Virus record (IMG/VR): IMGVR_UViG_2700989168_000004 | Direction: 5' to 3' (one strand) | Origin: a virus | Taxonomy: Duplodnaviria; Heunggongvirae; Uroviricota; Caudoviricetes | Length of the DNA: 37,712 nucleotides | Position numbers and translations under genes: made by a program | The notes under the pieces: generated by a model | The model's input: only the letters and a program-made list of their open reading frames with translations | What the model was told of the DNA's origin: nothing | Database searches by the model: none | Part shown: positions 1 through 37,712 of the stretch, piece after piece | How positions within the stretch are numbered: position 1 is the first letter of the stretch | Layout of the letters: each line of letters starts with the position of its first letter

Positions 1-164
1 GGCAGTTCAGTTGACACTGGTATTACTTTGTTTTCCTGTGCTGCACATTTAGCTTCAAGCGCATCGAATTTACGCACTACGTATTCAGCATCTGTTTCAT
101 TTACTTTCAGATCTCGCGGTACACATCTCCCACGAAGAAACCCTTCCATTTCGAAAACATTCAT
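1..164 (-). CDS. hypothetical prophage early-left protein, partial (3' end beyond window edge); YfdS-position gene
   Basis: Open frame on minus strand running off the left edge (MNVFEMEGFLRGRCVPRDLKVNETDAEYVVRKFDALEAKCAAQ...); its ATG at 162-164 overlaps the TGA stop of the upstream gene (ATGA coupling). Not in the ORF track because it is truncated. Confidence 0.4.
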   Translation of the reverse strand, partial: MNVFEMEGFLRGRCVPRDLKVNETDAEYVVRKFDALEAKCAAQENKVIPVSTEL

Positions 165-697
165 GCGCATTTGCGTAACTCCGATAACTCGTTAAAGCGT
201 TCCATAAACATCCCGTAGGCATGGCCCGGAGCCAGTGGAATCACGTTGAACATCTCTGTTGCCGGGATACCTTCCAGTACAGGCCAGAAAGAGCCATCAT
301 CAAGCCCGAGATCGCGGCGTTCGGTTGCCAGCATGATGAGATCGGCATATTTCACGGGCGTACTCATAACTGGGGGTAACCCGTATTTCTCACGGATTAC
401 GGCGTCTATTTTTTCTTCCATTTGTTTATAGTCAGGAAGAAGGCGTTTCAGTGGTGCGGGAATGTCCTGGCAATACGCTTCTGTTGCATCATGCATTAAC
501 GCTTCAAAAGCAAATTCCTGCGGCACCAGCTGGCTGCAAAGAACCGCATGTTGGGCGACGCTGTAGAAGTGCGAAAGATGGCCGGCAAAGCGACAGATAT
601 TTGAAAGGGAAACCGCGATATCGTTAATATCGATGTCGTCTTTATTTATCCTGTCATAATAAAAATGCTTCCCGGAAAAAGTTTTAATAAATGACAT
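161..697 (-). CDS. yfdR: HD-domain phosphohydrolase (YfdR-like, 178 aa)
   Basis: Translation contains H...HD...D metal-binding pattern (HAVLCSQ...LMHDATEAY) typical of HD hydrolases; length and context match the CPS-53 yfdR gene. ATG at 697 is preceded by GGAG; the track start at 724 is a GTG. Confidence 0.6.
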   Translation of the reverse strand: MSFIKTFSGKHFYYDRINKDDIDINDIAVSLSNICRFAGHLSHFYSVAQHAVLCSQLVPQEFAFEALMHDATEAYCQDIPAPLKRLLPDYKQMEEKIDAVIREKYGLPPVMSTPVKYADLIMLATERRDLGLDDGSFWPVLEGIPATEMFNVIPLAPGHAYGMFMERFNELSELRKCA

Positions 698-824
698 TTT
701 GTTCTCCACGTATATGCGCTGCACCGCGCTGAATTCTGGTAAAAAGAATCCCTCACCATCCGGCGATTATTGAGTAAATTACGTTTCCATAAATGCCCCC
801 GCAGGGGCATTTGCAGTAATGAAA

Positions 825-1649
825 TCAGGCGGTGAAAGTACCAATAAAGGTTTCTACTTTGCTGTCCTTGAATTTCTCAACAAGCAGATCACGAAATTCG
901 TTAGCCATTTCTTCCTGCACCGCCTCCAGCTGAATAATGCGCAGAACCAGTACAGGACGATCGCCAGTGATAATACTGAGGCGTAATTTAAACGGACGTT
1001 CTTTCAGACCTTCAAACGGAACGCATTTAAATTCAAATGCCACTGGCATAATGTCTTTGGTCTTCGCTTCGACAGACTCCATCAGGGAGCGTTTGCCGCT
1101 GAAGTCATTATCTTCAAAATCAGCGGTCTGGTTTGCTTCAATCGTGATTTTACGGACAGCCGCAGCCGCTTTTGTTGCCTGAATAGCGTCACCATTAGCA
1201 TCAAAGCCCACAAGATAGTCGGCCCAGTCTTCAATCCATTCTGCCAGTGACTTCTGGGAGTTACGCTCGCCGTTAACAGACAACAGAGCAGAGAACGGTG
1301 CTGTCTTTTTCAGTTTGAGTGTGGCGGTGTTATCTGCGTGACCTGGTTCATCAATAGTACCCAGGTTAAGCACACTGACGGCACGCATATTATCAGCATC
1401 GATAAAGCAGCGGGTGCCTTCATCTGCAAGATCTTTAGAATAACGGGTAAAGTCATCGATGCTGGCAGTGGAAAACGCACCACGGAAACGGAAGCGATTT
1501 AAATTAAATTTTTCCAGATCATGAATGCGGAAATTCTCAGGCAATGCCACAGCATCGGCACCAATCTTACTGATAATTTCATTAACACCCTGAGCAGAAA
1601 TAAGGGCATGGATTTGATTAATTGCGGTTGCGTCTAAGTTCTGAGACAT
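825..1649 (-). CDS. yfdQ: DUF2303-family prophage protein (YfdQ-like, 274 aa)
   Basis: 274-aa ORF with GAGGA RBS upstream of ATG; size and position between yfdP-like and yfdR-like genes match CPS-53 yfdQ. Family assignment from memory, not searched. Confidence 0.55.
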
Positions 1650-1714
1650 AATAAGTCCTCACTATATAAAGATATTCAGTGATGAGATAAATAATCAGTT
1701 AATTAAAAACGATA

Positions 1715-2077
1715 TTAACGACCTGCTGCGCGGAGTTTTCCGTCAGGTTCACCGGCAAGAGTCAGTAACTGTCCCTGGTCTTCCTGCAGAATAGTCAGGC
1801 GACCACCGCGATTGACATACATCGGCGTTTCGGTGGTGTCTTCTTCGGAAATTTTCCCGCGGTTAGTCGGGCGAACATATGAGAGTTTGTGTTTGATTTT
1901 CACTCGGTTCTCATCAAACGGTTCGATTTCCAGGTTGAGCGAGACCTTACCTTTGGTTTTCGTGTTCATCACACCGGAAGCGACTTCACTGAGAACTGCG
2001 CCGATTTTGGTTTCAAATACGCCGCCGTCCAGCTCCCCGATAAATGCCTGCACATCAGTACTGCGTTCGCTAGCCAT
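1715..2077 (-). CDS. yfdP: hypothetical early protein (YfdP-like, 120 aa)
   Basis: ATG at 2075-2077 preceded by GAGGAG RBS; the longer track ORF (to 2395) extends into a GC-rich stop-poor region and is rejected. The 120-aa product MASERSTDVQAFIGELDGG... matches the size expected for yfdP. Confidence 0.5.
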   Translation of the reverse strand: MASERSTDVQAFIGELDGGVFETKIGAVLSEVASGVMNTKTKGKVSLNLEIEPFDENRVKIKHKLSYVRPTNRGKISEEDTTETPMYVNRGGRLTILQEDQGQLLTLAGEPDGKLRAAGR

Positions 2078-2125
2078 TTTGCTGCTCCTCATCATATCGA
2101 CCCTGCAAGGTCGGTTAGTTTCTCC

Positions 2126-2214
2126 ACAAAACAGAGAAGAACACCTGCGGTGACTGCCGCCCGGATGGATTGGGTTATGAGCCCGTCGTCCGGTGATGCT
2201 CTTCTCTGTTTTGT
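2126..2214 (-). terminator. long stem-loop (perfect 15-bp inverted repeat ACAAAACAGAGAAGA / TCTTCTCTGTTTTGT around a 59-nt GC-rich loop); candidate tL-type terminator or processing site upstream of yfdP-like gene
   Basis: Arms at 2126-2140 and 2200-2214 are exact reverse complements; the 3' arm ends in UUUUGU on either strand. Sits between the upstream cargo and the yfdP RBS. Confidence 0.3.
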
Positions 2215-2481
2215 AAAAAGGACGGTACCAGCCGGAAGCAAGGGTACAAGCTGGTACCGCCAAGACTACACACAGCATAAAGTTGTGGTGCCGGGTGCCT
2301 CCCGGTGCCTGGCGAAGGTTGCACACCAGGCGGGTGGGTATCCACAGAAGGTCGACTGTCAGCCTCAACCTTAACCCGCGTGCGCTGAGCCGCATTCACC
2401 ACAACGCTAAGGATTCTCTCTGGTTGAAAATACTTAGCTGTTATGTGCCTGCTTTTAGCCACATCAGGCGAGGTGGACCTA

Positions 2482-2530
2482 GTTATTCCCCAACAACAAG
2501 GATTCGGTTAATCTGGTTATCCCCAACAAC
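2482..2530 (+). promoter_or_regulatory. pair of direct repeats GTTAT(T)CCCCAACAAC upstream of the 144-aa cargo gene; candidate regulator binding sites
   Basis: Repeat copies at 2482-2497 and 2516-2530, the second ending 15 bp before the ATG at 2546; no convincing sigma70 -35/-10 hexamers found nearby. Confidence 0.3.
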
Positions 2531-2545
2531 GCAAAAGGAAAAGAA

Positions 2546-2980
2546 ATGTCCGGTAATATCTATACGCTGTACAAATCCCACTGTGAAAATGTTGGAAAGT
2601 ATCGGGGCATTGAAATCAGTGGGGTAGTGTCATCAGTCGAAATAAGCAAAGTTGAATCAAGGGCAACATTACTTACTCTTTTGGACCTTGTCTTACATGA
2701 GCACCGGAAGAAATTCGGCACTCCCTATAATCAGTTGAATGGGAAAAAGGCTCTGGTTCACCTTATTCTGATGAAGCATCACTGGATGCCAAAACAGATT
2801 AATGAGATGAAATTTGATGAACTTCTTCTTTCAATTCAGGATGAACTCACACTTGATAAAATAAGCGTAACCGCCCAGAAATTTTTAGATTATCGAGACT
2901 GGAGATCACAAATTCATCACTTTGATGATTTTGACGAAAATGAATGGGATCCTAATTTGTCTGCACAATATCTAAAGTAA
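2546..2980 (+). CDS. hypothetical 144-aa protein, AT-rich cargo gene (function unknown)
   Basis: ATG with AAGGA RBS; coding region visibly AT-richer than flanking phage backbone; followed by a plus-strand intrinsic terminator; no recognisable motif or TM segment. Confidence 0.6.
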   Translation: MSGNIYTLYKSHCENVGKYRGIEISGVVSSVEISKVESRATLLTLLDLVLHEHRKKFGTPYNQLNGKKALVHLILMKHHWMPKQINEMKFDELLLSIQDELTLDKISVTAQKFLDYRDWRSQIHHFDDFDENEWDPNLSAQYLK

Positions 2981-3158
2981 CATCCTGTGATAAAACCGTG
3001 ATTTCCTGATCCAGTTTTTTTAAGGAGTCTATTGTTTCCTGTCGATAAGACAGCACTTCACGAAGCTGGTTTATAGCTGCCAGCTTCTTTGTCATCCACT
3101 CATAAATTTCCTCATCTGTGTAGCCAGGCGCGACGATTTTGGGTTCTGTTTTGTGCAT
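2952..3158 (-). CDS. hypothetical 68-aa protein, first ORF of the leftward PL transcript; convergent with and overlapping the 3' end of the 144-aa gene
   Basis: Strong RBS (GAGGAG, 7-nt spacer) before ATG at 3156-3158; the track start at 3173 is less likely. No arginine-rich motif, so not an obvious N homolog. Confidence 0.5.
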   Translation of the reverse strand: MHKTEPKIVAPGYTDEEIYEWMTKKLAAINQLREVLSYRQETIDSLKKLDQEITVLSQDVTLDIVQTN

Positions 3159-3202
3159 TTCACATCTCCTCAAGTTATCAGTTACTTGTTGATGGGGACC
3201 AG

Positions 3203-3215
3203 ATTGTTAAAGAGC
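3203..3215 (-). promoter_or_regulatory. boxA-like element (GCTCTTTAACAAT) in the PL leader RNA
   Basis: Minus-strand sequence GCUCUUUAACAAU matches the rrn/lambdoid boxA core (Nus factor binding) and lies just 3' of a hairpin in the leader. Confidence 0.45.
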
Positions 3216-3217
3216 TA

Positions 3218-3243
3218 AGCGTCCTGTAGGGCGCTTTTTTGTT
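3218..3243 (+). terminator. rho-independent terminator after the 144-aa cargo gene
   Basis: Stem AGCGTCC / GGGCGCT (one G-U wobble) with 4-nt loop, followed by TTTTTTGTT on the plus strand; on the minus strand the same hairpin has a C-A mismatch and no U tract. Confidence 0.55.
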
Positions 3244-3320
3244 GCTAACGAATCATCCTGGACTTCATATGCCCCAGGCGGCTACTTCGTGGGCGTCCTG
3301 CCTGTTCGTTGTTTCGCTTG

Positions 3321-3353
3321 GGTACATTATGTATCTCAAAGGTACATTGTCAA
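3321..3353 (-). promoter_or_regulatory. PL-type early-left promoter with embedded operator (OL)
   Basis: Minus strand reads TTGACA - 16 nt - CATAAT; the spacer contains a near-palindrome ATGTACC-5nt-GATACAT sharing the GTAC half-site with the OR palindromes. Confidence 0.55.
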
Positions 3354-3355
3354 GT

Positions 3356-3380
3356 ATAAAAAAACCTGCCGAAGCAGGTT
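3356..3380 (-). terminator. rho-independent terminator downstream of the repressor gene
   Basis: Minus strand: AACCTGC-UUCG-GCAGGUU followed by UUUUUUAU, directly after the cI stop. Confidence 0.6.
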
Positions 3381-3392
3381 CATAAACATTGA

Positions 3393-4067
3393 TTAGGCTT
3401 TGATTTTGTATCTTCTTGGTTTTCCTGAGAAAATCACTGTACCAATTATAGAGCAATTACCGTTGATCTTAATGTAAGGCTCAGGCCAGTTTGGGTTTAA
3501 CGCTTTGAGATAACGCTGTGTCCCATCTTCTATCAACCTTTTGAAGGTGGTTTCGCCTGTATCGTGCATCAATGCAATAACGTCGTCACCGTGGCAGGCA
3601 GGTACTTCAGGATCGACAAAAATCATGTCTCCCGGGCGGTACTCATCAATCATTGAATCACCTATCACCCGCAAGATATAAGTCATTTCCCCACAGGGTA
3701 CAGGGCAGGGATACGTTTCTGCTGTGCTCAAATCAACCTCAGAATATCCAACTTCTTTCCATGCTCCGGCCTGTACCCATGATATGACAGGGACTAATGT
3801 GATTTGTTTATTAGTGATTGAAACATCAGGTTTTTTTGTGATGTTCGTTGTCTGGTGTTCTTGATCGAGCCATCCGACAGGCAGGTCGAAACATTTTTCG
3901 ATGTGTCGTGCCATGCTGTCACCGATATTTTTAGTAGCACCATCTCCCATAAACCTGCTGGTCTGGGTTGGCTCGCGATCAATCATAGTGGCAAAGGAAG
4001 AATTCCCGCCAACACCATCTCTCAGTTTTCTGGCGTTAGACCGCCGGATGTCATGGATTGTTTTCAT
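3393..4067 (-). CDS. cI: CI-type prophage repressor (N-terminal HTH, C-terminal S24 LexA-like peptidase domain)
   Basis: 224 aa; C-terminal segment with ISWVQAGAW...GDSM-like autocleavage domain pattern; divergent from a Cro-like gene across a region with palindromic operators. Confidence 0.85.
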   Translation of the reverse strand: MKTIHDIRRSNARKLRDGVGGNSSFATMIDREPTQTSRFMGDGATKNIGDSMARHIEKCFDLPVGWLDQEHQTTNITKKPDVSITNKQITLVPVISWVQAGAWKEVGYSEVDLSTAETYPCPVPCGEMTYILRVIGDSMIDEYRPGDMIFVDPEVPACHGDDVIALMHDTGETTFKRLIEDGTQRYLKALNPNWPEPYIKINGNCSIIGTVIFSGKPRRYKIKA

Positions 4068-4082
4068 AACGAAATTAAAACC

Positions 4083-4154
4083 CTTGTACCGTTAAGGTAC
4101 AAGTATCTTGAAGGTTCATTTCAATCATGTAATATGTACACCGGAGGTACATAT
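4083..4154. promoter_or_regulatory. OR-type operator region between cI and cro (two palindromes)
   Basis: Perfect 21-bp palindrome CTTGTACCGTTAAGGTACAAG (4083-4103) and inverted repeat ATATGTAC-7nt-GTACATAT (4132-4154) overlapping the cro RBS. Confidence 0.6.
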
Positions 4155-4157
4155 TGT

Positions 4158-4358
4158 ATGAAAGCGTATTGGGACTCTTTAACCAAAGAACAGCAGGGCG
4201 AGTTGGCCGGAAAAGTTGGCTCAACACCTGGCTACTTACGGCTGGTTTTCAATGGCTATAAAAAAGCCAGTTTTGTGCTGGCTAAAAAACTTGAGCAATG
4301 CACGTCAGGTGCAATTACGAAATCTGACTTAAGACCGGATATCTATCCGAAAGATTAG
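4158..4358 (+). CDS. cro: Cro-like HTH regulator (66 aa)
   Basis: Short ORF starting at ATG 4158 after GGAGG, divergent from cI; the longer track ORF from 3855 is antisense to cI and rejected. Confidence 0.7.
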   Translation: MKAYWDSLTKEQQGELAGKVGSTPGYLRLVFNGYKKASFVLAKKLEQCTSGAITKSDLRPDIYPKD

Positions 4359-4389
4359 CAGAACACTTTCAATTTTTAACCACAGAACG

Positions 4390-4953
4390 ATGAGGCTAAC
4401 CGTGGGTAAGCATCACTGGAAAATAGAAAAACAGCCTGAGTGGTACGTGAAAGCTGTCAGAAAAACTATCGCGGCGTTGCCGGGTGGTTACGCTGAAGCG
4501 GCTGACTGGCTCGATGTAACAGAAAACGCTTTATTCAACCGCCTTCGTGCAGATGGCGATCAGATTTTCCCGCTGGGATGGGCAATGGTTTTACAGCGTG
4601 CTGGTGGCACTCACTTCATTGCTGATGCTGTGGCGCAGTCTGCAAATGGCGTCTTTGTGTCTCTTCCTGACGTCGAGGATGTGGACAACGCCGATATCAA
4701 CCAACGCCTGCTGGAAGTCATTGAACAGATCGGCAGTTATTCAAAACAGATTCGTTCAGCAATTGAAGACGGTGTAGTGGAACCGCATGAGAAGACAGCA
4801 ATTAACGATGAGCTGTACCTCTCAATTTCGAAGCTGCAGGAGCATGCAGCACTGGTCTACAAAATCTTTTGCGTTTCAGAAAGTAGTGACGCCCGCGAGT
4901 GTGCAGCTCCGGGCGCCGTGGCGTGTCGTGACTGTGGAGAAACTAACGCATGA
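4390..4953 (+). CDS. early regulatory protein, possibly CII-like (Phage_CP76 / YdaT-like), tentative
   Basis: 187-aa ORF immediately after cro, the position occupied by cII-type regulators; family guess from memory only. Confidence 0.4.
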
Positions 4954-5288
4954 ACAGTTTAACAACACACTACCGTCGCTCGCAACTGATTGCGCTTCCT
5001 GTACCGGGTGGAAAAGCGAAGGTGGAGTATTGCTATGCAGTAAATGTACTAGGTGACAGGGAAATTGTAACCCACAGCTTTGCAGAGTGGGCTGTGGGTG
5101 ATTTCAACCGGCAGAAGGAGACAGTCCTTTGCGACAAGTTAACCGCTGGTTCAAAGATCACTACGGAGTGCCCGTCAGAGTCATTCGTTGGGAGCCGGAA
5201 ACACAACGGGTTATCTACCTCCGTGAAGGCTATGAGCATGAGTGCTTCAGCCCGCTCGAACAGTTTCGTTGTAAATTCAGGGAAATAG
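4950..5288 (+). CDS. hypothetical protein; frame uncertain (possible frameshift into an overlapping frame ending at 5308)
   Basis: ATG at 4952 overlaps previous stop; the C-terminal half is Ser-rich and low-complexity, whereas the alternative frame (AAGGAG RBS, TTG at 5129) gives a more protein-like sequence. Confidence 0.3.
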
Positions 5289-5297
5289 AGGTCGGTC

Positions 5298-6239
5298 ATG
5301 AGCACTAAATTAACCGGCTATGTATGGGATGGTTGCGCTGCGTCAGGCATGAAATTATCCAGCGTGGCAATTATGGCCCGCCTGGCTGATTTCAGTAATG
5401 ACGAAGGTGTGTGCTGGCCATCAATTGAAACCATTGCCCGTCAGATTGGCGCGGGGATGAGTACCGTCAGAACGGCTATCGCACGGCTGGAAGCAGAAGG
5501 CTGGTTAACGCGTAAGGCGCGTCGCCAGGGTAACCGCAATGCGTCGAATGTTTATCAGCTTAACGTTGCGAAGCTTCAGGCAGCGGCATTTTCTCAACTG
5601 TCAGATTCTGACCCGTCAAAATCTGACGCATCAAAATCTGACCCGTCAAAATTTGATGCGTCGAAATCTGGCAAAAAAGCGGGTTTTCACCCGTCAGAAT
5701 CTGGCGGGGATCCGTCAGTAAAATCAAAACATGATCCGTCAGATAAAAAAACTTCTCGTCCGGACGCTTCGCAACCGGACACGCAGACGGCTGAACAGGA
5801 GTTTTTAACTCGCCATCCTGATGCGGTTGTATTCAGCCCTAAAAAGCGCCAGTGGGGAACGCAGGATGATTTGACCTGCGCACAGTGGCTCTGGAAAAAA
5901 ATCATCGCCCTGTACGAGCAGGCCGCCGAATGTGACGGCGAGGTGGTTCGTCCCAAAGAACCGAACTGGACAGCCTGGGCAAACGAAATTCGCCTGATGT
6001 GTGTGCAGGATGGTCGTACTCACAAACAAATCTGCGAGATGTACAGCCGCGTCAGCCGCGATCCGTTCTGGTGCCGTAACGTGCTCAGCCCGTCGAAGCT
6101 GCGGGAAAAATGGGATGAGCTTTCCCTGCGCTTATCGCCGTCCGTCAGCACGTACACAGAAAAACGCGAAGACCCGTACTTCAAAGCCAGTTACGACAAC
6201 GTGGACTACAGCCAGATCCCGGCAGGATTCAGGGGGTGA
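5298..6239 (+). CDS. replication initiation protein (lambda O-like, N-terminal HTH) with internal origin iterons
   Basis: 313 aa; N-terminal HTH-like segment; central repetitive linker (SDPSKSDASKSDPSKFDASKS) encoded by tandem DNA iterons, as for lambda ori within O. Confidence 0.7.
   Translation: MSTKLTGYVWDGCAASGMKLSSVAIMARLADFSNDEGVCWPSIETIARQIGAGMSTVRTAIARLEAEGWLTRKARRQGNRNASNVYQLNVAKLQAAAFSQLSDSDPSKSDASKSDPSKFDASKSGKKAGFHPSESGGDPSVKSKHDPSDKKTSRPDASQPDTQTAEQEFLTRHPDAVVFSPKKRQWGTQDDLTCAQWLWKKIIALYEQAAECDGEVVRPKEPNWTAWANEIRLMCVQDGRTHKQICEMYSRVSRDPFWCRNVLSPSKLREKWDELSLRLSPSVSTYTEKREDPYFKASYDNVDYSQIPAGFRG
5601..5750. repeat. replication-origin-like iterons (about 13-bp units, GTCA(A/G)AAT(C/T)TGAC, 14-15 bp periodicity) followed by an A-rich tract
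   Basis: At least five tandem copies plus degenerate copies (CCGTCAGAATCTGG, CCGTCAGTAAAATC, CCGTCAGATAAAAAAAC) inside the O-like gene. Confidence 0.6.
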
Positions 6240-6241
6240 TC

Positions 6242-6730
6242 ATGAGTCTTTTGAATGAAGTTCAGAAATACATTGAAGCCCATCCGGGCTGTACTTCCGG
6301 AGATATTGCGGATGCTTTTGCCGGTTACTCACGGCAGCGCGTTCTGCAGTCAGCAAGCAAGTTACGTCAGAGTGGGCGTGTGGCTCACCGTTGTGAAGGA
6401 GATACACGCAGACATTTCCCGCGCCTGACTGAGAGAGCGCAGGAACCGGAACCACAACCAGTTCGTGAAACCAGACCTGTGCGCAATTTCTATGTCGGCA
6501 CTAACGATCCCCGTGTGATTTTGTGCCTGACCCGCCAGGCGGAAGAACTGGAGTCCAGGGGCTTATACCGTCGTGCTGCAACGGTGTGGATGGCGGCATT
6601 CCGTGAAAGCCACTCCCAGCCAGAACGAAACAATTTTCTGGCGCGTCGTGAGCGGTGCTTACGGAAAAGCAGCAAGCGCGCTGCATCGGGTGAAGAGTGG
6701 TATCTGTCAGGGAATTACGTGGGGGCTTAA
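6242..6730 (+). CDS. PerC-like transcriptional regulator (tentative)
   Basis: C-terminal region LESRGLYRRAATVWMAAF resembles the PerC/Pch family motif as I recall it; ATG at 6242 follows AGGGGG RBS and overlaps the O stop. Confidence 0.4.
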   Translation: MSLLNEVQKYIEAHPGCTSGDIADAFAGYSRQRVLQSASKLRQSGRVAHRCEGDTRRHFPRLTERAQEPEPQPVRETRPVRNFYVGTNDPRVILCLTRQAEELESRGLYRRAATVWMAAFRESHSQPERNNFLARRERCLRKSSKRAASGEEWYLSGNYVGA

Positions 6731-7383
6731 TGAGTAATAAATATTGCCAGGCGCTGGTGGAACTGCGGAACAAACCAGCCCATGAACTGAAGGAAGTGGG
6801 CGATCAGTGGCGCACGCCGGACAACATTTTCTGGGGAATTAACACCCTGTTTGGCCCGTTTGTTCTGGATCTGTTCACTGACGGTGATAACGCCAAATGT
6901 GCCGCGTATTACACGGCGGAAGACAACGCGCTGGCGCATGACTGGTCAGAACGTCTTGCGGAGCTTAAAGGTGCTGCCTTTGGTAATCCCCCATACAGCC
7001 GCGCCAGTCAGCATGAGGGGCAATACATCACCGGCATGCGTTACATCATGAAACATGCCAGTGCCATGCGTGATAAGGGCGGGCGCTATGTTTTCCTGAT
7101 CAAAGCTGCCACCAGCGAAGTGTGGTGGCCGGAAGATGCAGATCATATTGCTTTTATTCGCGGGCGTATTGGTTTTGAACTGCCTGTCTGGTTTATCCCG
7201 AAAGACGAGAAGCAGGTACCGACAGGAGCTTTTTTCGCTGGTGCTATTGCTGTTTTTGACAAGACCTGGAAGGGACCGGCAATCAGCTACATCGGGCGCG
7301 ATGAACTTGAGGCATGTGGTGAGGCGTTTCTGGCGCAGGTTCGCCAGCAGGCGGAAAAACTGGTCAGGGAGATGGCGGCATGA
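6730..7383 (+). CDS. phage N6-adenine DNA methyltransferase (Dam-type)
   Basis: Contains the catalytic NPPY motif (FGNPPYS) and phage Dam-family layout; start ATG overlaps previous stop (TAATG). Confidence 0.85.
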   Translation: MSNKYCQALVELRNKPAHELKEVGDQWRTPDNIFWGINTLFGPFVLDLFTDGDNAKCAAYYTAEDNALAHDWSERLAELKGAAFGNPPYSRASQHEGQYITGMRYIMKHASAMRDKGGRYVFLIKAATSEVWWPEDADHIAFIRGRIGFELPVWFIPKDEKQVPTGAFFAGAIAVFDKTWKGPAISYIGRDELEACGEAFLAQVRQQAEKLVREMAA

Positions 7384-7706
7384 CGACGTTAACTCAATGC
7401 CAGCAGCAGGTGCTGGATATGCTGATTTCTTATCAGAAAGAACGTGGCTTCCCGCCAACCAATCAGGAGGTGGCAACCATGCTGGGATACCGTTCGGTGA
7501 ATGCAGCGGTGGAGCATCTTCGCGCACTGGAGAAAAAAGGCGTCATCACGATAAAGCGTGGCGTGGCCCGGGGGATAACGCTTCATACCGCGGTGAAGGA
7601 CGACGACAGCGAGGCGGTCGGGATTATCCGCGCACTGCTTGCCGGTGAGGAAAACGCAAGGCTGCGTGCAACCCACTGGTTACATGAGAGGGACCTGAAA
7701 GTATGA
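7380..7706 (+). CDS. LexA-like DNA-binding domain protein lacking the S24 peptidase domain
   Basis: N-terminal 70 aa align by eye with the LexA winged-helix DBD (LexA ...[35 protein letters not shown] vs here FPPTNQEVATMLGYRSVNAAVEHLRALEKKGVITI); only 108 aa total. Confidence 0.6.
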   Translation: MTTLTQCQQQVLDMLISYQKERGFPPTNQEVATMLGYRSVNAAVEHLRALEKKGVITIKRGVARGITLHTAVKDDDSEAVGIIRALLAGEENARLRATHWLHERDLKV

Positions 7707-8092
7707 AGCTGATCCTGCCTTTTCCGCCCAGCGTGAACACGTACTGGCGACACCCCAACAAAGGGGCGTTTGCTGGTAAGAGCCTGATAAGCGCGGCGGG
7801 GCGAAAATTCCAGAGCGCGGCGTGCGCAGCAATAGTTGAGCAGTTACGTCGTCTGCCGAAACCAACGTCGGCACCTGCTTCAGTGGAGATCGTGTTGTTT
7901 CCTCCGGATAACCGGATCCGCGATCTGGACAACTATAACAAGGCGCTGTTTGACGCCCTGACTCACGCTGGTGTGTGGGAAGACGACAGTCAGGTGAAAA
8001 GAATGCTGGTGGAGTGGGGACCGGTTATCCCGGAAGGGAAGGTCGAGATCACTATCAGTAAGTACGAGAAAACGGCGGGTGCAGCCGCCTGA
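7703..8092 (+). CDS. rusA: RusA-family Holliday junction resolvase
   Basis: About 120-aa core with the conserved acidic DLDN motif and typical position in the nin-like region. Confidence 0.85.
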   Translation: MKLILPFPPSVNTYWRHPNKGAFAGKSLISAAGRKFQSAACAAIVEQLRRLPKPTSAPASVEIVLFPPDNRIRDLDNYNKALFDALTHAGVWEDDSQVKRMLVEWGPVIPEGKVEITISKYEKTAGAAA

Positions 8093-8111
8093 TTAAGAGG
8101 AGAAACGAAGT

Positions 8112-8921
8112 ATGAATAATCTGATGGTCATTGATGGTATTGAAGTTCGTCGTGATGCTTATGGGCGTTACAGCCTGAACGATCTGCATCGCGCAGCAGT
8201 AGCATCTGGTGCAAATGCCAGAACCAAGGAGCCGGGAAAGTTTCTTTCCAGCCAACAAACTGTTGAGCTTGTTCATGAATTGACCAACACCCAGAATTTG
8301 GGTGTTGACCCGGTGAGTGTGATTCATGGGGGAAATGAACGGGGAACGTATGTCTGCAAGGAACTGGTGTATGCCTATGCAATGTGGATCAGCCCGTCAT
8401 TCCATCTGAAGGTGATCCGTACTTTCGATATGGTAACCAGCGCACCGGAAAAATTATCCGGACAGGCTGCTGACAAGATGCAGGCTGGCGTGATCCTGCT
8501 GGACTTTATGCGCCGGGAGTTAAACCTGTCTAACTCTTCAGTGCTTGGTGCCTGTCAGAAACTCCAGGAGGCTGTTGGCTTACCGAATCTGGCACCGCGC
8601 TATGCCATTGATGCTCCTGCTGACGCGCCTGATGGCTCAAGCCGCCCCACGCTGTCACTGAGTGCACTGCTGAAGCAGTATGGTATCCGCCTAACAGCTA
8701 ATCAGGCATATCACCAGATGGTGAAACTGGGGATCGTCGAGCAGCGCGAACGATACAGCCGTACCGCGATTAACAACATCAAAAAATTCTGGTCGCTGAC
8801 AGCGAAAGGCTGCATGTTCGGCAAGAACATCACCAGTCCCGCAAATCCGCGCGAGACGCAGCCGCACTTCTTCGAATCCCGATTCCCTGAGCTGTTAAAG
8901 CTGCTCGATACCGTTCATTGA
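8112..8921 (+). CDS. KilA-N domain protein (putative antirepressor-like)
   Basis: N-terminal segment MNNLMVIDGIEVRRDAYGRYSLNDLHRAA resembles KilA-N domains; 269 aa. Confidence 0.55.
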   Translation: MNNLMVIDGIEVRRDAYGRYSLNDLHRAAVASGANARTKEPGKFLSSQQTVELVHELTNTQNLGVDPVSVIHGGNERGTYVCKELVYAYAMWISPSFHLKVIRTFDMVTSAPEKLSGQAADKMQAGVILLDFMRRELNLSNSSVLGACQKLQEAVGLPNLAPRYAIDAPADAPDGSSRPTLSLSALLKQYGIRLTANQAYHQMVKLGIVEQRERYSRTAINNIKKFWSLTAKGCMFGKNITSPANPRETQPHFFESRFPELLKLLDTVH

Positions 8922-8922
8922 G

Positions 8923-9918
8923 GTGACCGTGAGAGCACTACTGACCCCTGAAATTGCCCCGCGTATGGGGATCGTATTGTTCAGACCAGGTTCAGAGCTG
9001 ATGCCCCTGTTTATGCAGGGGCGTGTCCTGCTGGAGCCTGAGCCGGAACGTTATTCATCTTTCGCCAGTGGTGCTGTTCCGGCGGCATCACAACCGCTGG
9101 CGGATGATCCTGCCGTTCGGGCCGTGTTCCGCAATGAGGCAGTGATCCGTCGTGCTGGTGGCGTGGAATGTCTTGAAAGCTGGTTACTTCGTGAAAAAGG
9201 CTGCCAGTGGCCTCATTCCGACTGGCACAGCGAGAACATGACCACAATGCGACACGCGCCGGGTGCAATCCGTCTGTGCTGGCACTGCGATAACCAGCTG
9301 CGCGATCAGTTCACGGAACGGCTGGAATCAATGGCAACGGATAACTGTGCCCGCTGGGTGTTGTCTGTTGTGCGTCGGGATCTCGGTTTTGATGACAGTC
9401 ACGTTGTGACAATGCCGGAACTGTGCTGGTGGCTGGTTCGTAATGACCTGGCGGGAGCCTTGCCGGAAAGTGCAGCCCGTAAGGCACTGAGATTACCGAA
9501 GCCTGTTGTGCCGTCTGTCACCCGGGAAAGTGACCTTGTTCCTTCGGTTCCTGCCACCAGCATCATCCAGGATAAAGTGAAAAAGGTGCTGGCGCTGAAA
9601 GTGGATCCGGAGTCGCCGGAGTCTTTTATGTTACGCCCAAAACGTCGCCGCTGGGTTAACGAAAAGTACACGCGCTGGGTTAAGACACAGCCGTGTGCAT
9701 GTTGTGGAAAGCCTGCTGATGATCCCCACCACCTGATAGGCCACGGTCAGGGCGGAATGGGTACAAAAGCGCATGACCTCTTTGTATTGCCTTTGTGCAG
9801 AAAGCATCACGACGAGCTGCATGCGGATACCGCGGCATTTGAAGAGAAGTATGGCTCCCAGCTGGAGTTGATATTTCGTTTTATCGATCGTGCGCTGGCA
9901 ACTGGCGTGCTGGCCTGA
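8923..9918 (+). CDS. DUF968-family protein with C-terminal Cys/His (HNH-like) motif
   Basis: C-terminal [21 protein letters not shown]...CRKHHDELH pattern; start codon uncertain (GTG at 8923 or 8929, ATG at 8965). Confidence 0.5.
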
Positions 9919-9935
9919 TTTTGTGGAGAAAGTTG

Positions 9936-10313
9936 ATGCGTGATATTCAGATGGTTCTTGAGCGTTGGGGAGCGTGGGCGGCTAATAATCATGAAGATGT
10001 GACCTGGTCGTCCATTGCCGCCGGTTTTAAGGGATTAATTCCTTCAAAAGTAAAATCTCGCCCACAATGTTGTGACGATGACGCGATGATCATTTGCGGG
10101 TGCATGGCCCGTCTGAAAAAGAACAACAGCGATTTGCATGATTTATTGGTGGACTATTATGTCGGCGGCATGACTTTTATGGCGCTTGCACGTAAGCATG
10201 GGCGATCTGATTGTTGGGTTGGCAGGATGCTCCAGAAAGCTGAGGGCGTAGTGGAGGGTATGCTGATGGTGTTGGATCTCCGATTGGAGATGGATGCTGA
10301 TTGTTCGAAATAA
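9936..10313 (+). CDS. late-gene antitermination protein Q
   Basis: About 125 aa with conserved Cys cluster ([16 protein letters not shown]), located immediately upstream of a short leader plus terminator and the late region; GGAGA RBS before ATG 9936. Confidence 0.75.
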
Positions 10314-10412
10314 TTAAAGGAAAAGTTGCTGTCTGATTGTCATTAGTCTAACATTTTAAATGTTGGAATCGCAACGTAGTTATTACCATATAACAGCTTG
10401 TTTCCTGATTTA

Positions 10413-10441
10413 GCCAGCCTCCCCAAAGGCTGGTTTTTTTC
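10413..10441 (+). terminator. tR'-type rho-independent terminator downstream of the Q gene (late promoter/qut region at about 10320-10410)
   Basis: Stem CCAGCC / GGCTGG with 8-nt loop followed by TTTTTTTCT. Confidence 0.6.
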
Positions 10442-10468
10442 TAATAAGTATTATTTCGGGTAGGGATT

Positions 10469-10993
10469 TTATTGTTTAACCCATAATAATTCATTGACAT
10501 TGAATCCCAACTTTTGAGCGGTTCGCACATAGTCTGCTTTTACTTTATCTGGAATAGTTGGGGTCCTTGCCAGAATCCATAGGTATTCTCTGTTCGGACC
10601 ACTGACAAGAGCATACTTATACTCATCATCCAGTTTGATTACATTATAGCCACCATAGAAGGGGCCAAAAAACGAAACCTTCAATGCTGCAGTTTTAGTA
10701 TCTCCAGTAAAGTATGCTTTACCTTCGCTCTCGCTCCATTTATTTTTCGTTGGATCGTATCCACGGTTAAGTACACGAATCCCTCCGTCGTTCCGTTTTC
10801 CATAAGTAGCGCTGACCTGTTCCAGATCACGTTCGAACCGGTTCTCGAGGCGAGCTATTTCATACCATTTTCCGAGGTAGCGGTTGGCGTCAAAATTTGT
10901 AATCGGCTGCACACCTTTAGGTGGTGTCGGGGCCTTACATGCTATAAGAGTGAAAGAGAGTGCAATGCCAGTCAACACAGGCCATAACTTCAT
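10469..10993 (-). CDS. blc: outer-membrane lipocalin (Blc homolog) lipoprotein
   Basis: Signal peptide with lipobox (LIAC), and long colinear matches to E. coli Blc as recalled (NFDAxRYLGxWYEIAR, KVSFFGPFYGGYNVI, YLWILxRTP). Confidence 0.9.
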   Translation of the reverse strand: MKLWPVLTGIALSFTLIACKAPTPPKGVQPITNFDANRYLGKWYEIARLENRFERDLEQVSATYGKRNDGGIRVLNRGYDPTKNKWSESEGKAYFTGDTKTAALKVSFFGPFYGGYNVIKLDDEYKYALVSGPNREYLWILARTPTIPDKVKADYVRTAQKLGFNVNELLWVKQ

Positions 10994-11185
10994 AATAAAT
11001 CCTGTACTTTTGATAGTTGAGAGTAAGTATGAAAGATAGATGATTACGACCGATCACTTAAAGAACTTTCATACTATATTAGGAATAGTCCATAACAGAA
11101 AAATTGTCAGTGATGACGCCAGAAAGGCAATTTATTCCGTGCACTACACAGTTTATGTGTTAATGAATTAGTCAAGGGGGAGAAT

Positions 11186-12145
11186 ATGATAAAAAAACCT
11201 GTGATTGGAATCAGCGGTTGTTTGGCCGGTTCTGCTGTTCGTTTTGATGGTGGTCACAAAAGAGCTGACTTTTTAATGGACAAATTAGTGGAATGGGTAA
11301 CATTCAGACCAGTATGTCCGGAAATGGCTATAGGGCTGCCAGTTCCGCGTCCTGCTCTACGTCTTGTGCGCTCGACGCAAGGAAATATACGGATGTGTTT
11401 CAGCCACGACCAGAATGAGGATGTGACAGAGAGAATGACAGAGTTTAGTCGTTCTTATATGGACAAATTAAAGGATGTATCGGGGTTTGTGGTTTGTGCT
11501 AAATCTCCCAGCTGTGGCATGGAGCGCGTGCGTGTCTATGATGAAAATGGTAATCGAGGTCGTAAAGATGGAGTGGGACTATTTACGAGTACTTTGATGG
11601 AAAAGTTTTCCTGGCTACCGGTTGAAGAGGATGGGCGATTACATGATCCAGTGCTTCGTGAGAATTTTGTTGAAAGAGTTTTTGCTTTGCATGAGCTCAA
11701 TCACCTTTACAAGGAGAAATTATCAAGAAGAGAGTTATTAGCTTTTCATAGTCGTTATAAGCTTCAGTTGTTGTCGCATAGTCAGGCAGGCTATAAAGAT
11801 ATGGGACCATTTGTGGCTGCAATACACGAGTGGGCGGACCTTGAATCATACTTTGAGGTGTATCGTGATAAGCTGATGGCGATTCTCAGAAAACCTGCAT
11901 CACGTAAAAATCACACGAATGTGCTGATGCATATACAGGGGTATTTTAGTAACTACTTAAGTACACGCCAGCGTAAAGAGTTGAGCGAGGTTATACTTAA
12001 CTATCGTTCTGGCACATTACCTCTTCTTGCGCCGTTGACTCTGCTGAAGCATTATCTGGGTGAGTATCCTAATGATTACTTGCTTACACAGAATTACTTC
12101 GATCCCTATCCGGACGAACTGGCTCTAAGACTGATGGTAAATTAA
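11186..12145 (+). CDS. DUF523 (TudS-like thiouracil desulfurase family) - DUF1722 fusion protein (tentative)
   Basis: N-terminal GISGCLAG..VRFDGG and further conserved Cys residues resemble DUF523; C-terminal half resembles YbgA/DUF1722; RBS GGGGGAG before ATG. Confidence 0.5.
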   Translation: MIKKPVIGISGCLAGSAVRFDGGHKRADFLMDKLVEWVTFRPVCPEMAIGLPVPRPALRLVRSTQGNIRMCFSHDQNEDVTERMTEFSRSYMDKLKDVSGFVVCAKSPSCGMERVRVYDENGNRGRKDGVGLFTSTLMEKFSWLPVEEDGRLHDPVLRENFVERVFALHELNHLYKEKLSRRELLAFHSRYKLQLLSHSQAGYKDMGPFVAAIHEWADLESYFEVYRDKLMAILRKPASRKNHTNVLMHIQGYFSNYLSTRQRKELSEVILNYRSGTLPLLAPLTLLKHYLGEYPNDYLLTQNYFDPYPDELALRLMVN

Positions 12146-12496
12146 TTGTATGCGATATCATCCAAAAGGATGAGTTCCTGCATGCAGGATATTTACAATC
12201 GTAAAAACTACACTATGATACCCAGAGTGTCAGTTTGTATAAAAACTCTGTTTACGCTGAAGAAACAATTGAGATGCAACTTAAAGTTGGTAAACATGCC
12301 AGTCAAAATATATAATATTATGATTCCACGCAGCTATATATAATATAACAGATTGGTTTAATAATTTGTCTTTGTGAGTTAAATACATAATTTTATACTT
12401 GTGATGCAATGAAATTTTCCTTATTGTTGAACTTGCGAATATTGATTTTCCACCTATACTTACCTGGTGTAACCCCAATGATATCAGGTGGATAAT

Positions 12497-13228
12497 ATGC
12501 CATACATATGTTCTATCATTTTGGTGTTGAACTCGTTTGATGTCCGAATTGGTAAAGAAGATATTTTGTTTAAAAAAGGAAGTGCTGTTCTCATTGATTA
12601 CAATTTAAAAGATTTTTTTTCATCAAATATAGATCATGTAATGATCGTAGATGTTGAAGAGAAAACAGTTAATGATTTCTTTAAAAGCAACACACTCTCA
12701 CCTTTTTCTGTAAGAAGGTTTTATCCGGCATACTTGATGGTGGAATGTGAAGATTTTTCATTGTTAAAGAACTTGATTGCATGCTTGAATTGTGATGGCA
12801 GAACTGTGGATTTTGTTAGAAATCAAATATCACTTGCATGTCTTGCTATCTTATCTTCAGAGAAAATAGTGCAAAGTTTTTTATTTGGATGTCTTAATAG
12901 TTTAGGAAGTAAAGTTAAGGCTATTATTCACACGGATATATCTGCAGCATGGAGACTTTGTGATATATCTTCAAGACTGTATCTGAGTGAAAGTCTGTTA
13001 AAAAGAAAATTAAAGCACGAAGGCTTATCATTTAGTAAGTTAATTCTTGAAGAGCGAATGGTGATGGCGGAAAGGTTATTAAGCTACAATTTATATTCTG
13101 TTGGAAAAGTTGCTGAGATATGCGGTTATGAAAACACGTCATATTTTGTGAGTGTTTTCAGAAGATATTTTGGTGTTCCTCCCCATCAATATTCATCAAG
13201 ATTTTTTTTAGAAAAAGACATGATGTAA
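12497..13228 (+). CDS. AraC-family transcriptional regulator
   Basis: C-terminal dual-HTH AraC signature (...KVAEICGYENTSYFVSVFRRYFGVPPHQY); gene is strongly AT-rich; ATG 12497 after AGGTGG. Confidence 0.85.
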   Translation: MPYICSIILVLNSFDVRIGKEDILFKKGSAVLIDYNLKDFFSSNIDHVMIVDVEEKTVNDFFKSNTLSPFSVRRFYPAYLMVECEDFSLLKNLIACLNCDGRTVDFVRNQISLACLAILSSEKIVQSFLFGCLNSLGSKVKAIIHTDISAAWRLCDISSRLYLSESLLKRKLKHEGLSFSKLILEERMVMAERLLSYNLYSVGKVAEICGYENTSYFVSVFRRYFGVPPHQYSSRFFLEKDMM

Positions 13229-13289
13229 CGTGATGCGTTTTAATGATTTTGTAATTTTCGTATTTGATAATTGTATGATGCTTTCAGCT

Positions 13290-13321
13290 ACGCCAGAATA
13301 ATCGCTGGCGTTTTTCTTTTT
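13290..13321 (+). terminator. rho-independent terminator after the AraC-family gene
   Basis: Stem ACGCCAG / CTGGCGT followed by TTTTTCTTTTT. Confidence 0.6.
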
Positions 13322-13416
13322 GAATAGATGTTCAAGCCTTACGCTAATGTAACTTCTATACCTTTCCTCTTCGTTCCGAACCGTGTACACCATCCGTTAT
13401 TTGCGGAGGTGAGGCT

Positions 13417-13632
13417 ATGAAATCTATGGATAAGTTAACAACGGGCATTGCCTACGGCACCTCCGCAGGCAGTGCTGGCTACTGGTTTTTACAGCTGCTC
13501 GATAAAGTCACGCCCTCACAGTGGGCAGCAATAGGTGTGCTGGGTAGCCTGGTATTTGGCCTGCTGACGTACCTGACAAACCTTTATTTCAAGATTAAAG
13601 AAGATAAGCGCAAGGCTGCGAGAGGTGAATAA
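13417..13632 (+). CDS. pinholin (phage 21 S21-type class II holin) with dual-start motif
   Basis: Near-identical by recall to S21 ([24 protein letters not shown]...KAARGE); two Met codons (M1, M4) as in antiholin/holin S2171/S2168. Confidence 0.9.
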
Positions 13633-14129
13633 TGCCTCCATCATTACGAAAAGCCGTTGCTGCGGCTATTGGTGGCGGGGCTATTGCTATAGCATCTGTG
13701 TTAATCACTGGCCCAAGTGGTAACGATGGTCTGGAAGGCGTCAGCTACATACCATATAAAGATATCGTTGGTGTATGGACTGTATGTTACGGGCATACCG
13801 GAAAAGACATTATGCTCGGTAAAACGTATACCGAAGCAGAATGCAAAGCCCTCCTGAATAAAGACCTTGCCACTGTCGCCAGACAAATTAACCCGTACAT
13901 CAAAGTCGATATACCGGAAACAACGCGCGGCGCTCTTTACTCGTTCGTTTACAACGTTGGTGCTGGAAATTTCAGAACATCGACACTTCTTCGCAAAATA
14001 AACCAGGGCGATATCAAAGGCGCATGTGATCAGCTACGGCGCTGGACATACGCTGGCGGTAAGCAATGGAAAGGGCTGATGACTCGCCGTGAGATTGAGC
14101 GTGAAGTCTGTTTGTGGGGGCAACAATGA
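13632..14129 (+). CDS. SAR (signal-anchor-release) endolysin, lysozyme family
   Basis: N-terminal hydrophobic Gly/Ala-rich SAR segment followed by lysozyme catalytic region; start overlaps holin stop (TAATG). Confidence 0.9.
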
Positions 14130-14569
14130 GTAGAGTAACCGCGATTATCTCCGCTCTGGTTATCAGCATCATCGTCTGCCTGTCATGGGCTGTTAATCAT
14201 TACCGTGATAACGCCATGACCTACAAAGAACAGCGCGACAAAGCCACATCCATCATCGCTGACATGCAGAAGCGTCAACATGATGTAGCTGAACTCGACG
14301 CCAGATACACAAAGGAGCTTGCTGATGCTAACGCGACTATCGAAAGTCTTCGTGCTGATGTTTCTGCTGGTCGTAAGTGGCTGCACGTCAAAGCAGTCTG
14401 TCCGGACAAGCATAAAACCACCGCCGCCTCCGGCGTGGATGATGCTTCCAGCCCCAGACTTACTGACACCGCTCAACGGGATTATTTCGTTCTCAGAGAG
14501 CGCATCGAAACCATAACTAACCAATTGAATGGCCTGCAAGAATATGTGAGATCACAGTGTTCATATTAG
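14126..14569 (+). CDS. i-spanin Rz
   Basis: N-terminal TM segment, coiled-coil-rich body, directly after the endolysin (ATGA overlap); contains embedded Rz1 frame. Confidence 0.8.
14358..14516 (+). CDS. o-spanin Rz1 (lipoprotein) embedded in the +1 frame of Rz
   Basis: Signal peptide with lipobox (VVSGC) followed by proline-rich segment ([10 protein letters not shown]); entirely inside Rz. Confidence 0.7.
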
Positions 14570-14607
14570 AAAAGTCTTATCATAAGATTTTTGTATATGG
14601 ATGCATT

Positions 14608-14982
14608 ATGTCTCAATACGCTCACGTTGCTTTAATCGCTTATCATTTGGTGGCTGATAGCTCAATGACTCCTCGTGATGCATGGGATGCAGCTATCGCA
14701 GAGGTTACAGAAAGCGAATCGTCAAGAAAGAAGATATGCCCAAGGGCAACATTTCTCGCCCTGGCGGATAGCGGTTACCTGAAGAATGTAAAACCACTGC
14801 ATGGGGAGAAAAAAGGCGGTAAGTTGTACCAAAGGGCAATTGAAGTTGCGAATCTGATTCTTGATTTACCCGGAATCAGTAAAGCTGAATTGGTTGATAA
14901 AACTGGTTACAAAGACAGGCAAGGGTCTTATGACCTGATTCTCGCTCTGTATCATCATGAGCAACTCCAGCGATCGGAATAA
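14608..14982 (+). CDS. hypothetical 124-aa protein (unknown function)
   Basis: ORF between spanins and packaging genes; the track start at 14557 is a GTG overlapping Rz, so ATG 14608 is preferred; no motif recognised. Confidence 0.45.
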   Translation: MSQYAHVALIAYHLVADSSMTPRDAWDAAIAEVTESESSRKKICPRATFLALADSGYLKNVKPLHGEKKGGKLYQRAIEVANLILDLPGISKAELVDKTGYKDRQGSYDLILALYHHEQLQRSE

Positions 14983-15099
14983 TTATCCCAGCATCAGTGT
15001 CAAAAATAGGCAGTGATACGCTATTTTCCTGAAAATACTTTACTAACATTTTATGAGAATTATCCTAGTAATGTGTTTATTTAAAAGGAGTTTGGGTTT

Positions 15100-15303
15100 A
15101 TGAAAATTCTCTGGGTCATCAGTCTTTTGTGTAGTGCTATTGGATTTATTGAAGGAATCCTCGGGGTTTTCGGTGCTCAGAGTGCTCCACAACAGGCTGC
15201 AGGTGCAGCAATGGGAGTAGCATGGGCAGTTATTCCATATTGTATTTGTCGTGCTATCCAACAATTGCGCCCTCGAGAAGTCATTATTAAAAAGGAAGAA
15301 TGA
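15100..15303 (+). CDS. hypothetical small membrane protein (67 aa, two predicted TM helices)
   Basis: GGAG RBS before ATG; two hydrophobic stretches and a basic C-terminus; preceded by an AT-rich promoter-like spacer. Confidence 0.45.
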   Translation: MKILWVISLLCSAIGFIEGILGVFGAQSAPQQAAGAAMGVAWAVIPYCICRAIQQLRPREVIIKKEE

Positions 15304-15368
15304 CCAGATCTTATCCGGTGTTTTTTCTGTCTAAGCCTCGCGTCGCGGGGCTTTTTATTGGAGCCAGC

Positions 15369-15776
15369 ATGCCACCACGAACCCCAAAAGCCTGCCGTGT
15401 TCGCGGCTGCCGCCATACCACAACTGNNNNNNNNNNNNNNNNNNNNNNNNNNNNNNNNNNNNNNNNNNNNNNNNNNNNNNNNNNNNNNNNNNNNNNNNNN
15501 NNNNNNNNNNNNNNNNNNNNNNNNNAGCAATACAAGCCGGGCCAGTCCAGACACCAGCGCGGTTATGGTTCGAAATGGGATGTTATCCGTGAACGTGTGC
15601 TCAAGCGTGACAAAGGACTGTGTCAGTTATGTCTGCGTGGTGGTGTGGTACGTGAGGCGAAAACCGTTGACCACATCATCCCTAAAGCGCATGGCGGCAC
15701 TGATGCCGACAGCAATCTGCAGAGCCTGTGCTGGCCGTGTCATAAGGCGAAGACGGCCCGTGAACGGTTGAAGTAA
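15369..15776 (+). CDS. phage HNH endonuclease (packaging-associated); interrupted by N run 15427-15525
   Basis: C-terminal HNH motif (VDHIIPKAHGG...N...CWPCH); N-terminal CRVRGC zinc-finger-like start; immediately upstream of terminase genes. Confidence 0.8.
   Translation: MPPRTPKACRVRGCRHTTTXXXXXXXXXXXXXXXXXXXXXXXXXXXXXXXXXXQYKPGQSRHQRGYGSKWDVIRERVLKRDKGLCQLCLRGGVVREAKTVDHIIPKAHGGTDADSNLQSLCWPCHKAKTARERLK
15427..15525. other. run of 99 N (assembly gap or masked bases)
   Basis: Literal n characters in the sequence. Confidence 1.
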
Positions 15777-15800
15777 GAACCAGTTCCCACTGCCAGAGGG

Positions 15801-15862
15801 GAGGGGCGGGTCAAATCCCTGTGACCTGACGTCTTCCGGACTGCCCGCCCCGTCGTTTTTTT
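15801..15862 (+). terminator. GC-rich stem (GGGCGGG / CCCGCCC) with long loop and T tract; possible terminator or cos-region element upstream of terminase
   Basis: Inverted repeat 15804-15810 / 15844-15850 followed by GTCGTTTTTTTA. Confidence 0.3.
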
Positions 15863-15901
15863 ATACCCGCGAAAAATGAAATTTAACCAGGAGTGCCGCA
15901 T

Positions 15902-16487
15902 ATGGCTGGAACGGCGGGGCGTTCCGGGCGTCGCCCCAAGCCAACGGCGCGCAAGGCGCTGNNNNNNNNNNNNNNNNNNNNNNNNNNNNNNNNNNNNNNN
16001 NNNNNNNNNNNNNNNNNNNNNNNNNAACCCCGGCAAGCGAGCCCTGAACAAAGATGAACCTGTTTTTACGCCCATCAAAGGTGTTGAGCCACCGGAGTGG
16101 TTCGCAGAAGAAGATCTCCCTCTCGCCACGATCATGTGGCAACTGACAACCAAAGAACTCTGCGGTCAGGGCCTGCTGTGCGTGACTGACCTTGCGGTAC
16201 TTGAGCGGTGGTGCGTGGCCTATGAGTTCTGGCGACGTGCCGTGAAAAATATTGCCAGACAGGGCAACACCATCACCGGTGCAATGGGTGGCATGGTTAA
16301 AAATCCGGAGCTGACCGCCAAGAAAGAACAGGAGTCCGAGATGAGCAGCACGGGGGCAATGCTCGGACTCGACCCCAGCAGCCGCCAGCGTCTGATTGGC
16401 CTGGCGGGGCAGAAGAAAGCNNNNNNNNNNNNNNNNNNNNNNNNNNNNNNNNNNNNNNNNNNNNNNNNNNNNNNNNNNNNNNNNTAA
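15902..16487 (+). CDS. terminase small subunit (P27-family-like); interrupted by two N runs, frame inferred
   Basis: Starts MAGTAGRSGRRPKPTARKAL (typical of this family) at ATG 15902; resumes after the gap in the track frame; stop TAA directly after the second N run. Confidence 0.7.
15962..16025. other. run of 64 N
   Basis: Literal n characters. Confidence 1.
16421..16484. other. run of 64 N
   Basis: Literal n characters. Confidence 1.
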
Positions 16488-16511
16488 CCCGTTTCTGAAA
16501 ATCATCGAATC

Positions 16512-18245
16512 ATGAGCCGGAAATCTTACCCCAACGTAAATGCTGCCAATCAGTATGCCCGTGATGTCGTGCGCGGAAAGATTGTGGCCTGCCAGTTTGT
16601 GATTCAGGCCTGCCAGCGCCATCTTGATGACCTGATGGCGGAAAAAAGTAAGTCGTTTCGTTACCGCTTCGACAAGGACCTGGCTGAACGGGCCGCGAAA
16701 TTTATTCAGCTGTTGCCACACACCAAGGGGGAGTGGGCATTCAAGAGGATGCCCATCACACTGGAACCGTGGCAGCTCTTTGTGATCTGCTGTGCGTTTG
16801 GCTGGGTCAATAAAGGCTCCCGGCTGCGCCGCTTCAGGGAGGTGTATACCGAAATCCCCCGTAAGAACGGCAAATCGGCAATCTCTGCCGGTGTTGCCCT
16901 GTATTGTTTTGCCTGTGATAACGAGTTTGGCGCGGAAGTGTATTCCGGTGCCACGACAGAGAAACAGGCGTGGGAAGTCTTTCGCCCGGCGCGACTGATG
17001 TGTAAACGCACACCCATGCTGACGGAAGCGTTCGGGATTGAGGTTAACGCCTCAAACATGAACCGTCCGGAGGATGGCGCGCGGTTTGAACCGCTGATCG
17101 GTAACCCCGGTGATGGTTCATCACCCCACTGTGCCGTGGTGGATGAATATCACGAGCACGCCACCGATGCGCTTTATACCACGATGCTTACCGGGATGGG
17201 CGCGCGACGTCAGCCACTGATGTGGGCCATCACCACCGCCGGGTACAACATTGAGGGGCCGTGCTACGACAAGCGGCGGGAAGTTATCGAGATGCTCAAC
17301 GGTTCGGTACCCAACGATGAACTGTTCGGGATCATCTATACCGTTGACGAAGGCGATGACTGGACCGACCCGCAGGTGCTGGAAAAAGCCAATCCAAATA
17401 TTGGCGTGTCGGTTTATCGCGAATTTTTGTTAAGTCAGCAGCAGCGTGCGAAAAATAACGCCCGTCTGGCAAACGTCTTTAAAACAAAACACCTCAATAT
17501 CTGGGTGTCGGCGCGTTCGGCGTATTTCAACCTGGTGAGCTGGCAGAGCTGCGAGGATAAATCACTGACCCTTGAGCAGTTCGAGGGGCAGCCGTGCATT
17601 CTGGCCTTTGACCTGGCGCGTAAGCTGGATATGAACAGCATGGCGCGACTTTATACCCGTGAGATTGACGGTAAAACGCATTACTACAGTGTGGCCCCGC
17701 GTTTCTGGGTACCGTATGACACGGTGTACAGCGTCGAGAAAACTGAAGATCGCCGGACCGCCGAACGCTTTCAGAAATGGGTGGAAATGGGCGTCCTGAC
17801 CGTTACCGATGGTGCAGAGGTGGATTATCGCTACATCCTCGAAGAGGCCAAAGCGGCGAACAAAATCAGCCCGGTCAGCGAGTCACCCATCGACCCCTTC
17901 GGGGCGACCGGGCTCTCACATGACCTTGCTGATGAAGACCTGAATCCCGTCACTATCGTCCAGAACTTCACCAATATGTCCGATCCGATGAAAGAGCTGG
18001 AAGCAGCGATTGAATCGGGACGTTTTCATCATGACGGCAATCCCATCATGACCTGGTGTATCGGCAACGTGGTCGGCAAAAACATGCCGGGTAACGATGA
18101 TGTGGTGAAGCCTGTCAAGGAGCAGGCGGAAAACAAAATTGACGGTGCAGTTGCGCTGATTATGGCGGTTGGCAGAGCCATGCTGTACGAGAAAGAAGAC
18201 ACGCTGTCTGACCACATTGAGTCCTACGGGATCCGCTCGCTTTAA
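16512..18245 (+). CDS. terminase large subunit (HK97-type, Terminase_1 family)
   Basis: 577 aa with ATPase and nuclease regions typical of large terminases; follows the small subunit. Confidence 0.9.
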
Positions 18246-18256
18246 CTGAGGTAATT

Positions 18257-18439
18257 ATGATCATGCTGATTCTCGCGCCTCTGGTGGGCGTGCTGGGTGC
18301 GCTTTTGCTGGCATATGGTGCCTGGCTGATTTATCCCCCGGCGGGTTTTGTTGTTGCCGGGGCGTTGTGCCTGTTCTGGTCGTGGCTGGTAGCGCGATAT
18401 CTCGATCGTACACAGCTGTCTGTTGGTGGAGGTAAATAG
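18257..18439 (+). CDS. hypothetical small membrane protein (60 aa)
   Basis: GAGGT RBS before ATG; two hydrophobic stretches; fills the terminase-portal gap. Confidence 0.4.
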
Positions 18440-19680
18440 TGTTCTTTTCGGGATTATTTCAACGAAAAAGTGACGCACCGGTGACCACGCCAGCAGAGCT
18501 GGCGGATGCCATCGGGTTGTCCTACGACACCTATACCGGAAAGCAGATCAGCAGTCAGCGGGCCATGCGACTGACGGCGGTTTTTTCCTGCGTCAGAGTG
18601 CTGGCAGAGTCGGTCGGGATGTTGCCCTGCAATCTGTATCACCTGAACGGCAGCCTGAAGCAGAGAGCCACCGGCGAACGTCTGCATAAACTGATCTCCA
18701 CGCATCCCAATAGCTATATGACGCCGCAGGAGTTCTGGGAGCTGGTGGTCACCTGTCTGTGCCTGCGGGGAAATTTTTACGCCTACAAAGTGAAAGCATT
18801 TGGCGAAGTGGCTGAACTGCTGCCCGTCGATCCCGGTTGTGTGGTACCGAAGCTTAACAGTAGCTGGGAACCGGTTTACCAGGTCACATTTCCGGACGGC
18901 TCCACGGATGTACTGAGCCAGGAAGATATCTGGCATGTGCGCACGCTGACGCTGGACGGTCTGGTGGGACTGAATCCCATCGCCTATGCCCGCGAGGCAA
19001 TATCGCTGGCGGCAGCGACCGAAGAGCACGGGGCCAGACTGTTCAGCAATGGCGCGGTGACGTCGGGTGTGTTGCGTACAGAGCAGACGCTGTCGGATCA
19101 GGCTTATGAGCGCCTGAAGAAAGATTTTGAGGAGCGTCACACCGGGCTTGGCAATGCTCACCGCCCGATGATCCTTGAGATGGGGCTGGACTGGAAGTCG
19201 ATGGCGTTGAACGCAGAGGACAGCCAGTTCCTGGAAACCCGCAAGTTTCAGCTTGAAGAAATCTGTCGTCTGTTCCGGGTGCCATTGCACATGGTGCAGA
19301 ACACCGATCGCGCCACCTTCAACAATATCGAAGAACTGGGGCTCGGATTTATCAACTATTCACTGGTGCCGTATCTGACCCGCATCGAACAGCGGATCAA
19401 CACCGGACTGGTACGAAAAAGTAAGCAGGGCGTTTATTACGCCAAATTTAACGCCGGGGCGTTACTGCGCGGGGATATGAAGTCCCGTTTTGAAGCCTAC
19501 GCCACCGGGATTAACTGGGGAATTTACTCTCCCAATGACTGCCGCGACCTGGAAGATATGAATCCGCGTCCCGGTGGGAATGTCTATCTCACACCGATGA
19601 ACATGACCACGAAACCCTCCGATGGCAGTAAAGCCGGTAAGCAGAAGGATAACGCCAATGCAGACGAAACAACGTCTTGA
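18439..19680 (+). CDS. portal protein (HK97 family)
   Basis: 413 aa, size and position after terminase; GTG start after GGTGGAGG. Confidence 0.85.
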   Translation: MFFSGLFQRKSDAPVTTPAELADAIGLSYDTYTGKQISSQRAMRLTAVFSCVRVLAESVGMLPCNLYHLNGSLKQRATGERLHKLISTHPNSYMTPQEFWELVVTCLCLRGNFYAYKVKAFGEVAELLPVDPGCVVPKLNSSWEPVYQVTFPDGSTDVLSQEDIWHVRTLTLDGLVGLNPIAYAREAISLAAATEEHGARLFSNGAVTSGVLRTEQTLSDQAYERLKKDFEERHTGLGNAHRPMILEMGLDWKSMALNAEDSQFLETRKFQLEEICRLFRVPLHMVQNTDRATFNNIEELGLGFINYSLVPYLTRIEQRINTGLVRKSKQGVYYAKFNAGALLRGDMKSRFEAYATGINWGIYSPNDCRDLEDMNPRPGGNVYLTPMNMTTKPSDGSKAGKQKDNANADETTS

Positions 19681-20308
19681 TGTACCGCTGAGTCTGAAAT
19701 CTGTCAGTGACTCCGGTGAGTTTGAAGGGTATGGCTCCGTCTTTGGTGTAAAGGACAGCCACGATGATGTGGTGATGTCCGGGGCATTTGCTGCTTCCCT
19801 GCGGGCGTGGAGTGACAGAAAAGCGTTACCTGCGCTGCTCTGGCAGCACCGCATGGATGAACCCATCGGTGTTTACACCGAAATGAAGGAAGACGATGTC
19901 GGGCTTTACGTCAGGGGACGGTTGCTTATTGATGATGATCCCCTCGCAAAACGCGCACATGCACACATGAAGGCCGGTTCGTTAACCGGCCTTTCTATTG
20001 GGTACGTCCTGAAAGACTGGGAATACGACCGGAGCAAAGAAGCCTTTCTGCTGAAAGAAATCGACCTCTGGGAAGTCAGCCTGGTGACGTTCCCGTCTAA
20101 CGACGAGGCGCGGATCAGCGACGTCAAGAACGCACTGGCCCGCGGGGAAATCCCCGAACAGAAAAAAATCGAAAGAGTCCTGCGTGATGTCGGACTCTCC
20201 CGTACCCAGGCCAAAGCATTCATGGCCGGGGGCTATGGCGCACTGTCCCTGCGCGACGCTGAGGATGTGGGCTCTGCACTGAATGCACTGAAAAATCTGA
20301 ACTTCTAA
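19658..20308 (+). CDS. prohead maturation protease (HK97 family, S78)
   Basis: Position between portal and capsid; conserved-looking protease core; ATG 19658 with AAGGA RBS preferred over the upstream in-frame ATG at 19622. Confidence 0.8.
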   Translation: MQTKQRLDVPLSLKSVSDSGEFEGYGSVFGVKDSHDDVVMSGAFAASLRAWSDRKALPALLWQHRMDEPIGVYTEMKEDDVGLYVRGRLLIDDDPLAKRAHAHMKAGSLTGLSIGYVLKDWEYDRSKEAFLLKEIDLWEVSLVTFPSNDEARISDVKNALARGEIPEQKKIERVLRDVGLSRTQAKAFMAGGYGALSLRDAEDVGSALNALKNLNF

Positions 20309-20322
20309 TCAGGAGAAATACG

Positions 20323-21528
20323 ATGGCGGTTGATATTAAAGATGTCGAACAGGTCGCGCAGGAGCTGCAGCAGAAGTTTGACGACTTCAAAGCAAAGAAC
20401 GACAAGCGCGTGGATGCGATTGAGCAGGAAAAAGGCAAGCTTGCCGGGCAGGTGGAAACCCTGAACGGGAAACTCAGCGAGCTGGAAAATCTCAAAAGCG
20501 ACCTTGAAAAAGAGCTGCTTGAGCTGAAACGTCCGGCAGGTGGTGCGCAAAATAAACTGGCCACCGAGCATAAAGAGGCGTTTGTGGGCTTCCTGCGTAA
20601 AGGCCGTGAAGACGGTCTGCGCGATCTGGAGCGTAAGGCATTGCAGGTGGGTACCGATGAAGACGGTGGCTACGCCGTGCCGGAAGAACTGGATCGCAAC
20701 ATTCTTAACCTGCTGAAAGATGAAGTGGTGATGCGTCAGGAAGCCACGGTGATCACCGTTGGCGGTTCCGACTACAAAAAACTGGTGAATCTGGGCGGTA
20801 CGGCTTCCGGATGGGTGGGGGAAACGGATACGCGATCCCAGACTGCCACCTCCAGACTGGAGCTGATTGAACCTCTCATGGGGGAAATTTACGGCAACCC
20901 GCAGGCTACCCAGAAAATGCTGGACGATGCCTTCTTCAACGTGGAGGCCTGGATCAACAGCGAGCTGGCAACCGAATTTGCCGAACAGGAAGAAATTGCC
21001 TTTACCTCAGGCGATGGCACCAAGAAGCCGAAAGGGTTCCTGGCGTATGAATCCACTGATGAAACCGACAAGGTCCGGGCGTTCGGCAAACTTCAGCATA
21101 TTGTATCCGGCGAAGCGACCGCGGTGACCGCAGACGCCATTATCAAACTGATTTACACGCTGCGTAAGGCACACCGCACTGGCGCGAAGTTCATGATGAA
21201 CAACAACAGCCTGTTTGCCATCCGTCTGCTGAAAGACACCGAGGGTAACTATCTGTGGCGTCCTGGGCTGGAACTGGGGCAGCCATCCTCTCTGGCGGGT
21301 TACGGTATCGCTGAAAACGAGCAGATGCCGGATATTGCCGCGGATGCGAAAGCCATTGCATTTGGTAACTTCAAACGGGGTTACACCATCGTTGACCGTA
21401 TCGGTACCCGCATTCTTCGCGATCCGTACACCAATAAACCGTTTGTCGGTTTTTATACCACCAAGCGCACCGGCGGCATGCTGGTCGATTCGCAGGCCAT
21501 CAAACTGCTGAAGATTGCAGCGGCGTAA
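20323..21528 (+). CDS. major capsid protein (HK97 fold) with N-terminal coiled-coil delta domain
   Basis: 401 aa; N-terminal 90 aa highly charged coiled-coil-like, then typical capsid core; strong AGGAGA RBS. Confidence 0.9.
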   Translation: MAVDIKDVEQVAQELQQKFDDFKAKNDKRVDAIEQEKGKLAGQVETLNGKLSELENLKSDLEKELLELKRPAGGAQNKLATEHKEAFVGFLRKGREDGLRDLERKALQVGTDEDGGYAVPEELDRNILNLLKDEVVMRQEATVITVGGSDYKKLVNLGGTASGWVGETDTRSQTATSRLELIEPLMGEIYGNPQATQKMLDDAFFNVEAWINSELATEFAEQEEIAFTSGDGTKKPKGFLAYESTDETDKVRAFGKLQHIVSGEATAVTADAIIKLIYTLRKAHRTGAKFMMNNNSLFAIRLLKDTEGNYLWRPGLELGQPSSLAGYGIAENEQMPDIAADAKAIAFGNFKRGYTIVDRIGTRILRDPYTNKPFVGFYTTKRTGGMLVDSQAIKLLKIAAA

Positions 21529-21535
21529 TCACTCA

Positions 21536-21556
21536 GGGGCGCGGAACCGCGCCCCC
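21536..21556 (+). terminator. stable GC hairpin immediately after the major capsid gene (attenuator or terminator candidate)
   Basis: GGGGCGCG-GAAC-CGCGCCCC perfect 8-bp stem followed by CTGTTCTGA. Confidence 0.35.
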
Positions 21557-21577
21557 TGTTCTGACGGGTGAAGAATC

Positions 21578-21778
21578 ATGATCCTGAAACAAGATCTGAA
21601 ATGGTCACCGGACGGTATGCGTGTTGATGTCATTCGGGCCGGTGAGTATGACGACGGGACGCTTCCTGCCCGGGTGCAGGAGATTGCACTTCAGGCCGGG
21701 TTAGCAGAGCGCGGAACCAGTGCAAAAAGCAGTAAAGCGACAAAAGAGAAAAAAGCCACGACCAGTAAAGAGGGCTGA
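21578..21778 (+). CDS. hypothetical small head-associated protein (66 aa)
   Basis: ORF filling the capsid-connector gap; Lys/Thr-rich C-terminus. Confidence 0.4.
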   Translation: MILKQDLKWSPDGMRVDVIRAGEYDDGTLPARVQEIALQAGLAERGTSAKSSKATKEKKATTSKEG

Positions 21779-21780
21779 GT

Positions 21781-22104
21781 ATGCTTCTGACAATGGAAGA
21801 GATTAAAGCCCAACTCCGGCTGGATGAGGATTTCGATGCTGATGACCGCCATCTGCAACTGCTGGCCTGTGCGGCGCAAAAGCGGACGGAAACGTATCTG
21901 AACCGGAAGCTCTATGCTCCGGATGAAACCATTCCGGACAGCGATCCGGACGGGCTGCACCTGCCGGATGATATTCGTCTGGGGATGCTGATGCTTATCA
22001 GCCATTTTTACGAAAATCGCTCGTCGGTTACAGACGTTGAGAAAATGGAGTTGCCAATGAGCTTTAACTGGCTTGTCGGCCCGTACAGGTATTTCCCGCA
22101 ATGA
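21781..22104 (+). CDS. head-tail connector (gp6-like)
   Basis: About 107 aa in the canonical position after the capsid gene; acidic N-terminus. Confidence 0.75.
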   Translation: MLLTMEEIKAQLRLDEDFDADDRHLQLLACAAQKRTETYLNRKLYAPDETIPDSDPDGLHLPDDIRLGMLMLISHFYENRSSVTDVEKMELPMSFNWLVGPYRYFPQ

Positions 22105-22511
22105 AAATTCGTCAGGCGCAGACCAGCGCAACCTACATTCTGCCGGACCCCGGTGAACTGAATAAACGCGTCCTGATCCGCCAGCGGGTGGATATGCCCG
22201 CGGATAACTTTGGCGTGGAGCCTCAATACCCGGTTGCGTTCCGGACATGGGCGAAGGTTGTCCAGACCAGTGCCACCACCTGGCAGGAAACCGCGCAGAC
22301 CGGGGACGCCATCACCCATTACATCACCATTCGTTACCGCCGGGGGATCACCGCTGATTATGAGGTGGTCTGCGGTGACAGTGTGTACCGGGTGAAACGT
22401 CAGCGCGATCTGAACGGGGCGCGGCGCTTTCTGCTGCTGGAGTGTACGGAGCTGGGCGAATGTAGGCAGAGTCACGGAGGCAACAATGACGACTTCCTTT
22501 TTGCACGTTGA
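22101..22511 (+). CDS. head closure / head-tail joining protein (SPP1 gp16-like)
   Basis: ATGA-coupled to the connector gene; size and order consistent. Confidence 0.7.
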   Translation: MKIRQAQTSATYILPDPGELNKRVLIRQRVDMPADNFGVEPQYPVAFRTWAKVVQTSATTWQETAQTGDAITHYITIRYRRGITADYEVVCGDSVYRVKRQRDLNGARRFLLLECTELGECRQSHGGNNDDFLFAR

Positions 22512-22992
22512 TTTTCAGCAGCCCGCGGAGATGCGCTTTAACCGCGCCCGTGTCCGGCGGGCGTTTGTCACGATTGGTCAGCGTCATATGCGTGATGCCC
22601 GTCGGCTGGTGATGCGCCGTGCGCGGTCGGCAACGGGTGAAAACCCCGGTTATCAGACCGGACGCCTGGCTCGTTCGATTGGTTACATGGTACCCAGAGC
22701 CAGTAAACATCGCCCCGGTTTTATGGCACGTATAGCCCCTAACCAGCGTAATGGAGAGGGAAACCGCCGTATCACCGGTGATTTTTATCCGGCTTTTTTG
22801 TTCTATGGCGTGAGGCGAGGGGCAAAGCGTCGTCGCAGCCATCATCGTGGTGCATCCGGTGGCAGCGGCTGGCGACTGGCTCCACGTAATAACTTCATGG
22901 TGGAAACGCTTGAAAAGAACCGCAGCTGGACACGCTATTTTCTGGCGCGGGAATTGCGTAAATCACTGAAGCCGGAGCGACGACACAGATGA
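22486..22992 (+). CDS. HK97 gp10-like tail/neck component
   Basis: Strong GGAGG RBS; basic protein in the neck-module position. Confidence 0.65.
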   Translation: MTTSFLHVDFQQPAEMRFNRARVRRAFVTIGQRHMRDARRLVMRRARSATGENPGYQTGRLARSIGYMVPRASKHRPGFMARIAPNQRNGEGNRRITGDFYPAFLFYGVRRGAKRRRSHHRGASGGSGWRLAPRNNFMVETLEKNRSWTRYFLARELRKSLKPERRHR

Positions 22993-23549
22993 AACTGACG
23001 CCTGTTATTGCTGCACTGCGTGCCCGCTGTCCGTATTTTGAAAACCGGGTGGCAGGCGCGGCCCAGTTCAAAAATCTGCCGGAGGTCGGAAAGCTGAGAC
23101 TCCCGGCGGCGTATGTGGTACCGGGTGATGACTCTCCGGGAGAAAACAAAAGCCAGACCGACTACTGGCAGGAGCTGAAAGAGGGCTTCTCCGTGGTTGT
23201 CATACTGAGTAACGGGCGTGATGAGCGCGGTCAGTTTGCCTCGTATGATGTGGTGGACGATGTCCGGCAGATGCTCTTTAAGGCTCTGCTGGGCTGGAAC
23301 CCGGAGGCGTGCGGTAACCCGATTACCTATGACGGCGGCACGCTGCTGGATCTGAATCGTCATGAGCTGATTTATCAGTTCGATTTTTCGGTCATCAGCG
23401 AGCTGACTGAAGACGATACCCGCCAGCAGGATGATCTGAACAGTCTGGATGAACTGCAAACGCTGGCGATTGATGTTGATTATCTCGAGCCCGGTAACGG
23501 GCCTGACGGCGATATCGAACATCACACCGAAATAACCCTTCCTTCCTGA
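22989..23549 (+). CDS. Mu gp37-like (DUF1834) tail-associated protein, tentative
   Basis: Position immediately before sheath module in a Mu-type tail cluster; family from recall. Confidence 0.45.
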   Translation: MKLTPVIAALRARCPYFENRVAGAAQFKNLPEVGKLRLPAAYVVPGDDSPGENKSQTDYWQELKEGFSVVVILSNGRDERGQFASYDVVDDVRQMLFKALLGWNPEACGNPITYDGGTLLDLNRHELIYQFDFSVISELTEDDTRQQDDLNSLDELQTLAIDVDYLEPGNGPDGDIEHHTEITLPS

Positions 23550-23557
23550 GGATCCTC

Positions 23558-23728
23558 ATGTTTGTCAAACCTGTTAAAGGGCGGTCAGTTCCTGACCCTG
23601 CCCGCGGCGACCTTTTGCCCGCCGAGGGGCGAAATGTTGATGAGAACAACTACTGGCTGCGCCGTGAAGCAGCGGGTGATATCCGGCGCGTGAATAAAAA
23701 GGTGAATACCGATGACGATAAGCTTTAA
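23558..23728 (+). CDS. small ORF preceding the tail sheath (56 aa), tentative
   Basis: ATG at 23558, stop TAA 23726-23728 overlapping the sheath start; not in the ORF track (below 60 aa). Confidence 0.35.
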   Translation: MFVKPVKGRSVPDPARGDLLPAEGRNVDENNYWLRREAAGDIRRVNKKVNTDDDKL

Positions 23729-25272
23729 CACCATTCCGTCGAATACGCTGGTTCCGTTGTTTTATGCGGAAATGGATAACCAGGCGGCGAATACTGCACA
23801 GGACAGCGGAGCATCGCTGCTGATTGGTCATGCCAATAACGGTGCAGAGATTGTTGCCAACAGTCTGGTGCTGATGCCATCGGCAGACTATGCACGCCAG
23901 ATTTGTGGTGCGGGAAGTCAGCTGGCGCGTATGGTCGAGGCTTATCGCCAGACCGACCCGTTTGGTGAACTGTATGTGATTGCCGTTCCTGAATCCACGG
24001 GCGCGGCGGCAACAGTTACGCTGACGGTGACCGGCGCGGCAACCGAAACCGGCACGGTGAATGTTTATGTGGGACGTACCCGCGTGCAGGCACCGGTGAC
24101 CAACGGCGATAACGTCGCGACGATTGCCAGCAGTATCCAGGATGCCATCAATGCCGTTCCGACCCTGCCGTTTACGGCTTCATCTTCGGCAGGCGTGGTC
24201 ACACTGACCGCGCGTCATAAGGGGCTTTGCGGGAATGAAATTCCTGTCAGCCTCAATTACTACGGCTTTGGTGGGGGCGAAGTGCTGCCAGCGGGCGTAC
24301 AGATTGCCGTGGCGACGGGTACCGCCGGAACGGGCGCTCCTGTTCTCACCGGCGCGGNNNNNNNNNNNNNNNNNNNNNNNNNNNNNNNNNNNNNNNNNNN
24401 NNNNNNNNNNNNNNNNNNNNNNNNNNNNNNNNNNNNNNNNNNNNNNNNNNNNNNNNNNNNNNNNNNNNNNNNNNNNNNNNNNNNNNNNNNNNNTGGTGAC
24501 CGAGATGAACGATACCAGCGGTCGCTGGAGCTATGCGCGTCAGCTGTATGGTCATGTGTACACGGCAAAGATCGGCACGCTGTCAGAACTGGTGACCGCA
24601 GGTGACCAGTTTAACCAGCAGCACATTACCCTGGCGGGATACGAAAAAGAGACCCAGACGCCTGCCGACGAGCTGGCGGCAAGCCGTACCGCCCGCGCAG
24701 CGGTGTTTATTCGCAACGATCCGGCACGTCCCACGCAGACCGGTGAGCTGGTGGGTATGCTGCCTGCGCCGAAGGGGAAACGGTTCACGATGACCGAACA
24801 ACAGACCCTGCTGTCTCATGGCGTGGCAACGGCGTATGTCGAAAGCGGGGTGCTGCGCATTCAGCGTGATGTCACCACGTACAGGAAAAACGCTTACGGT
24901 GTTGCGGATAACAGCTACCTCGACAGCGAGACGCTGCATACCAGCGCGTATGTACTGCGCAAACTGAAATCCGTCATTACCAGTAAGTACGGGCGTCACA
25001 AGCTTGCCAGCGACGGTACCCGCTTTGGTCCCGGTCAGGCGATTGTCACCCCGGCGGTGATCAAAGGGGAACTGCTGGCAACCTACCGTCAGCTTGAGCG
25101 TGCGGGGATCGTGGAAAACTACGAACTTTTTAAGCAGTACCTGGTTGTGGAGCGTGATGCCAGCGATCCGAACCGCCTGAACACGCTGTTCCCGCCTGAC
25201 TATGTTAACCAGTTGCGTGTCTTTGCCGTGGTTAACCAGTTCCGTCTTCAGTATTCAGAGGAGTCCGCATAA
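23712..25272 (+). CDS. contractile tail sheath protein (Mu gpL-like); interrupted by N run 24358-24493
   Basis: N- and C-terminal parts lie either side of the gap in different nominal frames; combined size about 520 aa. Confidence 0.85.
24358..24493. other. run of 136 N
   Basis: Literal n characters. Confidence 1.
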
Positions 25273-25628
25273 TGGCCCGTATCGGGGGAACCTGTTATTT
25301 CAAAATTGACGGTCAGCAGCTATCGCTGACCGGCGGCATTGAGGTGCCCATGAACAGGACGGTCAATGATGACATCATCGGCCTGGACGGTTCAGTGGAC
25401 CGCAAGGAAACTCACCGTGCGCCTTATGTCAAAGGGACCTTCAAGGTGCCGAAGAATTTTCCGGTGAGCAAAATCACCTCGTCTGATGAGATGACCATCA
25501 CTGCCGAGCTGGCGAACGGTCAGGTCTATGTATTGTCGTCCGCCTGGCTGCACGGAGAAGCGAACCATAATGCCGAAGAAGGCACGGTTGATCTTGAGTT
25601 CCACGGTGAAGAAGGGGATTACCAGTAA
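25272..25628 (+). CDS. tail tube protein (Mu gpM-like)
   Basis: 118 aa directly after sheath, ATGA-coupled. Confidence 0.8.
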   Translation: MARIGGTCYFKIDGQQLSLTGGIEVPMNRTVNDDIIGLDGSVDRKETHRAPYVKGTFKVPKNFPVSKITSSDEMTITAELANGQVYVLSSAWLHGEANHNAEEGTVDLEFHGEEGDYQ

Positions 25629-25897
25629 TGAAAGAGCTTGAGTTAAAGAAACCGATTACCGCTCATGGCGAGACACTCTCCGTACTGGAGTTTGATGAGC
25701 CCACCGGGAAAGATGTCCGCGAGCTGGGGTATCCCTACCAGATGAATCAGGATGAGTCCGTCAGACTTCTGGCGCATGTGGTATCGAAATACATTGTGCG
25801 GCTGGCGAAAGTGCCGCAAAGCTCTGTCGACCAGATGTCTCCGGCAGACCTGAATGCAGCGGCGTGGCTTGTGGCTGGTTTTTTCCTCCAGGCCTGA
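25628..25897 (+). CDS. tail assembly chaperone (short form)
   Basis: 89-aa ORF between tube and tape measure; ends just after a T TTT TTC slippery heptamer. Confidence 0.75.
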   Translation: MKELELKKPITAHGETLSVLEFDEPTGKDVRELGYPYQMNQDESVRLLAHVVSKYIVRLAKVPQSSVDQMSPADLNAAAWLVAGFFLQA

Positions 25898-26046
25898 CGG
25901 CTGAATACCTCACTGATCGCTTCTTTGACTGCGCCAGTTACTGGCGCATTAATCCTTTCGAATTGCTGAATATGCCGATCAGTGAAATTCCCTTACTGGT
26001 CAGTCAGGCAAACAGGATAGAGCAGGAGAAACGCACACATGGCTGA
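25628..26046 (+). CDS. tail assembly chaperone, -1 frameshift-extended form (predicted)
   Basis: Slippery site TTTTTTC at 25879-25885; the -1 frame continues open (FFPPGLTAEYL...EKRTHG) to 26046, overlapping the tape-measure start. Confidence 0.5.
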
Positions 26047-27874
26047 ATTTGAGCTTAAGGCGTTGATCACCGGTGTCGACAGGCTTTCTCCCGCGCTGTC
26101 GAAAATGCAAAAGAAAATCCGGGGATTTAAACGCCAGGCGGAAGAAGCGTCACAGGGTGGGCTGGCGCTTGGTGGCGGACTGGCAGCGGGTCTGACGCTT
26201 TCCCTGAAATCTTATGCCGATCAGGAAAACGCCGCCACCGGGCTGAAAGTCGCTATGATGGATGCGAACGGCGAGATTGGAAAGCGCTTTCAGGACATCA
26301 ATAAACTGGCTATTGGCCTGGGTAACCAGCTACCCGGTACAACGGCTGATTTCCAGAACATGATGCAGATGCTGGTGCGTCAGGGGATCCCGGCAGAAAA
26401 CATTCTGAGTGGTGTGGGTAAAGCGACAGCTTATCTTGCGGTACAACTGAAAAAAACACCGGAAGCGGCTGCTGAGTTTGCTGCAAAGATGCAGGATGCT
26501 ACCGGAACGGCGTCAGAAGACATGATGGGGCTGTTCGACACTATCCAGAAGGCGTTTTATCTGGGCGTGGACGATACCAACATGTTGTCCTTCTTCACTA
26601 AAACCAGCTCTGTTCTGAAGATGGTGAACAAGGACGGTCTTCAGGCTGCACAGAGCCTTGCCCCCATCAGCGTCATGATGGATCAGATGGGGATGAACGG
26701 GGAGTCGGCAGGTAACGCCCTGCGAAAAGTTATCCAGTCCGGATTAAGCGTTAAGAAAATCAGGGACGTCAATAAAGTCATGGCCCGCCAGAAACTCGGA
26801 GTGCAGCTCGATTTTACTGACGGCAAAGGGAGTTTTGGCGGTCTTGATAACATGTTCAGGCAACTGGCAAAGCTGCGAAAACTGACCGACGTTAAGCGAA
26901 CAGGTGTACTTAAGGCAATATTTGGTGATGATGCCGAAACCCTTCAGGTGGTCAATGCTCTGATCGATAAAGGAAAGGATGGTTACGATCAGATCCAGCA
27001 GAAGATGAATAAACAGGCCAGCCTGAATAAACGTGTTCAGGCACAGCTTGGTACGCTGTCCAACCTGTGGGAGGCAATGACGGGGACCGCAACTAACGGT
27101 CTTGCAGCTATTGGCGGCGCATTTTCTGGTGACGCTAAAAATATCACGCAATGGCTGGGGGAGTTGGGGGAGAAATTCACGAAGTTTGCGGATGAAAATC
27201 CCCGGGTTATTCGCGGCGTCGTCGGGCTTGCTGCTGGTCTTGCGATTCTGAAACTGGGATTGATGGGCGTTGGCGGTGCCATCAGTATTGTCAGCAGGAT
27301 CATGTCGATGACGCCGATTGGCATGATTGCGACGGCGATAGCCCTGGCTGCGGGATTAATTATCACTAACTGGGATGTTGTCGGACCTTATTTTAAGAAA
27401 CTCTGGGAAACCATTGGTCCTTATTTTGAGGCTGGCTGGGAACTCCTTAAGAAAGTTTTTGCCTGGTCGCCGCTGGGGATGGTGATCAATAACTGGGGGC
27501 CGGTTGTTAAGTGGTTTCAGGATATGTGGGACAAGCTGAAGCCAATTATTGAGTGGTTTACCGACAGTTCCGGTGACACGGTCGATGCCATTAACTCTGC
27601 TCAGTGGGGCGCGGGTGCTTATGATGCTTATGGGACGGGAATACCGGCGCGGGGATACACACCTTATCCGGCGGTAGATCCGGCTCAGTCAAACAACGCC
27701 TCCGGTGCCACAGGCCCGAATCCCTTCATGATTAACAAAGCTTCTGCGCCAAAAGTTGATGGTGAGATCAAGGTCTCTTTTATGAATTCGCCCCCGGGTA
27801 TGCGGGTTATGGAAACGCGATCCAGCGGTTTTGATGTCAGCCATGATGTTGGCTATACGCGCTTTGGCAGGTAA
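26039..27874 (+). CDS. tail tape measure protein
   Basis: 611 aa, Ala/Gly-rich with hydrophobic central segment, in the canonical position. Confidence 0.85.
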   Translation: MAEFELKALITGVDRLSPALSKMQKKIRGFKRQAEEASQGGLALGGGLAAGLTLSLKSYADQENAATGLKVAMMDANGEIGKRFQDINKLAIGLGNQLPGTTADFQNMMQMLVRQGIPAENILSGVGKATAYLAVQLKKTPEAAAEFAAKMQDATGTASEDMMGLFDTIQKAFYLGVDDTNMLSFFTKTSSVLKMVNKDGLQAAQSLAPISVMMDQMGMNGESAGNALRKVIQSGLSVKKIRDVNKVMARQKLGVQLDFTDGKGSFGGLDNMFRQLAKLRKLTDVKRTGVLKAIFGDDAETLQVVNALIDKGKDGYDQIQQKMNKQASLNKRVQAQLGTLSNLWEAMTGTATNGLAAIGGAFSGDAKNITQWLGELGEKFTKFADENPRVIRGVVGLAAGLAILKLGLMGVGGAISIVSRIMSMTPIGMIATAIALAAGLIITNWDVVGPYFKKLWETIGPYFEAGWELLKKVFAWSPLGMVINNWGPVVKWFQDMWDKLKPIIEWFTDSSGDTVDAINSAQWGAGAYDAYGTGIPARGYTPYPAVDPAQSNNASGATGPNPFMINKASAPKVDGEIKVSFMNSPPGMRVMETRSSGFDVSHDVGYTRFGR

Positions 27875-27934
27875 TGAAAAATTAATCTGTTAATGAGTCC
27901 CACTCCGGTGGGATTTTTTATGTACGGAGTTTAT

Positions 27935-29263
27935 ATGACGTGGAAAGACAGACTTCAGGACGCGTCATTTCGCGGTGTGCCGTTTAAGGTTGAAGAAGAA
28001 AGTGCGGGAACCGGTCGTCGTGTGGAAACGCACGAATACCCGAACCGCGACAAACCCTATACCGAAGACCTGGGGAAAATCACTTTCCGCCCGTCCATCA
28101 CAGCTTATGTGGTGGGAGATGACTGCTTTGACCAGCGCGATCGCCTGATTGACGCGCTGAATAAACCCGGTCCCGGCACGCTTGTCCATCCGACTTACGG
28201 TGAGCTGAAAGTCTGTGTTGACGGGGAAGTTCGGGTCAGCACATCGAAGAGTGAAGGGCGTATTGTCCGCTTTGACCTGAAGTTTGTCGAAGCGGGAGAA
28301 CTCTCTTACCCCACTTCAGGTGCGGCGACGGCGCAGACGCTGATGTCATCCTGTTCTGCACTGGATGACTGCATCAGTGACAGCTTCAGTGGTTTCAGTA
28401 TCGATGGCGTGGCAGATTTTGTGCAGAACGACGTCGTCGGTAATGCCAGCACAATGCTTGGGTATGTTTCTGATGCGATGAAAGTGGTGGATTCTGCCGT
28501 ATCGGATGCCGCCAGGCTGTTGCAGGGGGATATCTCGGTACTTCTGCCACCGCCATCGTCAGGCAAAAATTTCGTTGAGCAGGTGCAGAAAATGTGGCGT
28601 ACCGGGAAACGCCTTTATGGTAACGCCAGCGACCTGGTCACCATGATCAAAACGCTTTCCGGTGTCAGCCTCGGCAGCGATCTGCAACCGCGCGGCGTCT
28701 GGAAAACGGACAGTAAAACCAACGCCACGGCGACGCAGCAGCGTAACGTGGTTGCCAGCACCCTTCGTACGACCGCAATCAGCGAAGCGGCGTATGCCGT
28801 CACACGATTGCCTGCGCCCACAACTTCCGCGGTGATGCAGAATGCCACAATGGGGCAGTCAACAACACCCGCGCAGAGCACCGGCTGGCCTTCTGTCACG
28901 CATCCGGCACTGAACAATGCACCGGCGGTGAAAAACACGGTTGACCTGCCAACGTGGGAAGAACTGACCGACATTCGCGACACACTGAATACGGCAATTG
29001 ATAAGGAGTTGTCCCGTACAACCAGTGATGCGTTGTTTCTGGCGCTGCGCCGGGTGAAAGCAGATCTGAATGCGGATATCAACACGCGCCTTGAACAGTC
29101 TGCACGGATCATTCAGCGCACGCCGGATGAGGTTTTACCCGCGCTGGTGCTGGCGGCGACCTTGTTTGATAACGCGGCGCGTGACGCGGACATTATCCGG
29201 CGTAATGCCATTACGCATCCCGGCTTTGTGCCGGTGATCCCTCTGAAGGTGCCAGTGCAATGA
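27935..29263 (+). CDS. Mu gpN-like DNA circulation protein
   Basis: Position after tape measure in Mu-type tail module; start uncertain (ATG 27893, 27920 or 27935; GGAG precedes 27935). Confidence 0.7.
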   Translation: MTWKDRLQDASFRGVPFKVEEESAGTGRRVETHEYPNRDKPYTEDLGKITFRPSITAYVVGDDCFDQRDRLIDALNKPGPGTLVHPTYGELKVCVDGEVRVSTSKSEGRIVRFDLKFVEAGELSYPTSGAATAQTLMSSCSALDDCISDSFSGFSIDGVADFVQNDVVGNASTMLGYVSDAMKVVDSAVSDAARLLQGDISVLLPPPSSGKNFVEQVQKMWRTGKRLYGNASDLVTMIKTLSGVSLGSDLQPRGVWKTDSKTNATATQQRNVVASTLRTTAISEAAYAVTRLPAPTTSAVMQNATMGQSTTPAQSTGWPSVTHPALNNAPAVKNTVDLPTWEELTDIRDTLNTAIDKELSRTTSDALFLALRRVKADLNADINTRLEQSARIIQRTPDEVLPALVLAATLFDNAARDADIIRRNAITHPGFVPVIPLKVPVQ

Positions 29264-30339
29264 ACGACAATGTCACGCTACGGGTAAATGGCCGGGAGTG
29301 GAATGGCTGGACATCGGTGCGCATCGGTGCCGGTGTTGAACGACTGGCGCGGGATTTCAGTGTGGAGATCACCCGCCAGTGGCCGGGAGATGAGGGTATT
29401 ACCACGCTTCAGTCGCGCATTAAAAACGGTTCAAAAGTGGAGGTGCTGATTGGTGATGAGCTGGTGATCACCGGCTGGGTGGAGGCGACGCCCGTTCGTT
29501 ACGATGCCCGTTCGGTCAGCACCGGTATTGCCGGACGTAGTCTGACGGCTGACCTGATTGACTGTGCAGCCGAACCGACACAGTTTAACGGACGCTCGCT
29601 GGTGCAGATTGCGCAGGCGCTTGCTGCGCCTTTCGGCATTGAGGTGGTGAACAGCGGTGCGCCGTCGGGTGTTATTCCTGATGTTCAGCCTGATCACGGT
29701 GAAACGGTGATTGAGGTAATCAACAAAATACTCGGTCAGCAGCAGGCACTGGCTTACGACGACCCGCACGGCAGGCTGGTGATTGGCGGTATTGGCTCAA
29801 CGCGGGCACATACTGCGCTGGTACTCGGGGAAAACATCCTTTCCTGTGATACGGAGAAGAGTATCCGGGAGCGGTTTTCTGTTTACCAGGTGGCGGGGCA
29901 GCGTGCCGGAAACGACGATGATTTCGGTGAGGCCACCACCACCGCGCTGCGGGCCCGCACAGAGGACGCATTTATTGCCCGTTACCGTCCGATGTATATC
30001 AGGCAGACAGGGCAGGCTACGGGGGCAGGCTGTATTGCCCGTGCGGACTTTGAAGCCAGACAACGGGCGGCGCGGACGGATGAAACCACCTACGTGGTGC
30101 AGGGCTGGCGACAGGGTAACGGTACGCTGTGGCAGCCCAACCAGCGGGTGATTGTCTTTGATCCGGTCTGTGGTTTCGACAATACCGAACTGCTTGTTTC
30201 GGAAGTCACGTTTACTCAGGACCAGAACGGCACCCTGACGGAAATCCGTGTCGGCCCACCTGATGCTTATCTGCCTGAACCCGAAGCCCCCGGCGCGCGA
30301 AAAAAGAAAAAAGCCAGAGTACAGGAGGACCCGTTCTGA
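29260..30339 (+). CDS. Mu gpP-like baseplate hub / tail protein
   Basis: 359 aa, ATGA-coupled, canonical order. Confidence 0.75.
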   Translation: MNDNVTLRVNGREWNGWTSVRIGAGVERLARDFSVEITRQWPGDEGITTLQSRIKNGSKVEVLIGDELVITGWVEATPVRYDARSVSTGIAGRSLTADLIDCAAEPTQFNGRSLVQIAQALAAPFGIEVVNSGAPSGVIPDVQPDHGETVIEVINKILGQQQALAYDDPHGRLVIGGIGSTRAHTALVLGENILSCDTEKSIRERFSVYQVAGQRAGNDDDFGEATTTALRARTEDAFIARYRPMYIRQTGQATGAGCIARADFEARQRAARTDETTYVVQGWRQGNGTLWQPNQRVIVFDPVCGFDNTELLVSEVTFTQDQNGTLTEIRVGPPDAYLPEPEAPGARKKKKARVQEDPF

Positions 30340-30887
30340 TGAGGACGATTGAAGCCATGCAGCGACAACTCCTCGGCCTGATTGGGCGGGCCGTGGTGAA
30401 AAGCATCAGTGCCGCCACGAAATGTCAGACCGTGGATGTGTCTCTGATTGCCGGTGAACCCAAAGCTGGGGTTGAACATCTTGAACCCTACGGTTTTACC
30501 GCAAGGGCAAACAGCGGTGCGGAAGCGGTGGTGTTGTTTCCGGATGGCGACCGTTCTCATGCGGTGGTTGTTACGGTGTCGGACCGGCGCTACCGCCTGA
30601 AAGGGCTGCAGACGGGTGAGGTGGCTGTCTATGACGATCAGGGGCAGTCCGTGACGCTGACCCGGGAGGGGATCGTGGTGGACGGTGCAGGTAAAACGAT
30701 CACGTTTCGCAATGCACCTGAAGCACGTTTTGAAATGGACCTGGAAGTGACAGGACAGGTGAAAGACCTGTGCGACTCCGGCGGCACCACCATGTCAGCG
30801 ATGCGGCTTGCCTATAACGGGCATCGTCACAGAGAGAACGGTCAGGGCAGTAACACCGACAAACCTGATAAAGCGATGGAGGCATGA
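30339..30887 (+). CDS. baseplate spike / assembly protein V (Mu gp45-like)
   Basis: 182 aa; order and size. Confidence 0.75.
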   Translation: MRTIEAMQRQLLGLIGRAVVKSISAATKCQTVDVSLIAGEPKAGVEHLEPYGFTARANSGAEAVVLFPDGDRSHAVVVTVSDRRYRLKGLQTGEVAVYDDQGQSVTLTREGIVVDGAGKTITFRNAPEARFEMDLEVTGQVKDLCDSGGTTMSAMRLAYNGHRHRENGQGSNTDKPDKAMEA

Positions 30888-31312
30888 TGGAACTGTGGCT
30901 GACGGTGAACGGTAAACGCACCTGCGCCAGCGCACCGCTGGATCCGCTGACCCGCGCCGTGGTGATTTCCCTGTTTACCTGGCGGCGGGCGGAGCCTGAT
31001 GACAACGCCGACGTCCCGATGGGATGGTGGGGGGATACCTGGCCTGCGGTACAGAATGACCGTTACGGCTCCCGACTGTGGCTGCTTCAGCGCAGCAAAC
31101 TGACCAATCAGCTGGTGCAGACGGTAAGGGGGTATATCCGCGAATGCCTGCAATGGATGATTGATGACGGCGTGGTGTCCCGTATTGATCTGGATATCCG
31201 CCGCACCGGGATTAATGAACTGGGTAACAGTATCACTCTCTGGCGTCGTGACGGACCGGTAATGATTTCTTTTGATGATCTGTGGAGTGCGATAACGCAT
31301 GGCGGACAGTGA
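30884..31312 (+). CDS. Mu gp46-like baseplate protein
   Basis: 142 aa; ATGA-coupled. Confidence 0.7.
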   Translation: MMELWLTVNGKRTCASAPLDPLTRAVVISLFTWRRAEPDDNADVPMGWWGDTWPAVQNDRYGSRLWLLQRSKLTNQLVQTVRGYIRECLQWMIDDGVVSRIDLDIRRTGINELGNSITLWRRDGPVMISFDDLWSAITHGGQ

Positions 31313-32357
31313 ATTTCAGCGCCCGACGCTGGCAGAAAATATCAGTATGCTCCGTAACGATTTATTCGCCAGGCTGGACGTCAGCGACACGCTCCGGCGC
31401 ATGGATGAAGACGTGCGGGCAAAGGTGTATGCGGCGGCGCTGCATACGGTTTACGGGTACATCGATTATCTGGCAATGAATATGCTGCCTGACCTGTGCG
31501 ATGAGTCCTGGCTGGCGCGACATGCTGCGATGAAACGGTGTCCGCGCAAGGGGGCCACGGCTGCCAGCGGGTATATGCGCTGGGAAGGTGTCAGCGATGG
31601 CCTGAAGGTGACTGCCGGGAGCGTGATTCAGCGCGATGACCTGGTTCAGTACACGGCAACTGCCGATGCAACCAGCTCCGGTGGTGTCCTGCGTGTGCCG
31701 ATCACTTGCTCAACTACAGGCGCGGTCGGTAACGCTGACGACGGTACGGCATTAATCCTGGTCACGCCGGTGAATGGTCTGCCGTCTTCCGGTGTGGCTG
31801 ACACCCTGACAGGCGGATTTGATACTGAAGAGCTGGAAACGTGGCGCGCCCGCGTCATTGAGCGGTATTACTGGACGCCTCAGGGCGGGGCTGACGGGGA
31901 CTATGTCGTCTGGGCTAAAGAAGTGCCAGGCATTACCCGTGCATGGACATACCGCCACTGGATGGGAACGGGAACTGTCGGTGTGATGATTGCCAGCAGT
32001 GACCTGATTAATCCCATTCCGGAAGAATCAACGGAAACGGCAGCAAGACAACATATCGGGCCACTGGCCCCGGTGGCAGGCTCTGATTTGTATGTATTCA
32101 GGCCGGTGGCACATACGGTGGATTTTCATATCCGCGTGACGCCGGACACACCAGAAATACGGGCTGCCATTACCGCGGAGTTGCGTTCGTTCCTGCTGCG
32201 TGATGGTTATCCGCAGGGAGAACTGAAGGTGTCACGTATCAGTGAAGCGATTTCCGGTGCGAACGGGGAATACAGCCATCAGTTGCTTGCACCGGCGGAC
32301 AATATCTCCATTGCAAAAAATGAACTGGCGGTACTGGGGACGATTTCATGGACGTGA
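31299..32357 (+). CDS. baseplate J-like protein (Mu gp47-like)
   Basis: 352 aa; order and size. Confidence 0.8.
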
Positions 32358-32932
32358 CAAACGATGATTACATCCGTCTGTTGTCGGCACTGTTGCCACC
32401 CGGTCCGGCGTGGTCAGCCAGAGATCCGGCGATTGCCGGTGCGGCACCGTCATTAACCCGCGTTCATCAGCGTGCGGATGCCCTGATGCGGGAGCTGGAT
32501 CCGCGCACCACCACTGAACTGATAAACCGCTGGGAGCGTCTGTGCGGTCTGCCGGATGAATGTATTCCCGCAGGGACACAGACCCTTCGCCAGCGTCAGC
32601 AACGACTGGATGCGAAGGTTAACCTGGCGGGCGGCATCAATGAGGATTTTTACCTTGCACAGCTTGCTGCCCTGGGCAGACCAGACGCTACCATCACGCG
32701 ATACGACAAAAGCACGTTCACCTGCTCATCTGCCTGTACTGACGCGGTGAATGCACCGGAATGGCGGTATTACTGGCAGGTCAACATGCCAGTCGCCACC
32801 AACACCACCTGGATGACATGTGGCGATCCCTGTGATTCCGCGCTGCGCTTCTGGGGGGACACCGTTGTCGAGTGTGTGCTTAACAAACTCTGCCCGTCGC
32901 ATACCTATGTGATTTTTAAATATCCGGAGTAA
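32348..32932 (+). CDS. Mu gp48-like / YmfQ-like tail protein (DUF2313)
   Basis: 194 aa preceding the tail fibre gene, as in e14 and Mu. Confidence 0.7.
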
Positions 32933-32935
32933 TCC

Positions 32936-33586
32936 ATGCATCGTATAGACACGAAAACCGCGCAGAAGGATAAGTTCGGCGCGGGTAAGAACGGTTTTAC
33001 CCGTGGTAACCCCCAGACTGGCACGCCTGCCACCGATCTGGATGATGACTACTTTGACATGTTGCAGGAGGAGCTTTGCAGCGTGGTGGAGGCATCCGGT
33101 GCCAGCCTGGAGAAGGGGCGGCACGATCAGTTGCTTACCGCACTTCGCGCGCTGCTGTTAAGCCGCAAGAATCCGTTTGGCGATATCAAATCGGATGGCA
33201 CGGTGAAAACGGCTCTCGAAAACCTTGGTTTGGGAGAAGCAGCTAAAAGGAATGTAGGTACAGGGGCGAATCAGATACCTGATATGAGCCTGTTCGCGTC
33301 AAGTAATACCGCAACGGCTGCTGCGCAAAAATTTCCGTCTGGATTAATTTTACAGTGCGGTCAGTTGAATGGCTCCCCTAATGTATCTTCAACATACGGG
33401 ATGAGGTTCCCGATGACATTCTCAAGAGTCCTTGCTGTCACAGTTACATTGAACGTTACTGGCGCGTCAGGGCAGCCGACTGTATCGGCGACAAATGTCC
33501 ATAACACTGGATTTGATATTACAGTGTCGCCCGGTTCAGGATATGGTTCATCTGCTGATGCGTATTACATTGCAATGGGATATTAA
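32936..33586 (+). CDS. tail fibre protein (conserved N-terminal anchor, variable C-terminus)
   Basis: N-terminus [22 protein letters not shown]... resembles the conserved baseplate-attachment region of enterobacterial tail fibres. Confidence 0.7.
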
Positions 33587-33590
33587 CGAA

Positions 33591-33941
33591 ATGTCATATT
33601 TTTATTCTGCATCGACAAACGGATTTTATTCGACTGAATTTCACGGCACCAATATTCCTGATGATGCAGTGGAAATCTCGGAATCAGAGTGGAAAACACT
33701 GATTAATTCGCAGAGTGTAACAAAAATGATTACCTGTGGTGAGAATGGTCACCCTGTCATTGTTGACCGTCCTTCTCCAACACCAGAACAATTAGCCTTA
33801 ATAAATAATGAAAAGAAATCTGCACTGATAGCAGAGGCAACGAATGTAATAGCGCCGCTTCAGGATGCGGTTGATTTAGATATGGCAACAGATGATGAAA
33901 CGAAACTGTTACTGGCATGGAAAAATATCGCGCACTATTGA
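33591..33941 (+). CDS. tail fibre assembly protein (Tfa-like)
   Basis: Starts MSYFYSASTNGFY, typical of Tfa chaperones; ATG 33591 preferred over the track start at 33495, which overlaps the fibre gene. Confidence 0.7.
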   Translation: MSYFYSASTNGFYSTEFHGTNIPDDAVEISESEWKTLINSQSVTKMITCGENGHPVIVDRPSPTPEQLALINNEKKSALIAEATNVIAPLQDAVDLDMATDDETKLLLAWKNIAHY

Positions 33942-34167
33942 TGCGTGTTGATATAAAAAATACAGAGTGGCCGAAAAAACCAGAGAGCAATCTATAAGAG
34001 AAAATTCGTTATTGGATGAAAAGCGAGACATCTAATTATAACAGCATATGGTTTTTCTAATGATAGCTCCTTCAACTTTATAGTATCTCATATACTCTAG
34101 AATATAGCTCTAAATGAGGGTTTGTTGTATACGGCAACCACTCCATTTTTATTCCTGATAGGGATAT

Positions 34168-34189
34168 AACCCGTCGAAAAAGACGGGTT
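34168..34189. terminator. hairpin between convergent tail-fibre module and gtr cassette (possible bidirectional terminator)
   Basis: AACCCGTC-GAAAAA-GACGGGTT perfect 8-bp stem; weak U tracts. Confidence 0.3.
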
Positions 34190-34230
34190 ATTCATTCGTT
34201 AGTGTGGTTTATATGGTAGGGGGCAATTTA

Positions 34231-35751
34231 CTATAGGTTAAGTTTTTTGTTAAATACTAATATTACTCTTCCTTCAAAGTTCAAAACTTCGTCAGGCTTA
34301 CCTAATTGTTCTTGAATACCTGCAAGGCAGGATGTCATTTCTTTACATCGTTCAGGTTCGTTAGCTATGGAAACTGCTATAAACTGTCGCTCAGGAGCAG
34401 AATTGAACGCCTCCTTGCTATGCCAAGAAGCCAGTGTCTGTTGTCTCACGCCAGTAAAGTTAATTTTCCCCGAATCAGCATTAAAGAAAACAGGAGTTAT
34501 CTGTATGTCCCCACCAGATAACCAATTTACAGTCATTGACAAATCCCAAAAAGAGCCGTACCCATAATGGAGATTATTTTTTTTTAAAAAATCAATGTAT
34601 GATTTAACAATCTTCTCCTGATCGTGTAATGGTGAAGCATTATTTGTGTAAGATTTAATTGAACTGATCGAAAATAAAAATGCGATTAGATAAAATAATA
34701 TCTTTGCTTTTGTTGATGTACCGATACAGCACAATATCAGTGCGAAACAGGTAACATTCATAAAGAAACGCATGCTAATATAATCAGGGGATTTATAGCT
34801 CAGTATGAATGATGAGACAATACCTGCGATAGATAATAATGAAAATAACACAATATAAATACGGTATGTGTTTTTTTTATTGTCCGATAAAACAAACCAC
34901 GCAGATGTAATAATGGCAATGAACCAAATGACAAATGAGGCGTAAGATGTTGCGTTATTGTCGACAACTAATAAATTAAGACTTTTTCCTATTAACAGAA
35001 TGCACCATTTTGCATTTAAAATCATATCATTGAGTGATACAATTTCAAATTGGTGGGGAGGTATGTTAAGTAGATTTTGCAATACATTGGAAAGAGAGAT
35101 TAAACATGCAAATAGTATTAATGCAGTATGCTTAAATAATTTTTTATCCCATACAGAGAATAAAAAGTAAGATATTAATAGTGGAATAAAAAATGCAGCT
35201 GTAAACCACGGATCGGATACGCTGGAAAATAATGCTGTCAAACTTAAGAGGAGAGTGATAAATATATTTTTATACTGTATGTTGAAAACAGATATAAGCA
35301 AGCATAAAAAGCCGAAAGCGTTTGTTGAATTATGAGAAAAAGGATGTGATACAAAACCATAAGTGTATGAAAAATATGGTATTAGAGATAGAAGTATAAT
35401 AGAAAATAAAGCAGGGGTAAACCCGAATGCCTTACGTAGCGTTAACATCGCTGCTATTACTATAGCAATAGAGAAAACTGCAGTTGATAATCTTAATGCT
35501 ACTAAGCCATCATCACCTAACAGCATATAAAATAAAAAGTTAATTGGGTAAACGGTGAAATACCAATTATCCACGGTTGGTTTCCAGTCGTGGATTGATG
35601 ATATACCATTCTCTAAAATATGCCTCCATACAATTGGGCTGTTAGCAACATCCGGTTCAACTGGAAAGTATCTGGTAGTCAACCAAGTTATTAGGAGTGC
35701 TGATAAAGCCAATAATATTTTTAATGCTGATTGTTTAATACATATGCTCAT
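34231..35751 (-). CDS. serotype-specific O-antigen glucosyltransferase (Gtr type-specific, polytopic membrane protein)
   Basis: 506 aa, many hydrophobic helices, AT-rich, directly downstream of gtrA-gtrB on the same strand; type cannot be assigned by eye. Confidence 0.75.
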   Translation of the reverse strand: MSICIKQSALKILLALSALLITWLTTRYFPVEPDVANSPIVWRHILENGISSIHDWKPTVDNWYFTVYPINFLFYMLLGDDGLVALRLSTAVFSIAIVIAAMLTLRKAFGFTPALFSIILLSLIPYFSYTYGFVSHPFSHNSTNAFGFLCLLISVFNIQYKNIFITLLLSLTALFSSVSDPWFTAAFFIPLLISYFLFSVWDKKLFKHTALILFACLISLSNVLQNLLNIPPHQFEIVSLNDMILNAKWCILLIGKSLNLLVVDNNATSYASFVIWFIAIITSAWFVLSDNKKNTYRIYIVLFSLLSIAGIVSSFILSYKSPDYISMRFFMNVTCFALILCCIGTSTKAKILFYLIAFLFSISSIKSYTNNASPLHDQEKIVKSYIDFLKKNNLHYGYGSFWDLSMTVNWLSGGDIQITPVFFNADSGKINFTGVRQQTLASWHSKEAFNSAPERQFIAVSIANEPERCKEMTSCLAGIQEQLGKPDEVLNFEGRVILVFNKKLNL

Positions 35752-35753
35752 GG

Positions 35754-36674
35754 TTATTTTCTACCTTTCTTCAAAATATACTTAGGTCTTGATTTTGTTT
35801 CTAAGTAAATTCTACCTATATATTCACCGAGAACACCAATCCCGATCAGTTGCACTCCACCCAAGAAAAGTATTGATACAAGCAGGGAGGGATACCCGCG
35901 TACTGGGTTACCAAAGACAAGGGTGTCTATAATCATCCATGCACCATATAAAAATGAAATGCTTGCAACAAACAAGCCTATATAAGTCCATACGCGAAGA
36001 GGAAAGGTTGAAAAACTTGTGATACCTTCCAGTGCCAGATTCCATAATTTCCAGCCATTAAATTTTGAGATGCCAGCAACACGCTCTGCGCGTACATATT
36101 CAACGACATCCGTCTGACCACCCACCCAGCTCAGTATGCCTTTCATGAAAAGATTGCGCTCAGGCAACAGTTTAATGTTCTCCACAACCTCACGAGACAT
36201 GAGTCGAAAATCTCCGACATTTTCCTCGATCTTTGGGGTGCTTATTTTGTTGTGTAATTTATAGAACCACTCAGCTGTCTTACGTTTCAGTCGTCCATCA
36301 GTTGAGCGGTCTGAACGTTTAGCAAGCACCATGTCAGCACCTGCCTGCCACTTTTCAATAAGATGAGGGATAACCTCAATTGGGTCTTGCAGGTCGACAT
36401 CAATAGGAATTACAGCATCGCCGCTTGCATGGTCTAACCCTGCAAATAAGGCTGGTTCTTTACCAAAGTTGCGTGTAAATGACAGCGGAACAACTAGCGG
36501 GTCTGAAACAGCCAGCGCGTTAATAATTGACTCTGTGGCATCTTTACTTCCGTCATTTATGAATACAATTTCTACTTCATATGGCTTCAACTCTTGGAAT
36601 TCACGTACCGTTTTATAGAAAACAGGTATCGCTTCTTCTTCATTGAAGACAGGAACGACAAGAGATATTTTCAT
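35754..36674 (-). CDS. gtrB: bactoprenol glucosyltransferase GtrB (GT2 family)
   Basis: 306 aa with GT2 signatures ([21 protein letters not shown]) and C-terminal TM segments. Confidence 0.9.
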
Positions 36675-37033
36675 TTCGCATCCCTAAAGACAATGAACTT
36701 TGAATAGACGAAACCGCACACCAGACTGATGGCGGAGAAGGTGATAAGAGTGACTATTGGAGGAAGTGAGCATTTATCAGCTGCCCAACCAACAATCACA
36801 CTCAATATTCCCATAAATCCCACGTATAACATGTAGCGCATCGCTGTAGTCGATGCTTTGAATGTGAATCTTGCATTCGCGAAGAAGCTAAAGCTCACAG
36901 CCACTACGAAACCTGTGAAGTTTGCCAGAGCCTGACTGGTATGTGCGGCATAGATACATACACCAAAAACCACCCAGTGTATAAGTGTGTTCAGCACACC
37001 TATAGATGTGTACTTTACAAATAACTTTAACAT
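36671..37033 (-). CDS. gtrA: GtrA flippase-like small membrane protein
   Basis: 120 aa, near-identical by recall to serotype-converting phage GtrA ([27 protein letters not shown]...). Confidence 0.9.
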
Positions 37034-37234
37034 TTATTTAATCAATGAGCTCTGAAAGGCATGAAGTCTATCATCCAAGTCTCAATTGATCGATACTTGC
37101 TATGTCTGATGAGACAAAACTGAGACACATAAGGCCTCACAATGGCTTGCAAGGCTTTACATGTTTTGATGTGGTGGGACGTGTGAGCGCAGTGTTGATG
37201 GGATAATCCTTTGAATTACAAGCGGATTCTTATA

Positions 37235-37280
37235 ATTCGTAATGCGAAGGTCGTAGGTTCGACTCCTATTATCGGCACCA
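37235..37280 (+). other. 46-bp att core identical to the 3' end of tRNA-Thr (thrW-type), not a complete tRNA
   Basis: ATTCGTAATGCGAAGGTCGTAGGTTCGACTCCTATTATCGGCACCA matches the anticodon-loop-to-CCA portion of E. coli thrW as recalled; the 5' half of the tRNA is absent upstream. Confidence 0.7.
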
Positions 37281-37294
37281 TTTAAATCAATAAG

Positions 37295-37669
37295 TTACCT
37301 CGCATTTAAGTAAACTACGTTCTCCTCTTGTGCCGTATTTGTGCCATTGCGACTTATAATCGCATCGATTTTGCTCGCGTGCTCGGTAAGATGCCCGGCT
37401 GAAAGGTGGGCGTATCTTTGAACCATTTCGAGAGTTTCCCATCCTCCCATCTCTTTAAGCGCAAGAAGAGAGACACCGGACTGAACCAGCCAGCTTGCCC
37501 AGGTATGCCTCAGGTCATGGAAGCGGAAGTTGCTAATGCCTGCCCGCTTTAACGCTCCCTTCCATGCCTTGTTGCTGTCGGTTCTCATCTTCCTTACCGC
37601 TGCTGTTTTTGTTCCGTCGCTTCGGTAGGCAGGTTTGGTGTGGACAAACACCCTGAGGTGTACTGGCAA
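37295..37669 (-). CDS. tyrosine integrase, C-terminal catalytic fragment (N-terminal part missing or frameshifted)
   Basis: Contains HxLRH ([10 protein letters not shown]) and catalytic Tyr context (RYAHL); track start is a TTG, and in-frame stops lie just upstream (37679-37681, 37697-37699). Confidence 0.55.
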
Positions 37670-37712
37670 TAGCGGACACTACCATTTGTTCTTTTTTTAA
37701 GCAGCCATCTGA

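Follow-up and report, generated by a model that had tools for sequence, protein, structure and literature searches.

Positions 2100–2545 of the window analyzed here, the entire 37,712-nt stretch of Caudoviricetes DNA in IMG/VR record IMGVR_UViG_2700989168_000004, are crossed by open reading frames on both strands and contain several inverted repeats, which raises the question of whether this region encodes a protein, binds a repressor, or acts as an RNA. A sequence-only reading had described it as a GC-rich, stop-codon-poor, structured non-coding spacer that could be a tL-type terminator or processing element, an extra operator cluster, or a structured RNA. We find that positions 2096–2438 are a non-coding RNA module oriented leftward (minus strand) in the pL unit of an SfV/e14/ST64B-type lambdoid prophage, in which a divergent STnc100-family RNA is followed by its terminator, and then by a long conserved hairpin carrying a copy of the initiator-tRNA anticodon arm. 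The structured, non-coding part of the earlier description therefore stands; the strand and the individual parts had to be reassigned, all of them to the minus strand, and the operator cluster fell away.

Coding potential and RNA structure

Folded as minus-strand RNA, the two halves of the region reached z-scores of −5.1 and −5.5, with 0 of 200 shuffles as good, and an alignment of homologues displayed compensatory changes in the core helices, the terminator, and the outer stem of the long hairpin. Together with a match to the Rfam family STnc100 on the same strand, these results bear out the suggestion of a structured RNA. The Rfam match was obtained in E-value mode, whereas a search in gathering mode returned nothing over the whole window. 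With a covariance model of our own, the module scored 63–80 bits in the homologues from SfIV, SfV, e14, and ST64B. No RNA is annotated at the module in RefSeq or GenBank records, and the e14 copy of the module in E. coli K-12 is listed as an ORF, ymfH.

The non-coding character had previously been deduced from frames that stay open across the region, an argument that did not survive even though its conclusion did: the six frames contain 30 stop codons, compared with 35.3 ± 10.6 in random 446-nt pieces of the same window, 42% of which have as few, so that stop density is ordinary. Likewise, a GC content of 0.53–0.55 is not unusual against 0.50 for the window. A coding origin, in which one of the crossing ORFs (the e14 ymfH-type frame, SfIV_34, or SfIV_35; in the window 2175–2462 (−), 1715–2395 (−), and 2283–2627 (+)) would be a real or recently decayed gene, could be argued from the presence of ORFs of 95–226 codons, from the many records that annotate hypothetical proteins or YmfH here, and from the published observation that a ymfH clone triggers the retron-Sen2 toxin. 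We nevertheless consider it very unlikely. Beyond the ordinary stop density, the window, ST64B, and e14 differ by indels of 1 nt and by an insertion of 20 nt that leave no frame intact, the e14 ymfH frame is itself created by a 1-nt deletion in helix P5 relative to the window, substitutions obey base pairing (compensatory changes and G.U pairs) and not codon patterns, and nothing is annotated here in ST64B, SfV, and several other records. A ymfH clone would, moreover, express the whole RNA module too, and the published phenotype can be reread as possibly RNA-mediated.

The STnc100-family core, linker, and terminator

The first part of the module consists of the following features, in the order of transcription:

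2406..2438, minus strand: P0 hairpin, directly 5' of the core (GCUAAG...AGAGAGAAUC...CUUAGC; an inverted repeat within the Rfam STnc100 alignment)
2282..2405, minus strand: pseudoknotted STnc100-family core, 124 nt (Rfam STnc100 match, own model, covariation)
2405..2397 / 2290..2282, minus strand: P1, 9-bp closing stem of the core (covariation)
2393..2378, minus strand: P2, 5-bp hairpin with a bulged A, GCGGC-UCAGC-GC(A)CGC (covariation)
2372..2366 with P4 loop 2321..2315, minus strand: P3 pseudoknot (pairing kept in many sequence versions)
2331..2324 / 2314..2307, minus strand: P4 (covariation)
2305..2291, minus strand: P5, CCGGG-AGGCA-CCCGG hairpin
2260..2281, minus strand: single-stranded linker with putative seed UUUAUGCUGUGUGUAGUCUUGG (near-invariance in homologues; unpaired in the RNAalifold consensus)
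2215..2261, minus strand: intrinsic terminator, with stem GGCGGUACCAGC (2261..2250) / GCUGGUACCGUC (2232..2221), a 17-nt loop, then C and U5 (2219..2215)

The core belongs to the STnc100 family but is divergent. Its match to the Rfam model (RF02076; 43.4 bits, E 5.7e-8, minus strand) falls below the gathering threshold of 47, but the alignment runs untruncated over model positions 1–206 of 206 and includes the closing stem, the internal hairpins, and the terminal hairpin with its U-run. The same model scored 38.4 bits in SfIV, 35.1 in ST64B, and 29.2 in e14. Using our covariance model R1, built from 33 diverse members, the window core reached 79.6 bits (E 6e-20); this is the only copy in the window, and a second one, sought with R1 in the right operon and the late leader, was not found. 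A 22-nt block of the core, CACCGGGAGGCACCCGGCACCA, is identical in STnc100, and this exact 22-mer is present in >120 viral contigs, canonical STnc100 sequences among them.

Helices P1 and P2 are 90–98% paired with fully compensatory changes (e.g., CCCCC/GG(A)GGG vs GCGGC/GC(A)CGC), and the P5 stem covaries in Kp4866-6 and Flotzy around a loop that stays AGGCA, while P0 is replaced in ST64B by a shorter hairpin, UAAGAG-AGAGAAC-UCUUA. The P3 pseudoknot forms at least 6 bp in 26 of 34 sequences, in 25 versions (Fisher chi2 200.7, df 68). Outside of the helices, ~45 unpaired or loop nucleotides are invariant across prophages of Enterobacteriaceae and Erwiniaceae. The STnc100-family core is thus a pseudoknotted, very strongly conserved domain, and both the pseudoknot and the extreme conservation of unpaired nucleotides exceed the needs of a base-pairing small RNA, which points to an additional or different function.

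Known STnc100, PasD, and EcOnc27 RNAs share with the window RNA the P1, P2, and P5 layout, a 3' terminator hairpin with U-run, and a prophage-borne location. In the window, however, another sequence stands in place of CGCGG, and P2 carries GCGGC for CCCCC with full compensation; the RNA is located in the pL leader, with a yfdP-like gene downstream, whereas known copies lie in the late region by Q, stx, or lysis genes; and it has its own linker sequence, followed by the tRNA-like hairpin.

The linker is the strongly conserved single-stranded stretch UGCUGUGUGUAGUCUUGG directly 3' of the core. This unpaired stretch spans 18–22 nt, its last two G residues (2261 and 2260) also opening the terminator stem, and it hardly varies in 9 of 10 homologues, among them Kp4866-6, phiNP, and Flotzy, despite their differing cores and terminators. 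When candidate targets within the phage were searched with RNAduplex, only the linker's own antisense stood out.

Two copies of GGTACC, correctly located by the earlier reading at 2224–2229 and 2253–2258, lie within a perfect 10-bp inverted repeat (2223–2232 / 2250–2259), and this repeat is in turn part of a 12-bp terminator stem on the minus strand, which upholds the proposal of a tL-type terminator. The hairpin is GC-rich, stands directly before a U-run on the transcribed strand, and is kept by compensatory change: among 10 homologues, eight of the 12 pairs are altered on both sides, pairing holds in 93.5% of cells, and the U-tract does not vary. It was recovered independently by RNAalifold and aligns with the terminal hairpin in the STnc100 model, and was missed by a simple terminator scan because of the loop limit of that scan (8 nt). 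A riboswitch-type pairing of the core with the terminator was also considered; this pairing, GAGGGG with CCCCUC, is present in canonical STnc100 and not in other subfamilies, and was dropped.

The sequence GGTACAAG does occur at 2243–2250 and, as had been pointed out, is the half-site of the palindrome at 4083–4103 between the cI-like and cro-like genes; with three GTAC cores within 36 bp, 2224–2259 could therefore be read as an additional repressor operator cluster. We regard this as extremely unlikely. This copy of GGTACAAG sits in the terminator loop, and the motif is no commoner than chance: it occurs three times in the window vs 0.89 expected, a count reached by 5 of 100 shuffles, and the extra copy is not significant because two of the three matches are the palindrome that defines the motif. 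Spacing and orientation are also wrong relative to the true operators, with TGTACC-N13-GGTACC on the RNA strand here vs TGTACC-N5-GGTACA at 4083–4103. Finally, conservation does not follow immunity type. The e14 terminator loop lacks GGTACAAG, ST64B, Kp4866-6, and Flotzy have lost the entire GGTACC stem yet preserve the stem-loop by compensatory change, and mEp460 retains the GGTACC stem despite a different repressor annotation and a cI-proximal leader free of GGTACA repeats.

At its 3' end the RNA bears a weak likeness to DicF of the Qin prophage (RF00039), as its hairpin UUGGCGGUACCAGCUU resembles the consensus UUGGCGGuAUCAGuUU and both end in CCG(U/C)CC and a U-run. The window scored 19.4 bits (E 0.16), short of the gathering threshold of 48, and the e14 copy was stronger at 28.5 bits. 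DicF is embedded in an early operon of its prophage and is excised from a longer RNA. The window RNA nonetheless lacks the 5' part of DicF, has another loop, far exceeds DicF in size, and carries a structured core on its 5' side.

A Y-shaped element with an initiator-tRNA anticodon arm

Downstream of the terminator, the module continues with a second structured element:

2126..2214, minus strand: Y-shaped tRNA-like element (pairing conservation, tRNA-fMet identity, Klebsiella phage copies)
2214..2195 / 2145..2126, minus strand: outer 20-bp stem, its base being the 15-bp inverted repeat
2193..2189 / 2165..2161, minus strand: stem A (covaries)
2185..2172, minus strand: anticodon-arm copy CGGGCUCAUAACCC, identical to initiator tRNA
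2160..2147, minus strand: hairpin B (covaries)

The perfect 15-bp inverted repeat previously noticed at 2126–2140 / 2200–2214, with its 59-nt spacer, is confirmed and extends to 25-nt arms that are 84% complementary, or to 20 contiguous pairs on the minus strand when counting G.U. It is separate from the terminator, and for the hairpin built on it the earlier suggestion of a processing element is plausible. Across 10 sequences, the outer stem is 96% paired and four pairs are changed on both sides; its strand is fixed as minus because one U.G pair is invariant and G.U occurs in 4 of the 10 sequences, where the opposite strand would carry A.C mismatches.

Within this element, the 14-mer CGGGCTCATAACCC at 2185..2172 (−) reproduces the anticodon stem-loop of the initiator tRNA of E. 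coli at 14 of 14 nt, so that both the three G-C pairs and the CAU anticodon are present; the reference tRNA-fMet sequence agreed at 100% with annotated tRNA-Met genes, of which there are ~4 copies per genome. The likeness ends there, as the element has neither D arm nor T loop, and a 20-bp duplex without CCA replaces the acceptor stem. ARAGORN called 0 tRNA genes in the window and did not call the Klebsiella phage copies described below, and the Rfam tRNA model gave no match to the element at E up to 10. A genome scan with an 18-mer also returned matches in high-GC actinobacteria (e.g., Streptomyces), which we take as chance in GC-rich genomes.

The same inner element closes tRNA arrays in Klebsiella phages, where it is the last unit and has an acceptor-like stem and an NCCA end, thereby revealing a previously undescribed tRNA-fMet-like element common to early-left leaders and late tRNA arrays. 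This occurrence, along with the 14-nt identity and the rejection by tRNA finders, would also fit a tRNA pseudogene that is decaying and serves no function itself. We consider such an origin quite unlikely, however, as the inner 22-mer GACGGGCUCAUWAYCCAAUCCA is exact in >120 viral contigs from two unrelated contexts, stems A, B, and the outer stem covary, and the place of the element, after the terminator and ahead of the first gene, does not vary.

Among known operons, tRNA-led ones such as metY-nusA-infB come closest; there, a terminator and RNase III sites stand between metY and the mRNA. The Y-shaped element might be a decoy for host tRNA-directed nucleases (e.g., of the VapC type), or be sensed by defense systems. 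VapC-type nucleases cleave tRNA-fMet, and the idea of defense sensing draws support from the retron-Sen2 response to the e14 copy cloned as ymfH. Pairing of the anticodon loop with an AUGAG near the start codon was found in some homologues, is missing in ST64B and sal3, and was dropped.

Genomic setting and probable function

The module ends in a short 5' UTR segment and is flanked by a gene on its 3' side and by a more distant promoter:

2096..2125, minus strand: 5' UTR with invariant GGAGAAAC, then a small hairpin CGACC-UUGCAG-GGUCG (2113..2098) (homologue alignment, RNAalifold)
1715..2077, minus strand: yfdP-like gene, 120 aa, first downstream (ATG 2077..2075; Shine-Dalgarno GAGGAG ~2090..2085; phrog_204, E 1e-49)
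3196..3353, minus strand: candidate pL and leader (TTGACA 3353 / CATAAT 3326, flanked by GGTACA operators; leader hairpin 3236..3217; boxA GCUCUUUAACAA 3215..3204)

The order cI, pL, leader, module, yfdP-like gene is common to the window, ST64B, L080, cdtI, phiNP, and Flotzy, the gene being labelled “protein YfdP”, orf32, or sb37 in related phages. In the 5' UTR, GGAGAA is invariant in 10 of 10 sequences, with GGAGA paired to the terminator U-tract by RNAalifold, and the small hairpin is swapped for GGCGG/CCGCC versions in ST64B, Kp4866-6, phiNP, and Flotzy. On the promoter side, the candidate pL matched 11 of 12 positions in a promoter scan, and the start of its leader has a homologue in the pL leader of ST64B. 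The rrn-type boxA 12-mer has one exact match in the window, and two were found with one mismatch allowed vs 0.2 expected.

A local scan for sigma-70 promoters found none within 300 nt upstream of the RNA; the sole minus-strand match (2792..2765, 9/12) lies inside a plus-strand ORF, and the upstream flank of the module shows no conservation among the window, SfV/e14, and ST64B. There is no minus-strand gene between pL and the module in ST64B and cdtI, and in the window a plus-strand gene occupies 2546–2980, through which pL transcripts would therefore run antisense. The small ORF after pL belongs to an uncharacterized PHROG family, Pfam searches of the neighboring small ORFs yielded no N-like or other family, and an N-like gene was not recognized in the early-left region.

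Taken together, the module most likely functions, and here our confidence is moderate, as an Hfq-type small RNA produced from the pL leader, accompanied by a terminator of the tL kind and, before the yfdP-like gene, by a hairpin with a structural or processing role. RNA polymerase starting at pL would transcribe the core and partly stop at the terminator, releasing a small RNA of ~200 nt whose U-tail and 3' hairpin could bind Hfq and whose linker could pair with target mRNAs, as in other STnc100, EcOnc27, and PasD RNAs. The hairpin that releases the small RNA would therefore also be a tL-type barrier before yfdP-yfdQ-yfdR...xis-int, and the rrn-type boxA near pL may help transcripts that read through. 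On the latter, the long perfect duplex would serve processing or stability, separating small RNA from mRNA in the manner of an RNase III site or of tRNA-like punctuation; as to the enzyme, we would conjecture that RNase III or RNase P processes this hairpin.

Published work on related RNAs provides a context for this scheme. Eleven STnc100 copies are present in EDL933, STnc100 copies are expressed in lysogens (one verified by Northern blot), the Hfq-bound small RNA EcOnc27 overlaps an STnc100 copy downstream of stx2B, and STnc100 is related to PasD, a small RNA from RIL-seq. If it depends on pL, the early-left RNA would be expected to stay off in lysogens, in contrast to the STnc100 copies of the late region.

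A different reading, which we find possible yet fairly unlikely, is that the module mainly acts in cis, with the pseudoknotted domain controlling terminator read-through into the early-left operon, either by modifying RNA polymerase (as for HK022 put or Bacillus EAR) or by sensing a ligand or protein (riboswitch, attenuator), and with the short RNA as a by-product. Several features would fit such a leader, including the order of promoter, leader, structured domain, short linker, terminator, and genes after pL in the window, ST64B, cdtI, and L080, the resemblance of the pseudoknot and invariant unpaired nucleotides to an aptamer or protein-binding RNA, and the early-left region without a recognized N-like gene. 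In many other phages, the core begins right at the +1 position of PR'-like promoters (TTGACA-N17-TAAATT), in the interval from Q to the lysis genes, and ends at a terminator before the latter, as do lambda 6S RNA and StxS, the short PR'-tR' transcripts. The window copy, however, lies in the left operon, and the phage's own Q-proximal leader (~10320–10440) has a terminator and no core despite the presence of a Q gene; elsewhere the core is found with different Q genes. STnc100 RNAs also accumulate in lysogens as discrete terminated species of ~160–210 nt, which indicates that the core does not abolish its own termination, the alternative pairing of core and terminator is not conserved across subfamilies, and a role in cis only would leave the conservation of the linker sequence unexplained.

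With HK022 put and Bacillus EAR the family shares a structured RNA placed at the 5' start of early or late phage transcripts, or close to it, and upstream of terminators, here in a phage without a recognizable N. HK022 put has been described as ~70 nt with two stem-loops; the window holds a single copy of the core, and STnc100 RNAs do terminate. Across HK022 22000–34000, which includes PL, PR, and the put sites, our model found nothing better than 8.3 bits (E 1.8), which argues against homology with put. A further possibility, in our view rather less probable than cis control, is that the core serves specifically to bind a ligand or a cellular machinery (e.g., as an antiterminator that modifies RNA polymerase, or as a riboswitch-like sensor) and that the Y-shaped element is an initiator-tRNA anticodon-arm decoy or signal.

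With the pL leader, the STnc100 family gains a second genomic niche. DNA similar to this intergenic region was detected in 2782 of 5426 complete E. coli genomes, with full-length matches in 1626. Carriers include K-12 and Shigella serotype-converting phages; most records annotate hypothetical proteins or nothing at this position, annotations that the RNA identity corrects.

Prophage setting and identity of the core

The window is an SfV/SfIV/e14-like lambdoid prophage, and the region of interest lies in a gap left of cI that is 99-100% identical to phages Kati and vB_EcoS-569R4, 96-98% to SfIV, SfV and SfII, 90% to the K-12 prophage e14 and 78% to Salmonella ST64B. DNA resembling this gap was found in 2782 of 5426 complete E. 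coli genomes.

Features of the prophage
Left of cI, minus strand: yfdP-, yfdQ- (DUF2303) and yfdR-like (HD) genes
Left of cI: 468-bp gap holding the module (2096-2438, minus strand)
2546-2980, plus strand, left of cI: ORF of phrog_5286, unknown function
3173..2952, minus strand, left of cI: 73-codon ORF
TTGACA 3353 / CATAAT 3326, left of cI: strong pL candidate among GGTACA operators
3393-4067, minus strand: LexA-type cI
From 4158, plus strand: cro-like gene; a cII-like gene is also present
9921-10313: Q
Present in the window: HK97-type head genes
34231-37033: gtrA, gtrB and a third gtr gene

The sequence-only reading rightly saw constrained, structured non-coding sequence with terminator character here, and its inverted repeats lie where it had placed them; minus-strand RNA folding strongly exceeds that of shuffled sequence in both halves of the region (z -5.1 and -5.5). 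The poverty in stop codons that it described does not hold (30 stops vs 35 +/- 11 in random window pieces), nor does an enrichment of GGTACAAG, its putative operator half-site, since two of the three occurrences (0.89 expected) are the defining palindrome itself.

In E-value mode, an Rfam scan matched minus-strand positions 2435..2212 to STnc100 over the full length of the model (1-206) at 43.4 bits (E 5.7e-8), and because this falls just below the gathering score of 47, default Rfam scans and public annotations miss the RNA. The terminal hairpin of the STnc100 model corresponds to the GGTACC...GGTACC repeat, followed by CCUUUUU. More than 120 IMG/VR contigs contain an exact copy of the core 22-mer CACCGGGAGGCACCCGGCACCA (2308..2287), in many unrelated sequence surroundings. 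A covariance model that we built from 33 diverse representatives, which also yielded the common architecture below, detects a single copy in the window (79.6 bits, E 6e-20). STnc100 copies are prophage-borne (EDL933 carries 11) and expressed in lysogens, one having been verified by Northern blot; EcOnc27, an Hfq-bound small RNA, overlaps another copy located downstream of stx2B, and the RIL-seq small RNA PasD is related to the family, whose function is still undefined in the literature.

Architecture common to the 33 core representatives
P1: NNNNUGGUG / CACCANNNN, then GAAU
P2: stem of 5 bp, bulged A, UNNGC loop
P3: strand of 6-9 nt pairing with the P4 loop to form a pseudoknot
Variable hairpin, between P3 and P4
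P4: helix whose loop pairs with the P3 strand
P5: CCGGG-AGGCA-CCCGG

Pairing reaches 90-98% in P1 and P2, where changes are compensatory; in P2, the window's GCGGC/GC(A)CGC differs from the canonical CCCCC/GG(A)GGG only by compensated pairs. At least six contiguous P3 pairs form in 26 of 34 sequences, in 25 sequence versions (AAGGUU/AACCUU in the window; Fisher chi2 200.7, df 68, against shuffles). In phage Flotzy and Klebsiella phage Kp4866-6, the P5 stem has covaried to GGUGG/CCACC around an unchanged AGGCA loop.

Such substitutions, which obey pairing rules, speak against the alternative that the region encodes a protein, as do the 1-nt and 20-nt indels separating homologues and the lack of any annotated gene here in ST64B and SfV. 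An ORF is annotated in K-12, where ymfH (3002-3313 of the retrieved e14 sequence) runs from two bases inside P1 (P1 start 3316) to the module end and almost coincides with the homologous core, linker, terminator and tRNA-like hairpin. In e14, P5 has lost 1 nt and also shows a G-to-A change, and ymfH is open in its frame only because of that deletion. A ymfH clone has been reported to trigger the retron-Sen2 toxin RcaT, and ymfH has been placed in an intE-xisE-ymfH operon and the YmfT iModulon. The trigger clone would express the RNA module.

Terminator and tRNA-like element

The linker UGCUGUGUGUAGUCUUGG is almost invariant in nine of ten aligned homologues, and persists in homologues with a diverged core (about 30 bits in Kp4866-6 and Flotzy) and a diverged terminator. 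Four forms of the terminator stem occur (GGCGGUACCAGC, GUCGGCGUC, GGCGGUUAUCCA and GCCCA); in the 10-homologue alignment, both partners have changed in 8 of the 12 pairs while the U-tract never varies, and RNAalifold independently predicts the stem. Given this covariation, U-tract and folding support, the GGTACC repeat is the stem of a predicted terminator and not an operator. The operator reading was also set aside in comparisons across phages: e14 has no GGTACAAG in its terminator loop, ST64B lacks the whole GGTACC stem, and mEp460 retains the stem despite a different repressor annotation and cI-proximal leader. Similarity of the terminator hairpin to the 3' hairpin of DicF is weak (19.4 bits; e14, 28.5 bits), with both scores under threshold.

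What phages mEp460 (2697-2831) and cdtI (about 2700-2812) have in common with the window is limited to the terminator and tRNA-like hairpin. Their 5' domains are more divergent, are closed by the same P1 (GUUGUGGU...ACCACAAC) and are followed by a different linker, AGCCACUGCUUUGG; our model scores the mEp460 domain at 26.6 bits, with a longer P5 loop, and does not detect that of cdtI. This suggests that 5' domain and seed may be exchanged as modules.

The 15-bp repeat makes up the basal part of a 20-bp stem (2214..2195 / 2145..2126) that is 96% paired across homologues, with four pairs changing on both sides. A U.G pair that never varies, together with G.U variants, places the structure on the minus strand only. 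The stem encloses a three-way element:

Stem A: CCGGA/UCCGG, covarying to CCGGG/CCCGG and CCUGA/UCAGG
Arm: terminates in GGG-CUCAUAA-CCC
Hairpin B: variable

Its 14-mer CGGGCUCAUAACCC (2185..2172) matches the E. coli initiator-tRNA anticodon stem-loop at every position, as verified against annotated tRNA-Met genes, and more than 120 viral contigs contain exact copies of the inner 22-mer GACGGGCUCAUWAYCCAAUCCA. In Klebsiella phages, Asn-(Phe-Thr-)Arg tRNA arrays lie downstream of Q and the element comes directly after them, with GGCCUG/CAGGCC as its acceptor-like closing stem and then ACCA or GCCA; the leader of one such phage also has an STnc100 core (89 bits) further upstream. Neither ARAGORN nor Rfam recognizes the element in the window or in the Klebsiella copies. 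The most fitting description is that of a conserved RNA element derived from a tRNA; this initiator-tRNA mimic and the invariant nucleotides of the core would be candidate binding sites. The long duplex, perfectly paired, may act in read-through transcripts as an RNase III-type or tRNA-like signal for processing or stability.

At the array end in three Klebsiella phages, an unannotated ~70-nt unit between Q and the lysis genes (L128 1509-1580; L132 and L133 about 1509-1580) combines the window's tRNA-fMet-like arm with an acceptor-like stem and NCCA end.

Transcription and working model

In many phages, the core begins directly after a PR'-like promoter (TTGACA-N17-TAAATT), between Q and the holin/endolysin genes, with a short linker and terminator after it. 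In the window, ST64B, phiNP, Flotzy and one further retrieved sequence (L080), it occupies the early-left leader downstream of cI and pL, as do the divergent cores of cdtI and mEp460. A promoter scan found no convincing local promoter for the module, conservation among the window, SfV and e14 begins only ~40 nt upstream of P0, the upstream flank in ST64B is unrelated, and the start of the pL leader is homologous between window and ST64B. From these observations we infer that the module is transcribed from pL.

Taken together, the STnc100-family core, intrinsic terminator and tRNA-like hairpin, all on the minus strand, are well supported as parts. The module would most likely yield an Hfq-type small RNA derived from the pL-leader transcript, its terminator doubling as a tL-like barrier, with a processing hairpin after the terminator and ahead of the yfdP operon. 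The main rival to this small-RNA model holds that the core acts in cis, in antitermination or sensing; the HK022 put region gave no match to our covariance model.

Just downstream of the pL candidate (3204-3240, minus strand), the leader carries a hairpin, AAGCGCCCUACAGGACGCUU (3236..3217), then UUA and GCUCUUUAACAA, a 12-mer equal to the rrn-type boxA core. It has one exact match in the window, and two with one mismatch allowed (0.2 expected); the right operon showed no boxA equivalent on its plus strand. Read in the plus-strand direction, this hairpin would be a strong terminator of the convergent ORF 2546-2980.

Distribution and neighbouring elements

Many genera of the Enterobacteriaceae and Erwiniaceae carry the core 18-mer. 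Tandem cores, two or three copies ~220-480 nt apart, occur in Superficieibacter, Enterobacter and several viral contigs (genome sequences L274, L273, L285 and L269; viral L017, L034, L048, L068 and L073). In three IMG/VR contigs (L012, L050, L060), a "mini-core", GGUGGAUAAGCCGGGCAUCAUCCCGGCACCA, with P1- and P5-like parts only, lies about 100-150 nt upstream of a full core; the promoter upstream of it has a TTACCATAATGGTAA palindrome and adjoins a portal-like gene.

Across the whole window, our model places no core in the window's own Q-downstream leader. In this stretch (10320-13228), a short leader 3' of Q (PF06530) has a terminator, AGCCAGCCTCCCCAAAGGCTGG+T7 (about 10412-10440), and cargo genes precede the lysozyme gene:

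10469-10993, minus strand: Blc-like lipocalin, between Q leader and lysozyme gene
11186-12145: 2-thiouracil desulfurase/DUF1722 protein
12488-13228: AraC-family regulator

Rfam in gathering mode gave no IsrK or C4 antisense RNA match in the window. Both families score above gathering thresholds in the right operon of ST64B (5732-5920) and cdtI (5084-5160), in what looks like an immI-like module. Finally, a direct repeat, TTAT(T/C)CCCAACAAC..., is present at 2484-2535 in two copies spaced 31 nt apart, immediately 5' of the plus-strand ORF 2546-2980, and may represent the regulatory region of that ORF.

Follow-up and report, generated by a model that had tools for sequence, protein, structure and literature searches.

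Two small genes beside the repressor of an SfIV/SfV/e14-type prophage, one encoding a protein of 144 aa and the other, on the opposite strand, a protein of 68 aa, form a conserved unit, a convergent pair that recurs across distant Enterobacterales prophages, which is a new result. Our analysis raises the possibility that they work as one functional module, in which an effector made in the lysogen would be opposed by a small antagonist made in the lytic phase, following the logic of the Tai/Ati and Tha/Ith systems with unrelated proteins; we consider this proposal plausible, if a little short of probable. Judged by these analogies, the pair is a good candidate for a new anti-phage system. The window, that is, the whole stretch of viral DNA analysed (37,712 nucleotides, IMG/VR record IMGVR_UViG_2700989168_000004), carries the pair between an STnc100-like RNA and a PL-type promoter, with the following features in this part.

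2212..2435, minus strand: STnc100-like RNA element (Rfam RF02076), the left neighbour of the slot
2458..2476, no strand assigned: short inverted repeat GCCACATCAGGCGAGGTGG in the common leader, immediately left of the SfV/e14 mosaic boundary, read from the sequence
2481..2505, plus strand: direct repeat copy 1, AGTTATTCCCCAACAACAAGGATTC
2510..2539, plus strand: direct repeat copy 2 (about 2510-2535) and the ribosome-binding site AAGGA
2546-2980, plus strand: large gene, 144 aa, ECs1072 family; proposed effector
2952-3158, minus strand: small partner gene, 68 aa, PHROG 1744; proposed antagonist from the PL transcript
3015..3021, minus strand: A7 tract (T7 on the plus strand), codons 47-49 of the small gene
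3185..3205, no strand assigned: right arm of the cassette-bracketing inverted repeat, CTTGTTGATGGGGACCAGATT
3217..3243, plus strand: intrinsic terminator of the plus-strand cargo transcript, with an 8-bp stem (3217-3236) followed by TTTTTTG
3321..3353, minus strand: PL-type promoter with an overlapping operator-like site, from a consensus scan
3381-3362, minus strand: the repressor's own terminator
3393..4067, minus strand: CI-type repressor (LexA-like S24 peptidase), Pfam PF00717, E 1.5e-26

When the sequence was re-read, the coordinates of both ORFs, their ribosome-binding sites (RBSs), the direct repeats and the plus-strand terminator given in the preliminary description were all present, as was the 29-bp overlap at the convergent 3′ ends of the 144-aa (plus-strand) and 68-aa (minus-strand) ORFs. 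The RBS of the 144-aa ORF is AAGGA (2535-2539), with a spacing of 6 nt to the ATG at 2546, and that of the 68-aa ORF is GAGGAG (minus strand, 3171-3166), with a spacing of 7 nt to the ATG at 3158. The PL-type promoter reads TTGACA-16-CATAAT on the minus strand (3353..3326; 11/12 positions match), and an operator-like site, GGTACATTATGTATC (3321-3335), overlaps it and reappears as GGTACATATTGTATG (4146-4160) at the start of cro. The 68-aa ORF is the first behind this promoter, as had been claimed, and PL transcription must, by the placement of these elements, run antisense through the 144-aa gene. Since the only plus-strand terminator is reached after the entire small gene, the mRNA of the large gene must be antisense to the small gene over its full length, and since PL in turn lies past that terminator, an RNA overlap of the excludon kind is predicted from the sequence.

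To the left of the pair, the STnc100-like element matches RF02076 along the complete model (1-206) with 43.4 bits (E 4e-7), short of the gathering score of 47, and its 5′ end is oriented toward the leader of the 144-aa gene; transcription of STnc100 copies has been seen in uninduced EHEC EDL933 (PMC5331693). No plus-strand sigma-70-like promoter was found upstream of 2546 by consensus scan. Beyond the short inverted repeat of the common leader, a homologous element, CCACCTCAGGCGGCAGTGG followed by TGnTATCTT, stands upstream of distant large-gene homologues, and TGnTATCTT, an extended -10 candidate, is confined to these homologues, its counterpart in the window being degenerate. Copy 1 of the direct repeat is also kept upstream of a 56%-identical large-gene homologue (L009), and a weaker third copy occurs at 2394-2416. 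Both direct repeats contain ANGGA motifs of the CsrA-binding kind. A structured 5′ leader (riboswitch or thermosensor) was considered and rejected, its folding being worse than that of shuffled sequence (z +1.7).

Comparison with related prophages supports the earlier view of the region as a cargo insert in a repressor-adjacent slot. The mosaic boundaries against SfV fall at 2476/2477 and 3246/3247, and SfV, e14 and other E. coli prophages hold unrelated genes in the slot, between the common leader and the common terminator: ymfI/ymfJ in e14, plus-strand cargo genes of 164-171 aa in other E. coli prophages, and a SieB-domain gene in one related prophage (L018), where it adjoins the module. The slot is thus variable among related prophages, and no homology of the window pair to SfV orf33, ymfI, ymfJ or four alternative cargo proteins was found. 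The pair itself is not identically conserved in all relatives, the complete pair being present in 410 of 5426 complete E. coli genomes (~7.5%) and the region being only partial in 1870.

The leader common to other cargo genes extends up to window positions 2516-2539, the position of the ATG in four of these cassettes (L004, L006, L007 and L109) is identical to that in the window (the annotated start of L005 lies further downstream), the right flank is common from 3199 onward (L004-L007, L109 and L110), and the terminator at 3217..3243 is common to all plus-strand cargo cassettes of the slot. The repeats and terminator that had been ascribed to the 144-aa gene itself are present, but, like the leader, they are flanks common to other slot cargo. 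An inverted repeat brackets the cassette, with arms at 2487-2500 and 3185-3198 (93% complementary) and at 2510-2529 and 3186-3205 (75% complementary), positions 2510-2530 doubling as its left arm, and the arms co-vary from one cassette type to another. A regulatory motif common to the leaders of both genes was tried and rejected, being present in the E. coli cassette only and lacking in other backbones; it was reinterpreted as the right arm of this inverted repeat. Other cassettes in the slot lack the small gene, and most slot cargo carries no defence annotation. From this anatomy, the slot may be a platform dedicated to the exchange of cargo that is expressed in the lysogen. The AT-richness attributed to the insert holds in direction (GC 0.399 for 2477-3246 versus 0.496 for the window), but it is modest, at about the 10th percentile of 770-bp windows, and two further AT-rich islands of the window reach GC values down to 0.31.

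The earlier statement that neither protein matched anything recognised has to be revised, as catalogued, uncharacterised families match both. The large protein scores 157.8 bits (E 1.7e-46) against NCBIfam NF033230, the 'ECs1072 family', whose curated cut-off is 70 bits, with residues 4-144 aligned to profile positions 2-142 of 142, and it matches PHROG 5286 (E 1.5e-90); the identical protein in RefSeq is WP_000016389.1, named ECs1072 family phage-associated protein. The family has 76 representatives at 50% identity, all of about 145-155 aa, and homologues with 25-72% identity occur in Escherichia, Serratia and Klebsiella prophages and in metagenome assemblies. Structure prediction gave a confident all-helical AF2 model (pLDDT 94.1, pTM 0.88), and the protein is predicted to be cytoplasmic, with a pI of 6.4 and no membrane segments. 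Pfam, the model and composition revealed no nuclease, NTPase or membrane features, and no match was found in Pfam, PADLOC, PDB (by sequence and fold searches) or BFVD. The large protein has neither the Rx4-6H motif nor a fold match of the HEPN group. ECs1072 itself has a weak microarray mention, with a measurable, growth-phase-dependent signal in uninduced Sakai (PMC2241611).

The small protein matches PHROG 1744 (E 6e-35) over positions 1-68 of 68, and its family comprises 148 clusters from Escherichia, Shigella, Serratia, Yersinia, Citrobacter, Klebsiella, Salmonella, Enterobacter, Kluyvera and Arsenophonus. It is acidic (pI 4.8) and without membrane segments, and its AF2 model (pLDDT 87.7) shows a conserved N-terminal motif, which lies outside the gene overlap, and then a single long helix (residues 15-58). 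For either protein, PADLOC-DB v2.0.0 gave no family match at E up to 0.1, Pfam gave no match to SieB or Rex, and Pfam, PADLOC and the PDB sequence search gave none to toxin or antitoxin families. A known function was sought by sequence in Pfam, NCBIfam, PHROGs, PADLOC and PDB, and only unnamed families were returned. Assignment to type II toxin-antitoxin systems was rejected, the genes being convergent, without family match, and the small protein being modelled as a single helix.

That the two genes belong together, as had been supposed, is strongly supported by searches seeded on either protein. Seeding on the large protein gave 12 distinct contexts, 10 of which carry a convergent small-family ORF overlapping the 3′ end of the large gene by 29 to ~210 bp, and a six-frame hmmsearch found one small-family partner beside each large gene except in L009 and L103. 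In an independent IMG/VR search that started from the small family, 75/80 loci had a full-length large-family gene on the other strand (overlap 65-104 bp), 2/80 had a truncated one and 3/80 had none. The small protein of the window aligns end to end with its Serratia counterpart (pairwise BLASTP E 1e-5). The module occupies three genome positions, namely beside the repressor (L014, L015 and L018/19), between Q and the lysis genes (L013 and L105-108) and beside the terminase, and it adjoins Q in L100 and both terminase and Mom in L016/17. Of the nearest flanking ORFs at 65 distinct loci, 219 share the strand of the small gene and 21 that of the large gene, and the same orientation rule is seen in 10 annotated contexts: the small gene is always co-directional with the surrounding lytic operon, and the large gene is always opposed to it. 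The 68-aa ORF, presented earlier mainly as the first gene of the PL operon, does stand first behind PL, but it is a module partner that accompanies the large gene to other positions.

Compared with the E. albertii copy, the large gene has a dN/dS of 0.23 and codons 1-47 of the small gene have one of 0.05, and by this measure both ORFs are real coding genes under purifying selection. The large gene retains 72% aa identity within flanks of ~95% DNA identity, with a dS of 0.76 versus 0.19 for the small gene. As for losses, L009 and L103 have a large gene without a detectable small partner, Salmonella DT104 keeps the small gene intact beside a 66-aa remnant of the large gene, and IS insertions interrupt the overlap region in P0002 and P0046. 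One-base slippage at the A7 tract gives an 80-aa variant of the small protein; E. albertii L010 has 8 T at this tract, the E. coli variant of the 80-aa type (P0047) is found on 13 contigs, and in both cases the frameshifted small gene coexists with an intact large gene. Together with L009 and L103, these frameshifts imply that the putative antidote would be dispensable at times, or would tolerate the loss of its C-terminal third. The loss pattern in Salmonella DT104 is compatible with a pair of effector and antidote.

In the Tai/Ati system of E. coli phage phi80, the lysogen produces Tai, which blocks other phages and is itself countered by Ati (He et al. 2024, PMC11364771); binding has been shown by two-hybrid assay for the Salmonella cognate pair TaiSalB/AtiSalB, and the arrangement has been termed a noncontiguous operon (PMC11364771). 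The window has the same layout, with the large gene antisense in the lytic operon and the small overlapping gene co-directional with it. Further likenesses are that a moron gene of a lambdoid prophage lies antisense within a lytic operon (Q-dependent in phi80), that the adjoining, overlapping small gene belongs to that operon, and that some module homologues (L016/17) lie upstream of the packaging genes, the same place as in phi80. However, TaiEcA has 204 aa against the 144 aa of the large protein, AtiEcA has 76 aa and is unlike in sequence to the small protein, modelled as one long helix, and phi80 tai and ati overlap 5′-5′ (divergent), whereas the window pair overlaps 3′-3′ (convergent). Homology to TaiEcA (phi80 orf63) or AtiEcA (orf64) was rejected in 4/4 comparisons (hmmsearch E 0.06 or worse, hhalign probability 0.1-0.3%). 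Tha/Ith of S. aureus phage 80alpha likewise joins a prophage defence gene with a small overlapping antisense inhibitor gene (Rostol et al. 2024, PMC11087260), and in 80alpha the protein of the small antisense gene inhibits the defence protein at induction. Tha, however, is a HEPN RNase of a Gram-positive phage, expressed from the cI promoter, and ith is driven constitutively by a promoter of its own, whereas in the module described here the large gene is embedded in the lytic operon and expression of the small gene relies on PL or Q transcription.

The ymfI/ymfJ genes of e14 fill the corresponding slot, flanked by the STnc100-like/ymfH region on one side and the CI-type repressor on the other, and likewise consist of a plus-strand gene that is convergent and overlapping with a small minus-strand gene, the first behind PL, although their proteins are unrelated to the window pair. 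Late SOS induction has been recorded for ymfJ (log2 fold change 4.8), ymfI hardly changing (PMC11002266), and ymfI-ymfJ is catalogued as a convergent excludon (PMC12288877). Salmonella phage BTP1 encodes BstA/aba, a prophage defence accompanied by a determinant of self-immunity (Owen et al. 2021, PMC8585504). The BstA sequence is unrelated to the window pair. The bstA gene presumably adjoins the repressor, and its self-immunity determinant is reportedly a DNA element within the gene, not a protein. Lambda rexAB and sieB and P22 sieB are lysogen-expressed exclusion genes of the immunity/early-left region of lambdoid phages, and no small gene convergent with rexAB or sieB is known as their partner; a SieB-domain gene stands in the same slot in L018, whereas the window proteins have no SieB/Rex match in Pfam and no membrane segments.

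Given the conserved linkage and orientation of two selected genes, the use of the slot for lysogen-type cargo and these analogies, we propose that the large protein would be made in the lysogen from the common leader and would act as an effector, most probably by blocking or aborting infection by other phages. At prophage induction, PL transcription would collide and pair with the mRNA of the large gene and thereby lower its expression in an excludon-like manner, and it would also yield the small protein, which may bind and neutralise the large protein, so that the phage would spare its own lytic growth. Against this reading stand the negative result of the consensus promoter scan upstream of 2546, the dissimilarity to TaiEcA and AtiEcA, the 3′-3′ instead of 5′-5′ overlap, and the loci in which the small gene is missing or frameshifted. 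The fuller claim, that the ECs1072 protein and its partner are an unrecognised defence system with a protein antidote, an effector fold absent from solved and from viral predicted structures, three moron sites across Enterobacterales phages and an E. coli slot dedicated to cargo exchange and expression, with co-varying inverted repeats around each cassette, is possible, and we advance it with some doubt.

It is unlikely that, instead of defence, the module switches its own phage between life-cycle phases or acts as a host-physiology factor, in which case the large protein would be a lysogeny-phase factor that, for example, restrains lytic development or alters a host pathway, and the small protein from the lytic operon would lift this effect at induction. 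Fixed orientation and tight pairing are equally compatible with such a switch, as neither specifies the target, and most slot cargo carries no defence annotation, and nuclease, NTPase and membrane features are lacking from the large protein. Nevertheless, three genome positions with differing immunity regions would be unexpected for a regulator of one phage's circuit, and the much faster divergence of the large gene than of its flanks fits conflict genes better than housekeeping regulators.

An addiction module resembling a toxin-antitoxin system, with the large protein as toxin, the small protein and the antisense overlap as antitoxin, and stabilisation of the prophage as the outcome, is improbable, even though it would agree with the tight linkage, the small acidic partner (pI 4.8), the natural loci in which the small gene survives beside a large-gene remnant and the IS insertions in the overlap region (P0002 and P0046). 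The two genes are convergent, without co-transcription, and the antitoxin, transcribed from PL or from Q-dependent promoters, would stay repressed in lysogens, so that nothing would oppose the toxin at the very time the cell has to survive; moreover, large-only loci exist (L009 and L103), and neither protein matches toxin or antitoxin families. It is very improbable that the two genes adjoin each other without any functional tie, their overlap reflecting the tight packing of phage genomes and the small gene serving as a common accessory gene of the early or late phase: overlaps are frequent among phage genes, neither protein has a known function, and the RBS and leader of the small gene in this window lie near the flank common to other cassettes, but the genes co-occur in 75/80 and 10/12 cases with proteins down to 15-35% identity at three positions, their relative orientation is constant in all pairs, other cassettes in the slot lack the small gene, and the part of the small gene that encodes the conserved N-terminal motif is clear of the overlap.

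To our knowledge, Tai/Ati and Tha/Ith, both from 2024, are the only prophage defences with a lytic-phase antidote that have been worked out. If the reading of a lysogen effector with a lytic-phase antagonist holds, the pair would enlarge this group by one effector family and one inhibitor family, both new. Being present in ~7.5% of complete E. coli genomes, with relatives in prophages of Klebsiella, Salmonella, Serratia, Yersinia and Citrobacter, it could affect phage host range and the outcomes of phage therapy in species of clinical importance. The orientation rule, a small co-directional gene with a larger overlapping antisense gene, provides a genomic signature for mining further pairs of defence and counter-defence genes, and the small protein would, if the proposal is true, be a ready-made anti-defence tool.

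The two ORFs beside the CI-type repressor form one module, which is the main new result of this analysis. The large gene (144 aa, 2546-2980, plus strand) has AAGGA 6 nt before its start, and the small gene (68 aa, 2952-3158, minus strand) has GAGGAG 7 nt before its start; both ORFs, their 29-bp overlap and the two direct repeats upstream of the large gene are present as the preliminary description had reported. The insert had also been described as AT-rich, and its GC content is indeed lower than that of the window (0.399 vs 0.496), but among 770-bp windows this ranks only near the 10th percentile, and GC falls to 0.31 in two other islands. The proteins, which had not been recognized, both match catalogued families, albeit families without known function: the large protein is an NCBIfam 'ECs1072 family phage-associated protein' (157.8 bits, cut-off 70) and also PHROG 5286, and the small protein is PHROG 1744. 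No PADLOC or Pfam match was obtained for either.

A full profile search returned 76 representatives of the large-protein family, all about 145-155 aa. The genomic context was examined for members with 25-72% identity: 10 of the 12 distinct contexts have a small ORF of 67-129 aa that is convergent with the large gene, with between 29 and about 210 bp of overlap at the latter's 3′ end. These partner ORFs share an N-terminal motif, approximately (E/Q)P.(I/F)....(L).(S/T).E(E/Q)(L/I)..W(L/M); the 68-aa protein aligns with the Serratia partner from residue 1 (pairwise BLASTP, E 1e-5), and the partner profile retrieved 148 clusters across Enterobacterales. In an independent test, IMG/VR was seeded on the small family, and in 75 of the 80 resulting loci the opposite strand carried a large-family gene of full length (overlap 65-104 bp); this gene was truncated in two loci and missing in three. 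No paper describing the pair was found in our literature search. Among the genomic loci compared with the window (L numbers), the module is seen in at least three different places in the genome:

Beside the repressor: the window, L010 (the E. albertii copy), L014, L015 and L018/19
Between Q and the lysis genes: L013 (Serratia) and L105-108 (Klebsiella); in L100 the module lies beside Q, on a contig too short to show the far side
Beside terminase and Mom: L016/17

At every position, the small gene points the same way as the surrounding lytic operon and the large gene opposes it, and the nearest flanking ORFs in 65 distinct loci lie on the small gene's strand in 219 cases vs 21 on the other.

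The window represents a lambdoid prophage of the SfIV/SfV/e14 type from E. coli or Shigella, and SfIV matches the whole of 2100-3400 with 97.9% identity. The immunity region and its leftward continuation contain the following features:

2212-2435, minus strand: STnc100/PasD-like RNA (Rfam RF02076; its 43.4 bits fall just short of the gathering score, 47), located between the slot and yfdP
3353..3326, minus strand: PL-type promoter, TTGACA-16-CATAAT
3381-3362, minus strand: repressor terminator
3393-4067, minus strand: CI-type S24 repressor
4158-4358, plus strand: Cro-like gene
Beyond the STnc100-like RNA, reading leftward from the immunity region: yfdP, yfdQ and yfdR

The PL-type promoter overlaps an operator-like site, a second copy of which lies at the cro start. 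A weaker second STnc100 match occurs at 654-833 (minus strand). RefSeq annotates the STnc100-like stretch as a frameshifted 'hypothetical protein' or ymfH, and the ORFs annotated across it in SfIV (SfIV_34 and SfIV_35) are probably spurious. The place of this RNA between PL and the early-left genes raises the question whether, in addition to being an sRNA, it has a cis effect on the PL transcript.

Homology to SfV stops at 2476/2477 and restarts at 3246/3247, and SfV contains orf33 (98 aa, minus strand) instead; the corresponding place is filled by ymfI(+)/ymfJ(-) in e14 and by unrelated plus-strand genes of 164-171 aa in other prophages, supporting the earlier reading of a variable cargo slot. 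Partial matches to 2400-3250 were present in 1870 of 5426 complete E. coli genomes, the whole cassette in only 410, and the cassette was found beside a different repressor as well. The alternative slot proteins had no PADLOC match and no Pfam match above the curated cut-off. The left leader, including both direct repeats and the ribosome-binding site, is common to the alternative cassettes up to 2516-2539; the alternative genes of prophages L004, L006, L007 and L109 have the same ATG position, and the annotated start of the L005 cargo gene is further downstream. The right flank, including the terminator (3217-3243, plus strand), is common from 3199 on. The ribosome-binding site, repeats and terminator, previously ascribed to the large gene as its own, are therefore all present but constitute a common expression frame for swapped cargo. 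As for the cargo of L007/L110 (170 aa) and L005 (164 aa), one protein has an apparent N-terminal signal peptide, as read from its sequence, and a weak match to LprI (lysozyme inhibitor), another alternative cargo protein has hydrophobic stretches resembling membrane segments, and neither cargo is a known defence component. In L018, a SieB-domain (PF14163) gene (3827-4321, plus strand) occupies the same repressor-adjacent slot, adjoining the module and oriented as the large gene.

Direct repeat 2 (2510-2530), which closely precedes the cargo ribosome-binding site, doubles as the left arm of an inverted repeat whose right arm (3185-3205) closely precedes the shared terminator. A matched arm pair was found in every cargo cassette of the slot (the window, L004, L005, L006, L007, L109 and L193). 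All cassettes share the outer 7-11 nt, and the inner bases (L004, GGATATCC.CAACA; L005, GTAACCCTC; L007, GGATGACT) differ between cassettes and co-vary within a cassette type. RNA duplex energies of cognate arms were -18 to -33 kcal/mol, vs about -12 ± 3 for shuffled arms, with 0-27 of 500 shuffles equalling the cognate arms. The arms could form a stem in the cargo mRNA, pairing its 5′ end with its 3′ end, or one in the PL antisense transcript with the cassette looped out, and may represent an RNase III site (either strand) or a recombination footprint. In L014, L018, L102 and L013, whose large proteins are only about 25-37% identical to that of the window, the DNA of the leader some 40-75 nt before the start of the large gene is conserved and contains the inverted repeat CCACCTCAGGCGGCAGTGG and then TGnTATCTT, a candidate extended -10 element; in the window, this inverted repeat is present (2458-2476) and the -10 candidate is degenerate.

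Comparison with the E. albertii copy shows purifying selection on both genes: dN/dS is 0.23 in the large gene, and 0.05 over codons 1-47 of the small one. In DNA identity the large gene stands out as a divergent island (62-84%) between well-conserved flanks (92-100%). In L009 and L103, the large gene is present with no detectable partner. An orphan 'antidote' pattern is seen in L104, a Salmonella Typhimurium DT104 assembly (1093-1350 and 1283-1480), and in three IMG/VR loci (L190-L192): an intact small gene lies between Q and the holin gene, but of the large gene only a remnant (66 aa in L104) or nothing is left. In the small gene, an A7 tract (codons 47-49; 3015-3021; about 1125-1132 in L010) carries one extra base in E. 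albertii and some E. coli assemblies (protein variants P0047, in 13 contigs, P0054, P0056 and P0064), giving an 80-aa product with the last third altered; this slip may reflect decay, phase variation or an error of sequencing. The E. coli variants P0002 and P0046 carry an identical fused junction peptide, ...NRPGFPGECFICELRLPDH..., suggesting an insertion sequence in the 29-bp overlap that would truncate both genes at once.

The large protein model is all-helical, with seven helices (pLDDT 94.1, pTM 0.88), and Foldseek returned nothing meaningful from PDB (best E 0.88) or BFVD (best E 0.66). L50, R54, L64, G66, A69 and H72 are nearly invariant in the family and W134 is invariant; no HEPN-type motif was found. 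The small protein model (pLDDT 87.7) consists of a 14-residue N-terminal segment with the conserved motif and a single helix (15-58).

Elsewhere in the window, the two other AT-rich islands, at about 11186-13400 and at 34231-36674 (minus strand), both with GC about 0.31, contain:

11186-12145: 2-thiouracil desulfurase/DUF1722 protein
12488-13228: AraC-family regulator
35754-36674: family-2 glycosyltransferase

The former looks like another cargo insert; the latter, whose 506-aa ORF has no Pfam match, is presumably the O-antigen serotype-conversion (gtr) cluster typical of SfIV/SfV-type phages. An Rfam match to mir-5880 (5599-5673) is spurious (30.7 bits vs a gathering score of 97) and falls on a near-repeat run encoding SDPSKSDASKSDPSKFDASKS inside a replication-initiator-like gene (5298-6239), where the near-repeats may be origin iterons. 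A KilA-N domain protein (8112-8921) has a weak PADLOC match to the candidate system PDC-S22 (E 1.7e-5, 37 residues).

Judging from the sequence, the cargo transcript must be antisense across the whole small gene, since the plus-strand terminator lies beyond that gene, and the PL transcript must likewise be antisense across the whole large gene. Given that the same layout has been dissected in the prophage pairs Tai/Ati and Tha/Ith, where a gene antisense inside the lytic operon likewise has a small overlapping partner in the operon, we propose that the 144-aa protein would be a lysogen-phase effector, most probably anti-phage, and the 68-aa protein its lytic-phase antagonist, with convergent transcription adding an excludon-type switch. 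In the phi80 lysogen, Tai is produced and prevents other phages from assembling their tails; Ati, a product of the Q-dependent late operon, is an inhibitor of Tai, and ati deletion selects IS insertions in tai (PMC11364771). In S. aureus 80alpha, Ith is a small protein inhibitor whose gene overlaps the defence gene in antisense, and the two states are mutually exclusive through antisense transcription (PMC11087260). The pair has no similarity to Tai/Ati or to any known defence component (PADLOC) and is unrelated to Rex or SieB, and its geometry differs from that of phi80 because the overlap is 3′-3′ rather than 5′-5′. The convergent arrangement, and the repression expected for the putative antidote in a lysogen, argue that this is not a classical toxin-antitoxin operon.

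Indirect support comes from the SieB-domain gene sharing the slot, from the late induction of e14 ymfJ in the SOS response with ymfI hardly changed (PMC11002266), from the listing of ymfI-ymfJ as a convergent excludon (PMC12288877), from the detection of ECs1072 in uninduced Sakai cultures (PMC2241611), and from the transcription of the neighbouring STnc100 RNAs in uninduced EHEC (PMC5331693). Against the proposal are the lack of a recognized promoter upstream of 2546, the lack of similarity to Tai/Ati and to known defence components, the loci with only the large gene and those with a frameshifted small gene. For the pair itself, we infer expression, phenotype and binding alike. By analogy, the module may work like the Tai/Ati or Tha/Ith 'noncontiguous operon' without membership of those families. 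The defence reading is a plausible hypothesis, now in a precise, testable form.

Follow-up and report, generated by a model that had tools for sequence, protein, structure and literature searches.

A conserved rrn-type boxA next to a one-way terminator in the PL leader of enterobacterial phages without a recognisable N protein: a candidate site for N-independent use of host Nus factors

To our knowledge, phages that use the host Nus factors always do so through an N protein and a nut site composed of boxA and boxB, the put RNA of phage HK022 being the only protein-free exception. The put sites are antiterminator RNAs that act without a protein; they are about 70 nt long, contain two stem-loops, and occur as related copies after both PL and PR. 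On the host side, the functional boxA consensus derived from experiment is GYTCTTTAANA (PMC5725501), and the rrn antiterminator complex reduces both Rho-dependent and intrinsic termination in vitro (PMC6614801). A stand-alone boxA gives Nus-dependent protection against Rho at CRISPR arrays (PMC7665894); these sites, described in Salmonella and Vibrio, and the boxA of the suhB 5' UTR act without N or boxB, ahead of Rho-sensitive RNA (PMC7665894, PMC5725501).

The window, that is, the whole stretch of 37,712 nucleotides analysed here, derives from a temperate phage of the SfIV/e14 type; positions 2900-3500 match Shigella phage SfIV at 97.5%, and the region is shared in parts with SfV, PhiR29/PhiR49, Kati and other E. 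coli phages. On the minus strand, the cI-type repressor gene (3393..4067; Peptidase_S24, the same as e14 ymfK and the cI of SfIV and SfV) is followed by an intrinsic terminator (3362..3381), annotated as a terminator in SfV too, and by a PL promoter (3326..3353; TTGACA-N16-CATAAT, 11/12), at the place where a promoter is annotated in phage Ayreon. The PL transcript is deduced from the sequence to start at about 3319, and the leader, some 161 nt up to the start of the first ORF at 3158, contains a conserved 71-nt RNA element (3245..3315, minus strand), an A/T tract with a hairpin (3217..3242) and a boxA (3199..3215, minus strand).

The 13-nt boxA that an earlier note on this DNA had placed in this leader is borne out: GCTCTTTAACAAT, at 3215-3203 of the minus strand, is the sole exact copy in the whole window, and by our arithmetic about 0.001 exact copies of the 13-mer are expected over 75,424 positions. 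The core GCTCTTTAACAA occupies 3215-3204, and the next T extends the span to 3203; it fits GYTCTTTAANA and UGCUCUUUAACAA exactly and is identical at 13/13 positions to the boxA of the K-12 rrnH leader, TGCTCTTTAACAAT. The transcribed element is composed of GCUCUUUAACAA (3215-3204) and a 3' extension UCUGG. The order of hairpin and then boxA, also proposed earlier, is likewise correct, the hairpin AAGCGCC-CTACA-GGaCGCTT (3236-3217, minus strand) ending 1 base 5' of boxA. No family was matched when the PL leader was searched against Rfam, either at gathering thresholds or at E<=10. A chance match as the origin of the boxA is excluded by its single exact copy in the window together with the conservation statistics given below; another match to the suhB-type consensus, GTTCTTTAACA at 12762-12772 (minus strand), lies antisense in the AT-rich AraC-family ORF 12488-13228 and is probably due to chance. 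The preferred reading, to which we give an even chance, is that the stand-alone boxA would load NusB/NusE and the host Nus complex onto transcription from PL, across about 860 nt of untranslated RNA, much as happens in rrn operons and at CRISPR arrays.

The conservation of the site was assessed on a set assembled without reference to boxA: the hairpin alone was scanned for, and a match was kept if the tail of the leader element was also found upstream, which resulted in 21 distinct modules. All 21 carry GCTCTTTAA-N-AA, with boxA positions 1-9, 11 and 12 invariant, and position 10, the N of the consensus, is C in 15, A in five and G in one; the spacer between hairpin and boxA is A, C, G, T or none, and the sequence is random past about 24 nt from the boxA start. 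On this pattern, the boxA is genuine and under strong purifying selection, although part of the conservation of the module could reflect recent horizontal spread, given that the hairpin stems are invariant. The module is found in 762 of 5,426 complete E. coli genomes (~14%), in prophages of several other Enterobacterales genera and in the isolated viable phages SfIV, Kati and PhiR29, and an exact 20-mer across hairpin and boxA occurs 123 times in IMG/VR contigs and phage records; no feature is annotated beneath the match in the records listed for complete E. coli genomes. In every context with upstream sequence, the module is preceded, at about 180-250 nt, by a repressor gene of the same orientation; at least nine repressor types are represented upstream and at least 21 different sequences downstream. 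The earlier note had made its proposal depend on conservation of the boxA in related phages; this holds for the genomes and modules just mentioned, but not for all phages of the same immunity, as the module is missing from SfV and K-12 e14, whose repressor, PL and leader element are the same. Judging from these two elements, which do without it, the module is dispensable for such operons. In the e14 ymfK-ymfJ intergenic region (leader L307, 780-960), the repressor, PL and the 71-nt element stand directly before ymfJ, with no hairpin-boxA, so that the standard laboratory strain offers, as SfV does, a ready-made comparison without boxA.

A second scan, with one genome per species and the leader element as sole query, retrieved 59 enterobacterial leaders, including eight with the hairpin-boxA module, one with a degraded copy and four with a consensus boxA without the hairpin. 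The hairpin-free boxA thus occurs in 4/51 leaders (one of Kluyvera and three of Xenorhabdus), against a chance expectation of about 2e-4 per leader. The degraded module, AAAAAGCACCCTACTAAACGCTTTTCTTTTTAAAACTCTGGATATCC, is located about 30 nt 3' of the leader element on a Serratia symbiotica contig (L265) and holds the only broken boxA. In one Xenorhabdus leader (L280), boxA is followed by a canonical boxB, AGCGCUGAAAAAGCGC, forming a nutL, and then by an ORF for an N-like protein with an arginine-rich motif (ARM), NARKRRHERRKELQ; in two others (L282, L291), boxA precedes a different hairpin and an N-like ORF with the ARM YAARRYERRAAFLAKKQQ. In L280, where this region covers 4300-5900, the nutL and the ARM ORF are separated by two ORFs that look like an inserted transposase. 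The presence of a hairpin-free boxA in the same leaders, as part of a nutL with an ARM ORF in Xenorhabdus, points to the sense strand as the functional one.

These Xenorhabdus prophages, in which boxA, a hairpin and an N-like ARM gene come after the same leader element, also give rise to another explanation: the boxA may be what is left of a nutL after accessory genes took the place of its boxB and N, or a mosaic boundary kept by frequent recombination, in either case with no present function. Recombination breakpoints on both sides of the module and the invariance of the hairpin stems are consistent with it. This explanation is nevertheless unlikely, since the spacer, the loop, position 10 and the flank have diverged freely, whereas 11 boxA positions are retained in 21/21 modules; furthermore, the sole degraded copy comes from a Serratia symbiotica genome, and lambda-type nut sites do not have the 7-9 additional nt that the module has in common with the rrn spacer.

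The similarity to rrn extends beyond the boxA core. The 3' extension of boxA, AATCTGGAT, is conserved in 18-21 of the 21 modules, and the family consensus GCTCTTTAA[C/A]AATCTGGAT equals the boxA region of the K-12 rrnH 16S-23S spacer, GCTCTTTAAAAATCTGGATcaag, over 19 nt, with several members being exact; the copy of the window, GCTCTTTAACAATCTGG, agrees with the same spacer at 16/17 positions. The conserved block may have been captured from the host spacer antiterminator or may mimic it by convergence. No mention of a resemblance between a phage leader boxA and the rrn spacer was found in the literature searched, and this phage boxA was not seen among those E. coli, Shigella and Klebsiella rows of the supplement to the 2017 boxA survey that were examined. 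With the rrn antiterminator (NusA/B/E/G, SuhB, S4), the module shares the boxA core, the 19-nt spacer identity (family consensus GCTCTTTAAAAATCTGGAT), a hairpin 5' of boxA and, on the preferred reading, the lack of a need for a phage protein. The two differ in that the phage module has no boxC, its 5' hairpin, with a hypervariable loop, is built to terminate on the opposite strand, and the transcript is that of a phage early operon and not rRNA. Neither boxC nor a GU-rich element of the UGUGUGGG type was found 3' of boxA, and the 3' flank, AAUCUGGAU, is that of the rrn spacer.

The boxA sites of CRISPR arrays and of the suhB 5' UTR resemble the phage site in being single consensus copies in an untranslated leader (PMC7665894, PMC5725501), and differ from it in that the phage boxA belongs to a mobile element, comes immediately after a promoter under repressor control and is fused to the terminator of a convergent gene. 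The suhB case also suggests a role of opposite sign, in which Nus factors bound at boxA would repress translation of the 68-aa ORF, with Rho termination and reduced expression of the leftward operon as the outcome. In the window, boxA is 44 nt upstream of the ATG of this ORF, within the 50-nt range reported for suhB-like candidates (PMC5725501), its Shine-Dalgarno (SD) sequence lies about 30 nt downstream of boxA, and a weak, AU-rich 5-bp hairpin at 3188-3171 overlaps the SD. In most of the 21 contexts, boxA is followed by no forward ORF and instead by the stop codon of a convergent gene, so that attenuation of the suhB type cannot explain the conservation of the module across the family; as an account of the locus it is rather improbable.

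Regarding the hairpin, the proposal that it corresponds to the boxB of rrn operons finds no support. On the plus strand, it forms an 8-bp stem, AAGCGTCCTGTAGGGCGCTT, with one U.G pair and a stability of -11.0 kcal/mol, followed by TTTTTTG; on the PL strand, the U.G pair becomes a C.A mismatch, the stem falls to -6.5 kcal/mol and the tail is UAGCUCUUUAAC. With that stem and tail, the PL-strand structure does not qualify as an intrinsic terminator, whereas the plus-strand structure does. The loop is hypervariable, with 13 variants among the 21 module copies, and all 13 show the same asymmetry, the hairpin averaging -11.7 kcal/mol when read antisense and -6.8 kcal/mol when read in the sense direction; the antisense strand thus has the hairpin more stable by about 5 kcal/mol and also the U6 tract. 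Loop hypervariability and strand asymmetry argue that the hairpin is not a boxB-like protein site. In almost all of the 21 downstream contexts, boxA is followed, 15-41 nt from its start, by the stop codon of a convergent gene; these reverse-oriented genes, of 144-255 aa, come from six or more unrelated families. The strand asymmetry and the adjoining stop codons therefore point to the hairpin as the structure that ends transcription of convergent accessory ("moron") genes. Intrinsic terminators that insulate morons also consist of a GC-rich stem and U6 located 3' of independently acquired, reverse-oriented genes; the difference is that the U.G/C.A asymmetry conserved here makes the terminator unidirectional, and that it is permanently coupled to a boxA on the other strand. 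A second terminator-like hairpin, GAAGCTGG..CCAGCTTC followed by TTTGTC, is found at 3062-3087 of the plus strand, within the antisense of the 68-aa ORF and between the 144-aa gene and the main terminator.

A terminator so clearly built for the convergent strand could suggest that the whole module works on that strand, either as the 3' UTR and terminator context of the convergent genes or as a DNA site (a GGATATCC palindrome), the boxA identity being incidental; in most contexts, the complement of boxA indeed lies between the stop codon of the convergent gene and the terminator. Such a role is quite improbable. The convergent genes come from six or more unrelated families and meet the module at varying points, which assigns the module to the leader side; boxA also appears without the hairpin in these leaders, as well as within a nutL; the window lacks the GGATATCC palindrome; and an incidental identity of 13-19 nt to the rrn boxA is very unlikely.

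The preferred reading, recruitment of host Nus factors by boxA, is also supported by the lack of an N system of the usual type. A screen of all ORFs of the window revealed no N-like ARM protein in the early region, and the first PL ORF (2952..3158, minus strand; phrog_1744; SD GAGGAG) encodes a 68-aa acidic coiled-coil protein with no RNA-binding motif and, as the earlier note had read from it, no arginine-rich one. In the PR operon, a 164-aa protein (6236-6730, plus strand) has a PerC-family domain and an arginine-rich C-terminus, ARRERCLRKSSKR, superficially similar to an N motif; this arginine-rich stretch, at 6521-6730, was rejected as an N motif because it belongs to the PerC-family C-terminus. 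The second boxA and hairpin that the earlier note suggested looking for downstream of PR did not materialise: the window scan found no consensus copy near PR, and the nearest candidate, ACTCTTTAACCA at 4174-4185, is located inside cro and breaks two of the invariant positions. A boxB hairpin with a conserved loop 3' of boxA is also absent, the only strong hairpin being the one 5' of boxA and the weak one at 3188-3171 being specific to the context of the window. With the lambda and P22 nut sites, the phage leader shares the location of boxA, at the nutL position of the PL leader, and its Xenorhabdus relatives have, after the shared leader element, a true nutL together with an N-like ARM protein; the phage differs by having no 3' boxB, no N or ARM protein and no nutR, and by a boxA of the rrn type and not of the lambda CGCUCUUA type. 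The mEpimmI phages, described as Nus-dependent and non-lambdoid, are not the same case, as they have an N-like protein, Gp17, and nut sites. It is very improbable that some unrecognised phage factor, the 68-aa protein or another early product, uses the hairpin and boxA as a nut site in reverse order, since, for all that the 68-aa gene is widely conserved and holds the N position as first gene of PL, the hypervariable loop argues against specific recognition by a protein, and the 68-aa family has no RNA-binding motif, follows a basic, possibly N-like ORF in one Xenorhabdus leader (L264) and is found in leaders without boxA too.

On the right side, the Q-type late antiterminator that the earlier note had assumed is indeed encoded at 9921..10313 (plus strand; Phage_antitermQ, PF06530). 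From cro to Q, the PR-side ORFs taken as genes abut or overlap, with gaps of <=31 nt, the gap between cro and the cII-like gene being 31 nt; with no larger interruption before Q, the PR operon would have no need of a boxA device. Between Q and the lysis genes, an accessory block (10469-13228) contains a reverse-oriented lipocalin gene (10469-10993), a 2-thiouracil desulfurase/DUF1722 gene (11186-12145) and an AraC-family gene (12488-13228). A genuine boxA in the PL transcript, the absence of N and nutR, and the presence of Q together make N-independent, Nus-dependent control of leftward transcription the best hypothesis.

The 71-nt element that precedes the module (3315-3245, minus strand) is a conserved RNA in its own right, with an almost invariant 5' part of 30 nt and tail, GGAUGAUUCG. 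One 5-bp stem covaries (93% of cells paired, 29 double changes, 0/500 shuffles as high), and the signal drops clearly when the partner columns are slid; the covariance model gives 96.5 bits for the single copy of the window. The element had no match in Rfam. Of 5,426 complete E. coli genomes, 1,531 carry it. Phages such as SfV, SfII and ST64B have it as well, ZF40, YeP1 and mEp237 show weaker matches to parts of it, and it occurs in prophages of Xenorhabdus, Serratia, Yersinia, Pantoea, Erwinia, Kosakonia and Buttiauxella, among other genera; it also precedes the true nutL/N sites of Xenorhabdus. Like the put RNA of HK022, it belongs to an N-less phage of lambdoid type and is a conserved, structured RNA of about 70 nt, from about +10 of the PL transcript; unlike put, it has one supported stem instead of two, no copy on the PR side, and co-occurs with N and nut in some phages. 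Homology with put was discarded, because the blastn families are disjoint and the covariance model finds a single copy in the window and no hit in HK022. All these N-less leaders contain the 71-nt element, which makes it a candidate for a general elongation-control element to which boxA is an add-on, and it could represent a second, new class of cis-acting elongation-control RNA. Another motif, AAACGUUCCGC(C)..GGCGAUAAGG, recurs in the leaders of other phages, where it either precedes the hairpin-boxA module or adjoins the 71-nt element (leaders L005, 2960-3000; L131; L137; L174; L176; L183; and L308, from mEp237, 1590-1625). PL leaders look like strings of exchangeable RNA modules.

From 2951 to 2095, the PL transcript runs for about 860 nt without a forward ORF and includes the antisense of the 144-aa gene (2546..2980, plus strand; phrog_5286, annotated in SfIV as SfIV_36), an STnc100/PasD-like prophage sRNA (2212..2435, minus strand) and the terminator of this sRNA; the next translated early-left gene is similar to yfdP/SfV orf32 (1715..2095, minus strand). 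Beyond the sRNA, yfdP- and yfdQ-like genes follow, with xis and int also there in the relatives SfIV and SfV. The 3' ends of the 144-aa gene and of the 68-aa ORF overlap by 29 nt, and transcription from PL runs antisense through the former, for which no consensus promoter was found. The sRNA (RF02076) scores 43.4 bits, against a gathering threshold of 47, with E=2e-7, and ends in a strong intrinsic terminator at about 2258-2205, with a stem of about -23 kcal/mol followed by UCCUUUUU. Only one rut-like stretch (C>G), a modest one, occurs, near 2630, and suggests some sensitivity to Rho. The arrangement of sRNA and terminator recurs in ST64B and Ayreon. Divergent homologues of the 68-aa protein are encoded in Xenorhabdus and Kluyvera leaders, and a small forward ORF of its family together with a convergent gene is also seen in leaders L028, L274 and L299; a PADLOC scan of the 68-aa and 144-aa proteins and two convergent proteins of phrog_1244 retrieved nothing significant.

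According to the Nus-recruitment reading, the two strands of the module would have separate tasks. On the plus strand, the hairpin with its U6 tract would stop transcription of the convergent accessory gene before it reaches PL and cI. On the PL strand, the same hairpin is weakened by the C.A mismatch and followed by a poor U-tract, and boxA would emerge 0-1 nt beyond it, to be bound as RNA by the host NusB-NusE(S10), for which GCUCUUUAACAAUCUGG and GCUCUUUAAAAAUCUGGAU are the predicted targets. NusB-NusE would then nucleate the host Nus complex (NusA, NusG, SuhB) on the RNA polymerase coming from PL, a loading that would require neither phage N nor boxB. The polymerase modified in this way may resist Rho and, possibly in part, intrinsic terminators, and could cross the approximately 860 nt formed by the antisense of the 144-aa gene and the sRNA with its terminator to reach the early-left genes.

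A connection between boxA and long untranslated regions reaches significance only in a sample of leaders that is biased by its collection. There, leaders with boxA have their first forward gene at a median of 792 nt, against 156 nt in the others (p=5e-4), and a reverse-oriented gene comes first in 25/38 and 13/34, respectively (p=0.03). Comparable arrangements with no boxA also weigh against the reading: ST64B has an untranslated leader of 700 nt and the same kind of sRNA terminator, and leaders L257, L274 and L299 contain convergent genes. The same holds for the module-free SfV and e14, the missing boxC and the single, modest rut-like stretch.

A broader reading can be offered tentatively, at somewhat below an even chance: in a large group of N-less temperate Enterobacterales phages, the PL leader would hold a copy of the host rrn-spacer antiterminator, boxA and 3' flank, which would recruit the host ribosomal antitermination complex without any phage factor. 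Fused to the strand-asymmetric terminator, this copy would form a 45-nt cassette that blocks antisense and licenses sense transcription, and the new class of elongation-control RNA suggested above for the 71-nt element forms part of the same tentative reading. No earlier description of this phage leader element was found in the literature searched. What would be new is that boxA/Nus antitermination, itself well known, serves a phage that lacks N, from a boxA joined to a unidirectional terminator.

If this interpretation is true, a stand-alone rrn-type boxA in the early leader of a phage would be a third route to the host Nus factors. The non-ribosomal roles of boxA, recognised recently in suhB and the CRISPR arrays, would then reach mobile elements, which about 14% of complete E. 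coli genomes carry, and such a route would help to explain how N-less phages of the SfV/SfIV/e14 type transcribe through reverse-oriented accessory genes and non-coding RNA. A one-way terminator fused to boxA would also be a neat design principle for adding convergent genes to an operon.

Follow-up and report, generated by a model that had tools for sequence, protein, structure and literature searches.

A blc-rudS pair and a PatE/Psr-like regulator gene as a probable lysogenic-conversion module between Q and the lysis genes of Escherichia coli lambdoid prophages

The tRNA 4-thiouridine (s4U) desulfidase RudS has been described from phage 1H12 (RudS_vir, gp66; NC_049947 H3V29_gp66) and from Salmonella (RudS_ST, or ORF319; STM1389). 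Overexpression of RudS_vir in E. coli lowers the s4U of tRNA, and overexpressed RudS lessens the UVA-induced growth delay (PMC11417400). Among the six orthologues tested RudS_vir showed the weakest tRNA desulfidation, despite good protein levels, and it also displayed the shortest lag on 4-thiouracil (PMC11417400). E. coli itself was said to be without RudS (PMC11417400). The weak activity on tRNA at a good protein level suggests that tRNA may not be the only or the best substrate of this orthologue.

PatE (Z0321), PsrA (Z1789) and PsrB (Z2104) are AraC-like regulators of the GAD acid-resistance island that are encoded by EHEC prophages. PatE and PsrB are described in a review as activators of gadE/hdeA that raise acid resistance (PMC10877973), and PsrA in a further paper as raising GadE/YhiF and thereby repressing type III secretion (PMC10057817). 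The accessory genes of lambdoid late operons, i.e., stx1/stx2 and nmpC, and bor and lom in lambda, are found 3′ of Q/tR′ and 5′ of S, the same position as that of the genes described here.

The window is a stretch of 37,712 nt from a virus of the Caudoviricetes (IMG/VR record IMGVR_UViG_2700989168_000004). Positions 10314–13416 are the exact gap between the stop codon of Q (10313) and the start codon of the holin gene (13417). Three host-type genes are present in this gap, between the Q and lysis genes of an E. coli prophage, and the cluster is real and intact. Its features and borders are as follows.

9936–10313, plus strand: Q, late-gene antiterminator (PF06530, E=2.5e-51; RefSeq start), left border of the slot
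10314–10443, plus strand: late-promoter leader, ending in a tR′-type intrinsic terminator (hairpin 10412–10435 and U-run)
10469–10993, minus strand: Blc-type outer-membrane lipocalin lipoprotein, a second blc paralogue, 174 aa (PF08212, NF007786)
10994–11185, no strand: divergent blc/rudS intergenic region, 192 bp, 34% G+C
11186–12145, plus strand: rudS, TudS-DUF1722 fusion, predicted [4Fe-4S] tRNA 4-thiouridine desulfidase, 319 aa (PF04463 and PF08349)
12146–12496, no strand: AT-rich spacer of allele-dependent length before the regulator gene, 32% G+C
12497–13228, plus strand: PatE/Psr-type AraC-family regulator, 243 aa (HTH_18 and HTH_AraC)
12613–12620, plus strand: T8 homopolymer, regulator codons 39–42, a recurrent frameshift site
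13290–13323, plus strand: intrinsic terminator between the regulator and holin genes (hairpin 13290–13311 and T-run)
13417–14569, plus strand: phage-21-type lysis cassette, right border of the slot (PF04971, PF00959, PF03245)
13417–13632, plus strand: S21-type holin of the lysis cassette
13632–14129, plus strand: lysozyme (endolysin) of the lysis cassette
14114–14569, plus strand: Rz of the lysis cassette

With a probability of roughly 70%, these genes are a lysogenic-conversion (moron) module, built in two steps, in the variable Q-lysis slot of E. coli lambdoid prophages. The domain HMM scores at the locus are far beyond chance. A preliminary description of the DNA had listed a minus-strand lipocalin gene, a plus-strand DUF523/DUF1722-like gene and a very AT-rich AraC-family regulator gene followed by its own terminator, and domain matches, base composition and a terminator scan all agree with it. 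The AraC gene has a G+C content of 31.8%, compared with 43–44% for blc and rudS and 48–52% for the flanking phage genes. The tR′-type hairpin at 10412–10435 folds with −14.9 kcal/mol (z = −3.5 relative to shuffled sequences), and the hairpin at 13290–13311 with −11.3 kcal/mol (z = −2.3). The leader with its terminator, and also the hairpin after the regulator gene, are kept in all three alleles of the module.

The lipocalin matches Lipocalin_2 (PF08212) with E=1e-43 and the NCBIfam model for outer membrane lipoprotein Blc (NF007786) with 314.5 bits, above the cutoff of 267. Its translated sequence has the signal peptide MKLWPVLTGIALSFTLIAC-K, ending in the lipobox LIAC and followed by Lys at +2, the position of the outer-membrane sorting residue; the lipobox aligns with that of K-12 Blc, VVAC-S. 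Binding of lysophospholipid or fatty acid at the outer membrane, a property of Blc lipocalins, is predicted for the protein. Its closest relatives, at about 80% aa identity, are encoded by chromosomal blc genes that adjoin rudS in Enterobacter, Leclercia and Citrobacter sedlakii.

The middle gene product has the TudS/DUF523 domain (PF04463) at residues 7–149 and DUF1722 (PF08349) at residues 192–309, each with E of about 3e-40, and shows 93.1% aa identity to phage 1H12 gp66. RudS_vir and RudS_ST likewise have 319 aa and the TudS and DUF1722 domains. Cys12, Cys44 and Cys110, which can be read from the translation, are the cluster-binding positions listed for RudS_vir and RudS_ST (PMC11417400). 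Also present are Glu46 (in CPE), Arg55 (in PVPR) and Ser107/Ser109 (in KSPSC), which were placed by their offset from the cysteines, by reading the sequence and not by a structure-based alignment. The equivalents in RudS_KT are Glu51, Arg60, Ser111 and Ser113, and their mutation abolishes activity (PMC11417400). Thus all residues whose mutation killed RudS_KT activity are kept in the prophage protein. On these sequence features the gene is assigned as rudS, its product being a predicted tRNA 4-thiouridine desulfidase; removal of s4U was demonstrated by others on the 93%-identical protein, and by analogy is expected of this one.

The preliminary description also placed the genes in the interval that carries toxin genes in Stx phages, and this is borne out. 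At the aa level Q is 81% identical to the antiterminator of Sakai Sp4, and at the nt level 76–78% identical to Q of many Stx1a/Stx2a phages. The homology with the Stx-phage genes stops near nt 355–375 of a query taken from the ORF start at 9921, i.e., about 20–40 nt before the Q stop codon. Further downstream, the leader and terminator align with the annotated late promoter/tR′ region upstream of stx2AB in Stx2 phage II, where the terminator annotated before stx2A has almost the same hairpin. Variability of the slot among relatives was suggested as a check. The slot carries stx2AB in Stx2 phage II, nmpC in DLP12 and mEp332, and in Sakai Sp4 a CAAX protease gene, psrA and tRNAs ahead of the lysis genes. 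A tRNA scan found none in the whole window; tRNAs are present in this slot in Stx phages as well as in Sp4.

With the StxS region of Stx2 II the leader shares about 60% identity. However an StxS-like activation of rpoS is not supported: the 9-nt rpoS-pairing seed TGTAACGAA reads GCAACGTAG here. Duplex energies over the full length are no better than those of shuffled sequences and are uninformative. Opposite the putative −35/−10 elements of Stx2 II the leader has no convincing hexamers, and a late promoter candidate at 10326–10354 (TTGCTG-17-TAACAT) is weak. Only sub-threshold matches, the best of them to the terminator hairpin, came from an Rfam scan of positions 9500–14200.

A promoter scan gave 14 matches, compared with 10.9 ± 3.6 in shuffled sequences, and promoter-like hexamers are therefore no commoner than by chance; those in the spacer before the regulator gene are at 12192–12219 and 12287–12316. 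The blc/rudS intergenic region presumably holds the promoters of both genes, whose start codons are preceded by purine runs that on reading resemble Shine-Dalgarno sequences. The region is conserved among the phage alleles. No conservation was found between it and the chromosomal versions, so that no shared operator can be read.

The preliminary description had the genes of the interval under Q antitermination on induction. Since blc is antisense to late transcription, read-through would apply to rudS and the regulator gene only. These two point in the direction of late transcription, with the tR′-type terminator before and the holin gene after them, so that Q-dependent read-through is expected for them. 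It is possible, although unlikely, that the plus-strand genes serve the phage and not the lysogen, RudS and the regulator being made mainly from the Q-antiterminated late transcript. By removing s4U, RudS would then let cells damaged by UVA or under stringent arrest go on translating during virion production, and the regulator would re-programme the dying host. The gene order, the resemblance of the leader to that of Stx phages, the reduced UVA growth delay on RudS overexpression (PMC11417400) and the presence of the module in the plaque-forming phages IdasGreatGrand and 1H12 are consistent with such a role. However the antisense orientation of blc argues against a module designed in its entirety for late expression, and the AT-rich region upstream of the AraC gene, together with a terminator of the gene's own, is typical of morons expressed in the lysogen. 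In addition, PatE and PsrA/B, to which the regulator is related, act in lysogens (PMC10877973), frameshifts are common in the regulator gene, and defective prophages, e.g., those of the Qin type, still keep the module.

The chromosomal neighbourhoods of blc and rudS point to the origin of the module. In the Citrobacter sedlakii chromosome a blc homologue (about 80% aa identity) is found divergently upstream of rudS (70–76% aa identity), with a spacer of 187 bp, much like that of the prophage pair. Many Enterobacter and Leclercia chromosomes have a MerR/MlrA-type regulator gene and a transthyretin-like gene between blc and rudS. No AraC homologue is adjacent to the chromosomal blc-rudS of Citrobacter sedlakii, Enterobacter or Leclercia. 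On this synteny, the divergent pair appears to be an old Citrobacter/Enterobacter chromosomal neighbourhood. In a first step both genes would have been captured together from the chromosome of an enterobacterium; in a second and separate step, an AraC-family gene, AT-rich and belonging to the PatE/Psr lineage of prophages, would have been added downstream.

The RefSeq start of the regulator is the ATG at 12497, whereas the frame in the preliminary description begins at the GTG at 12488. The protein has a C-terminal double helix-turn-helix AraC domain (PF12833, HTH_18, and PF00165, HTH_AraC). Over 235 aa it is 54% identical to PatE (ECs_0287) and 39% to PsrA (ECs_1087). The identity to PatE is 68% in the DNA-binding domain and 40% in the N-terminal domain, and in the latter domain identity to PsrA is 27%. 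YdeO and AppY, with 32% identity, are more distant relatives than PatE, PsrA and PsrB, and the score with the YdeO equivalog model NF007407 is 127.3 bits, below the cutoff of 348. The targets of the regulator could differ from those of PatE, as the overall identity is only 54% and that of the sensing domain only 40%.

In an AlphaFold model of the regulator (mean pLDDT 85) the DNA-binding domain has its best fold match in GadX, on which it superimposes with an rmsd of 1.4 Å and 40% identity. The best folds for the whole protein are CsvR, Rns and ToxT, which bind fatty acids, and Blc proteins bind lipids. It might therefore be supposed that the three genes are one regulatory unit, in which the PatE-like regulator controls the divergent blc/rudS promoters, perhaps by sensing a fatty-acid ligand; the trio also stays together in three co-diverging alleles. 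Such a unit is improbable. The whole-protein matches are weak (TM 0.42–0.44, rmsd about 15 Å), and with Rns and ToxT matched only loosely (TM about 0.43) a fatty-acid pocket is not claimed. Moreover, chromosomal blc-rudS pairs do without a regulator of this type, that of Enterobacter and Leclercia being MerR/MlrA-type; the AraC gene is lost in XH990, where blc and rudS are intact; and many genomes carry it frameshifted.

The frameshifts represent a new detail. Of 51 near-identical copies that could be classified, 9 (about 18%), spread over at least six haplotype clusters, have T7, T6 or T9 in place of the T8 tract of the regulator gene. The exact T7 version is found in 24 complete genomes and the exact T8 version in 190. 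Thus the tract frameshifts recurrently. A 195-aa form of the regulator that starts at Met49 is common in databases (P0011).

The combination of genes had been considered unusual, but this does not hold. Among 5426 complete E. coli genomes, 1152 (about 21%) have the cargo, with a coverage of at least 80% in 993, and it is found in three alleles, in several phage backbones (KplE1/argW-type, Qin-type and lambda-type) and in isolated phages; it is thus neither unusual nor rare. The full set of Q, blc, rudS, araC and holin genes is present in 61 of 80 IMG/VR loci, and each of the three proteins has its own PHROG family. That none of the genes is a standard phage function, as also proposed, requires some qualification: viral RudS, the product of the middle gene, has been the subject of earlier work, and prophage AraC regulators of the subfamily represented here (PatE, PsrA/B and AppY) form a known class. 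A search of the literature by gene names and RefSeq protein accessions found no description of the trio as a cluster. The orf10/orf6 of the APEC prophage phiv142-3 (PMC7724020) are unrelated, as the primer sequences match neither the window nor related loci.

All three genes are under purifying selection. Across the three alleles dN/dS is 0.07–0.27 with dS of up to 0.59, the values being 0.11–0.24 for rudS and 0.20–0.27 for the AraC gene. In a minority of genomes IS2, IS3 and IS1 insertions or truncations hit the module, and not every carrier needs all three genes. There is little to be said for the view that the cargo is passenger DNA with no current function, spread by linkage to a successful Q/lysis module. 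It could account for the IS insertions, the truncations and the recurrent AraC frameshifts, but is countered by the low dN/dS ratios over substantial synonymous divergence, by the intact set of RudS catalytic residues and by the nearly complete cargo in 993 of the 1152 carrier genomes. Least probable is an anti-phage defence or superinfection-exclusion cassette, for although variable prophage slots often house defence genes, no PADLOC model matches any of the three proteins and all have clear non-defence families.

For a lysogenic-conversion module, the following course of events can be proposed. In the lysogen the Blc-like lipoprotein would be made from its own promoter and reach the outer membrane, where it would act as a lipid-binding lipocalin. 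By means of its [4Fe-4S] cluster RudS would strip sulfur from the s4U of host tRNA, so that the cell would have less of its near-UV photosensor and UVA would delay growth less. The regulator would bind AT-rich promoters of the GAD acid-fitness island, of the gadE/hdeA type, as do PatE and PsrB, and raise acid resistance. On induction, Q-modified polymerase would read through rudS and the regulator gene, and blc would then be transcribed antisense. A joint reading, more speculative and rather unlikely, is that prophage RudS is a working tRNA eraser spread in E. coli by phages, that the loss of the s4U8 photosensor, in the lysogen or through the Q-driven late transcript, uncouples near-UV from the tRNA-crosslink/stringent growth arrest, and that the neighbouring regulator is switched on and off by T8 slippage. 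If this were true, UV-induced prophages would still be translated into virions, and roughly a fifth of E. coli strains would have a UVA physiology unlike that of K-12.

The cargo is built from already known families and is of a known moron-module type, and the general understanding of phage cargo is unchanged by these results. Their practical value is a better annotation of three genes that RefSeq names lipocalin family, YbgA family and helix-turn-helix domain-containing, and that PHROGs lists as function unknown in all three cases. The names Blc-like lipoprotein, RudS (tRNA s4U desulfidase) and PatE/Psr-family regulator are proposed. About a fifth of the complete genomes, i.e., the 21% that carry prophage rudS, contradict the published statement that RudS is absent from E. 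coli, and tRNA s4U, UVA growth delay and 4-thiouracil sensitivity may thus vary by strain with prophage content. The regulator represents a widespread non-EHEC addition to the prophage regulators that tap the acid-resistance network, and its T8 tract, with the recurrent frameshifts, is a simple candidate for on/off variation that can be tested.

In comparison with the known systems, the prophage lipoprotein shares with K-12 Blc (b4149) a lipoprotein signal with a lipobox and 59% aa identity over the whole length. Unlike the K-12 gene, which is found beside ampC, the prophage blc is of a second lineage and adjoins rudS. Published work on RudS concerns the enzyme alone, without its prophage context or spread (PMC11417400). 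In phage 1H12 rudS has the same neighbours as here (Q, blc, the AraC gene and the holin gene), but the prophage gene is a different allele, with about 92% nt identity, and the backbone is that of a KplE1/argW-type prophage, whereas 1H12 is a lambda-type siphovirus. As with PatE and PsrA, the regulator gene is AT-rich and prophage-borne, and the homology extends over the full length, including the N-terminal domain. However the regulator is a distinct paralogue that occurs chiefly in E. coli other than EHEC, its partners are blc and rudS and not effector or pch loci, and its gene has a T8 frameshift hot spot. Unlike the stx or nmpC cargo of the same slot, the genes described here encode neither a toxin nor a porin, and one of the three is antisense to the late transcript.

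The gap between the Q stop codon and the holin start codon spans exactly 10314-13416. Its description as a three-gene moron cluster proved right in every structural detail, as judged by gene, domain, terminator and G+C analysis. The genes, terminators and two homopolymeric tracts are as follows.

Features of the slot between Q and the lysis cassette
Left border: Q gene (PF06530)
10412-10435, plus strand: terminator 1, hairpin and T-run, about 100 nt past Q
10469-10993, minus strand: blc-like gene, 174 aa (Lipocalin_2 and NCBIfam Blc)
11186-12145, plus strand: TudS/DUF523 and DUF1722 fusion gene, 319 aa
12497, start ATG (RefSeq): AraC-family regulator gene, 243 aa; the alternative start GTG 12488 was set aside
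12613-12620: T8 run 1, codons 39-42 of the regulator gene
13202-13209: T8 run 2, in the regulator gene
13290-13311, plus strand: terminator 2, hairpin and T-run, downstream of the regulator gene
Right border: lysis cassette, with a phage-21-type holin (PF04971), phage lysozyme and Rz

Both hairpins fold more strongly than shuffled sequence. The G+C content of the regulator gene is 31.8%, that of the blc-like gene and rudS 43-44%, and that of the flanking phage genes 48-52%. Downstream of Rz, a DUF6979 gene (14557-14982; phrog_5039, function unknown per PHROG) is probably a further cargo gene. Related prophages carry bor or iss on the opposite strand directly past Rz. Four runs of N are present in the window, at 15427-15525 (99 bases), 15962-16025 (64), 16421-16484 (64) and 24358-24493 (136). 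Judged by position against strain WP8-S18-ESBL-07, the three runs between 15427 and 16484 lie in HNH-endonuclease and terminase genes and the 136-base run lies in the tail region; all four look like masking rather than biology.

The preliminary description also held the combination of genes to be unusual. This does not stand, because the trio is a common cargo module among E. coli lambdoid prophages. A search with the cargo alone (10445-13285) found matches in 1152 of 5426 complete E. coli genomes, with at least 80% of the length matched in 993. The module occurs as three alleles, with identities to the window of ≥99%, about 94.7% and about 90%. The window backbone is a KplE1/CPS-53-type prophage that adjoins dsdA and has a contractile tail; other backbones that carry the cargo are Qin-type and lambda-type, the latter including 1H12 and the isolated phage IdasGreatGrand. 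The full Q-blc-rudS-AraC-holin set is found in the same order and orientation in 61 of 80 IMG/VR loci. In comparisons between alleles, dN/dS spans 0.07-0.20 in blc, 0.11-0.24 in rudS and 0.20-0.27 in the regulator gene. These low values, at a dS of up to 0.59, argue that all three genes have long been kept by selection. The module also decays: there are IS2, IS3 and IS1 insertions, and the regulator gene has been lost in one strain. The E. coli B lineage has a remnant in a Qin-type prophage (E. coli B-LamR, NZ_CP115179; locus L072, 4492-7081), which retains Q, an intact blc-like gene and a rudS cut by IS3 after ~49 codons, with the regulator gene and lysis genes absent.

The product of the middle gene (11186-12145) is identified by its sequence as RudS, the name given in 2024 to a TudS-DUF1722 fusion that removes sulfur from tRNA 4-thiouridine (PMC11417400). 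Six enzymes were assayed in that work, including “RudS_vir”, which is gp66 of Escherichia phage 1H12 (PMC11417400). RudS_vir is 93.1% identical to the window RudS, and phage 1H12 has the same Q-blc-rudS-AraC-holin arrangement as the window. The cluster ligands Cys12, Cys44 and Cys110 of the window protein are at the published positions. Mutation of Glu51, Arg60, Ser111 or Ser113 abolishes activity of the Pseudomonas RudS (PMC11417400); the window counterparts are Glu46, Arg55, Ser107 and Ser109. Overexpression of RudS_vir in E. coli lowered tRNA s4U, albeit less than that of the other orthologues did, and the lag on 4-thiouracil was shortest with RudS_vir (PMC11417400). According to that paper, E. 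coli is without TudS or RudS homologues (PMC11417400). This holds for K-12 but not for the species, since all 1152 matching genomes carry at least part of the cargo and the 993 with ≥80% coverage include rudS. If prophage RudS alters tRNA s4U and UVA physiology, about one-fifth of E. coli strains, the carriers, would be concerned.

The product of 10469-10993 scores 314.5 bits against the curated NCBIfam model for the outer-membrane lipoprotein Blc (cutoff 267), and its signal peptide has the lipobox LIAC at its end. Its identity to E. coli's own Blc, encoded by the gene adjoining ampC, is only 59%, which points to a second blc lineage travelling with rudS. When a single genome of each species was scanned, chromosomal rudS homologues (67-76% at the aa level) were found in Citrobacter, Enterobacter, Leclercia, Kluyvera, Klebsiella and others. 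A blc homologue (~80% to the phage gene) lies upstream of rudS and in the opposite orientation in most Enterobacter and Leclercia genomes, as well as in Citrobacter sedlakii. In C. sedlakii (locus L009, 4283-5960) the pair is directly divergent across a spacer of 187 bp, versus 192 bp in the window, and is flanked on the outside by genes for a BCCT transporter and a pseudouridine synthase. In Enterobacter, as in E. hormaechei (locus L013, 3018-5960), genes for a MerR/MlrA-type regulator and a transthyretin-like protein are situated between blc and rudS. The simplest history would be that blc and rudS were captured together and the regulator gene was added separately afterwards, because no AraC homologue lies beside blc-rudS in any chromosomal locus compared, and because the composition of the regulator gene is different. 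Two short contigs (L055 and L060) from a Saccharibacteria bin (“Candidatus Nanosynbacter sp.” D148_maxbin.008) carry Q, blc, rudS, the AraC gene and holin at 93-100% protein identity to the E. coli prophage segment, and are almost certainly bin contamination.

The best curated match of the regulator is YdeO, at 127 bits and far under the cutoff of 348. Set against reference proteins of Sakai and K-12, its full-length identity is 54% to PatE (ECs_0287), 39% to PsrA (ECs_1087) and 32% to YdeO and AppY; against PatE it is 68% in the DNA-binding half and 40% in the N-terminal half. An AlphaFold model (mean pLDDT 85) gives only loose whole-protein fold matches, the best being CsvR, Rns and ToxT (TM about 0.43), and its DNA-binding domain matches GadX with an rmsd of 1.4 Å and 40% identity. 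By sequence, the regulator belongs to the PatE/Psr group. The prophage-encoded PatE and PsrB raise acid resistance and are activators of gadE and hdeA; by increasing GadE and YhiF, PsrA represses type III secretion, and AppY is another prophage-borne example of such regulators (PMC10877973; PMC10057817). In prophage Sp4 of Sakai, psrA occupies the same slot, between a Q protein 81% identical to that of the window and the lysis genes. As annotated, psrA (locus L067, 13678-14391) encodes 195 aa; its open frame aligns with the regulator from residue 1, giving 237 aa, and the annotated start may therefore lie too far downstream.

A question of note is whether the regulator is phase-variable through its T8 tract. 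Run 1 is T7, T6 or T9 in 9 of 51 classifiable near-identical IMG/VR copies, and as the frameshifted copies are spread over at least six haplotype clusters, the change arose repeatedly. For a 95-nt segment, 24 complete genomes have an exact match to the T7 version and 190 to the T8 version. A 195-aa form of the regulator that starts at Met49 (P0011) is common in protein databases. The run-1 variation could represent slippage-driven on/off switching, or it could represent repeated loss of a costly regulator. Indels in or beside run 2 (13202-13212) alter the C-terminal tail in some alleles and yield a 237-aa form.

The position of the cargo relates it to Stx phages. The window Q gene has 76-78% DNA identity to the Q genes of many Stx1a and Stx2a phages, a homology that stops about 20-40 nt ahead of the Q stop codon; the 130 nt past Q are conserved in all three module alleles. 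This leader (10314-10443) aligns with the annotated late promoter and terminator region upstream of stx2AB in Stx2 phage II, and it terminates in the hairpin GCCAGCCTCCCCAAAGGCTGG followed by T7, near-identical to the terminator annotated ahead of stx2A. Thus the cargo lies downstream of a tR'-type terminator, and in Stx2 phage II stx2AB is in the position that the blc-rudS-regulator cargo takes in the window. Given this placement, it is reasonable to infer that Q would let transcription continue through rudS, the regulator gene and the second terminator, and blc would then be read antisense. In a generic promoter scan matches were not above chance, and the late promoter was not located with confidence. 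Identity of the leader to the StxS small RNA region of Stx2 phage II is about 60%. The 9-nt StxS seed for the rpoS leader, TGTAACGAA, is GCAACGTAG in the window leader, so a shared rpoS target is unlikely. The slot is indeed variable among relatives, with nmpC in DLP12 and mEp332, and a CAAX protease, psrA and tRNAs in Sp4.

No published description of the three genes together, or of their prevalence, was found in the literature; all three cargo families are entered in PHROGs as of unknown function, and a search of defence-system models with the cargo gave no match. Of most interest are a possible effect of prophage RudS on tRNA s4U and UVA physiology and possible T8-driven phase variation of the regulator. 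Every part of the module has a close known relative: the enzyme pairs with RudS_vir, the regulator with PatE/Psr and the lipoprotein with Blc, and the position corresponds to the stx/nmpC slot.

Follow-up and report, generated by a model that had tools for sequence, protein, structure and literature searches.

We find that a lambdoid-type prophage carries, between its Q antiterminator gene and its holin gene, an intact gene, rudS, whose product is very probably, as judged from sequence, a RudS-family desulfidase of 4-thiouridine (s4U) in tRNA. The gene lies in a 37,712-nucleotide stretch of DNA from a Caudoviricetes virus (IMG/VR record IMGVR_UViG_2700989168_000004), all of which is called the window below; endolysin/Rz, head and tail genes then follow downstream. 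The enzyme type is already known, a near-identical phage copy having been cloned and assayed in 2024, and what would matter is its purpose in the phage, which may lie in UVA tolerance of the lysogen or in a late lytic function. The reading that we favour joins an s4U eraser, a role in the lysogen and late expression, and as a whole package it has about an even chance of being right. The argument draws on the following features:

9921-10313, plus strand: late-gene antiterminator Q (Pfam Phage_antitermQ, E 2.5e-51), start of the late transcription unit through the cassette
10412-10445, plus strand: intrinsic-terminator-like hairpin and T run (terminator scan: 9-bp stem with 5 GC pairs, then TTTTTTT)
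10469-10993, minus strand: blc, Blc-like outer-membrane lipocalin, 174 aa (Pfam Lipocalin_2; NCBIfam Blc subfamily, 314 bits)
10994-11185, no strand: blc-rudS divergent intergenic region, 192 bp
11186-12145, plus strand: rudS, TudS(DUF523)-DUF1722 fusion (Pfam, identity to RudS_vir, residue check, phrog_3275)
12488-13228, plus strand: YdeO/GadX-like AraC-family regulator, 246 aa, 32% GC (Pfam HTH_18/HTH_AraC; phrog_1450)
13290-13321, plus strand: second terminator-like hairpin, separating the AraC gene from the holin (terminator scan: 7-bp stem with 5 GC pairs, T run)
13417-13632, plus strand: P21-type holin S (Pfam Phage_holin_2_1, E 2.2e-35), first lysis gene and downstream edge of the cargo slot

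The rudS reading frame runs uninterrupted from ATG to stop and encodes 319 aa, with a Shine-Dalgarno-like motif, GGGGGAG, ending 5 nt upstream of the start. An earlier note on this DNA had proposed a DUF523/DUF1722 fusion of Fe-S enzyme type, carried as cargo in the late region, and these structural claims held up: Pfam assigns residues 7-149 to PF04463 (2-thiouracil desulfurase/DUF523; E 3.1e-40) and residues 192-309 to PF08349 (DUF1722; E 3.4e-40), both far above gathering scores and both in one polypeptide in the RudS-type order (TudS/DUF523 N-terminal, DUF1722 C-terminal). The cysteines expected as cluster ligands are all there (C12, C44 and C110), as are the equivalents of the catalytic residues (E46, R55, S107 and S109), and all seven are invariant in an alignment of 16 homologues. 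The closest assayed protein is gp66 of Escherichia phage 1H12 (H3V29_gp66, NC_049947), described as RudS_vir (Jamontas et al., Nucleic Acids Res 2024, PMC11417400): it too has 319 aa and the same Cys12/Cys44/Cys110, and a gap-free alignment of the full 319 residues gives 93% identity, with 22 amino-acid differences; the two DNA alleles are 92% identical. Table 1 of that paper gives RudS_vir and RudS_ST the same cysteine numbering as ours. Substitutions characteristic of the phage clade include R71C, R255S and R267S. The product is also a full-length match to phrog_3275, which PHROG lists as of unknown function. An AlphaFold2 model from a 16-sequence alignment reached a mean pLDDT of only 57.7 and a pTM of 0.38, a low confidence that we attribute to the alignment being too shallow and its members too similar.

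Comparison with characterized relatives points the same way. RudS_ST (ORF319, STM1389, Salmonella enterica LT2) and the MerR-linked or CFA-synthase-linked RudS proteins of other enterobacteria are likewise 319 aa long, 68-76% identical to the phage product, and share its invariant catalytic residues. RudS_KT (PP_0741, Pseudomonas putida KT2440), the mechanistic reference, has C17/C49/C114, E51, R60, S111 and S113, each with an equivalent here, where the matching of E51/R60/S111/S113 relies on the numbering offsets of neighbouring cysteines in Table 1 of PMC11417400; its Cys mutants and its Glu/Ser/Arg mutants had no activity (PMC11417400). The RudS_KT loop R24-Y25-N26-G27 corresponds to R19-F20-D21-G22 in the phage protein; a Y25F variant behaved like wild type (PMC11417400), whereas every enterobacterial and phage protein that we examined has Asp in place of N26. 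On overexpression in E. coli, all six RudS orthologues assayed, RudS_vir among them, lowered tRNA s4U by 4.7- to 26-fold (18-fold for RudS_ST) by converting it to uridine, leaving the level of 2-thiocytidine unaffected; stand-alone TudS and YbgA did not lower it (PMC11417400).

The product is neither of these stand-alone proteins. Among PDB entries, sequence and profile searches reached only TudS 6Z92, a remote match (E 2e-4) confined to residues 6-67, in which C12/C44/E46 align with C10/C43/E45 of TudS; because the alignment spans these residues only, C110 is not directly aligned to TudS C104. TudS shares PF04463, yet it is a single domain of ~166 aa (stand-alone members run to ~150-170 aa) that acts on free bases and nucleotides, in contrast to the 319-aa fusion encoded by rudS. 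At the other end, residues 164-315 are 48% identical to YbgA of E. coli K-12 (b0707), a stand-alone DUF1722 protein (~169 aa) with no catalytic TudS domain, and the NCBIfam YbgA model PRK10167 covers residues 160-315 at 188.8 bits, below its 237-bit equivalog cut-off. The RefSeq name "YbgA family protein" thus undersells rudS, since YbgA is without the TudS domain and leaves tRNA s4U unchanged.

The TudS-like half does raise the possibility that the enzyme, as stand-alone TudS would, salvages or detoxifies free thiolated pyrimidines such as 4-thiouracil or the s4UMP released by RNA turnover. The N-terminal domain is of the TudS family and aligns with 6Z92 across the first two ligands, TudS enzymes are reported to recycle s4UMP (PMC10611767), and of the RudS proteins tested it was RudS_vir that had the shortest lag on 4-thiouracil, while being a weaker tRNA desulfidase relative to its own protein level (PMC11417400), such that substrate preference in vivo could differ somewhat. 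Against this, none of the RudS enzymes gave TudS-like growth on thiouracils and none allowed growth on 2-thiouracil, RudS_vir did lower tRNA s4U (PMC11417400), and the tRNA-binding DUF1722 domain is kept under purifying selection, which makes salvage an improbable main role. The function proposed in the earlier note fares accordingly less well than its family assignment: in place of thiolated nucleobases, published RudS_vir and five orthologues act mainly on s4U in tRNA (PMC11417400), and the suggestion that the enzyme detoxifies modified bases draws slight support from the short 4-thiouracil lag.

Returning to tRNA as substrate, the mechanism published for the family would have C12, C44 and C110 hold a [4Fe-4S] cluster whose fourth iron binds the thione sulfur of s4U; E46, oriented by R55, S107 and S109, would activate a water for attack, the C-terminal DUF1722 would dock the tRNA anticodon arm, and s4U at position 8/9 of host tRNAs would revert to uridine. 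E. coli has thiI and carries s4U8 in its tRNA; s4U8 is the cell's near-UV chromophore, and once it is cross-linked to C13 the tRNA can no longer be charged, which sets off growth delay and the stringent response. Translation would therefore be expected to keep running under UVA when s4U is erased, and, with only the truncated YbgA native to E. coli, the prophage copy would give lysogens a tRNA s4U eraser. The window itself does not contain thiI, and 94% of DUF1722-encoding species also encode ThiI (PMC11417400). Overexpressed RudS_KT shortened the UVA growth delay from ~105 to ~60 min (PMC11417400); all RudS activity data come from overexpression, and this phenotype belongs to the Pseudomonas enzyme and not to a phage RudS.

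With Q and holin as flanks, a variable insert between them and terminator-like sites on both sides, the locus is a lambdoid moron, or Q-S cargo slot; the same slot holds OmpD/NmpC-type porins in the related phages mEp332, ev099 and PhiR70_1, and in 1H12 it holds the same order of genes as here (Q, Blc on the minus strand, RudS, AraC-like regulator, holin). By analogy with lambdoid PR'-qut-tR' units, the first hairpin is a candidate tR' that would end a short PR' transcript and be read through under active Q; it is located in the gap that separates Q from the 3' end of blc and could stop blc transcription, which arrives on the opposite strand, as well. With the second hairpin at its end, the cassette forms a moron-type unit. 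The AraC-like regulator, whose best NCBIfam match is YdeO (127 bits, below cut-off), is the third cassette gene and probably a separate acquisition; its GTG start at 12488 is taken from the ORF list, while RefSeq and the 1H12 record use ATG 12497, a CDS 9 bp shorter. An Rfam scan of 9800-13700 returned no family at gathering score, and the window has no tRNA genes.

Variable phage cargo slots often hold defence or anti-defence genes, and the earlier note had suggested that the enzyme counters a nucleotide-based host defence; in such a case RudS would alter host tRNA or nucleotides to escape immunity of the host or a competing phage, for example a nuclease that targets tRNA or signalling by a modified nucleotide. 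It is the location alone that speaks for this. PADLOC gave no matches for the three cassette proteins, the cassette is without defence genes, we know of no s4U-dependent defence system, and the closest relatives of rudS serve as housekeeping stress genes within operons for light response or photolyase. We consider counter-defence extremely unlikely.

For the favoured reading, the control of rudS is of particular interest. The gene is transcribed divergently from blc, and the 192-bp spacer between them (of this same length in 79 of 80 IMG/VR viral contigs) presumably holds the blc promoter and possibly one for rudS as well. The best sigma-70-like match upstream of rudS (11017-11044) is weak, at 9/12, and no convincing rudS promoter came out of a scan that listed 14 promoter-like sites where chance alone predicts 10.8 +/- 3.0. 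Between alleles the spacer is 90% identical, a level close to that of the flanking genes, and therefore gives no sign of special constraint. When rudS is expressed, and what lysogen or phage would gain from it, we infer rather than observe: induction would bring expression along with the rest of the late operon, because the gene is sense-oriented downstream of Q with no MerR gene alongside (Q dependence being deduced from position only), while expression in the lysogen is conjectural, given that the scan gave no convincing sigma-70 promoter upstream.

The lack of a MerR gene sets the phage copy apart from its chromosomal relatives, which either have a MerR/MlrA-like regulator as neighbour, in many cases together with a divergent lipocalin, or come last in an SDR-amine oxidase-DUF1365-CFA synthase-DUF3833 operon; PP_0741, for its part, belongs to a LitR-controlled, light-induced operon with phrB. 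The phage gene sits in a late operon instead. Chromosomal modules of the form Blc(-)-MerR(+)-RudS(+) occur in 11-12 Enterobacterales species, and the phage lipocalin is 76% identical to the one adjoining MerR-RudS in Serratia rubidaea and 74-81% identical to the module lipocalins of Enterobacter, Leclercia, Buttiauxella and others, compared with only 59% for K-12 Blc. Phage blc and rudS match the chromosomal lipocalin-MerR-RudS module, with blc as the partner gene of a captured module. The Serratia counterpart of the blc-rudS interval measures 1288 bp and contains a MerR/MlrA-like gene; tblastn with Serratia and Enterobacter MerR queries found nothing significant, neither gene nor remnant, in the spacer or the rest of the window. 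We had considered that MerR was deleted after capture, a conclusion that we soften in view of a chromosomal Blc-RudS pair without MerR in Kluyvera cryocrescens, as a result of which the absence may predate capture.

A Phr homologue is missing from the window as well, so the usual surroundings of RudS, a light-responsive operon with a MerR/LitR-type regulator or photolyase nearby, are not found here; this is a regulatory difference and does not bear on membership in the RudS family. The earlier note's remark that DUF1722 is usually found near photolyase genes agrees with ybgA-phr in K-12 and with the more distant RudS subfamily, in which Phr adjoins 48 of 51 loci. A member of this other, Phr-linked subfamily is found intact downstream of a prophage Q in Proteus myxofaciens.

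The cassette is common, and purifying selection acts on its rudS gene. Of 5426 complete E. coli genomes, 1064 (~20%) have rudS at full length; among genomes checked individually, that of the commensal E. coli HS has an intact copy. The order Q+ blc- rudS+ araC+ holin+ is kept in 71 of 80 viral contigs. The prophage backbones around it differ (the Qin-like prophage of E. coli HS, strain 2013C-4282, phage 1H12 and phage IdasGreatGrand). Compared with the 1H12 and E. coli HS alleles, rudS has dN/dS values of 0.11 and 0.22, respectively, and all 80 viral contigs have an uninterrupted ORF that retains the seven residues, despite 22 protein variants. Such values are hard to reconcile with rudS being a neutral passenger carried along with blc or the AraC regulator and having no selected role in E. 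coli prophages, as is its retention in unrelated backbones and in about a fifth of complete genomes. The gene is dispensable, given that BL21 keeps only a remnant truncated by IS3, and 72 of the 1136 genomes with a rudS match fall below 80% coverage; even so, a neutral passenger seems very improbable.

A mainly lytic-cycle role deserves more weight, and we regard it as a real, if tentative, possibility. Here RudS would be made from the Q-antiterminated late transcript after SOS/UV induction and would erase s4U so that UVA cross-links, uncharged tRNA and ppGpp spare late phage protein synthesis, with a lysis switch in place of the light switch (MerR/LitR); apart from the beneficiary, this overlaps with the explanation that we favour. 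The sense orientation of rudS between Q and holin, 3' of the tR'-like terminator, fits such a role, as do the absence of a MerR regulator and of a strong promoter of its own, the independent Q-downstream RudS of the Proteus prophage and the presence of the cassette on separately deposited phage genome records (1H12 and relatives, IdasGreatGrand). On the other hand, the layout is moron-like with its own downstream terminator, the lipocalin and the AraC-like regulator are partners typical of lysogenic conversion, the cassette is kept in IS-interrupted prophage regions (E. coli HS, BL21), and tRNAs that are already cross-linked would not be repaired by s4U erasure.

The occurrence of two RudS subfamilies behind Q, in E. 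coli lambdoid prophages and in Proteus, leads us to speculate, with somewhat less confidence still, that prophages have repeatedly captured the s4U eraser of bacteria and put it under the lysis switch, in E. coli with the light-sensing MerR gene missing from the copy. If so, sunlight-type induction would shut off the tRNA-based UVA sensor and the stringent response, letting late translation proceed, and about one in five E. coli strains would deviate from the K-12/BL21 textbook in UVA and tRNA-modification physiology.

Bacteria seldom have tRNA "eraser" enzymes, and RudS is one that travels on phages. E. coli has been said to be without RudS (PMC11417400), likewise in a 2026 review, in contrast to the prophage copy in ~20% of its complete genomes; prophage content could therefore underlie differences between strains in tRNA s4U, in near-UV growth delay, in the kinetics of the stringent response and in experiments that use s4U labelling. 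A literature search for RudS or DUF1722 together with prophage returned nothing beyond the RudS paper (PMC11417400), to which the present analysis adds the prevalence of the E. coli cassette, the match of blc-rudS to a chromosomal module without its MerR, purifying selection and the Q-downstream RudS of Proteus. The current annotations of rudS ("YbgA family protein", "hypothetical" or, in PHROG, "unknown function") are uninformative, and renaming is possible.

The host phage differs in one further respect from that of RudS_vir: the window encodes a contractile tail, with a Mu-like tail and baseplate set, whereas the reported viral RudS are all from Siphoviridae (PMC11417400). Four masked N runs occur in the window, all outside the rudS locus, and an apparent frameshift in the tail-sheath gene proved to be a masked N run.

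The gene at 11186-12145 encodes a member of the RudS family, in which a TudS (DUF523) domain is fused to DUF1722. A Pfam profile search bears out this fusion, which the earlier note had proposed, with PF04463 (2-thiouracil desulfurase, formerly DUF523) at residues 7-149 (E 3.1e-40) and PF08349 (DUF1722) at residues 192-309 (E 3.4e-40), and a GGGGGAG ribosome-binding motif precedes the start codon at a distance of 5 nt. The product aligns without gaps over all 319 residues, at 93% identity, to gp66 of Escherichia phage 1H12 (NC_049947, H3V29_gp66), which is the RudS_vir of a recent enzymological study, listed in its Table 1 as a TudS-DUF1722 protein with conserved Cys12, Cys44, and Cys110 (Jamontas et al., Nucleic Acids Res 2024; PMC11417400). 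The cysteine ligands C12, C44, and C110 are found in the window protein as well, as are E46, R55, S107, and S109, completing the equivalents of the RudS catalytic set, and the R19-F20-D21-G22 loop; all of these are invariant across alignments of 12 and 16 homologues. Furthermore, a remote sequence match to the stand-alone TudS structure 6Z92 (E 2e-4, residues 6-67 only) pairs C12, C44, and E46 with TudS C10, C43, and E45. An AlphaFold model built from a shallow alignment (pLDDT 57.7) was too poor for use.

Overexpression of six RudS orthologues, RudS_vir among them, lowered 4-thiouridine (s4U) in E. coli bulk tRNA by 4.7- to 26-fold, and activity of the Pseudomonas putida enzyme (RudS_KT) was abolished by mutating the cluster cysteines, Glu51, Ser111, Ser113, or Arg60; modelling placed the DUF1722 domain on the tRNA anticodon arm (PMC11417400). 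Removal of s4U from E. coli tRNA by a near-identical protein is thus demonstrated or directly transferable to the window RudS, and its product is very probably a tRNA s4U desulfidase. This published tRNA activity largely supersedes the earlier suggestion of an enzyme that acts on thiolated nucleobases and could detoxify modified bases. Salvage of free thionucleotides is a related reading: RudS_vir gave the shortest lag on 4-thiouracil, yet no RudS supported thiouracil use in the manner of TudS (PMC11417400), and we regard such salvage as unlikely. RudS_vir was well expressed and had comparatively lower tRNA activity (PMC11417400). The phage clade (window and 1H12) departs from ten chromosomal homologues at the invariant or near-invariant sites T14A, R71C, P76Q, P142S, G178K, R255S, and R267S, and the three arginines lost might be linked to that lower activity.

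The location as late-region cargo likewise holds, with Q upstream and the holin downstream of rudS, which forms a cassette of three genes with blc and the AraC gene on either side. The features mapped in the window include:

3393-4067, minus strand: S24-type repressor
9921-10313, plus strand: Phage_antitermQ protein (Pfam)
10412-10435: terminator-like hairpin and T run, between Q and the blc 3' end (terminator scan)
10469-10993, minus strand: blc, Blc-type lipocalin of 174 aa, upstream of rudS on the opposite strand
11186-12145, plus strand: rudS, uninterrupted ORF of 319 aa, ATG to stop (ORF call)
12488-13228, plus strand: AraC-family regulator of 246 aa, 32% GC, directly downstream of rudS (phrog_1450, unknown function)
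13290-13311: second terminator-like hairpin and T run, between the AraC gene and the holin (terminator scan)
13417-13632, plus strand: P21-type holin (Pfam)
34231-37033, minus strand, far end of the window: low-GC (~34%) module of GtrA (120 aa), a GtrB-like family 2 glycosyltransferase (306 aa), and a 506-aa protein

Beyond the holin come the genes for endolysin, Rz, terminase, portal, capsid, contractile tail, and baseplate, as read from the ORF list and from how RefSeq annotates a very similar prophage in E. coli WP8-S18-ESBL-07 (97-99% identity across most of the window). The window is thus a prophage whose regulatory and lysis region is of lambdoid type; by analogy, the hairpin at 10412-10435 is a candidate for the expected tR' position. 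Four masked N runs (15427-15525, 15962-16025, 16421-16484, and 24358-24493; 99, 64, 64, and 136 bases) all lie away from rudS, the last inside the tail-sheath gene, where it makes ORF lists show a spurious frameshift. The blc and rudS genes have 43-44% GC against 32% for the AraC gene and 50% for the window, a compositional contrast that suggests at least two acquisitions. An AT-rich spacer of 342 bp separates rudS from the AraC gene, whose product best matches YdeO in NCBIfam, followed by HilD and GadX, all under cut-off; it is 82% identical to the 1H12 allele and has 52% relatives elsewhere in other coliphages. Similar prophage-borne AraC-like regulators of E. coli (PatE, PsrA, PsrB, AppY) control acid resistance and type III secretion. 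A DUF6979 protein of 141 aa (14557-14982, plus strand), directly after the Rz/spanin gene and ahead of the HNH-terminase block, occupies another small cargo slot. The module at the far end, whose 506-aa protein had no Pfam match, probably serves O-antigen glucosylation (serotype conversion), and would be a second lysogenic-conversion cargo of the same prophage.

The RudS enzyme, this phage lineage included, is already known. Its prevalence in E. coli prophages, its co-capture with a RudS-linked lipocalin, the absence of a MerR regulator gene from the phage cassette, the strong cassette conservation with purifying selection, and an independent Proteus case all appear unreported in the searchable literature, and are incremental observations. 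At thresholds of at least 90% DNA identity and 80% coverage, rudS is carried by 1064 of 5426 complete E. coli genomes, nearly always chromosomally, and the 3.8-kb Q-to-holin stretch reaches at least 80% coverage in 979. This contradicts the statements that E. coli lacks RudS in both the RudS paper (PMC11417400) and a 2026 MMBR review. The cassette also occurs in 12 deposited phage genomes (1H12 and relatives; IdasGreatGrand, 98% identity). Among 80 IMG/VR viral contigs, 71 keep the order Q(+), blc(-), rudS(+), araC(+), holin(+), 79 have a blc-rudS spacer of 192 bp, and all 80 have an intact rudS encoding the full set of seven key residues, with 22 different protein variants among them. The backbones differ, from a Qin-like element in E. 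coli HS to the contractile-tailed prophage of the window, and in strain 2013C-4282 the cassette sits in a DLP12-like lysis module adjoining iss. BL21 carries the Q-blc-rudS cassette in a Qin-like prophage (locus L015, 3501-3647) in which IS3 cuts rudS after ~49 codons; BL21 is therefore a natural rudS-null background, and BL21(DE3) was the host of the published overexpression assays (PMC11417400). The dN/dS of rudS (0.11 when the window allele is compared with that of 1H12, 0.22 with that of HS) indicates maintenance by purifying selection, despite which the gene is dispensable. That rudS is a neutral passenger, as such dispensability might allow, is in our estimate very unlikely.

Both rudS and the AraC gene are in sense with Q-antiterminated late transcription and blc is antisense; from this orientation downstream of Q, rudS would be transcribed with the late operon after induction. 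As is typical of morons, it may be expressed in lysogens too, although the blc-rudS spacer gave only weak sigma-70-like matches in a promoter scan and promoter-like sites overall were not enriched over shuffled sequence, so that lysogen expression is not readable from sequence. The E. coli host makes s4U8, and the benefit of RudS would be relief from the s4U8-C13 photo-cross-link response (growth delay, uncharged tRNA, ppGpp). When overexpressed, RudS_KT reduced the growth delay of UVA-exposed E. coli from ~105 to ~60 min (PMC11417400). We favour, at about even confidence, lysogenic conversion with additional late expression; a mainly lytic role is possible at distinctly lower probability. We found no support for the proposal that RudS counters host defence, which we consider extremely improbable.

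To trace the origin of rudS, one genome per species was scanned, which yielded 80 loci (L097-L176). They split into two RudS subfamilies, paralogues within Enterobacterales:

Phr-linked subfamily: 55-62% identity to the window protein, 51 loci, photolyase immediately downstream in 48 of 51
Second paralogue: 68-76% identity to the window protein, 28 chromosomal loci

The RudS-Phr operon is the counterpart of E. coli ybgA-phr, which looks to be its truncated form. The second paralogue lies at the end of an SDR-amine oxidase-DUF1365-CFA synthase-DUF2878-DUF3833 operon in Citrobacter, Klebsiella michiganensis, and others (full set at 12 loci, DUF3833 only at one truncated contig); in a Blc(-)-MerR/MlrA-like(+)-RudS(+) module at 11-12 loci (several Enterobacter species, Leclercia, Raoultella, Buttiauxella, and Lelliottia); or as MerR-RudS alone at two (Salmonella diarizonae and an Enterobacter MAG). 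Separate contig look-ups found the three-gene module in Serratia rubidaea and MerR-RudS in Enterobacter cloacae. The phage lipocalin is 74-81% identical to RudS-linked lipocalins versus 59% to K-12 Blc, and DNA similarity with Serratia covers blc and rudS and skips a 1.3-kb merR-bearing interval; blc and rudS were thus probably captured together from such a module. The RudS study relates the MerR-family regulators beside chromosomal RudS genes to LitR-type regulation by light, which was demonstrated in Pseudomonas and is proposed for Salmonella and Enterobacter cloacae (PMC11417400). Neither a MerR gene nor a remnant was found in the window, an absence that need not date from residence in phage: the chromosomal Blc and RudS genes of Kluyvera cryocrescens stand ~115 bp apart with no MerR, and in Huaxiibacter a transthyretin-like gene takes that position. 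The window lipocalin (10469-10993, minus strand) is a second Blc-type lipocalin, additional to the chromosomal Blc. Perhaps the recurrent lipocalin-RudS linkage across Enterobacterales reflects a photo-oxidative membrane stress response.

In a prophage segment of Proteus myxofaciens ATCC 19692 (L164, 2385-7754), Q and a 475-aa phage lysozyme/amidase-like protein precede an intact RudS that belongs to the Phr-linked subfamily and is 57% identical to the window protein, adjoined by a pertussis-S1/enterotoxin-A-like ADP-ribosyltransferase gene, a candidate AB-type toxin, and then two small ORFs. RudS was here captured independently into a comparable slot downstream of Q, which favours real phage-level use of RudS. 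In Salmonella enterica serovar Derby (L009, 3285-6814), a 73% identical copy lies between ttcA (tRNA 2-thiocytidine synthase family, PF01171) and a DUF1367 phage-type gene; in E. coli, Rac attaches at ttcA, and the locus may be a prophage remnant with RudS beside another tRNA-thiolation gene. The 29th locus of the second paralogue, L124 from a 'Candidatus Nanosynbacter' MAG, has a 93% identical rudS with phage AraC and holin genes and was excluded as a mis-binned phage fragment, and L101, from an 'uncultured Clostridiales' MAG, has a 74% identical rudS with a Citrobacter-type CFA-synthase operon; enterobacterial-type rudS in these MAGs of unrelated phyla is most likely binning contamination.

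Follow-up and report, generated by a model that had tools for sequence, protein, structure and literature searches.

An AraC-family regulator of the PatE clade carried as cargo between the Q and holin genes of a lambdoid prophage

What does a very AT-rich regulator gene do between the late-gene antiterminator and the holin of an E. coli prophage? We analyzed such a gene in a 37,712-nt stretch of Caudoviricetes DNA (IMG/VR record IMGVR_UViG_2700989168_000004), which as a whole is called the window here. An earlier sequence-only reading had described an AraC-family regulator of foreign origin in a prophage whose regulators may rewire host expression. The prophage setting was borne out by genes for a repressor, Cro, Q, holin, lysozyme, Rz, terminase, portal, capsid, and tail in the window. 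Table 1 lists the features on which our analysis draws.

Table 1 Features of the regulator gene, its cargo module and the surrounding phage genes (positions in the window)
Feature	Position	Strand	Details
PerC-domain gene	6236-6730	+	Pfam PerC 7.7e-09, 36.1 bits (cutoff 22.6); second putative cargo regulator
Q late-gene antiterminator, DLP12 quuD type	9921-10313	+	Pfam Phage_antitermQ 2.5e-51
Cargo module (blc, rudS-like, araC-like)	10296-13405		between Q gene and holin, 3.1 kb
Terminator-like hairpin	10412-10445	+	found ~100 nt downstream of Q; loci of the same Q type conserve it
Blc-type outer-membrane lipocalin gene	10469-10993	-	Pfam Lipocalin_2; NCBIfam Blc subfamily 314.5 bits (cutoff 267)
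TudS-DUF1722 fusion gene ("YbgA family")	11186-12145	+	Pfam 2-thiour_desulf and DUF1722; RudS_vir orthologue
Distal promoter-like site TTTACA-16-TATGAT	12192-12219	+	10/12 consensus positions
Proximal promoter-like site TTGCGA-16-TATACT	12433-12460	+	-10 inside invariant block TTTCCACCTATACTTAC
AraC/XylS-family regulator gene	12497-13228	+	243 aa, intact; ORF, Pfam HTH_18 and HTH_AraC
N-terminal domain, residues 1-134	12497-12898	+	beta-rich, then helices; opens with the clade motif MxxxCS(V/I)I
T8 homopolymer, codons 39-42	12613-12620	+	frameshift hotspot specific to this allele
DNA-binding domain, residues 135-235	12899-13201	+	two HTH motifs; recognition helices SESLLKRKLK and SYFVSVFRRYFG
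Intrinsic-terminator-like hairpin ACGCCAG...CTGGCGT and T run	13290-13321	+	between regulator gene and holin
Holin, essD type	13417-13632	+	Pfam Phage_holin_2_1; opens lysis cassette; 94% nucleotide identity to DLP12 essD

The regulator gene and its product

The regulator frame runs from an ATG at 12497 to a TAA at 13226-13228. The ORF list gives a longer version that starts at GTG 12488, and RefSeq uses ATG 12497 for the identical gene. A Shine-Dalgarno-like AGGTGG at 12486-12491 precedes this ATG and is conserved across alleles. The protein is 100% identical to RefSeq WP_001146308.1, and the identical gene also occurs at locus L001 (14352-15083). The product is annotated only as "helix-turn-helix domain-containing protein" or "hypothetical protein", and its phage protein family, phrog_1450, is listed with function unknown.

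As the sequence-only reading had it, the regulator is an AraC/XylS-family protein. The C-terminal two-HTH domain of ~100 residues is present, and Pfam HTH_18 (1.1e-14, 54.9 bits; cutoff 33.6) and HTH_AraC (2.1e-11, 44.1 bits; cutoff 26.6) both match over residues 161-237. An AlphaFold2 model of the regulator (pLDDT 84.8) superposes on the DNA-binding domains of GadX, MarA, and AraC. For the GadX DNA-binding domain (3mkl), the match reaches E = 3e-33 by sequence, and TM 0.86-0.91 with an rmsd of 1.4-2.1 Å for the same domain of the model. When the full-length model was searched with Foldseek, CsvR, Rns, and ToxT were returned at probability 1.0 (TM 0.47-0.55, ~250 aligned columns). These fatty-acid-responsive AraC-family virulence regulators are the best full-length matches among solved structures, and the model shows the same two-domain plan, its N-terminal domain being beta-barrel-like and packed against the DNA-binding one. 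They differ from our regulator in sequence (17-20% identity), in their longer N-terminal domain (~134 residues in the regulator) and in overall geometry (rmsd ~7 Å). The sequence profile of residues 68-234 matches Rns at E = 4e-24 in an alignment that begins at residue 68 only.

The claim that the gene is strikingly AT-rich relative to the rest of the phage was likewise upheld. Its G+C content is 31.8% (GC3 26.6%) against 50.1% for the whole window, and just 2.1% of all 732-nt windows along the DNA reach so low a value. Stretches below 36% G+C are confined to the regulator region, at 11838-13493, and a second AT-rich island at ~33.9-36.0 kb. The drop at the regulator is local, with higher values for the neighboring Q (48%), blc (44%), ybgA-like (43%), and holin (49%) genes. 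A foreign origin, on the other hand, could not be traced. The close relatives that we found belong to Escherichia, Shigella or their phages, together with single Salmonella and E. albertii entries, and no donor outside Escherichia turned up among the close relatives traced. A scan of one genome per species returned only a 99% identical 3.2-kb contig binned into a "Candidatus Nanosynbacter" MAG and a distant match confined to the DNA-binding domain; it works with exact peptide patterns, so that a lack of matches elsewhere carries little weight. The whole clade described below is low in G+C (AppY 31.7%, PatE 35.2%, YdeO 39.5%), which is therefore no sign of recent import.

The cargo module and its setting

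Homology to DLP12 stops at 10295 and restarts at 13406, and the corresponding slot of DLP12 holds nmpC with IS5. On the Q side, the window is 88% identical to DLP12 quuD at the nucleotide level, the RefSeq Q start being equivalent to window position 9936. Within the module, the rudS-like product shares 93% amino acid identity with H3V29_gp66 of phage 1H12, that is, RudS_vir, a tRNA 4-thiouridine desulfidase that lowered 4-thiouridine in E. coli tRNA (PMC11417400). The full gene order is found in 71 of 80 IMG/VR loci, the other nine being cut by contig ends, and also in loci L002, L009, L010, L011, and L102. It recurs on four different lambdoid backbones, and the module is shown to be mobile between them. 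Clade members with 64% and 56% identity to the regulator, as well as psrA, occupy the same Q-to-lysis slot without blc or rudS, and three different Q families lie upstream of it. Roughly one complete E. coli genome in five (~1,000 of 5,426), many clinical isolates among them, has the regulator gene or a close allele, and the figure for the module is the same.

The module resembles the cargo ("moron") genes that other lambdoid phages, for example those with stx or nmpC, carry at the same position between Q and holin. It is absent from a related phage at this position, where DLP12 has nmpC, its composition is unlike that of the backbone, and it contains promoter-like and terminator-like sequences that may serve as signals of its own. 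Whereas stx and nmpC encode a toxin and a porin, the cargo here comprises a transcription factor, a lipocalin and a tRNA-modifying enzyme. Of the signals themselves, the distal promoter-like site sits in a block that is conserved across alleles despite divergent surroundings; promoter-like matches in the regulator region are no commoner than in shuffled sequence (14 vs 10.9 ± 3.6). The hairpin between the regulator gene and the holin has a stem of -11.3 kcal/mol (centroid fold), was conserved in all six contexts aligned, including that of the 56%-identity relative, and is part of the cargo module, not of the DLP12-type backbone. The hairpin downstream of Q stands where a tR'-type terminator is expected, and we infer that role for it. 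An Rfam search of the whole window found no family. A repeat search of 10300-13450 gave short two-copy matches only, with no evident meaning, and no repeated motif common to the intergenic regions of the module.

Relatives and alleles of the regulator

Full-length BLASTP alignments span regulator residues 1-235 for PatE, PsrA, GadW, AppY, and YdeO. The closest is ECs_0287 of the O157 prophage Sp1/CP-933H, which we took as PatE because that prophage has no other gene of the AraC type (53.6% identity over 235 residues), followed by PsrA (ECs_1087; 39%), GadW (34%) and AppY and YdeO (both 32%). Identity in the DNA-binding domain is 72% to PatE, 56% to PsrA and 41-47% to GadW, GadX, AppY, and YdeO; in the N-terminal domain it is 40% to PatE. 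The regulator, PatE, PsrA, GadW, AppY, and YdeO all have the motif MxxxCS(V/I)I at the N terminus, with M1 and C5 invariant in the alignment, and a neighbor-joining tree places the regulator as sister to the PatE group. The clade is restricted to Escherichia, and the regulator has the size usual in it (~240-255 aa). We are nearly certain that the regulator is an AraC-type member of the PatE clade and that the phage carries it as cargo, which makes it an uncharacterized relative of prophage regulators already known to switch on host acid resistance.

None of the named members of the family is the regulator itself. At 53.6% identity, with a different locus and a tree that splits the two groups, it belongs to a lineage paralogous to PatE and is not its orthologue. 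YdeO is rejected because the NCBIfam equivalog NF007407 scores 127.3 bits against a cutoff of 348, and the equivalog models for GadX, HilD, and HilC all score far under their cutoffs. PatE (Z0321/ECs_0287 of E. coli O157:H7) is still the closest characterized relative: it has an identical first recognition helix, SESLLKRKLK, falls in the same size class (247 vs 243 aa), shares the N-terminal motif, and is prophage-borne and AT-rich. It differs in its position, at the end of a degraded prophage beside IS remnants instead of between Q and holin, and in having a measured regulon (gadE, gadBC, and hdeAB up, some LEE genes down). The gene for PsrA (Z1789) shares the slot, with Q a few genes upstream of it and the lysis genes behind it, but PsrA is more distant and psrA less AT-rich (42% G+C), and its neighbors are tRNA genes after it, pchA nearby and effector pseudogenes elsewhere in Sp4, not blc and rudS. 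PsrA and PsrB (Z1789 and Z2104, both in O157 prophages) are tied to the control of type III secretion in LEE-positive strains. AppY is also encoded by an AT-rich, prophage-borne gene, which lies at the far end of DLP12 outside the Q-to-lysis slot. The recognition helices of AppY, GadW, and YdeO, acid-resistance regulators of E. coli K-12, are very similar to those of the regulator, which at 32-34% full-length identity is orthologous to none of them.

Reviews describe PatE and PsrB as activators of gadE and hdeAB that raise acid survival, and PsrA and PsrB as repressing type III secretion via GadE. The AppY paper reports gadE as a direct target, and AppY, GadW, and YdeO all converge on gadE. 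Expression of such genes is conditional: patE depends on RpoS, appY on H-NS and RpoS, and psrA responds to relief of Hha/H-NS silencing.

Comparison of intact divergent alleles of the regulator gave dN/dS of 0.24-0.27 at dS 0.30-0.35, which indicates long-term purifying selection on the protein; each of the four divergent alleles compared has an intact ORF, and an 86% allele retains the full 237-aa ORF in 20 of 20 IMG/VR copies. The copy in the window and that of the isolated phage IdasGreatGrand are intact. Among near-identical copies in complete E. coli genomes, by contrast, the T8 tract is shortened in an estimated 317 of 583 (54%), a count that is too high because of clonal sampling and possibly also of homopolymer errors in long-read assemblies. 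Tracts of T6, T7, and T9 occur in other genomes, T7 on at least five SNP backgrounds. All four near-identical copies that we fetched are marked "frameshifted" by PGAP, having been chosen for matches 1-2 nt short. The lesions seen are shortened T runs (T8 to T7 or T6, and T6 to T5), a nonsense codon and also a 3' frameshift, and one copy has three lesions. At locus L072, we considered a T9 tract and a 1-nt deletion 19 nt upstream as a compensating pair and rejected this: the ORF ends at codon 36, at a stop that falls between the two changes, so the second change repairs nothing and the copy is doubly damaged. Other alleles carry TTTTCTTTT or T6 at the tract, and PatE and PsrA have no such tract. 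Since about half of the near-identical copies are frameshifted, loss of the gene is tolerated or even favored in many hosts, and a genome that has the gene need not have a functional regulator. Decay, which the sequence-only reading had named as a possible counterargument, is thus in part seen at the population level but neither in the window's copy nor over the long term, where dN/dS is ~0.25. In strain EC0885, the araC allele has been exchanged independently of blc and rudS (dS 0.30 vs 0.045-0.05).

Proposed function and competing explanations

We propose that the regulator is expressed conditionally and activates the GAD/hde acid-resistance promoters of its host, and give this reading a probability of roughly 0.55. 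In a lysogen, the gene would be transcribed from its own predicted promoter or promoters in the 350-bp, 68% A+T upstream region, with transcripts ending at its own terminator. Expression would probably be low and conditional, as for patE, appY, and psrA. Through recognition helices nearly identical to those of PatE, the protein would bind AT-rich sites and may switch on acid-resistance promoters of the host, among them gadE and hdeAB, from which further effects via GadE would follow. On induction, Q-modified RNA polymerase should also read through the regulator gene because it lies downstream of Q in late-gene orientation. The suggestion that this prophage may rewire host expression draws on homology to PatE (54% along the whole protein, 72% for the DNA-binding domain, and an identical first recognition helix). 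As identity to PatE drops to 40% in the N-terminal domain, the signal sensed and possibly the partners may differ. If the regulator does act like PatE, PsrB, and AppY, a common temperate phage would change the survival of its host in stomach acid and possibly other host traits through GadE. For annotation and the choice of experiments, it matters that several lineages of the clade share the Q-to-lysis slot and that this regulator gene travels with the orthologue of an experimentally validated tRNA desulfidase.

A search of one collection of papers by the regulator's accession numbers found nothing. A 2025 preprint reports that overexpression of "PatE (CIW80_12240)" of E. coli Nissle gave higher acid survival; its "patE" qPCR primers fit gadW of K-12, at 1-2 mismatches, and nothing in the window, and gadA is CIW80_12250. 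The gene in the preprint is a different one, so that work is no evidence for the regulator here.

The regulator could instead be a dispensable, largely silent passenger in a permissive slot, kept off by nucleoid proteins and inactivated once the prophage settles in a lineage. We consider this unlikely while taking it seriously, given how common frameshifted near-identical copies are (the estimated 317 of 583, with T7 arisen on at least five SNP backgrounds) and that the gene and its upstream region, at 68% A+T, are typical of H-NS targets. Against it stand the purifying selection across alleles (dN/dS 0.24-0.27), the intact copies in the window and in IdasGreatGrand, the 86% allele that is intact in 20 of 20 cases, and the inflation of the frameshift counts by clonal sampling and possibly by homopolymer assembly errors. 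Somewhat more doubtful is a role confined to the module, in which the regulator would control blc, rudS or both and not chromosomal regulons. AraC-family regulators often adjoin their targets, the three genes travel together (in full order at 71 of 80 IMG/VR loci and on four backbones), and blc and rudS diverge from a 192-bp intergenic region of 34% G+C. Yet the 64% and 56% relatives and psrA occupy the slot without either gene, patE has neither nearby (though at the end of a degraded prophage), and the allele exchange in EC0885 was independent of blc and rudS. Moreover, the characterized relatives act on chromosomal promoters, and the intergenic regions of the module share no repeated motif.

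The T8 tract invites a further explanation, a reversible ON/OFF phase-variable switch that would give lysogen populations mixed regulatory states. T6, T7, T8, and T9 do occur on near-identical sequences, both contracted and expanded and on several backgrounds; however, the tract is not conserved, being interrupted or absent in other alleles and relatives, and some OFF copies (loci L015, L098, and L072) have further lesions, which indicates decay instead of switching. For slippage at high frequency, 8 nt is also a short tract, and we regard such a switch as very improbable. We give still less credence to control of the phage's own late or lysis functions. In every context seen, the regulator gene does point the same way as the late genes and lie directly upstream of the holin, but DLP12 has the same Q and lysis genes with no regulator in the slot, a terminator-like hairpin separates the regulator gene from the holin, and action on phage genes is not known for any relative. 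Activation of host acid-resistance promoters remains our preferred reading. An elaborated form of it is speculative and in its entirety improbable: the blc-rudS-araC module as a coordinated "stress kit", in which the Rns-like N-terminal domain would sense a lipid or fatty acid, possibly in connection with the lipocalin, and would couple acid-resistance control to lysogeny and, via Q read-through, to induction, while the T8 tract would let lineages switch the gene off and the clade regulators would form a cargo class of the stx slot.

Lastly, the possible PerC-like gene that had been noted elsewhere in the prophage was confirmed by a Pfam match above the cutoff (Table 1). Its product falls in phrog_1324 ("transcriptional activator") and is called a PerC family regulator in the annotation of the identical RefSeq locus.

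Identity and relatives of the regulator gene

The sequence-only reading had described the gene at 12497-13228 as a very AT-rich member of the AraC family, which our analysis confirmed. Its G+C content is 31.8% (GC3, 26.6%) compared with 50.1% for the whole window, and residues 161-237 of the product match the AraC-type two-HTH domain of Pfam. Equally low G+C was found in only 2.1% of 732-nt segments of the window, and all stretches below 36% G+C fell either in the regulator region or in a second island at ~33.9-36.0 kb. The ORF listing begins the frame at an upstream GTG (12488) instead of the ATG at 12497. In L001, a RefSeq genome sharing a 100% identical regulator gene (14352-15083, WP_001146308.1), the annotated start is the equivalent of ATG 12497, which is preceded by AGGTGG at 12486-12491, invariant among divergent alleles.

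The best NCBIfam match over the whole length was YdeO, scoring 127 bits where the cutoff is 348; orthology was therefore rejected and the regulator is regarded as a YdeO relative. Pairwise identities, computed against proteins from annotated genomes, were 53.6% for ECs_0287 of O157 (the same protein occurs in L003, another locus compared), 39% for PsrA (ECs_1087), 34% for GadW, 32% for both AppY and YdeO, and 41% for GadX over the DNA-binding domain only. Since ECs_0287 is the sole AraC-type gene of prophage Sp1/CP-933H, and Z0321 (PatE) has been described as the CP-933H regulator of O-island 8, we strongly infer that ECs_0287 is PatE and treat it as such. Identity between PatE and the regulator rises from 40% over residues 1-134 to 72% over residues 135-235; the two proteins have the same first recognition helix, SESLLKRKLK, and close second ones. 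The N-terminal motif MxxxCS(V/I)I is common to the regulator, PatE, PsrA, GadW, AppY, and YdeO. In a neighbour-joining tree, the regulator, its alleles, and a 64% relative are sister to the PatE group, with the Psr group branching next, then AppY, GadW, and YdeO. Over its full length, the AlphaFold2 model (mean pLDDT 84.8) matched CsvR, Rns, and ToxT (probability 1.0, TM ~0.54), and it matched the GadX DNA-binding domain with an rmsd of 1.4-2.1 A, and a sequence profile search ranked the structural relatives in the same way. The corresponding phage protein family, phrog_1450, is listed without function. The regulator, itself uncharacterised, belongs to a familiar group of AraC-type regulators carried by prophages and is not unusual among them. 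What the analysis usefully adds is that members of the clade share the Q-to-lysis slot, that this gene is linked to a validated RudS, and that frameshifted copies are frequent.

Two annotations of relatives deserve comment. psrA (Sakai Sp4, L007 13678-14391) is annotated as 195 aa (13804-14391), and its open frame reaches an upstream Met to give 237 aa beginning MVVVCSVIMV, which fits the clade motif; the annotation probably begins the gene too late. The E. coli Nissle "PatE (CIW80_12240)" of bioRxiv 10.1101/2025.08.01.668021 appears to be gadW rather than PatE, since gadA is only two locus tags away and the qPCR primers match K-12 gadW.

The foreign origin proposed from composition could not be traced to any donor beyond Escherichia. 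The close relatives returned from 5.8 billion proteins all came from Escherichia and Shigella, apart from single Salmonella and E. albertii entries, and low G+C is common to the whole regulator clade. When one genome of each species was scanned by exact peptide patterns, the one further close copy (99% identical) was on a 3.2-kb contig, L020 (JARKOR010000151.1), which is binned in a "Candidatus Nanosynbacter" MAG and is almost certainly a misbinned E. coli phage fragment. The composition fits a long-resident class of phage cargo, probably silenced.

A cargo module between Q and the lysis genes

Homology to the K-12 prophage DLP12 spans Q to 10295 and restarts at 13406, just ahead of holin; in DLP12 this interval is filled by nmpC and IS5, which identifies 10296-13405 as a cargo module. 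Its first gene, blc, is transcribed opposite to the late genes. In Shiga-toxin phages, stx sits in the equivalent slot. The module was also found in the isolated phage IdasGreatGrand (regulator gene 99%), in lambda-like phages 2G7a and 1H12, in one Qin-like and one lambda-like prophage, and in 71 of 80 IMG/VR loci, the remaining nine being cut by contig ends. The 64% relative and another at 56% sit immediately between Q and holin, with neither blc nor rudS present, and their Q genes are of other Pfam families than the window's; psrA of Sakai Sp4 is likewise just downstream of Q. Regulators of this clade thus occupy the slot repeatedly.

Features of the Q-to-lysis region and lesions in regulator copies (window coordinates)
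Feature	Position	Strand	Remarks
Q antiterminator	9921-10313		upstream of module genes
Terminator-like hairpin	10412-10435		after Q
Blc-type outer-membrane lipocalin gene (blc)	10469-10993	-	NCBIfam 314 bits, cutoff 267
TudS-DUF1722 fusion gene (rudS-like)	11186-12145	+	annotated "YbgA family"
Intergenic region	between TudS-DUF1722 and regulator genes		351 bp, 31.6% G+C
Regulator gene	12497-13228	+	243 residues; ATG 12497, stop 13226-13228
Lesion, T8 to T7 or T6	12613-12620
Lesion, T6 to T5	12877-12882
Further lesions, one copy	12601; near 13212		nonsense codon; second frameshift
Terminator-like hairpin with T run	13290-13321		after regulator gene
Holin, lysozyme, Rz genes	past the 13290-13321 hairpin		

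The rudS-like protein retains Cys12, Cys44, and Cys110 and is 93% identical to RudS_vir (H3V29_gp66, phage 1H12), which reduced 4-thiouridine in E. coli tRNA (PMC11417400). E. coli itself is without RudS (PMC11417400), so the enzyme is supplied by the prophage.

Two promoter-like sites, 12192-12219 (TTTACA-16-TATGAT) and 12433-12460 (-10 within TTTCCACCTATACTTAC), lie in blocks kept while their surroundings diverge between alleles. Such sites were no commoner in the region than in shuffled sequence, and we therefore consider both candidate promoters only. The hairpin after the regulator gene was kept in 6/6 contexts aligned, the 56% relative included, and by the DLP12 comparison belongs to the module and not the phage backbone. 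Candidate promoter, gene, and putative terminator together would give the layout of a phage moron.

Selection, frame loss, and likely role

The 1.27-kb region was matched in 1,086 of 5,426 complete E. coli genomes, 588 of these at ≥99% and 432 at 80-90%; a lower stringency search also brings in PatE-type genes. Compared with alleles at 87-90% nucleotide identity, all with intact ORFs, this allele gave dN/dS of 0.24-0.27 (dS 0.30-0.35), and neighbour genes gave 0.04-0.24 with much lower dN. This indicates purifying selection on a regulator that evolves several-fold faster than blc, rudS, and Q. Strain EC0885 has a regulator allele with a dS of 0.30, versus 0.045-0.05 for the neighbours of that allele, implying that it was exchanged independently of them.

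Four near-identical copies, chosen because their matches ran 1-2 nt short, were all labelled "frameshifted" by PGAP. A 60-nt probe across the T8 tract gave 248 exact matches and 335 in the 95-99% band, where 18 of 19 sampled rows were 1-2 nt shorter; from these we estimate a shortened tract in ~54% of near-identical copies, a figure to be read with clonal oversampling in mind, as well as the homopolymer errors that long-read assemblies may contain. Among IMG/VR loci, mostly from isolate genomes and biased toward intact copies, 7/60 copies of this allele carried T7 and 1/60 T9. T7 occurs on at least five SNP backgrounds, and protein clusters of 195 aa (Met49 restart, numbered from ATG 12497) and 133 aa fit the lesions. 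Only this allele has the T8 tract: others have TTTTCTTTT or T6 at this position, and a comparable run is absent from PatE and PsrA. We read it as a fragile site at which the regulator is repeatedly lost in settled prophages rather than as an evolved switch; a phase switch is very unlikely. A second T8 tract (13202-13209, +) lies eight codons ahead of the stop; length variants near it (13212, 13219, 13227-13228) give 241- and 248-aa forms differing only in the tail past the DNA-binding domain.

Beyond the family, fold, position, mobility, selection, and intactness of the gene, which are established, its most likely role (probability about 0.55) would be to activate acid-resistance promoters of the host, with expression that is itself conditional, given recognition helices near-identical to those of PatE. 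PatE, like PsrB, activates gadE and hdeAB and improves survival in acid; PsrB, together with PsrA, represses type III secretion via GadE, and gadE is a direct AppY target. Expression of patE is RpoS-dependent, that of appY is under H-NS, RpoS, and other factors, and psrA goes up on relief of Hha/H-NS silencing. Set beside this activator role, a decaying passenger is an improbable reading, with frameshifted copies on one side and purifying selection on the other. Local control of blc and rudS, the regulator's module partners, is somewhat less probable still; the 64% and 56% relatives occur apart from both genes. Control of the phage cycle is the least likely role of all. Because the gene has the late-gene orientation and lies downstream of Q, Q-dependent read-through across it would be expected on induction.

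Other features of the window

Four N runs (15427-15525, 15962-16025, 16421-16484, and 24358-24493; 363 bases total) break the HNH endonuclease, small terminase, and tail-sheath regions, where ORF calls are unreliable. The tail-sheath gene of L001 (25390-26886, equal to window ~23535-25031) has an internal stop and is marked a pseudogene, and the window has overlapping ORFs (23712-24605 and 24235-25272) around the N run; the prophage may be defective.

The PerC-like gene suspected elsewhere proved real: the ORF at 6236-6730 (+) passes the Pfam PerC cutoff. Its 164-aa product has the PerC domain at residues 100-151 only and appears to be a fusion, since a different phage family, phrog_23071, is matched by its first 100 residues.

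The second AT-rich island (34231-37033, -; 31-37% G+C) contains a 506-aa ORF with no Pfam match, a GtrA-like protein (120 aa, PF04138), and a GtrB-like protein (306 aa, GT2), and resembles in its arrangement a gtrABC cassette for O-antigen glucosylation (serotype conversion).

Follow-up and report, generated by a model that had tools for sequence, protein, structure and literature searches.

The interval at positions 14608-15303 most probably contains two independent accessory genes, which recombination brought together in the cargo slot that separates the lysis genes from cos. It lies in a 37,712-nucleotide stretch of DNA that was analysed as a whole (the window). According to this explanation, the two genes would not be a two-component system; the first gene (ORF1) would be linked to Rz, and the second (ORF2) would be a mobile cassette. 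Overall, these are ordinary cargo genes in a well-known cargo slot, and the picture of the prophage is unchanged. The product of ORF2 belongs to a family that has no name, and its predicted cassette would be a tidy, testable mobile moron.

The prophage locus and the ORF1 protein

The window is a lambdoid prophage of the SfI/SfV/e14 type. The region searched (14557-15320) is 100% identical to Shigella flexneri phage SfI, which is an isolated, functional phage (PMC3636060). A prophage of E. coli WP8-S18-ESBL-07 also matches positions 14570-15320 at 100% identity. The genes are arranged locally in the order holin, SAR endolysin, Rz/Rz1, ORF1, ORF2, HNH, P27-type TerS, TerL, and portal. The downstream neighbour of ORF2 is the HNH gene, which is the first gene of the HNH/P27-type TerS/TerL packaging module, and the cos site lies beyond the HNH gene. 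In SfI, cos is the end of the linearised genome, and is located between the lysis cassette and the small terminase gene (PMC3636060). The features of the locus are as follows.

13417-13632: S21-type holin
13632-14129: SAR endolysin
14126-14569, plus strand: Rz i-spanin gene, annotated as Rz in SfI and as 'lysis protein' in E. coli
About 14319-14516: Rz1, embedded in Rz
14570-14598, plus strand: AT-rich hairpin with a U-run at its 3' side, in the Rz-ORF1 gap
14608-14982, plus strand: ORF1, 124 aa, DUF6979 / PHROG 5039, same coordinates as SfI gp63
14934-14982, plus strand: mosaic junction within the 3' end of ORF1
14990-15022, plus strand: hairpin followed by AUUUU, 3' of the ORF1 stop (-10.4 kcal/mol, z = -2.75)
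15039-15044, plus strand: predicted -35 of the ORF2 promoter, TTTACT, a conserved hexamer
15061-15066, plus strand: predicted -10 of the ORF2 promoter, TATCCT, after a 16-nt spacer from the -35
15085-15090, plus strand: Shine-Dalgarno sequence of ORF2, AAGGAG, 9 nt 5' of the ATG, read off the sequence
15100-15303, plus strand: ORF2, 67 aa, PHROG 12304, no Pfam family
15333-15358, plus strand: intrinsic terminator of the ORF2 cassette, AAGCCTCGC-GTC-GCGGGGCTT followed by TTTTT
15369-15776, plus strand: HNH endonuclease gene, annotated in SfI and E. coli, partly N-masked

The ends and sizes of both ORFs are exactly those given in the initial annotation, and its view that accessory genes were inserted between the lysis and packaging modules is borne out. 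Its statement that lambdoid phages normally go straight from lysis to terminase does not hold, as related lambdoid prophages have other small ORFs between Rz and the terminase genes. The GC content is 0.365-0.44 in the spacer and ORF2, versus 0.45-0.53 in the lysis genes and 0.52-0.57 in the unmasked parts of the packaging genes; the contrast is modest.

Other features were observed elsewhere in the window. Three N runs (15428-15526, about 15960-16030, and about 16420-16490) fall inside the HNH and small terminase genes. Counting its N run, the HNH frame exceeds the HNH gene of SfI and E. coli WP8 (351 nt) by 57 nt; either the mask is not true to the original length, or it conceals a real insertion. 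A 60-aa ORF with two hydrophobic stretches (18257-18439, plus strand) lies between the large terminase and portal genes. It is the e14 prophage gene ymfR in RefSeq, and is a second small putative membrane protein, in the packaging module. A low-GC cargo island (10469-13228; GC about 0.33 at 13000-13300) lies between the Q antiterminator and the holin. It contains a minus-strand lipocalin, a 319-aa YbgA-family protein, and a 246-aa AraC-type HTH regulator; the equivalent slot of SfI has tRNA-Asn and tRNA-Thr instead.

The ORF1 frame is also open from a GTG at 14557. The ATG at 14608 is supported as the start, because the Pfam model and all of the homologues begin there, and both ends are identical to those of SfI gp63, which is annotated as a hypothetical protein. 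The initial annotation found no recognisable motif in either protein. For ORF1 this needs correction, since it matches Pfam DUF6979 (PF22399) with E = 2.6e-28 and 99.1 bits (gathering cutoff 27). ORF1 residues 1-120 correspond to model positions 1-126 of 127, indicating a full-length member. The signatures of the family are an A-W pair in helix 2 and a K-x-C-P loop ahead of helix 4, and ORF1 keeps the near-invariant residues A25, W26, K42, C44, and P45. The DUF6979 family also has an FLGLCE motif, but the second Cys is absent from the enterobacterial phage branch; ORF1 has FLALAD, with Ala at this position.

ORF1 contains no hydrophobic segment, with a highest 19-residue Kyte-Doolittle mean of 1.05 (cut-off 1.6), in agreement with its earlier description as soluble. 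Seven helices were predicted with high confidence (AlphaFold2, pLDDT 92). According to this model, ORF1 is a small cytoplasmic all-alpha protein with a conserved basic K-x-C-P loop. It has no PADLOC match, and no match to a known function or fold. The dN/dS values are 0.19-0.40 for ORF1, while the medians for ORF2 are 0.058 for dN/dS and 1.3 for dS (454 pairs, 41 distinct coding sequences). The homologues of both are widespread. ORF1 and ORF2 are genuine genes under purifying selection, not chance ORFs.

The distance from the Rz stop to the ORF1 start is 38 nt, and this gap is occupied by the hairpin at 14570-14598 (-12.2 kcal/mol, z = -2.95 versus shuffles), which could be a weak terminator or a translational element. 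A scan of the Rz-ORF1 gap identified no promoter-like site on the plus strand ahead of ORF1, and a gap of 38 nt leaves no room for one. A moron has a promoter of its own, and ORF1 has none; it is late-operon cargo rather than a classical moron. Among the viral loci with a close ORF1 relative (at least 73% identity), the gene follows an Rz homologue directly in 43 of 46, regardless of the type of endolysin or terminase. The absence of an own promoter, the position 38 nt behind Rz, and the Rz-linked inheritance together point to late co-expression with the lysis genes. Most likely, ORF1 would be made from the Q-antiterminated late transcript alongside them.

The ORF2 cassette and its insertion sites

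The ORF2 cassette is about 330 bp long and comprises a putative promoter, a ribosome-binding site, the ORF, and a hairpin terminator. The flanks of the ORF2 relatives were aligned, using 48 distinct upstream and 48 distinct downstream sequences. TTTAC[T/A] and TAT[C/T][C/A]T, separated by exactly 16 nt, are present in 43 of the 48 upstream sequences with 24 different spacers, and the similarity stops just 5' of the -35 hexamer. The start codon in this alignment is located 30-33 nt after the -10 hexamer, with (A/T)GGAG ahead of it. On the other side, a GCCTCGC/GCGGGGC stem with a T-run is found in 45 of the 48 downstream sequences with 13 different loops. The similarity ends at the T-run, and the DNA beyond it is unrelated among the relatives. 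The terminator scan gave 9 pairs (6 G-C) for the copy in the window, which ends 10 nt ahead of the HNH start codon at 15369.

The hexamers and the stem are kept while the spacer, the loop, and the flanks drift, which argues for selection on both the promoter and the terminator. The conserved hexamers are a predicted sigma-70-type promoter. Each hexamer agrees with the sigma-70 consensus at 4/6 positions by eye, which is a moderate match, and the site was not flagged by the generic promoter scan at its 9-of-12 threshold. The ORF1-ORF2 spacer (117 nt) is AT-rich, with a GC content of 0.365, and the promoter-like character ascribed to it earlier is consistent with the conserved hexamer pair. Being 3' of ORF1, the predicted promoter would serve ORF2 only. 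Thus, the proposed own promoter is retained for ORF2, together with an own terminator, and is dropped for ORF1. The hairpin at 14990-15022 may be a weak terminator upstream of the cassette.

A moron is defined, following Juhala and Hendrix, as an independent transcription unit with its own promoter and terminator that is horizontally spread among phages (PMC3594210). ORF2 has a predicted promoter and a terminator of its own, a variable presence and position, and a deviant GC content. Judged from these features, ORF2 appears to be a complete, self-contained mobile moron cassette. Since the cassette is complete and has moved as a unit, its expression in a repressed lysogen should follow. It would be transcribed alone in the repressed lysogen, and would be read through in late transcription.

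Structure prediction of ORF2 (AlphaFold2, pLDDT 87) gave a helix at residues 2-24, a turn, and a second helix at residues 29-56. Helix 1 is clearly hydrophobic; helix 2 is Ala/Gly-rich, and its 19-residue Kyte-Doolittle value of about 1.4 (by hand) is under the 1.6 cut-off. The earlier description of a small membrane protein is consistent with this predicted two-helix hairpin. The invariant core consists of S-A-P-Q-Q-A-A-G-A at the turn and I-P-Y-C in the second helix. ORF2 is unannotated in the SfI record and is a hypothetical protein in the RefSeq E. coli genomes. Its relatives reach the Xanthomonadales, Pseudomonas, Caulobacteraceae, Bacteroidota, and Acidobacteriota. In the relatives from Dokdonella (locus L187) and Tahibacter (locus L196), the hairpin is preceded by an N-terminal CxxC...CxxC zinc-ribbon extension of some 60 residues; this suggests a cytoplasmic N-terminus for ORF2. 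In some phages, a gene for an exported protein or a lipoprotein is located 3' of ORF2; these belong to three unrelated families, so ORF2 appears to have no fixed partner. ORF2 matched no known family of assigned function, no known fold, and no PADLOC defence model. Its sole PADLOC hit, to the transmembrane stretch of PycC (E = 0.026), is at chance level. Remote homology and structure prediction thus placed ORF1 in DUF6979 and predicted a hairpin for ORF2, and gave no known function or fold for either.

At least five kinds of site harbour the cassette, and the genes immediately upstream of the ORF2 relatives fall into 34 different clusters. In 54 of 72 viral loci, the terminase genes come shortly after the ORF2 relative (TerS/TerL within three ORFs), and the cassette precedes three unrelated terminase types, Nu1, DUF1441, and HNH/P27. 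This placement may be due to a permissive slot next to cos, or to a late function. Other sites are in tail regions. In Pantoea, the cassette is found one gene upstream of the tape-measure gene, and in Edwardsiella phage Edno5 it follows that gene directly. A Yersinia prophage carries it in the tail-gene region, and in Buttiauxella and Pseudomonas it separates tail genes K and I. It is also present on a Pantoea plasmid, and beside icd in Ewingella. In a P4-like island of Morganella morganii, it directly follows an 800-aa protein that was judged tape-measure-like by eye and has no Pfam match. This island (loci L005-L008) also contains a DUF927/Toprim primase and a ProQ/FinO-domain protein, and its ORF2 relative is followed by an overlapping gene for a 114-aa exported protein. 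A tape-measure-like gene and an ORF2 gene are unexpected content for such a satellite-like element.

The placement before the terminase genes bears on the proposal that ORF2 is a late phage accessory, namely a lysis-timing or antiholin-like protein or a membrane factor of packaging or cos, and not a factor of lysogenic conversion. Such a role is considered improbable. The recurrence of the cassette ahead of unrelated terminase types and its position in the path of the late transcript fit this proposal. Holins and antiholins are typically small membrane proteins with two helices, and the predicted build of ORF2 is similar. However, ORF2 has a conserved putative promoter and a terminator of its own. 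Most related prophages have no ORF2, including SfI-like ones with the same Rz, and its frequency among complete E. coli genomes is about 1%. The tail modules, the P4-like island, the plasmid, and the chromosomal sites also speak against a late function. Moreover, the window already has a full set of S21-type holin, SAR endolysin, and Rz/Rz1. ORF2 was also considered as a holin or antiholin itself, and was rejected, since no holin family was found among its Pfam or PHROG matches and its placement in the lysis cassette is not constant.

It is highly improbable that ORF2 is a small membrane toxin, either a type I toxin or an abortive-infection effector, which would depolarise the membrane when over-produced or triggered. 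The small hydrophobic hairpin, with a G-x-x-x-G-like, Ala/Gly-rich second helix, and the carriage on mobile elements are in line with a toxin. On the other hand, neither an antisense promoter nor an antitoxin partner is present in the cassette, and for a toxin, a strong ribosome-binding site behind a seemingly constitutive promoter would be lethal. The loop and the second helix are under very strong purifying selection and are conserved across phyla, which suggests the binding of a specific partner rather than a generic pore.

DUF6979 relatives and the distribution of the two genes

The DUF6979 profile search identified 524 cluster representatives at E <= 0.001 and 835 clusters at E <= 1e-5. 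The family is present in bacteria and archaea, and its members are nearly always stand-alone proteins of about 125-135 aa. No assigned function, solved structure, or literature was found for it. In the lambdoid phages, the DUF6979 genes are located in one of two places, 3' of the spanin genes or in the stretch from Q to the holin. These two late-operon positions are classic cargo slots. In an Enterobacter-type prophage, the slot between Q and the holin carries an 821-aa pyocin-S/colicin-DNase gene with an immunity gene (locus L002 versus L003, about 1300-4035). In a close relative of that prophage, the bacteriocin gene is swapped for a DUF6979 gene and a minus-strand ORF, leaving the immunity gene orphaned.

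Outside the phages, DUF6979 genes stand alone in variable islands, which also contain integrases, toxin-antitoxin pairs, an HNH nuclease, Zorya ZorC/ZorD, and GmrSD-type restriction genes. Among 126 neighbours of 80 metagenomic loci, no recurrent partner family of DUF6979 was found; scattered restriction-modification genes and candidate defence genes were the only ones of this kind. Two metagenome contigs (L279 5001-6275 and L281 1455-2732) encode 424-aa proteins with DUF6979 at residues 1-128 fused to HEPN. The HEPN part matches PF05168 (E = 3e-8), and this fusion is rare and was found in one metagenomic lineage. By eye, a ...TRYPD sequence near the C-terminus of these fusions resembles the usual HEPN signature. 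Another protein (P0146, 476 aa) has DUF6979 with a C-terminal extension, in which Pfam recognised no HEPN. At five metagenomic loci (L240/L241/L243 5451-6035 on the minus strand, L255, and L262), a convergent gene 75-77 nt downstream of DUF6979 encodes a small domain, whose motif is RAGD(V/I)H..(L/M)G......P.VC.AL. The same domain is fused to the N-terminus of DUF6979 in protein P0152, and it has no Pfam match. The island contexts of DUF6979 and the occasional HEPN fusion make a conflict role the best guess for ORF1. As a binding or regulatory factor in phage-host conflict, this is a guess and no more, and a reasonable one, based on scattered neighbours and one rare fusion.

The distribution of the two genes was compared in 5426 complete E. 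coli genomes. ORF1 was found in 249 genomes and the ORF2 cassette in 52 (about 1%). ORF2 was never found without ORF1 (52/52 together), while ORF1 was found without ORF2 in 197 of the 249. The 52 ORF2 copies represent a single arrangement with at least 95% identity (51 at 99% or more). The 197 ORF1-only prophages keep the Rz-ORF1 unit, which is then followed by other DNA and by other packaging modules, including the lambda Nu1/gpA type, the DUF1441 type, and others. These 197 E. coli genomes, and 7 phage records, match only to query position 365-378. The break is near 14934, within the last 16 or so codons of ORF1. The sequence up to about 14934 is common to the ORF1-only prophages; beyond it, the sequence goes with ORF2 and the HNH/P27-terminase module. 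The C-terminal 16-25 residues of ORF1 differ between the ORF1-only and the ORF1+ORF2 groups.

ORF2 relatives were also found in 80 viral contigs. DUF6979 adjoins ORF2 in 18 of these, all with ORF2 about 99-100% identical to that of the window, and 61 have no DUF6979 within 6 kb. The remaining one is an Enterobacter-type prophage, in which DUF6979 follows Q and lies 2.2 kb away from ORF2, which follows the spanin gene. No co-inheritance of ORF1 and ORF2 across lineages was found, either in the E. coli genomes or in the viral contigs. The presence/absence comparison across prophages thus gave independent distributions, which suggest that the ORF1-ORF2 adjacency is the product of one lineage-specific recombination. 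In view of the 52/52 co-occurrence, a lineage-specific functional link between the two genes in E. coli is conceivable.

The initial annotation took the two genes for an exclusion or abortive-infection module, with a soluble sensor or regulator, a membrane effector, and a promoter in the spacer. This is scarcely credible: the genes are adjacent on the same strand, every E. coli copy of ORF2 adjoins ORF1, the junction inside ORF1 implies that the donor phage probably also had DUF6979 next to ORF2, and DUF6979 occurs elsewhere in defence islands and fused to HEPN, but the predicted promoter is 3' of ORF1 and would serve ORF2 only, neither gene matches a PADLOC model, one prophage has the two genes in different slots, the E. 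coli co-occurrence is a single arrangement, and the independent distributions (197/249 and 61/80) largely refute it. Two independent accessory genes joined by recombination remain the preferred explanation of the interval; an exclusion role for ORF2 alone is possible, by analogy.

ORF2 function and known systems

The best reading of ORF2, based on analogy, is an inner-membrane lysogenic-conversion factor. The hairpin would probably be inserted into the inner membrane, its two ends facing the cytoplasm and the invariant SAPQQAAGA segment lying at the periplasmic turn. ORF2 would then act in lysogenic conversion through the binding of a membrane partner. The likeliest specific form of this function is the blocking of genome entry by superinfecting phages, as described for HK97 gp15. 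It is suggested by the analogy, and is held to be possible but doubtful.

A joint reading of both families is rather unlikely. In this reading, the ORF2 family (PHROG 12304) would be a new, widespread class of prophage inner-membrane proteins, and the stand-alone DUF6979 proteins would be late counter-defence or regulatory factors. ORF2 would be carried around as one unit from promoter to terminator, and would shield lysogens through the invariant SAPQQAAGA...IPYC hairpin, by blocking genome entry or by modulating a host membrane protein. The relatives of the ORF1-like proteins would include the N-terminal domain of some HEPN proteins as well as genes that adjoin type IV restriction enzymes.

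If ORF2 acts from the lysogen, it would be a compact, easily cloned, and widespread addition to the few morons of known job. If this is true, ORF2 might also provide a 67-residue handle on the targeted membrane step. The cassette, as predicted, would be an unusually clean example of moron movement. The result for ORF1 ties DUF6979 to the lambdoid late operon, and loosely to defence islands and HEPN fusions. This link might be helpful to experimenters as a starting hypothesis.

The two genes were compared with three known systems. The HEPN conflict proteins (PF05168, AbiV-like) resemble ORF1 in that some DUF6979 domains are located N-terminal to HEPN, and other DUF6979 members adjoin GmrSD, Zorya, or HNH genes. 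In contrast, ORF1 has neither a HEPN domain nor a neighbour of this kind.

The Rz-cos interval of lambdoid phages is a cargo slot, as in the case of lambda bor. The bor gene occupies the same slot as ORF1 and ORF2, 3' of the spanins and 5' of cos and the terminase genes, and the content of the slot is likewise non-essential and variable between related phages. However, bor encodes a lipoprotein and is on the opposite strand; ORF1 and ORF2 are unrelated to Bor and have no lipobox. The bor gene is described in PMC3594210.

HK97 gp15 is a moron-encoded inner-membrane superinfection-exclusion protein, which is located beside the tape-measure gene and blocks genome entry (Cumby, Davidson and Maxwell, PMC3594210). 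No sequence similarity links ORF2 to gp15 or to any other known exclusion protein, and gp15 and ORF2 have no motif in common. The predicted structures are also different: a single N-terminal hydrophobic helix with a coiled cytoplasmic tail for gp15, and a two-helix hairpin for the ORF2 model. The cassette in the window is located ahead of the packaging genes, not in the tail operon. The resemblance between ORF2 and gp15 is one of layout only. Both are of similar size (67 and 62 aa) and are stand-alone units in a lambdoid late operon, both have a terminator at the 3' side, which is annotated in the case of gp15, and a predicted inner-membrane product, and more distant relatives of ORF2 also occupy this kind of slot beside the tape-measure gene.
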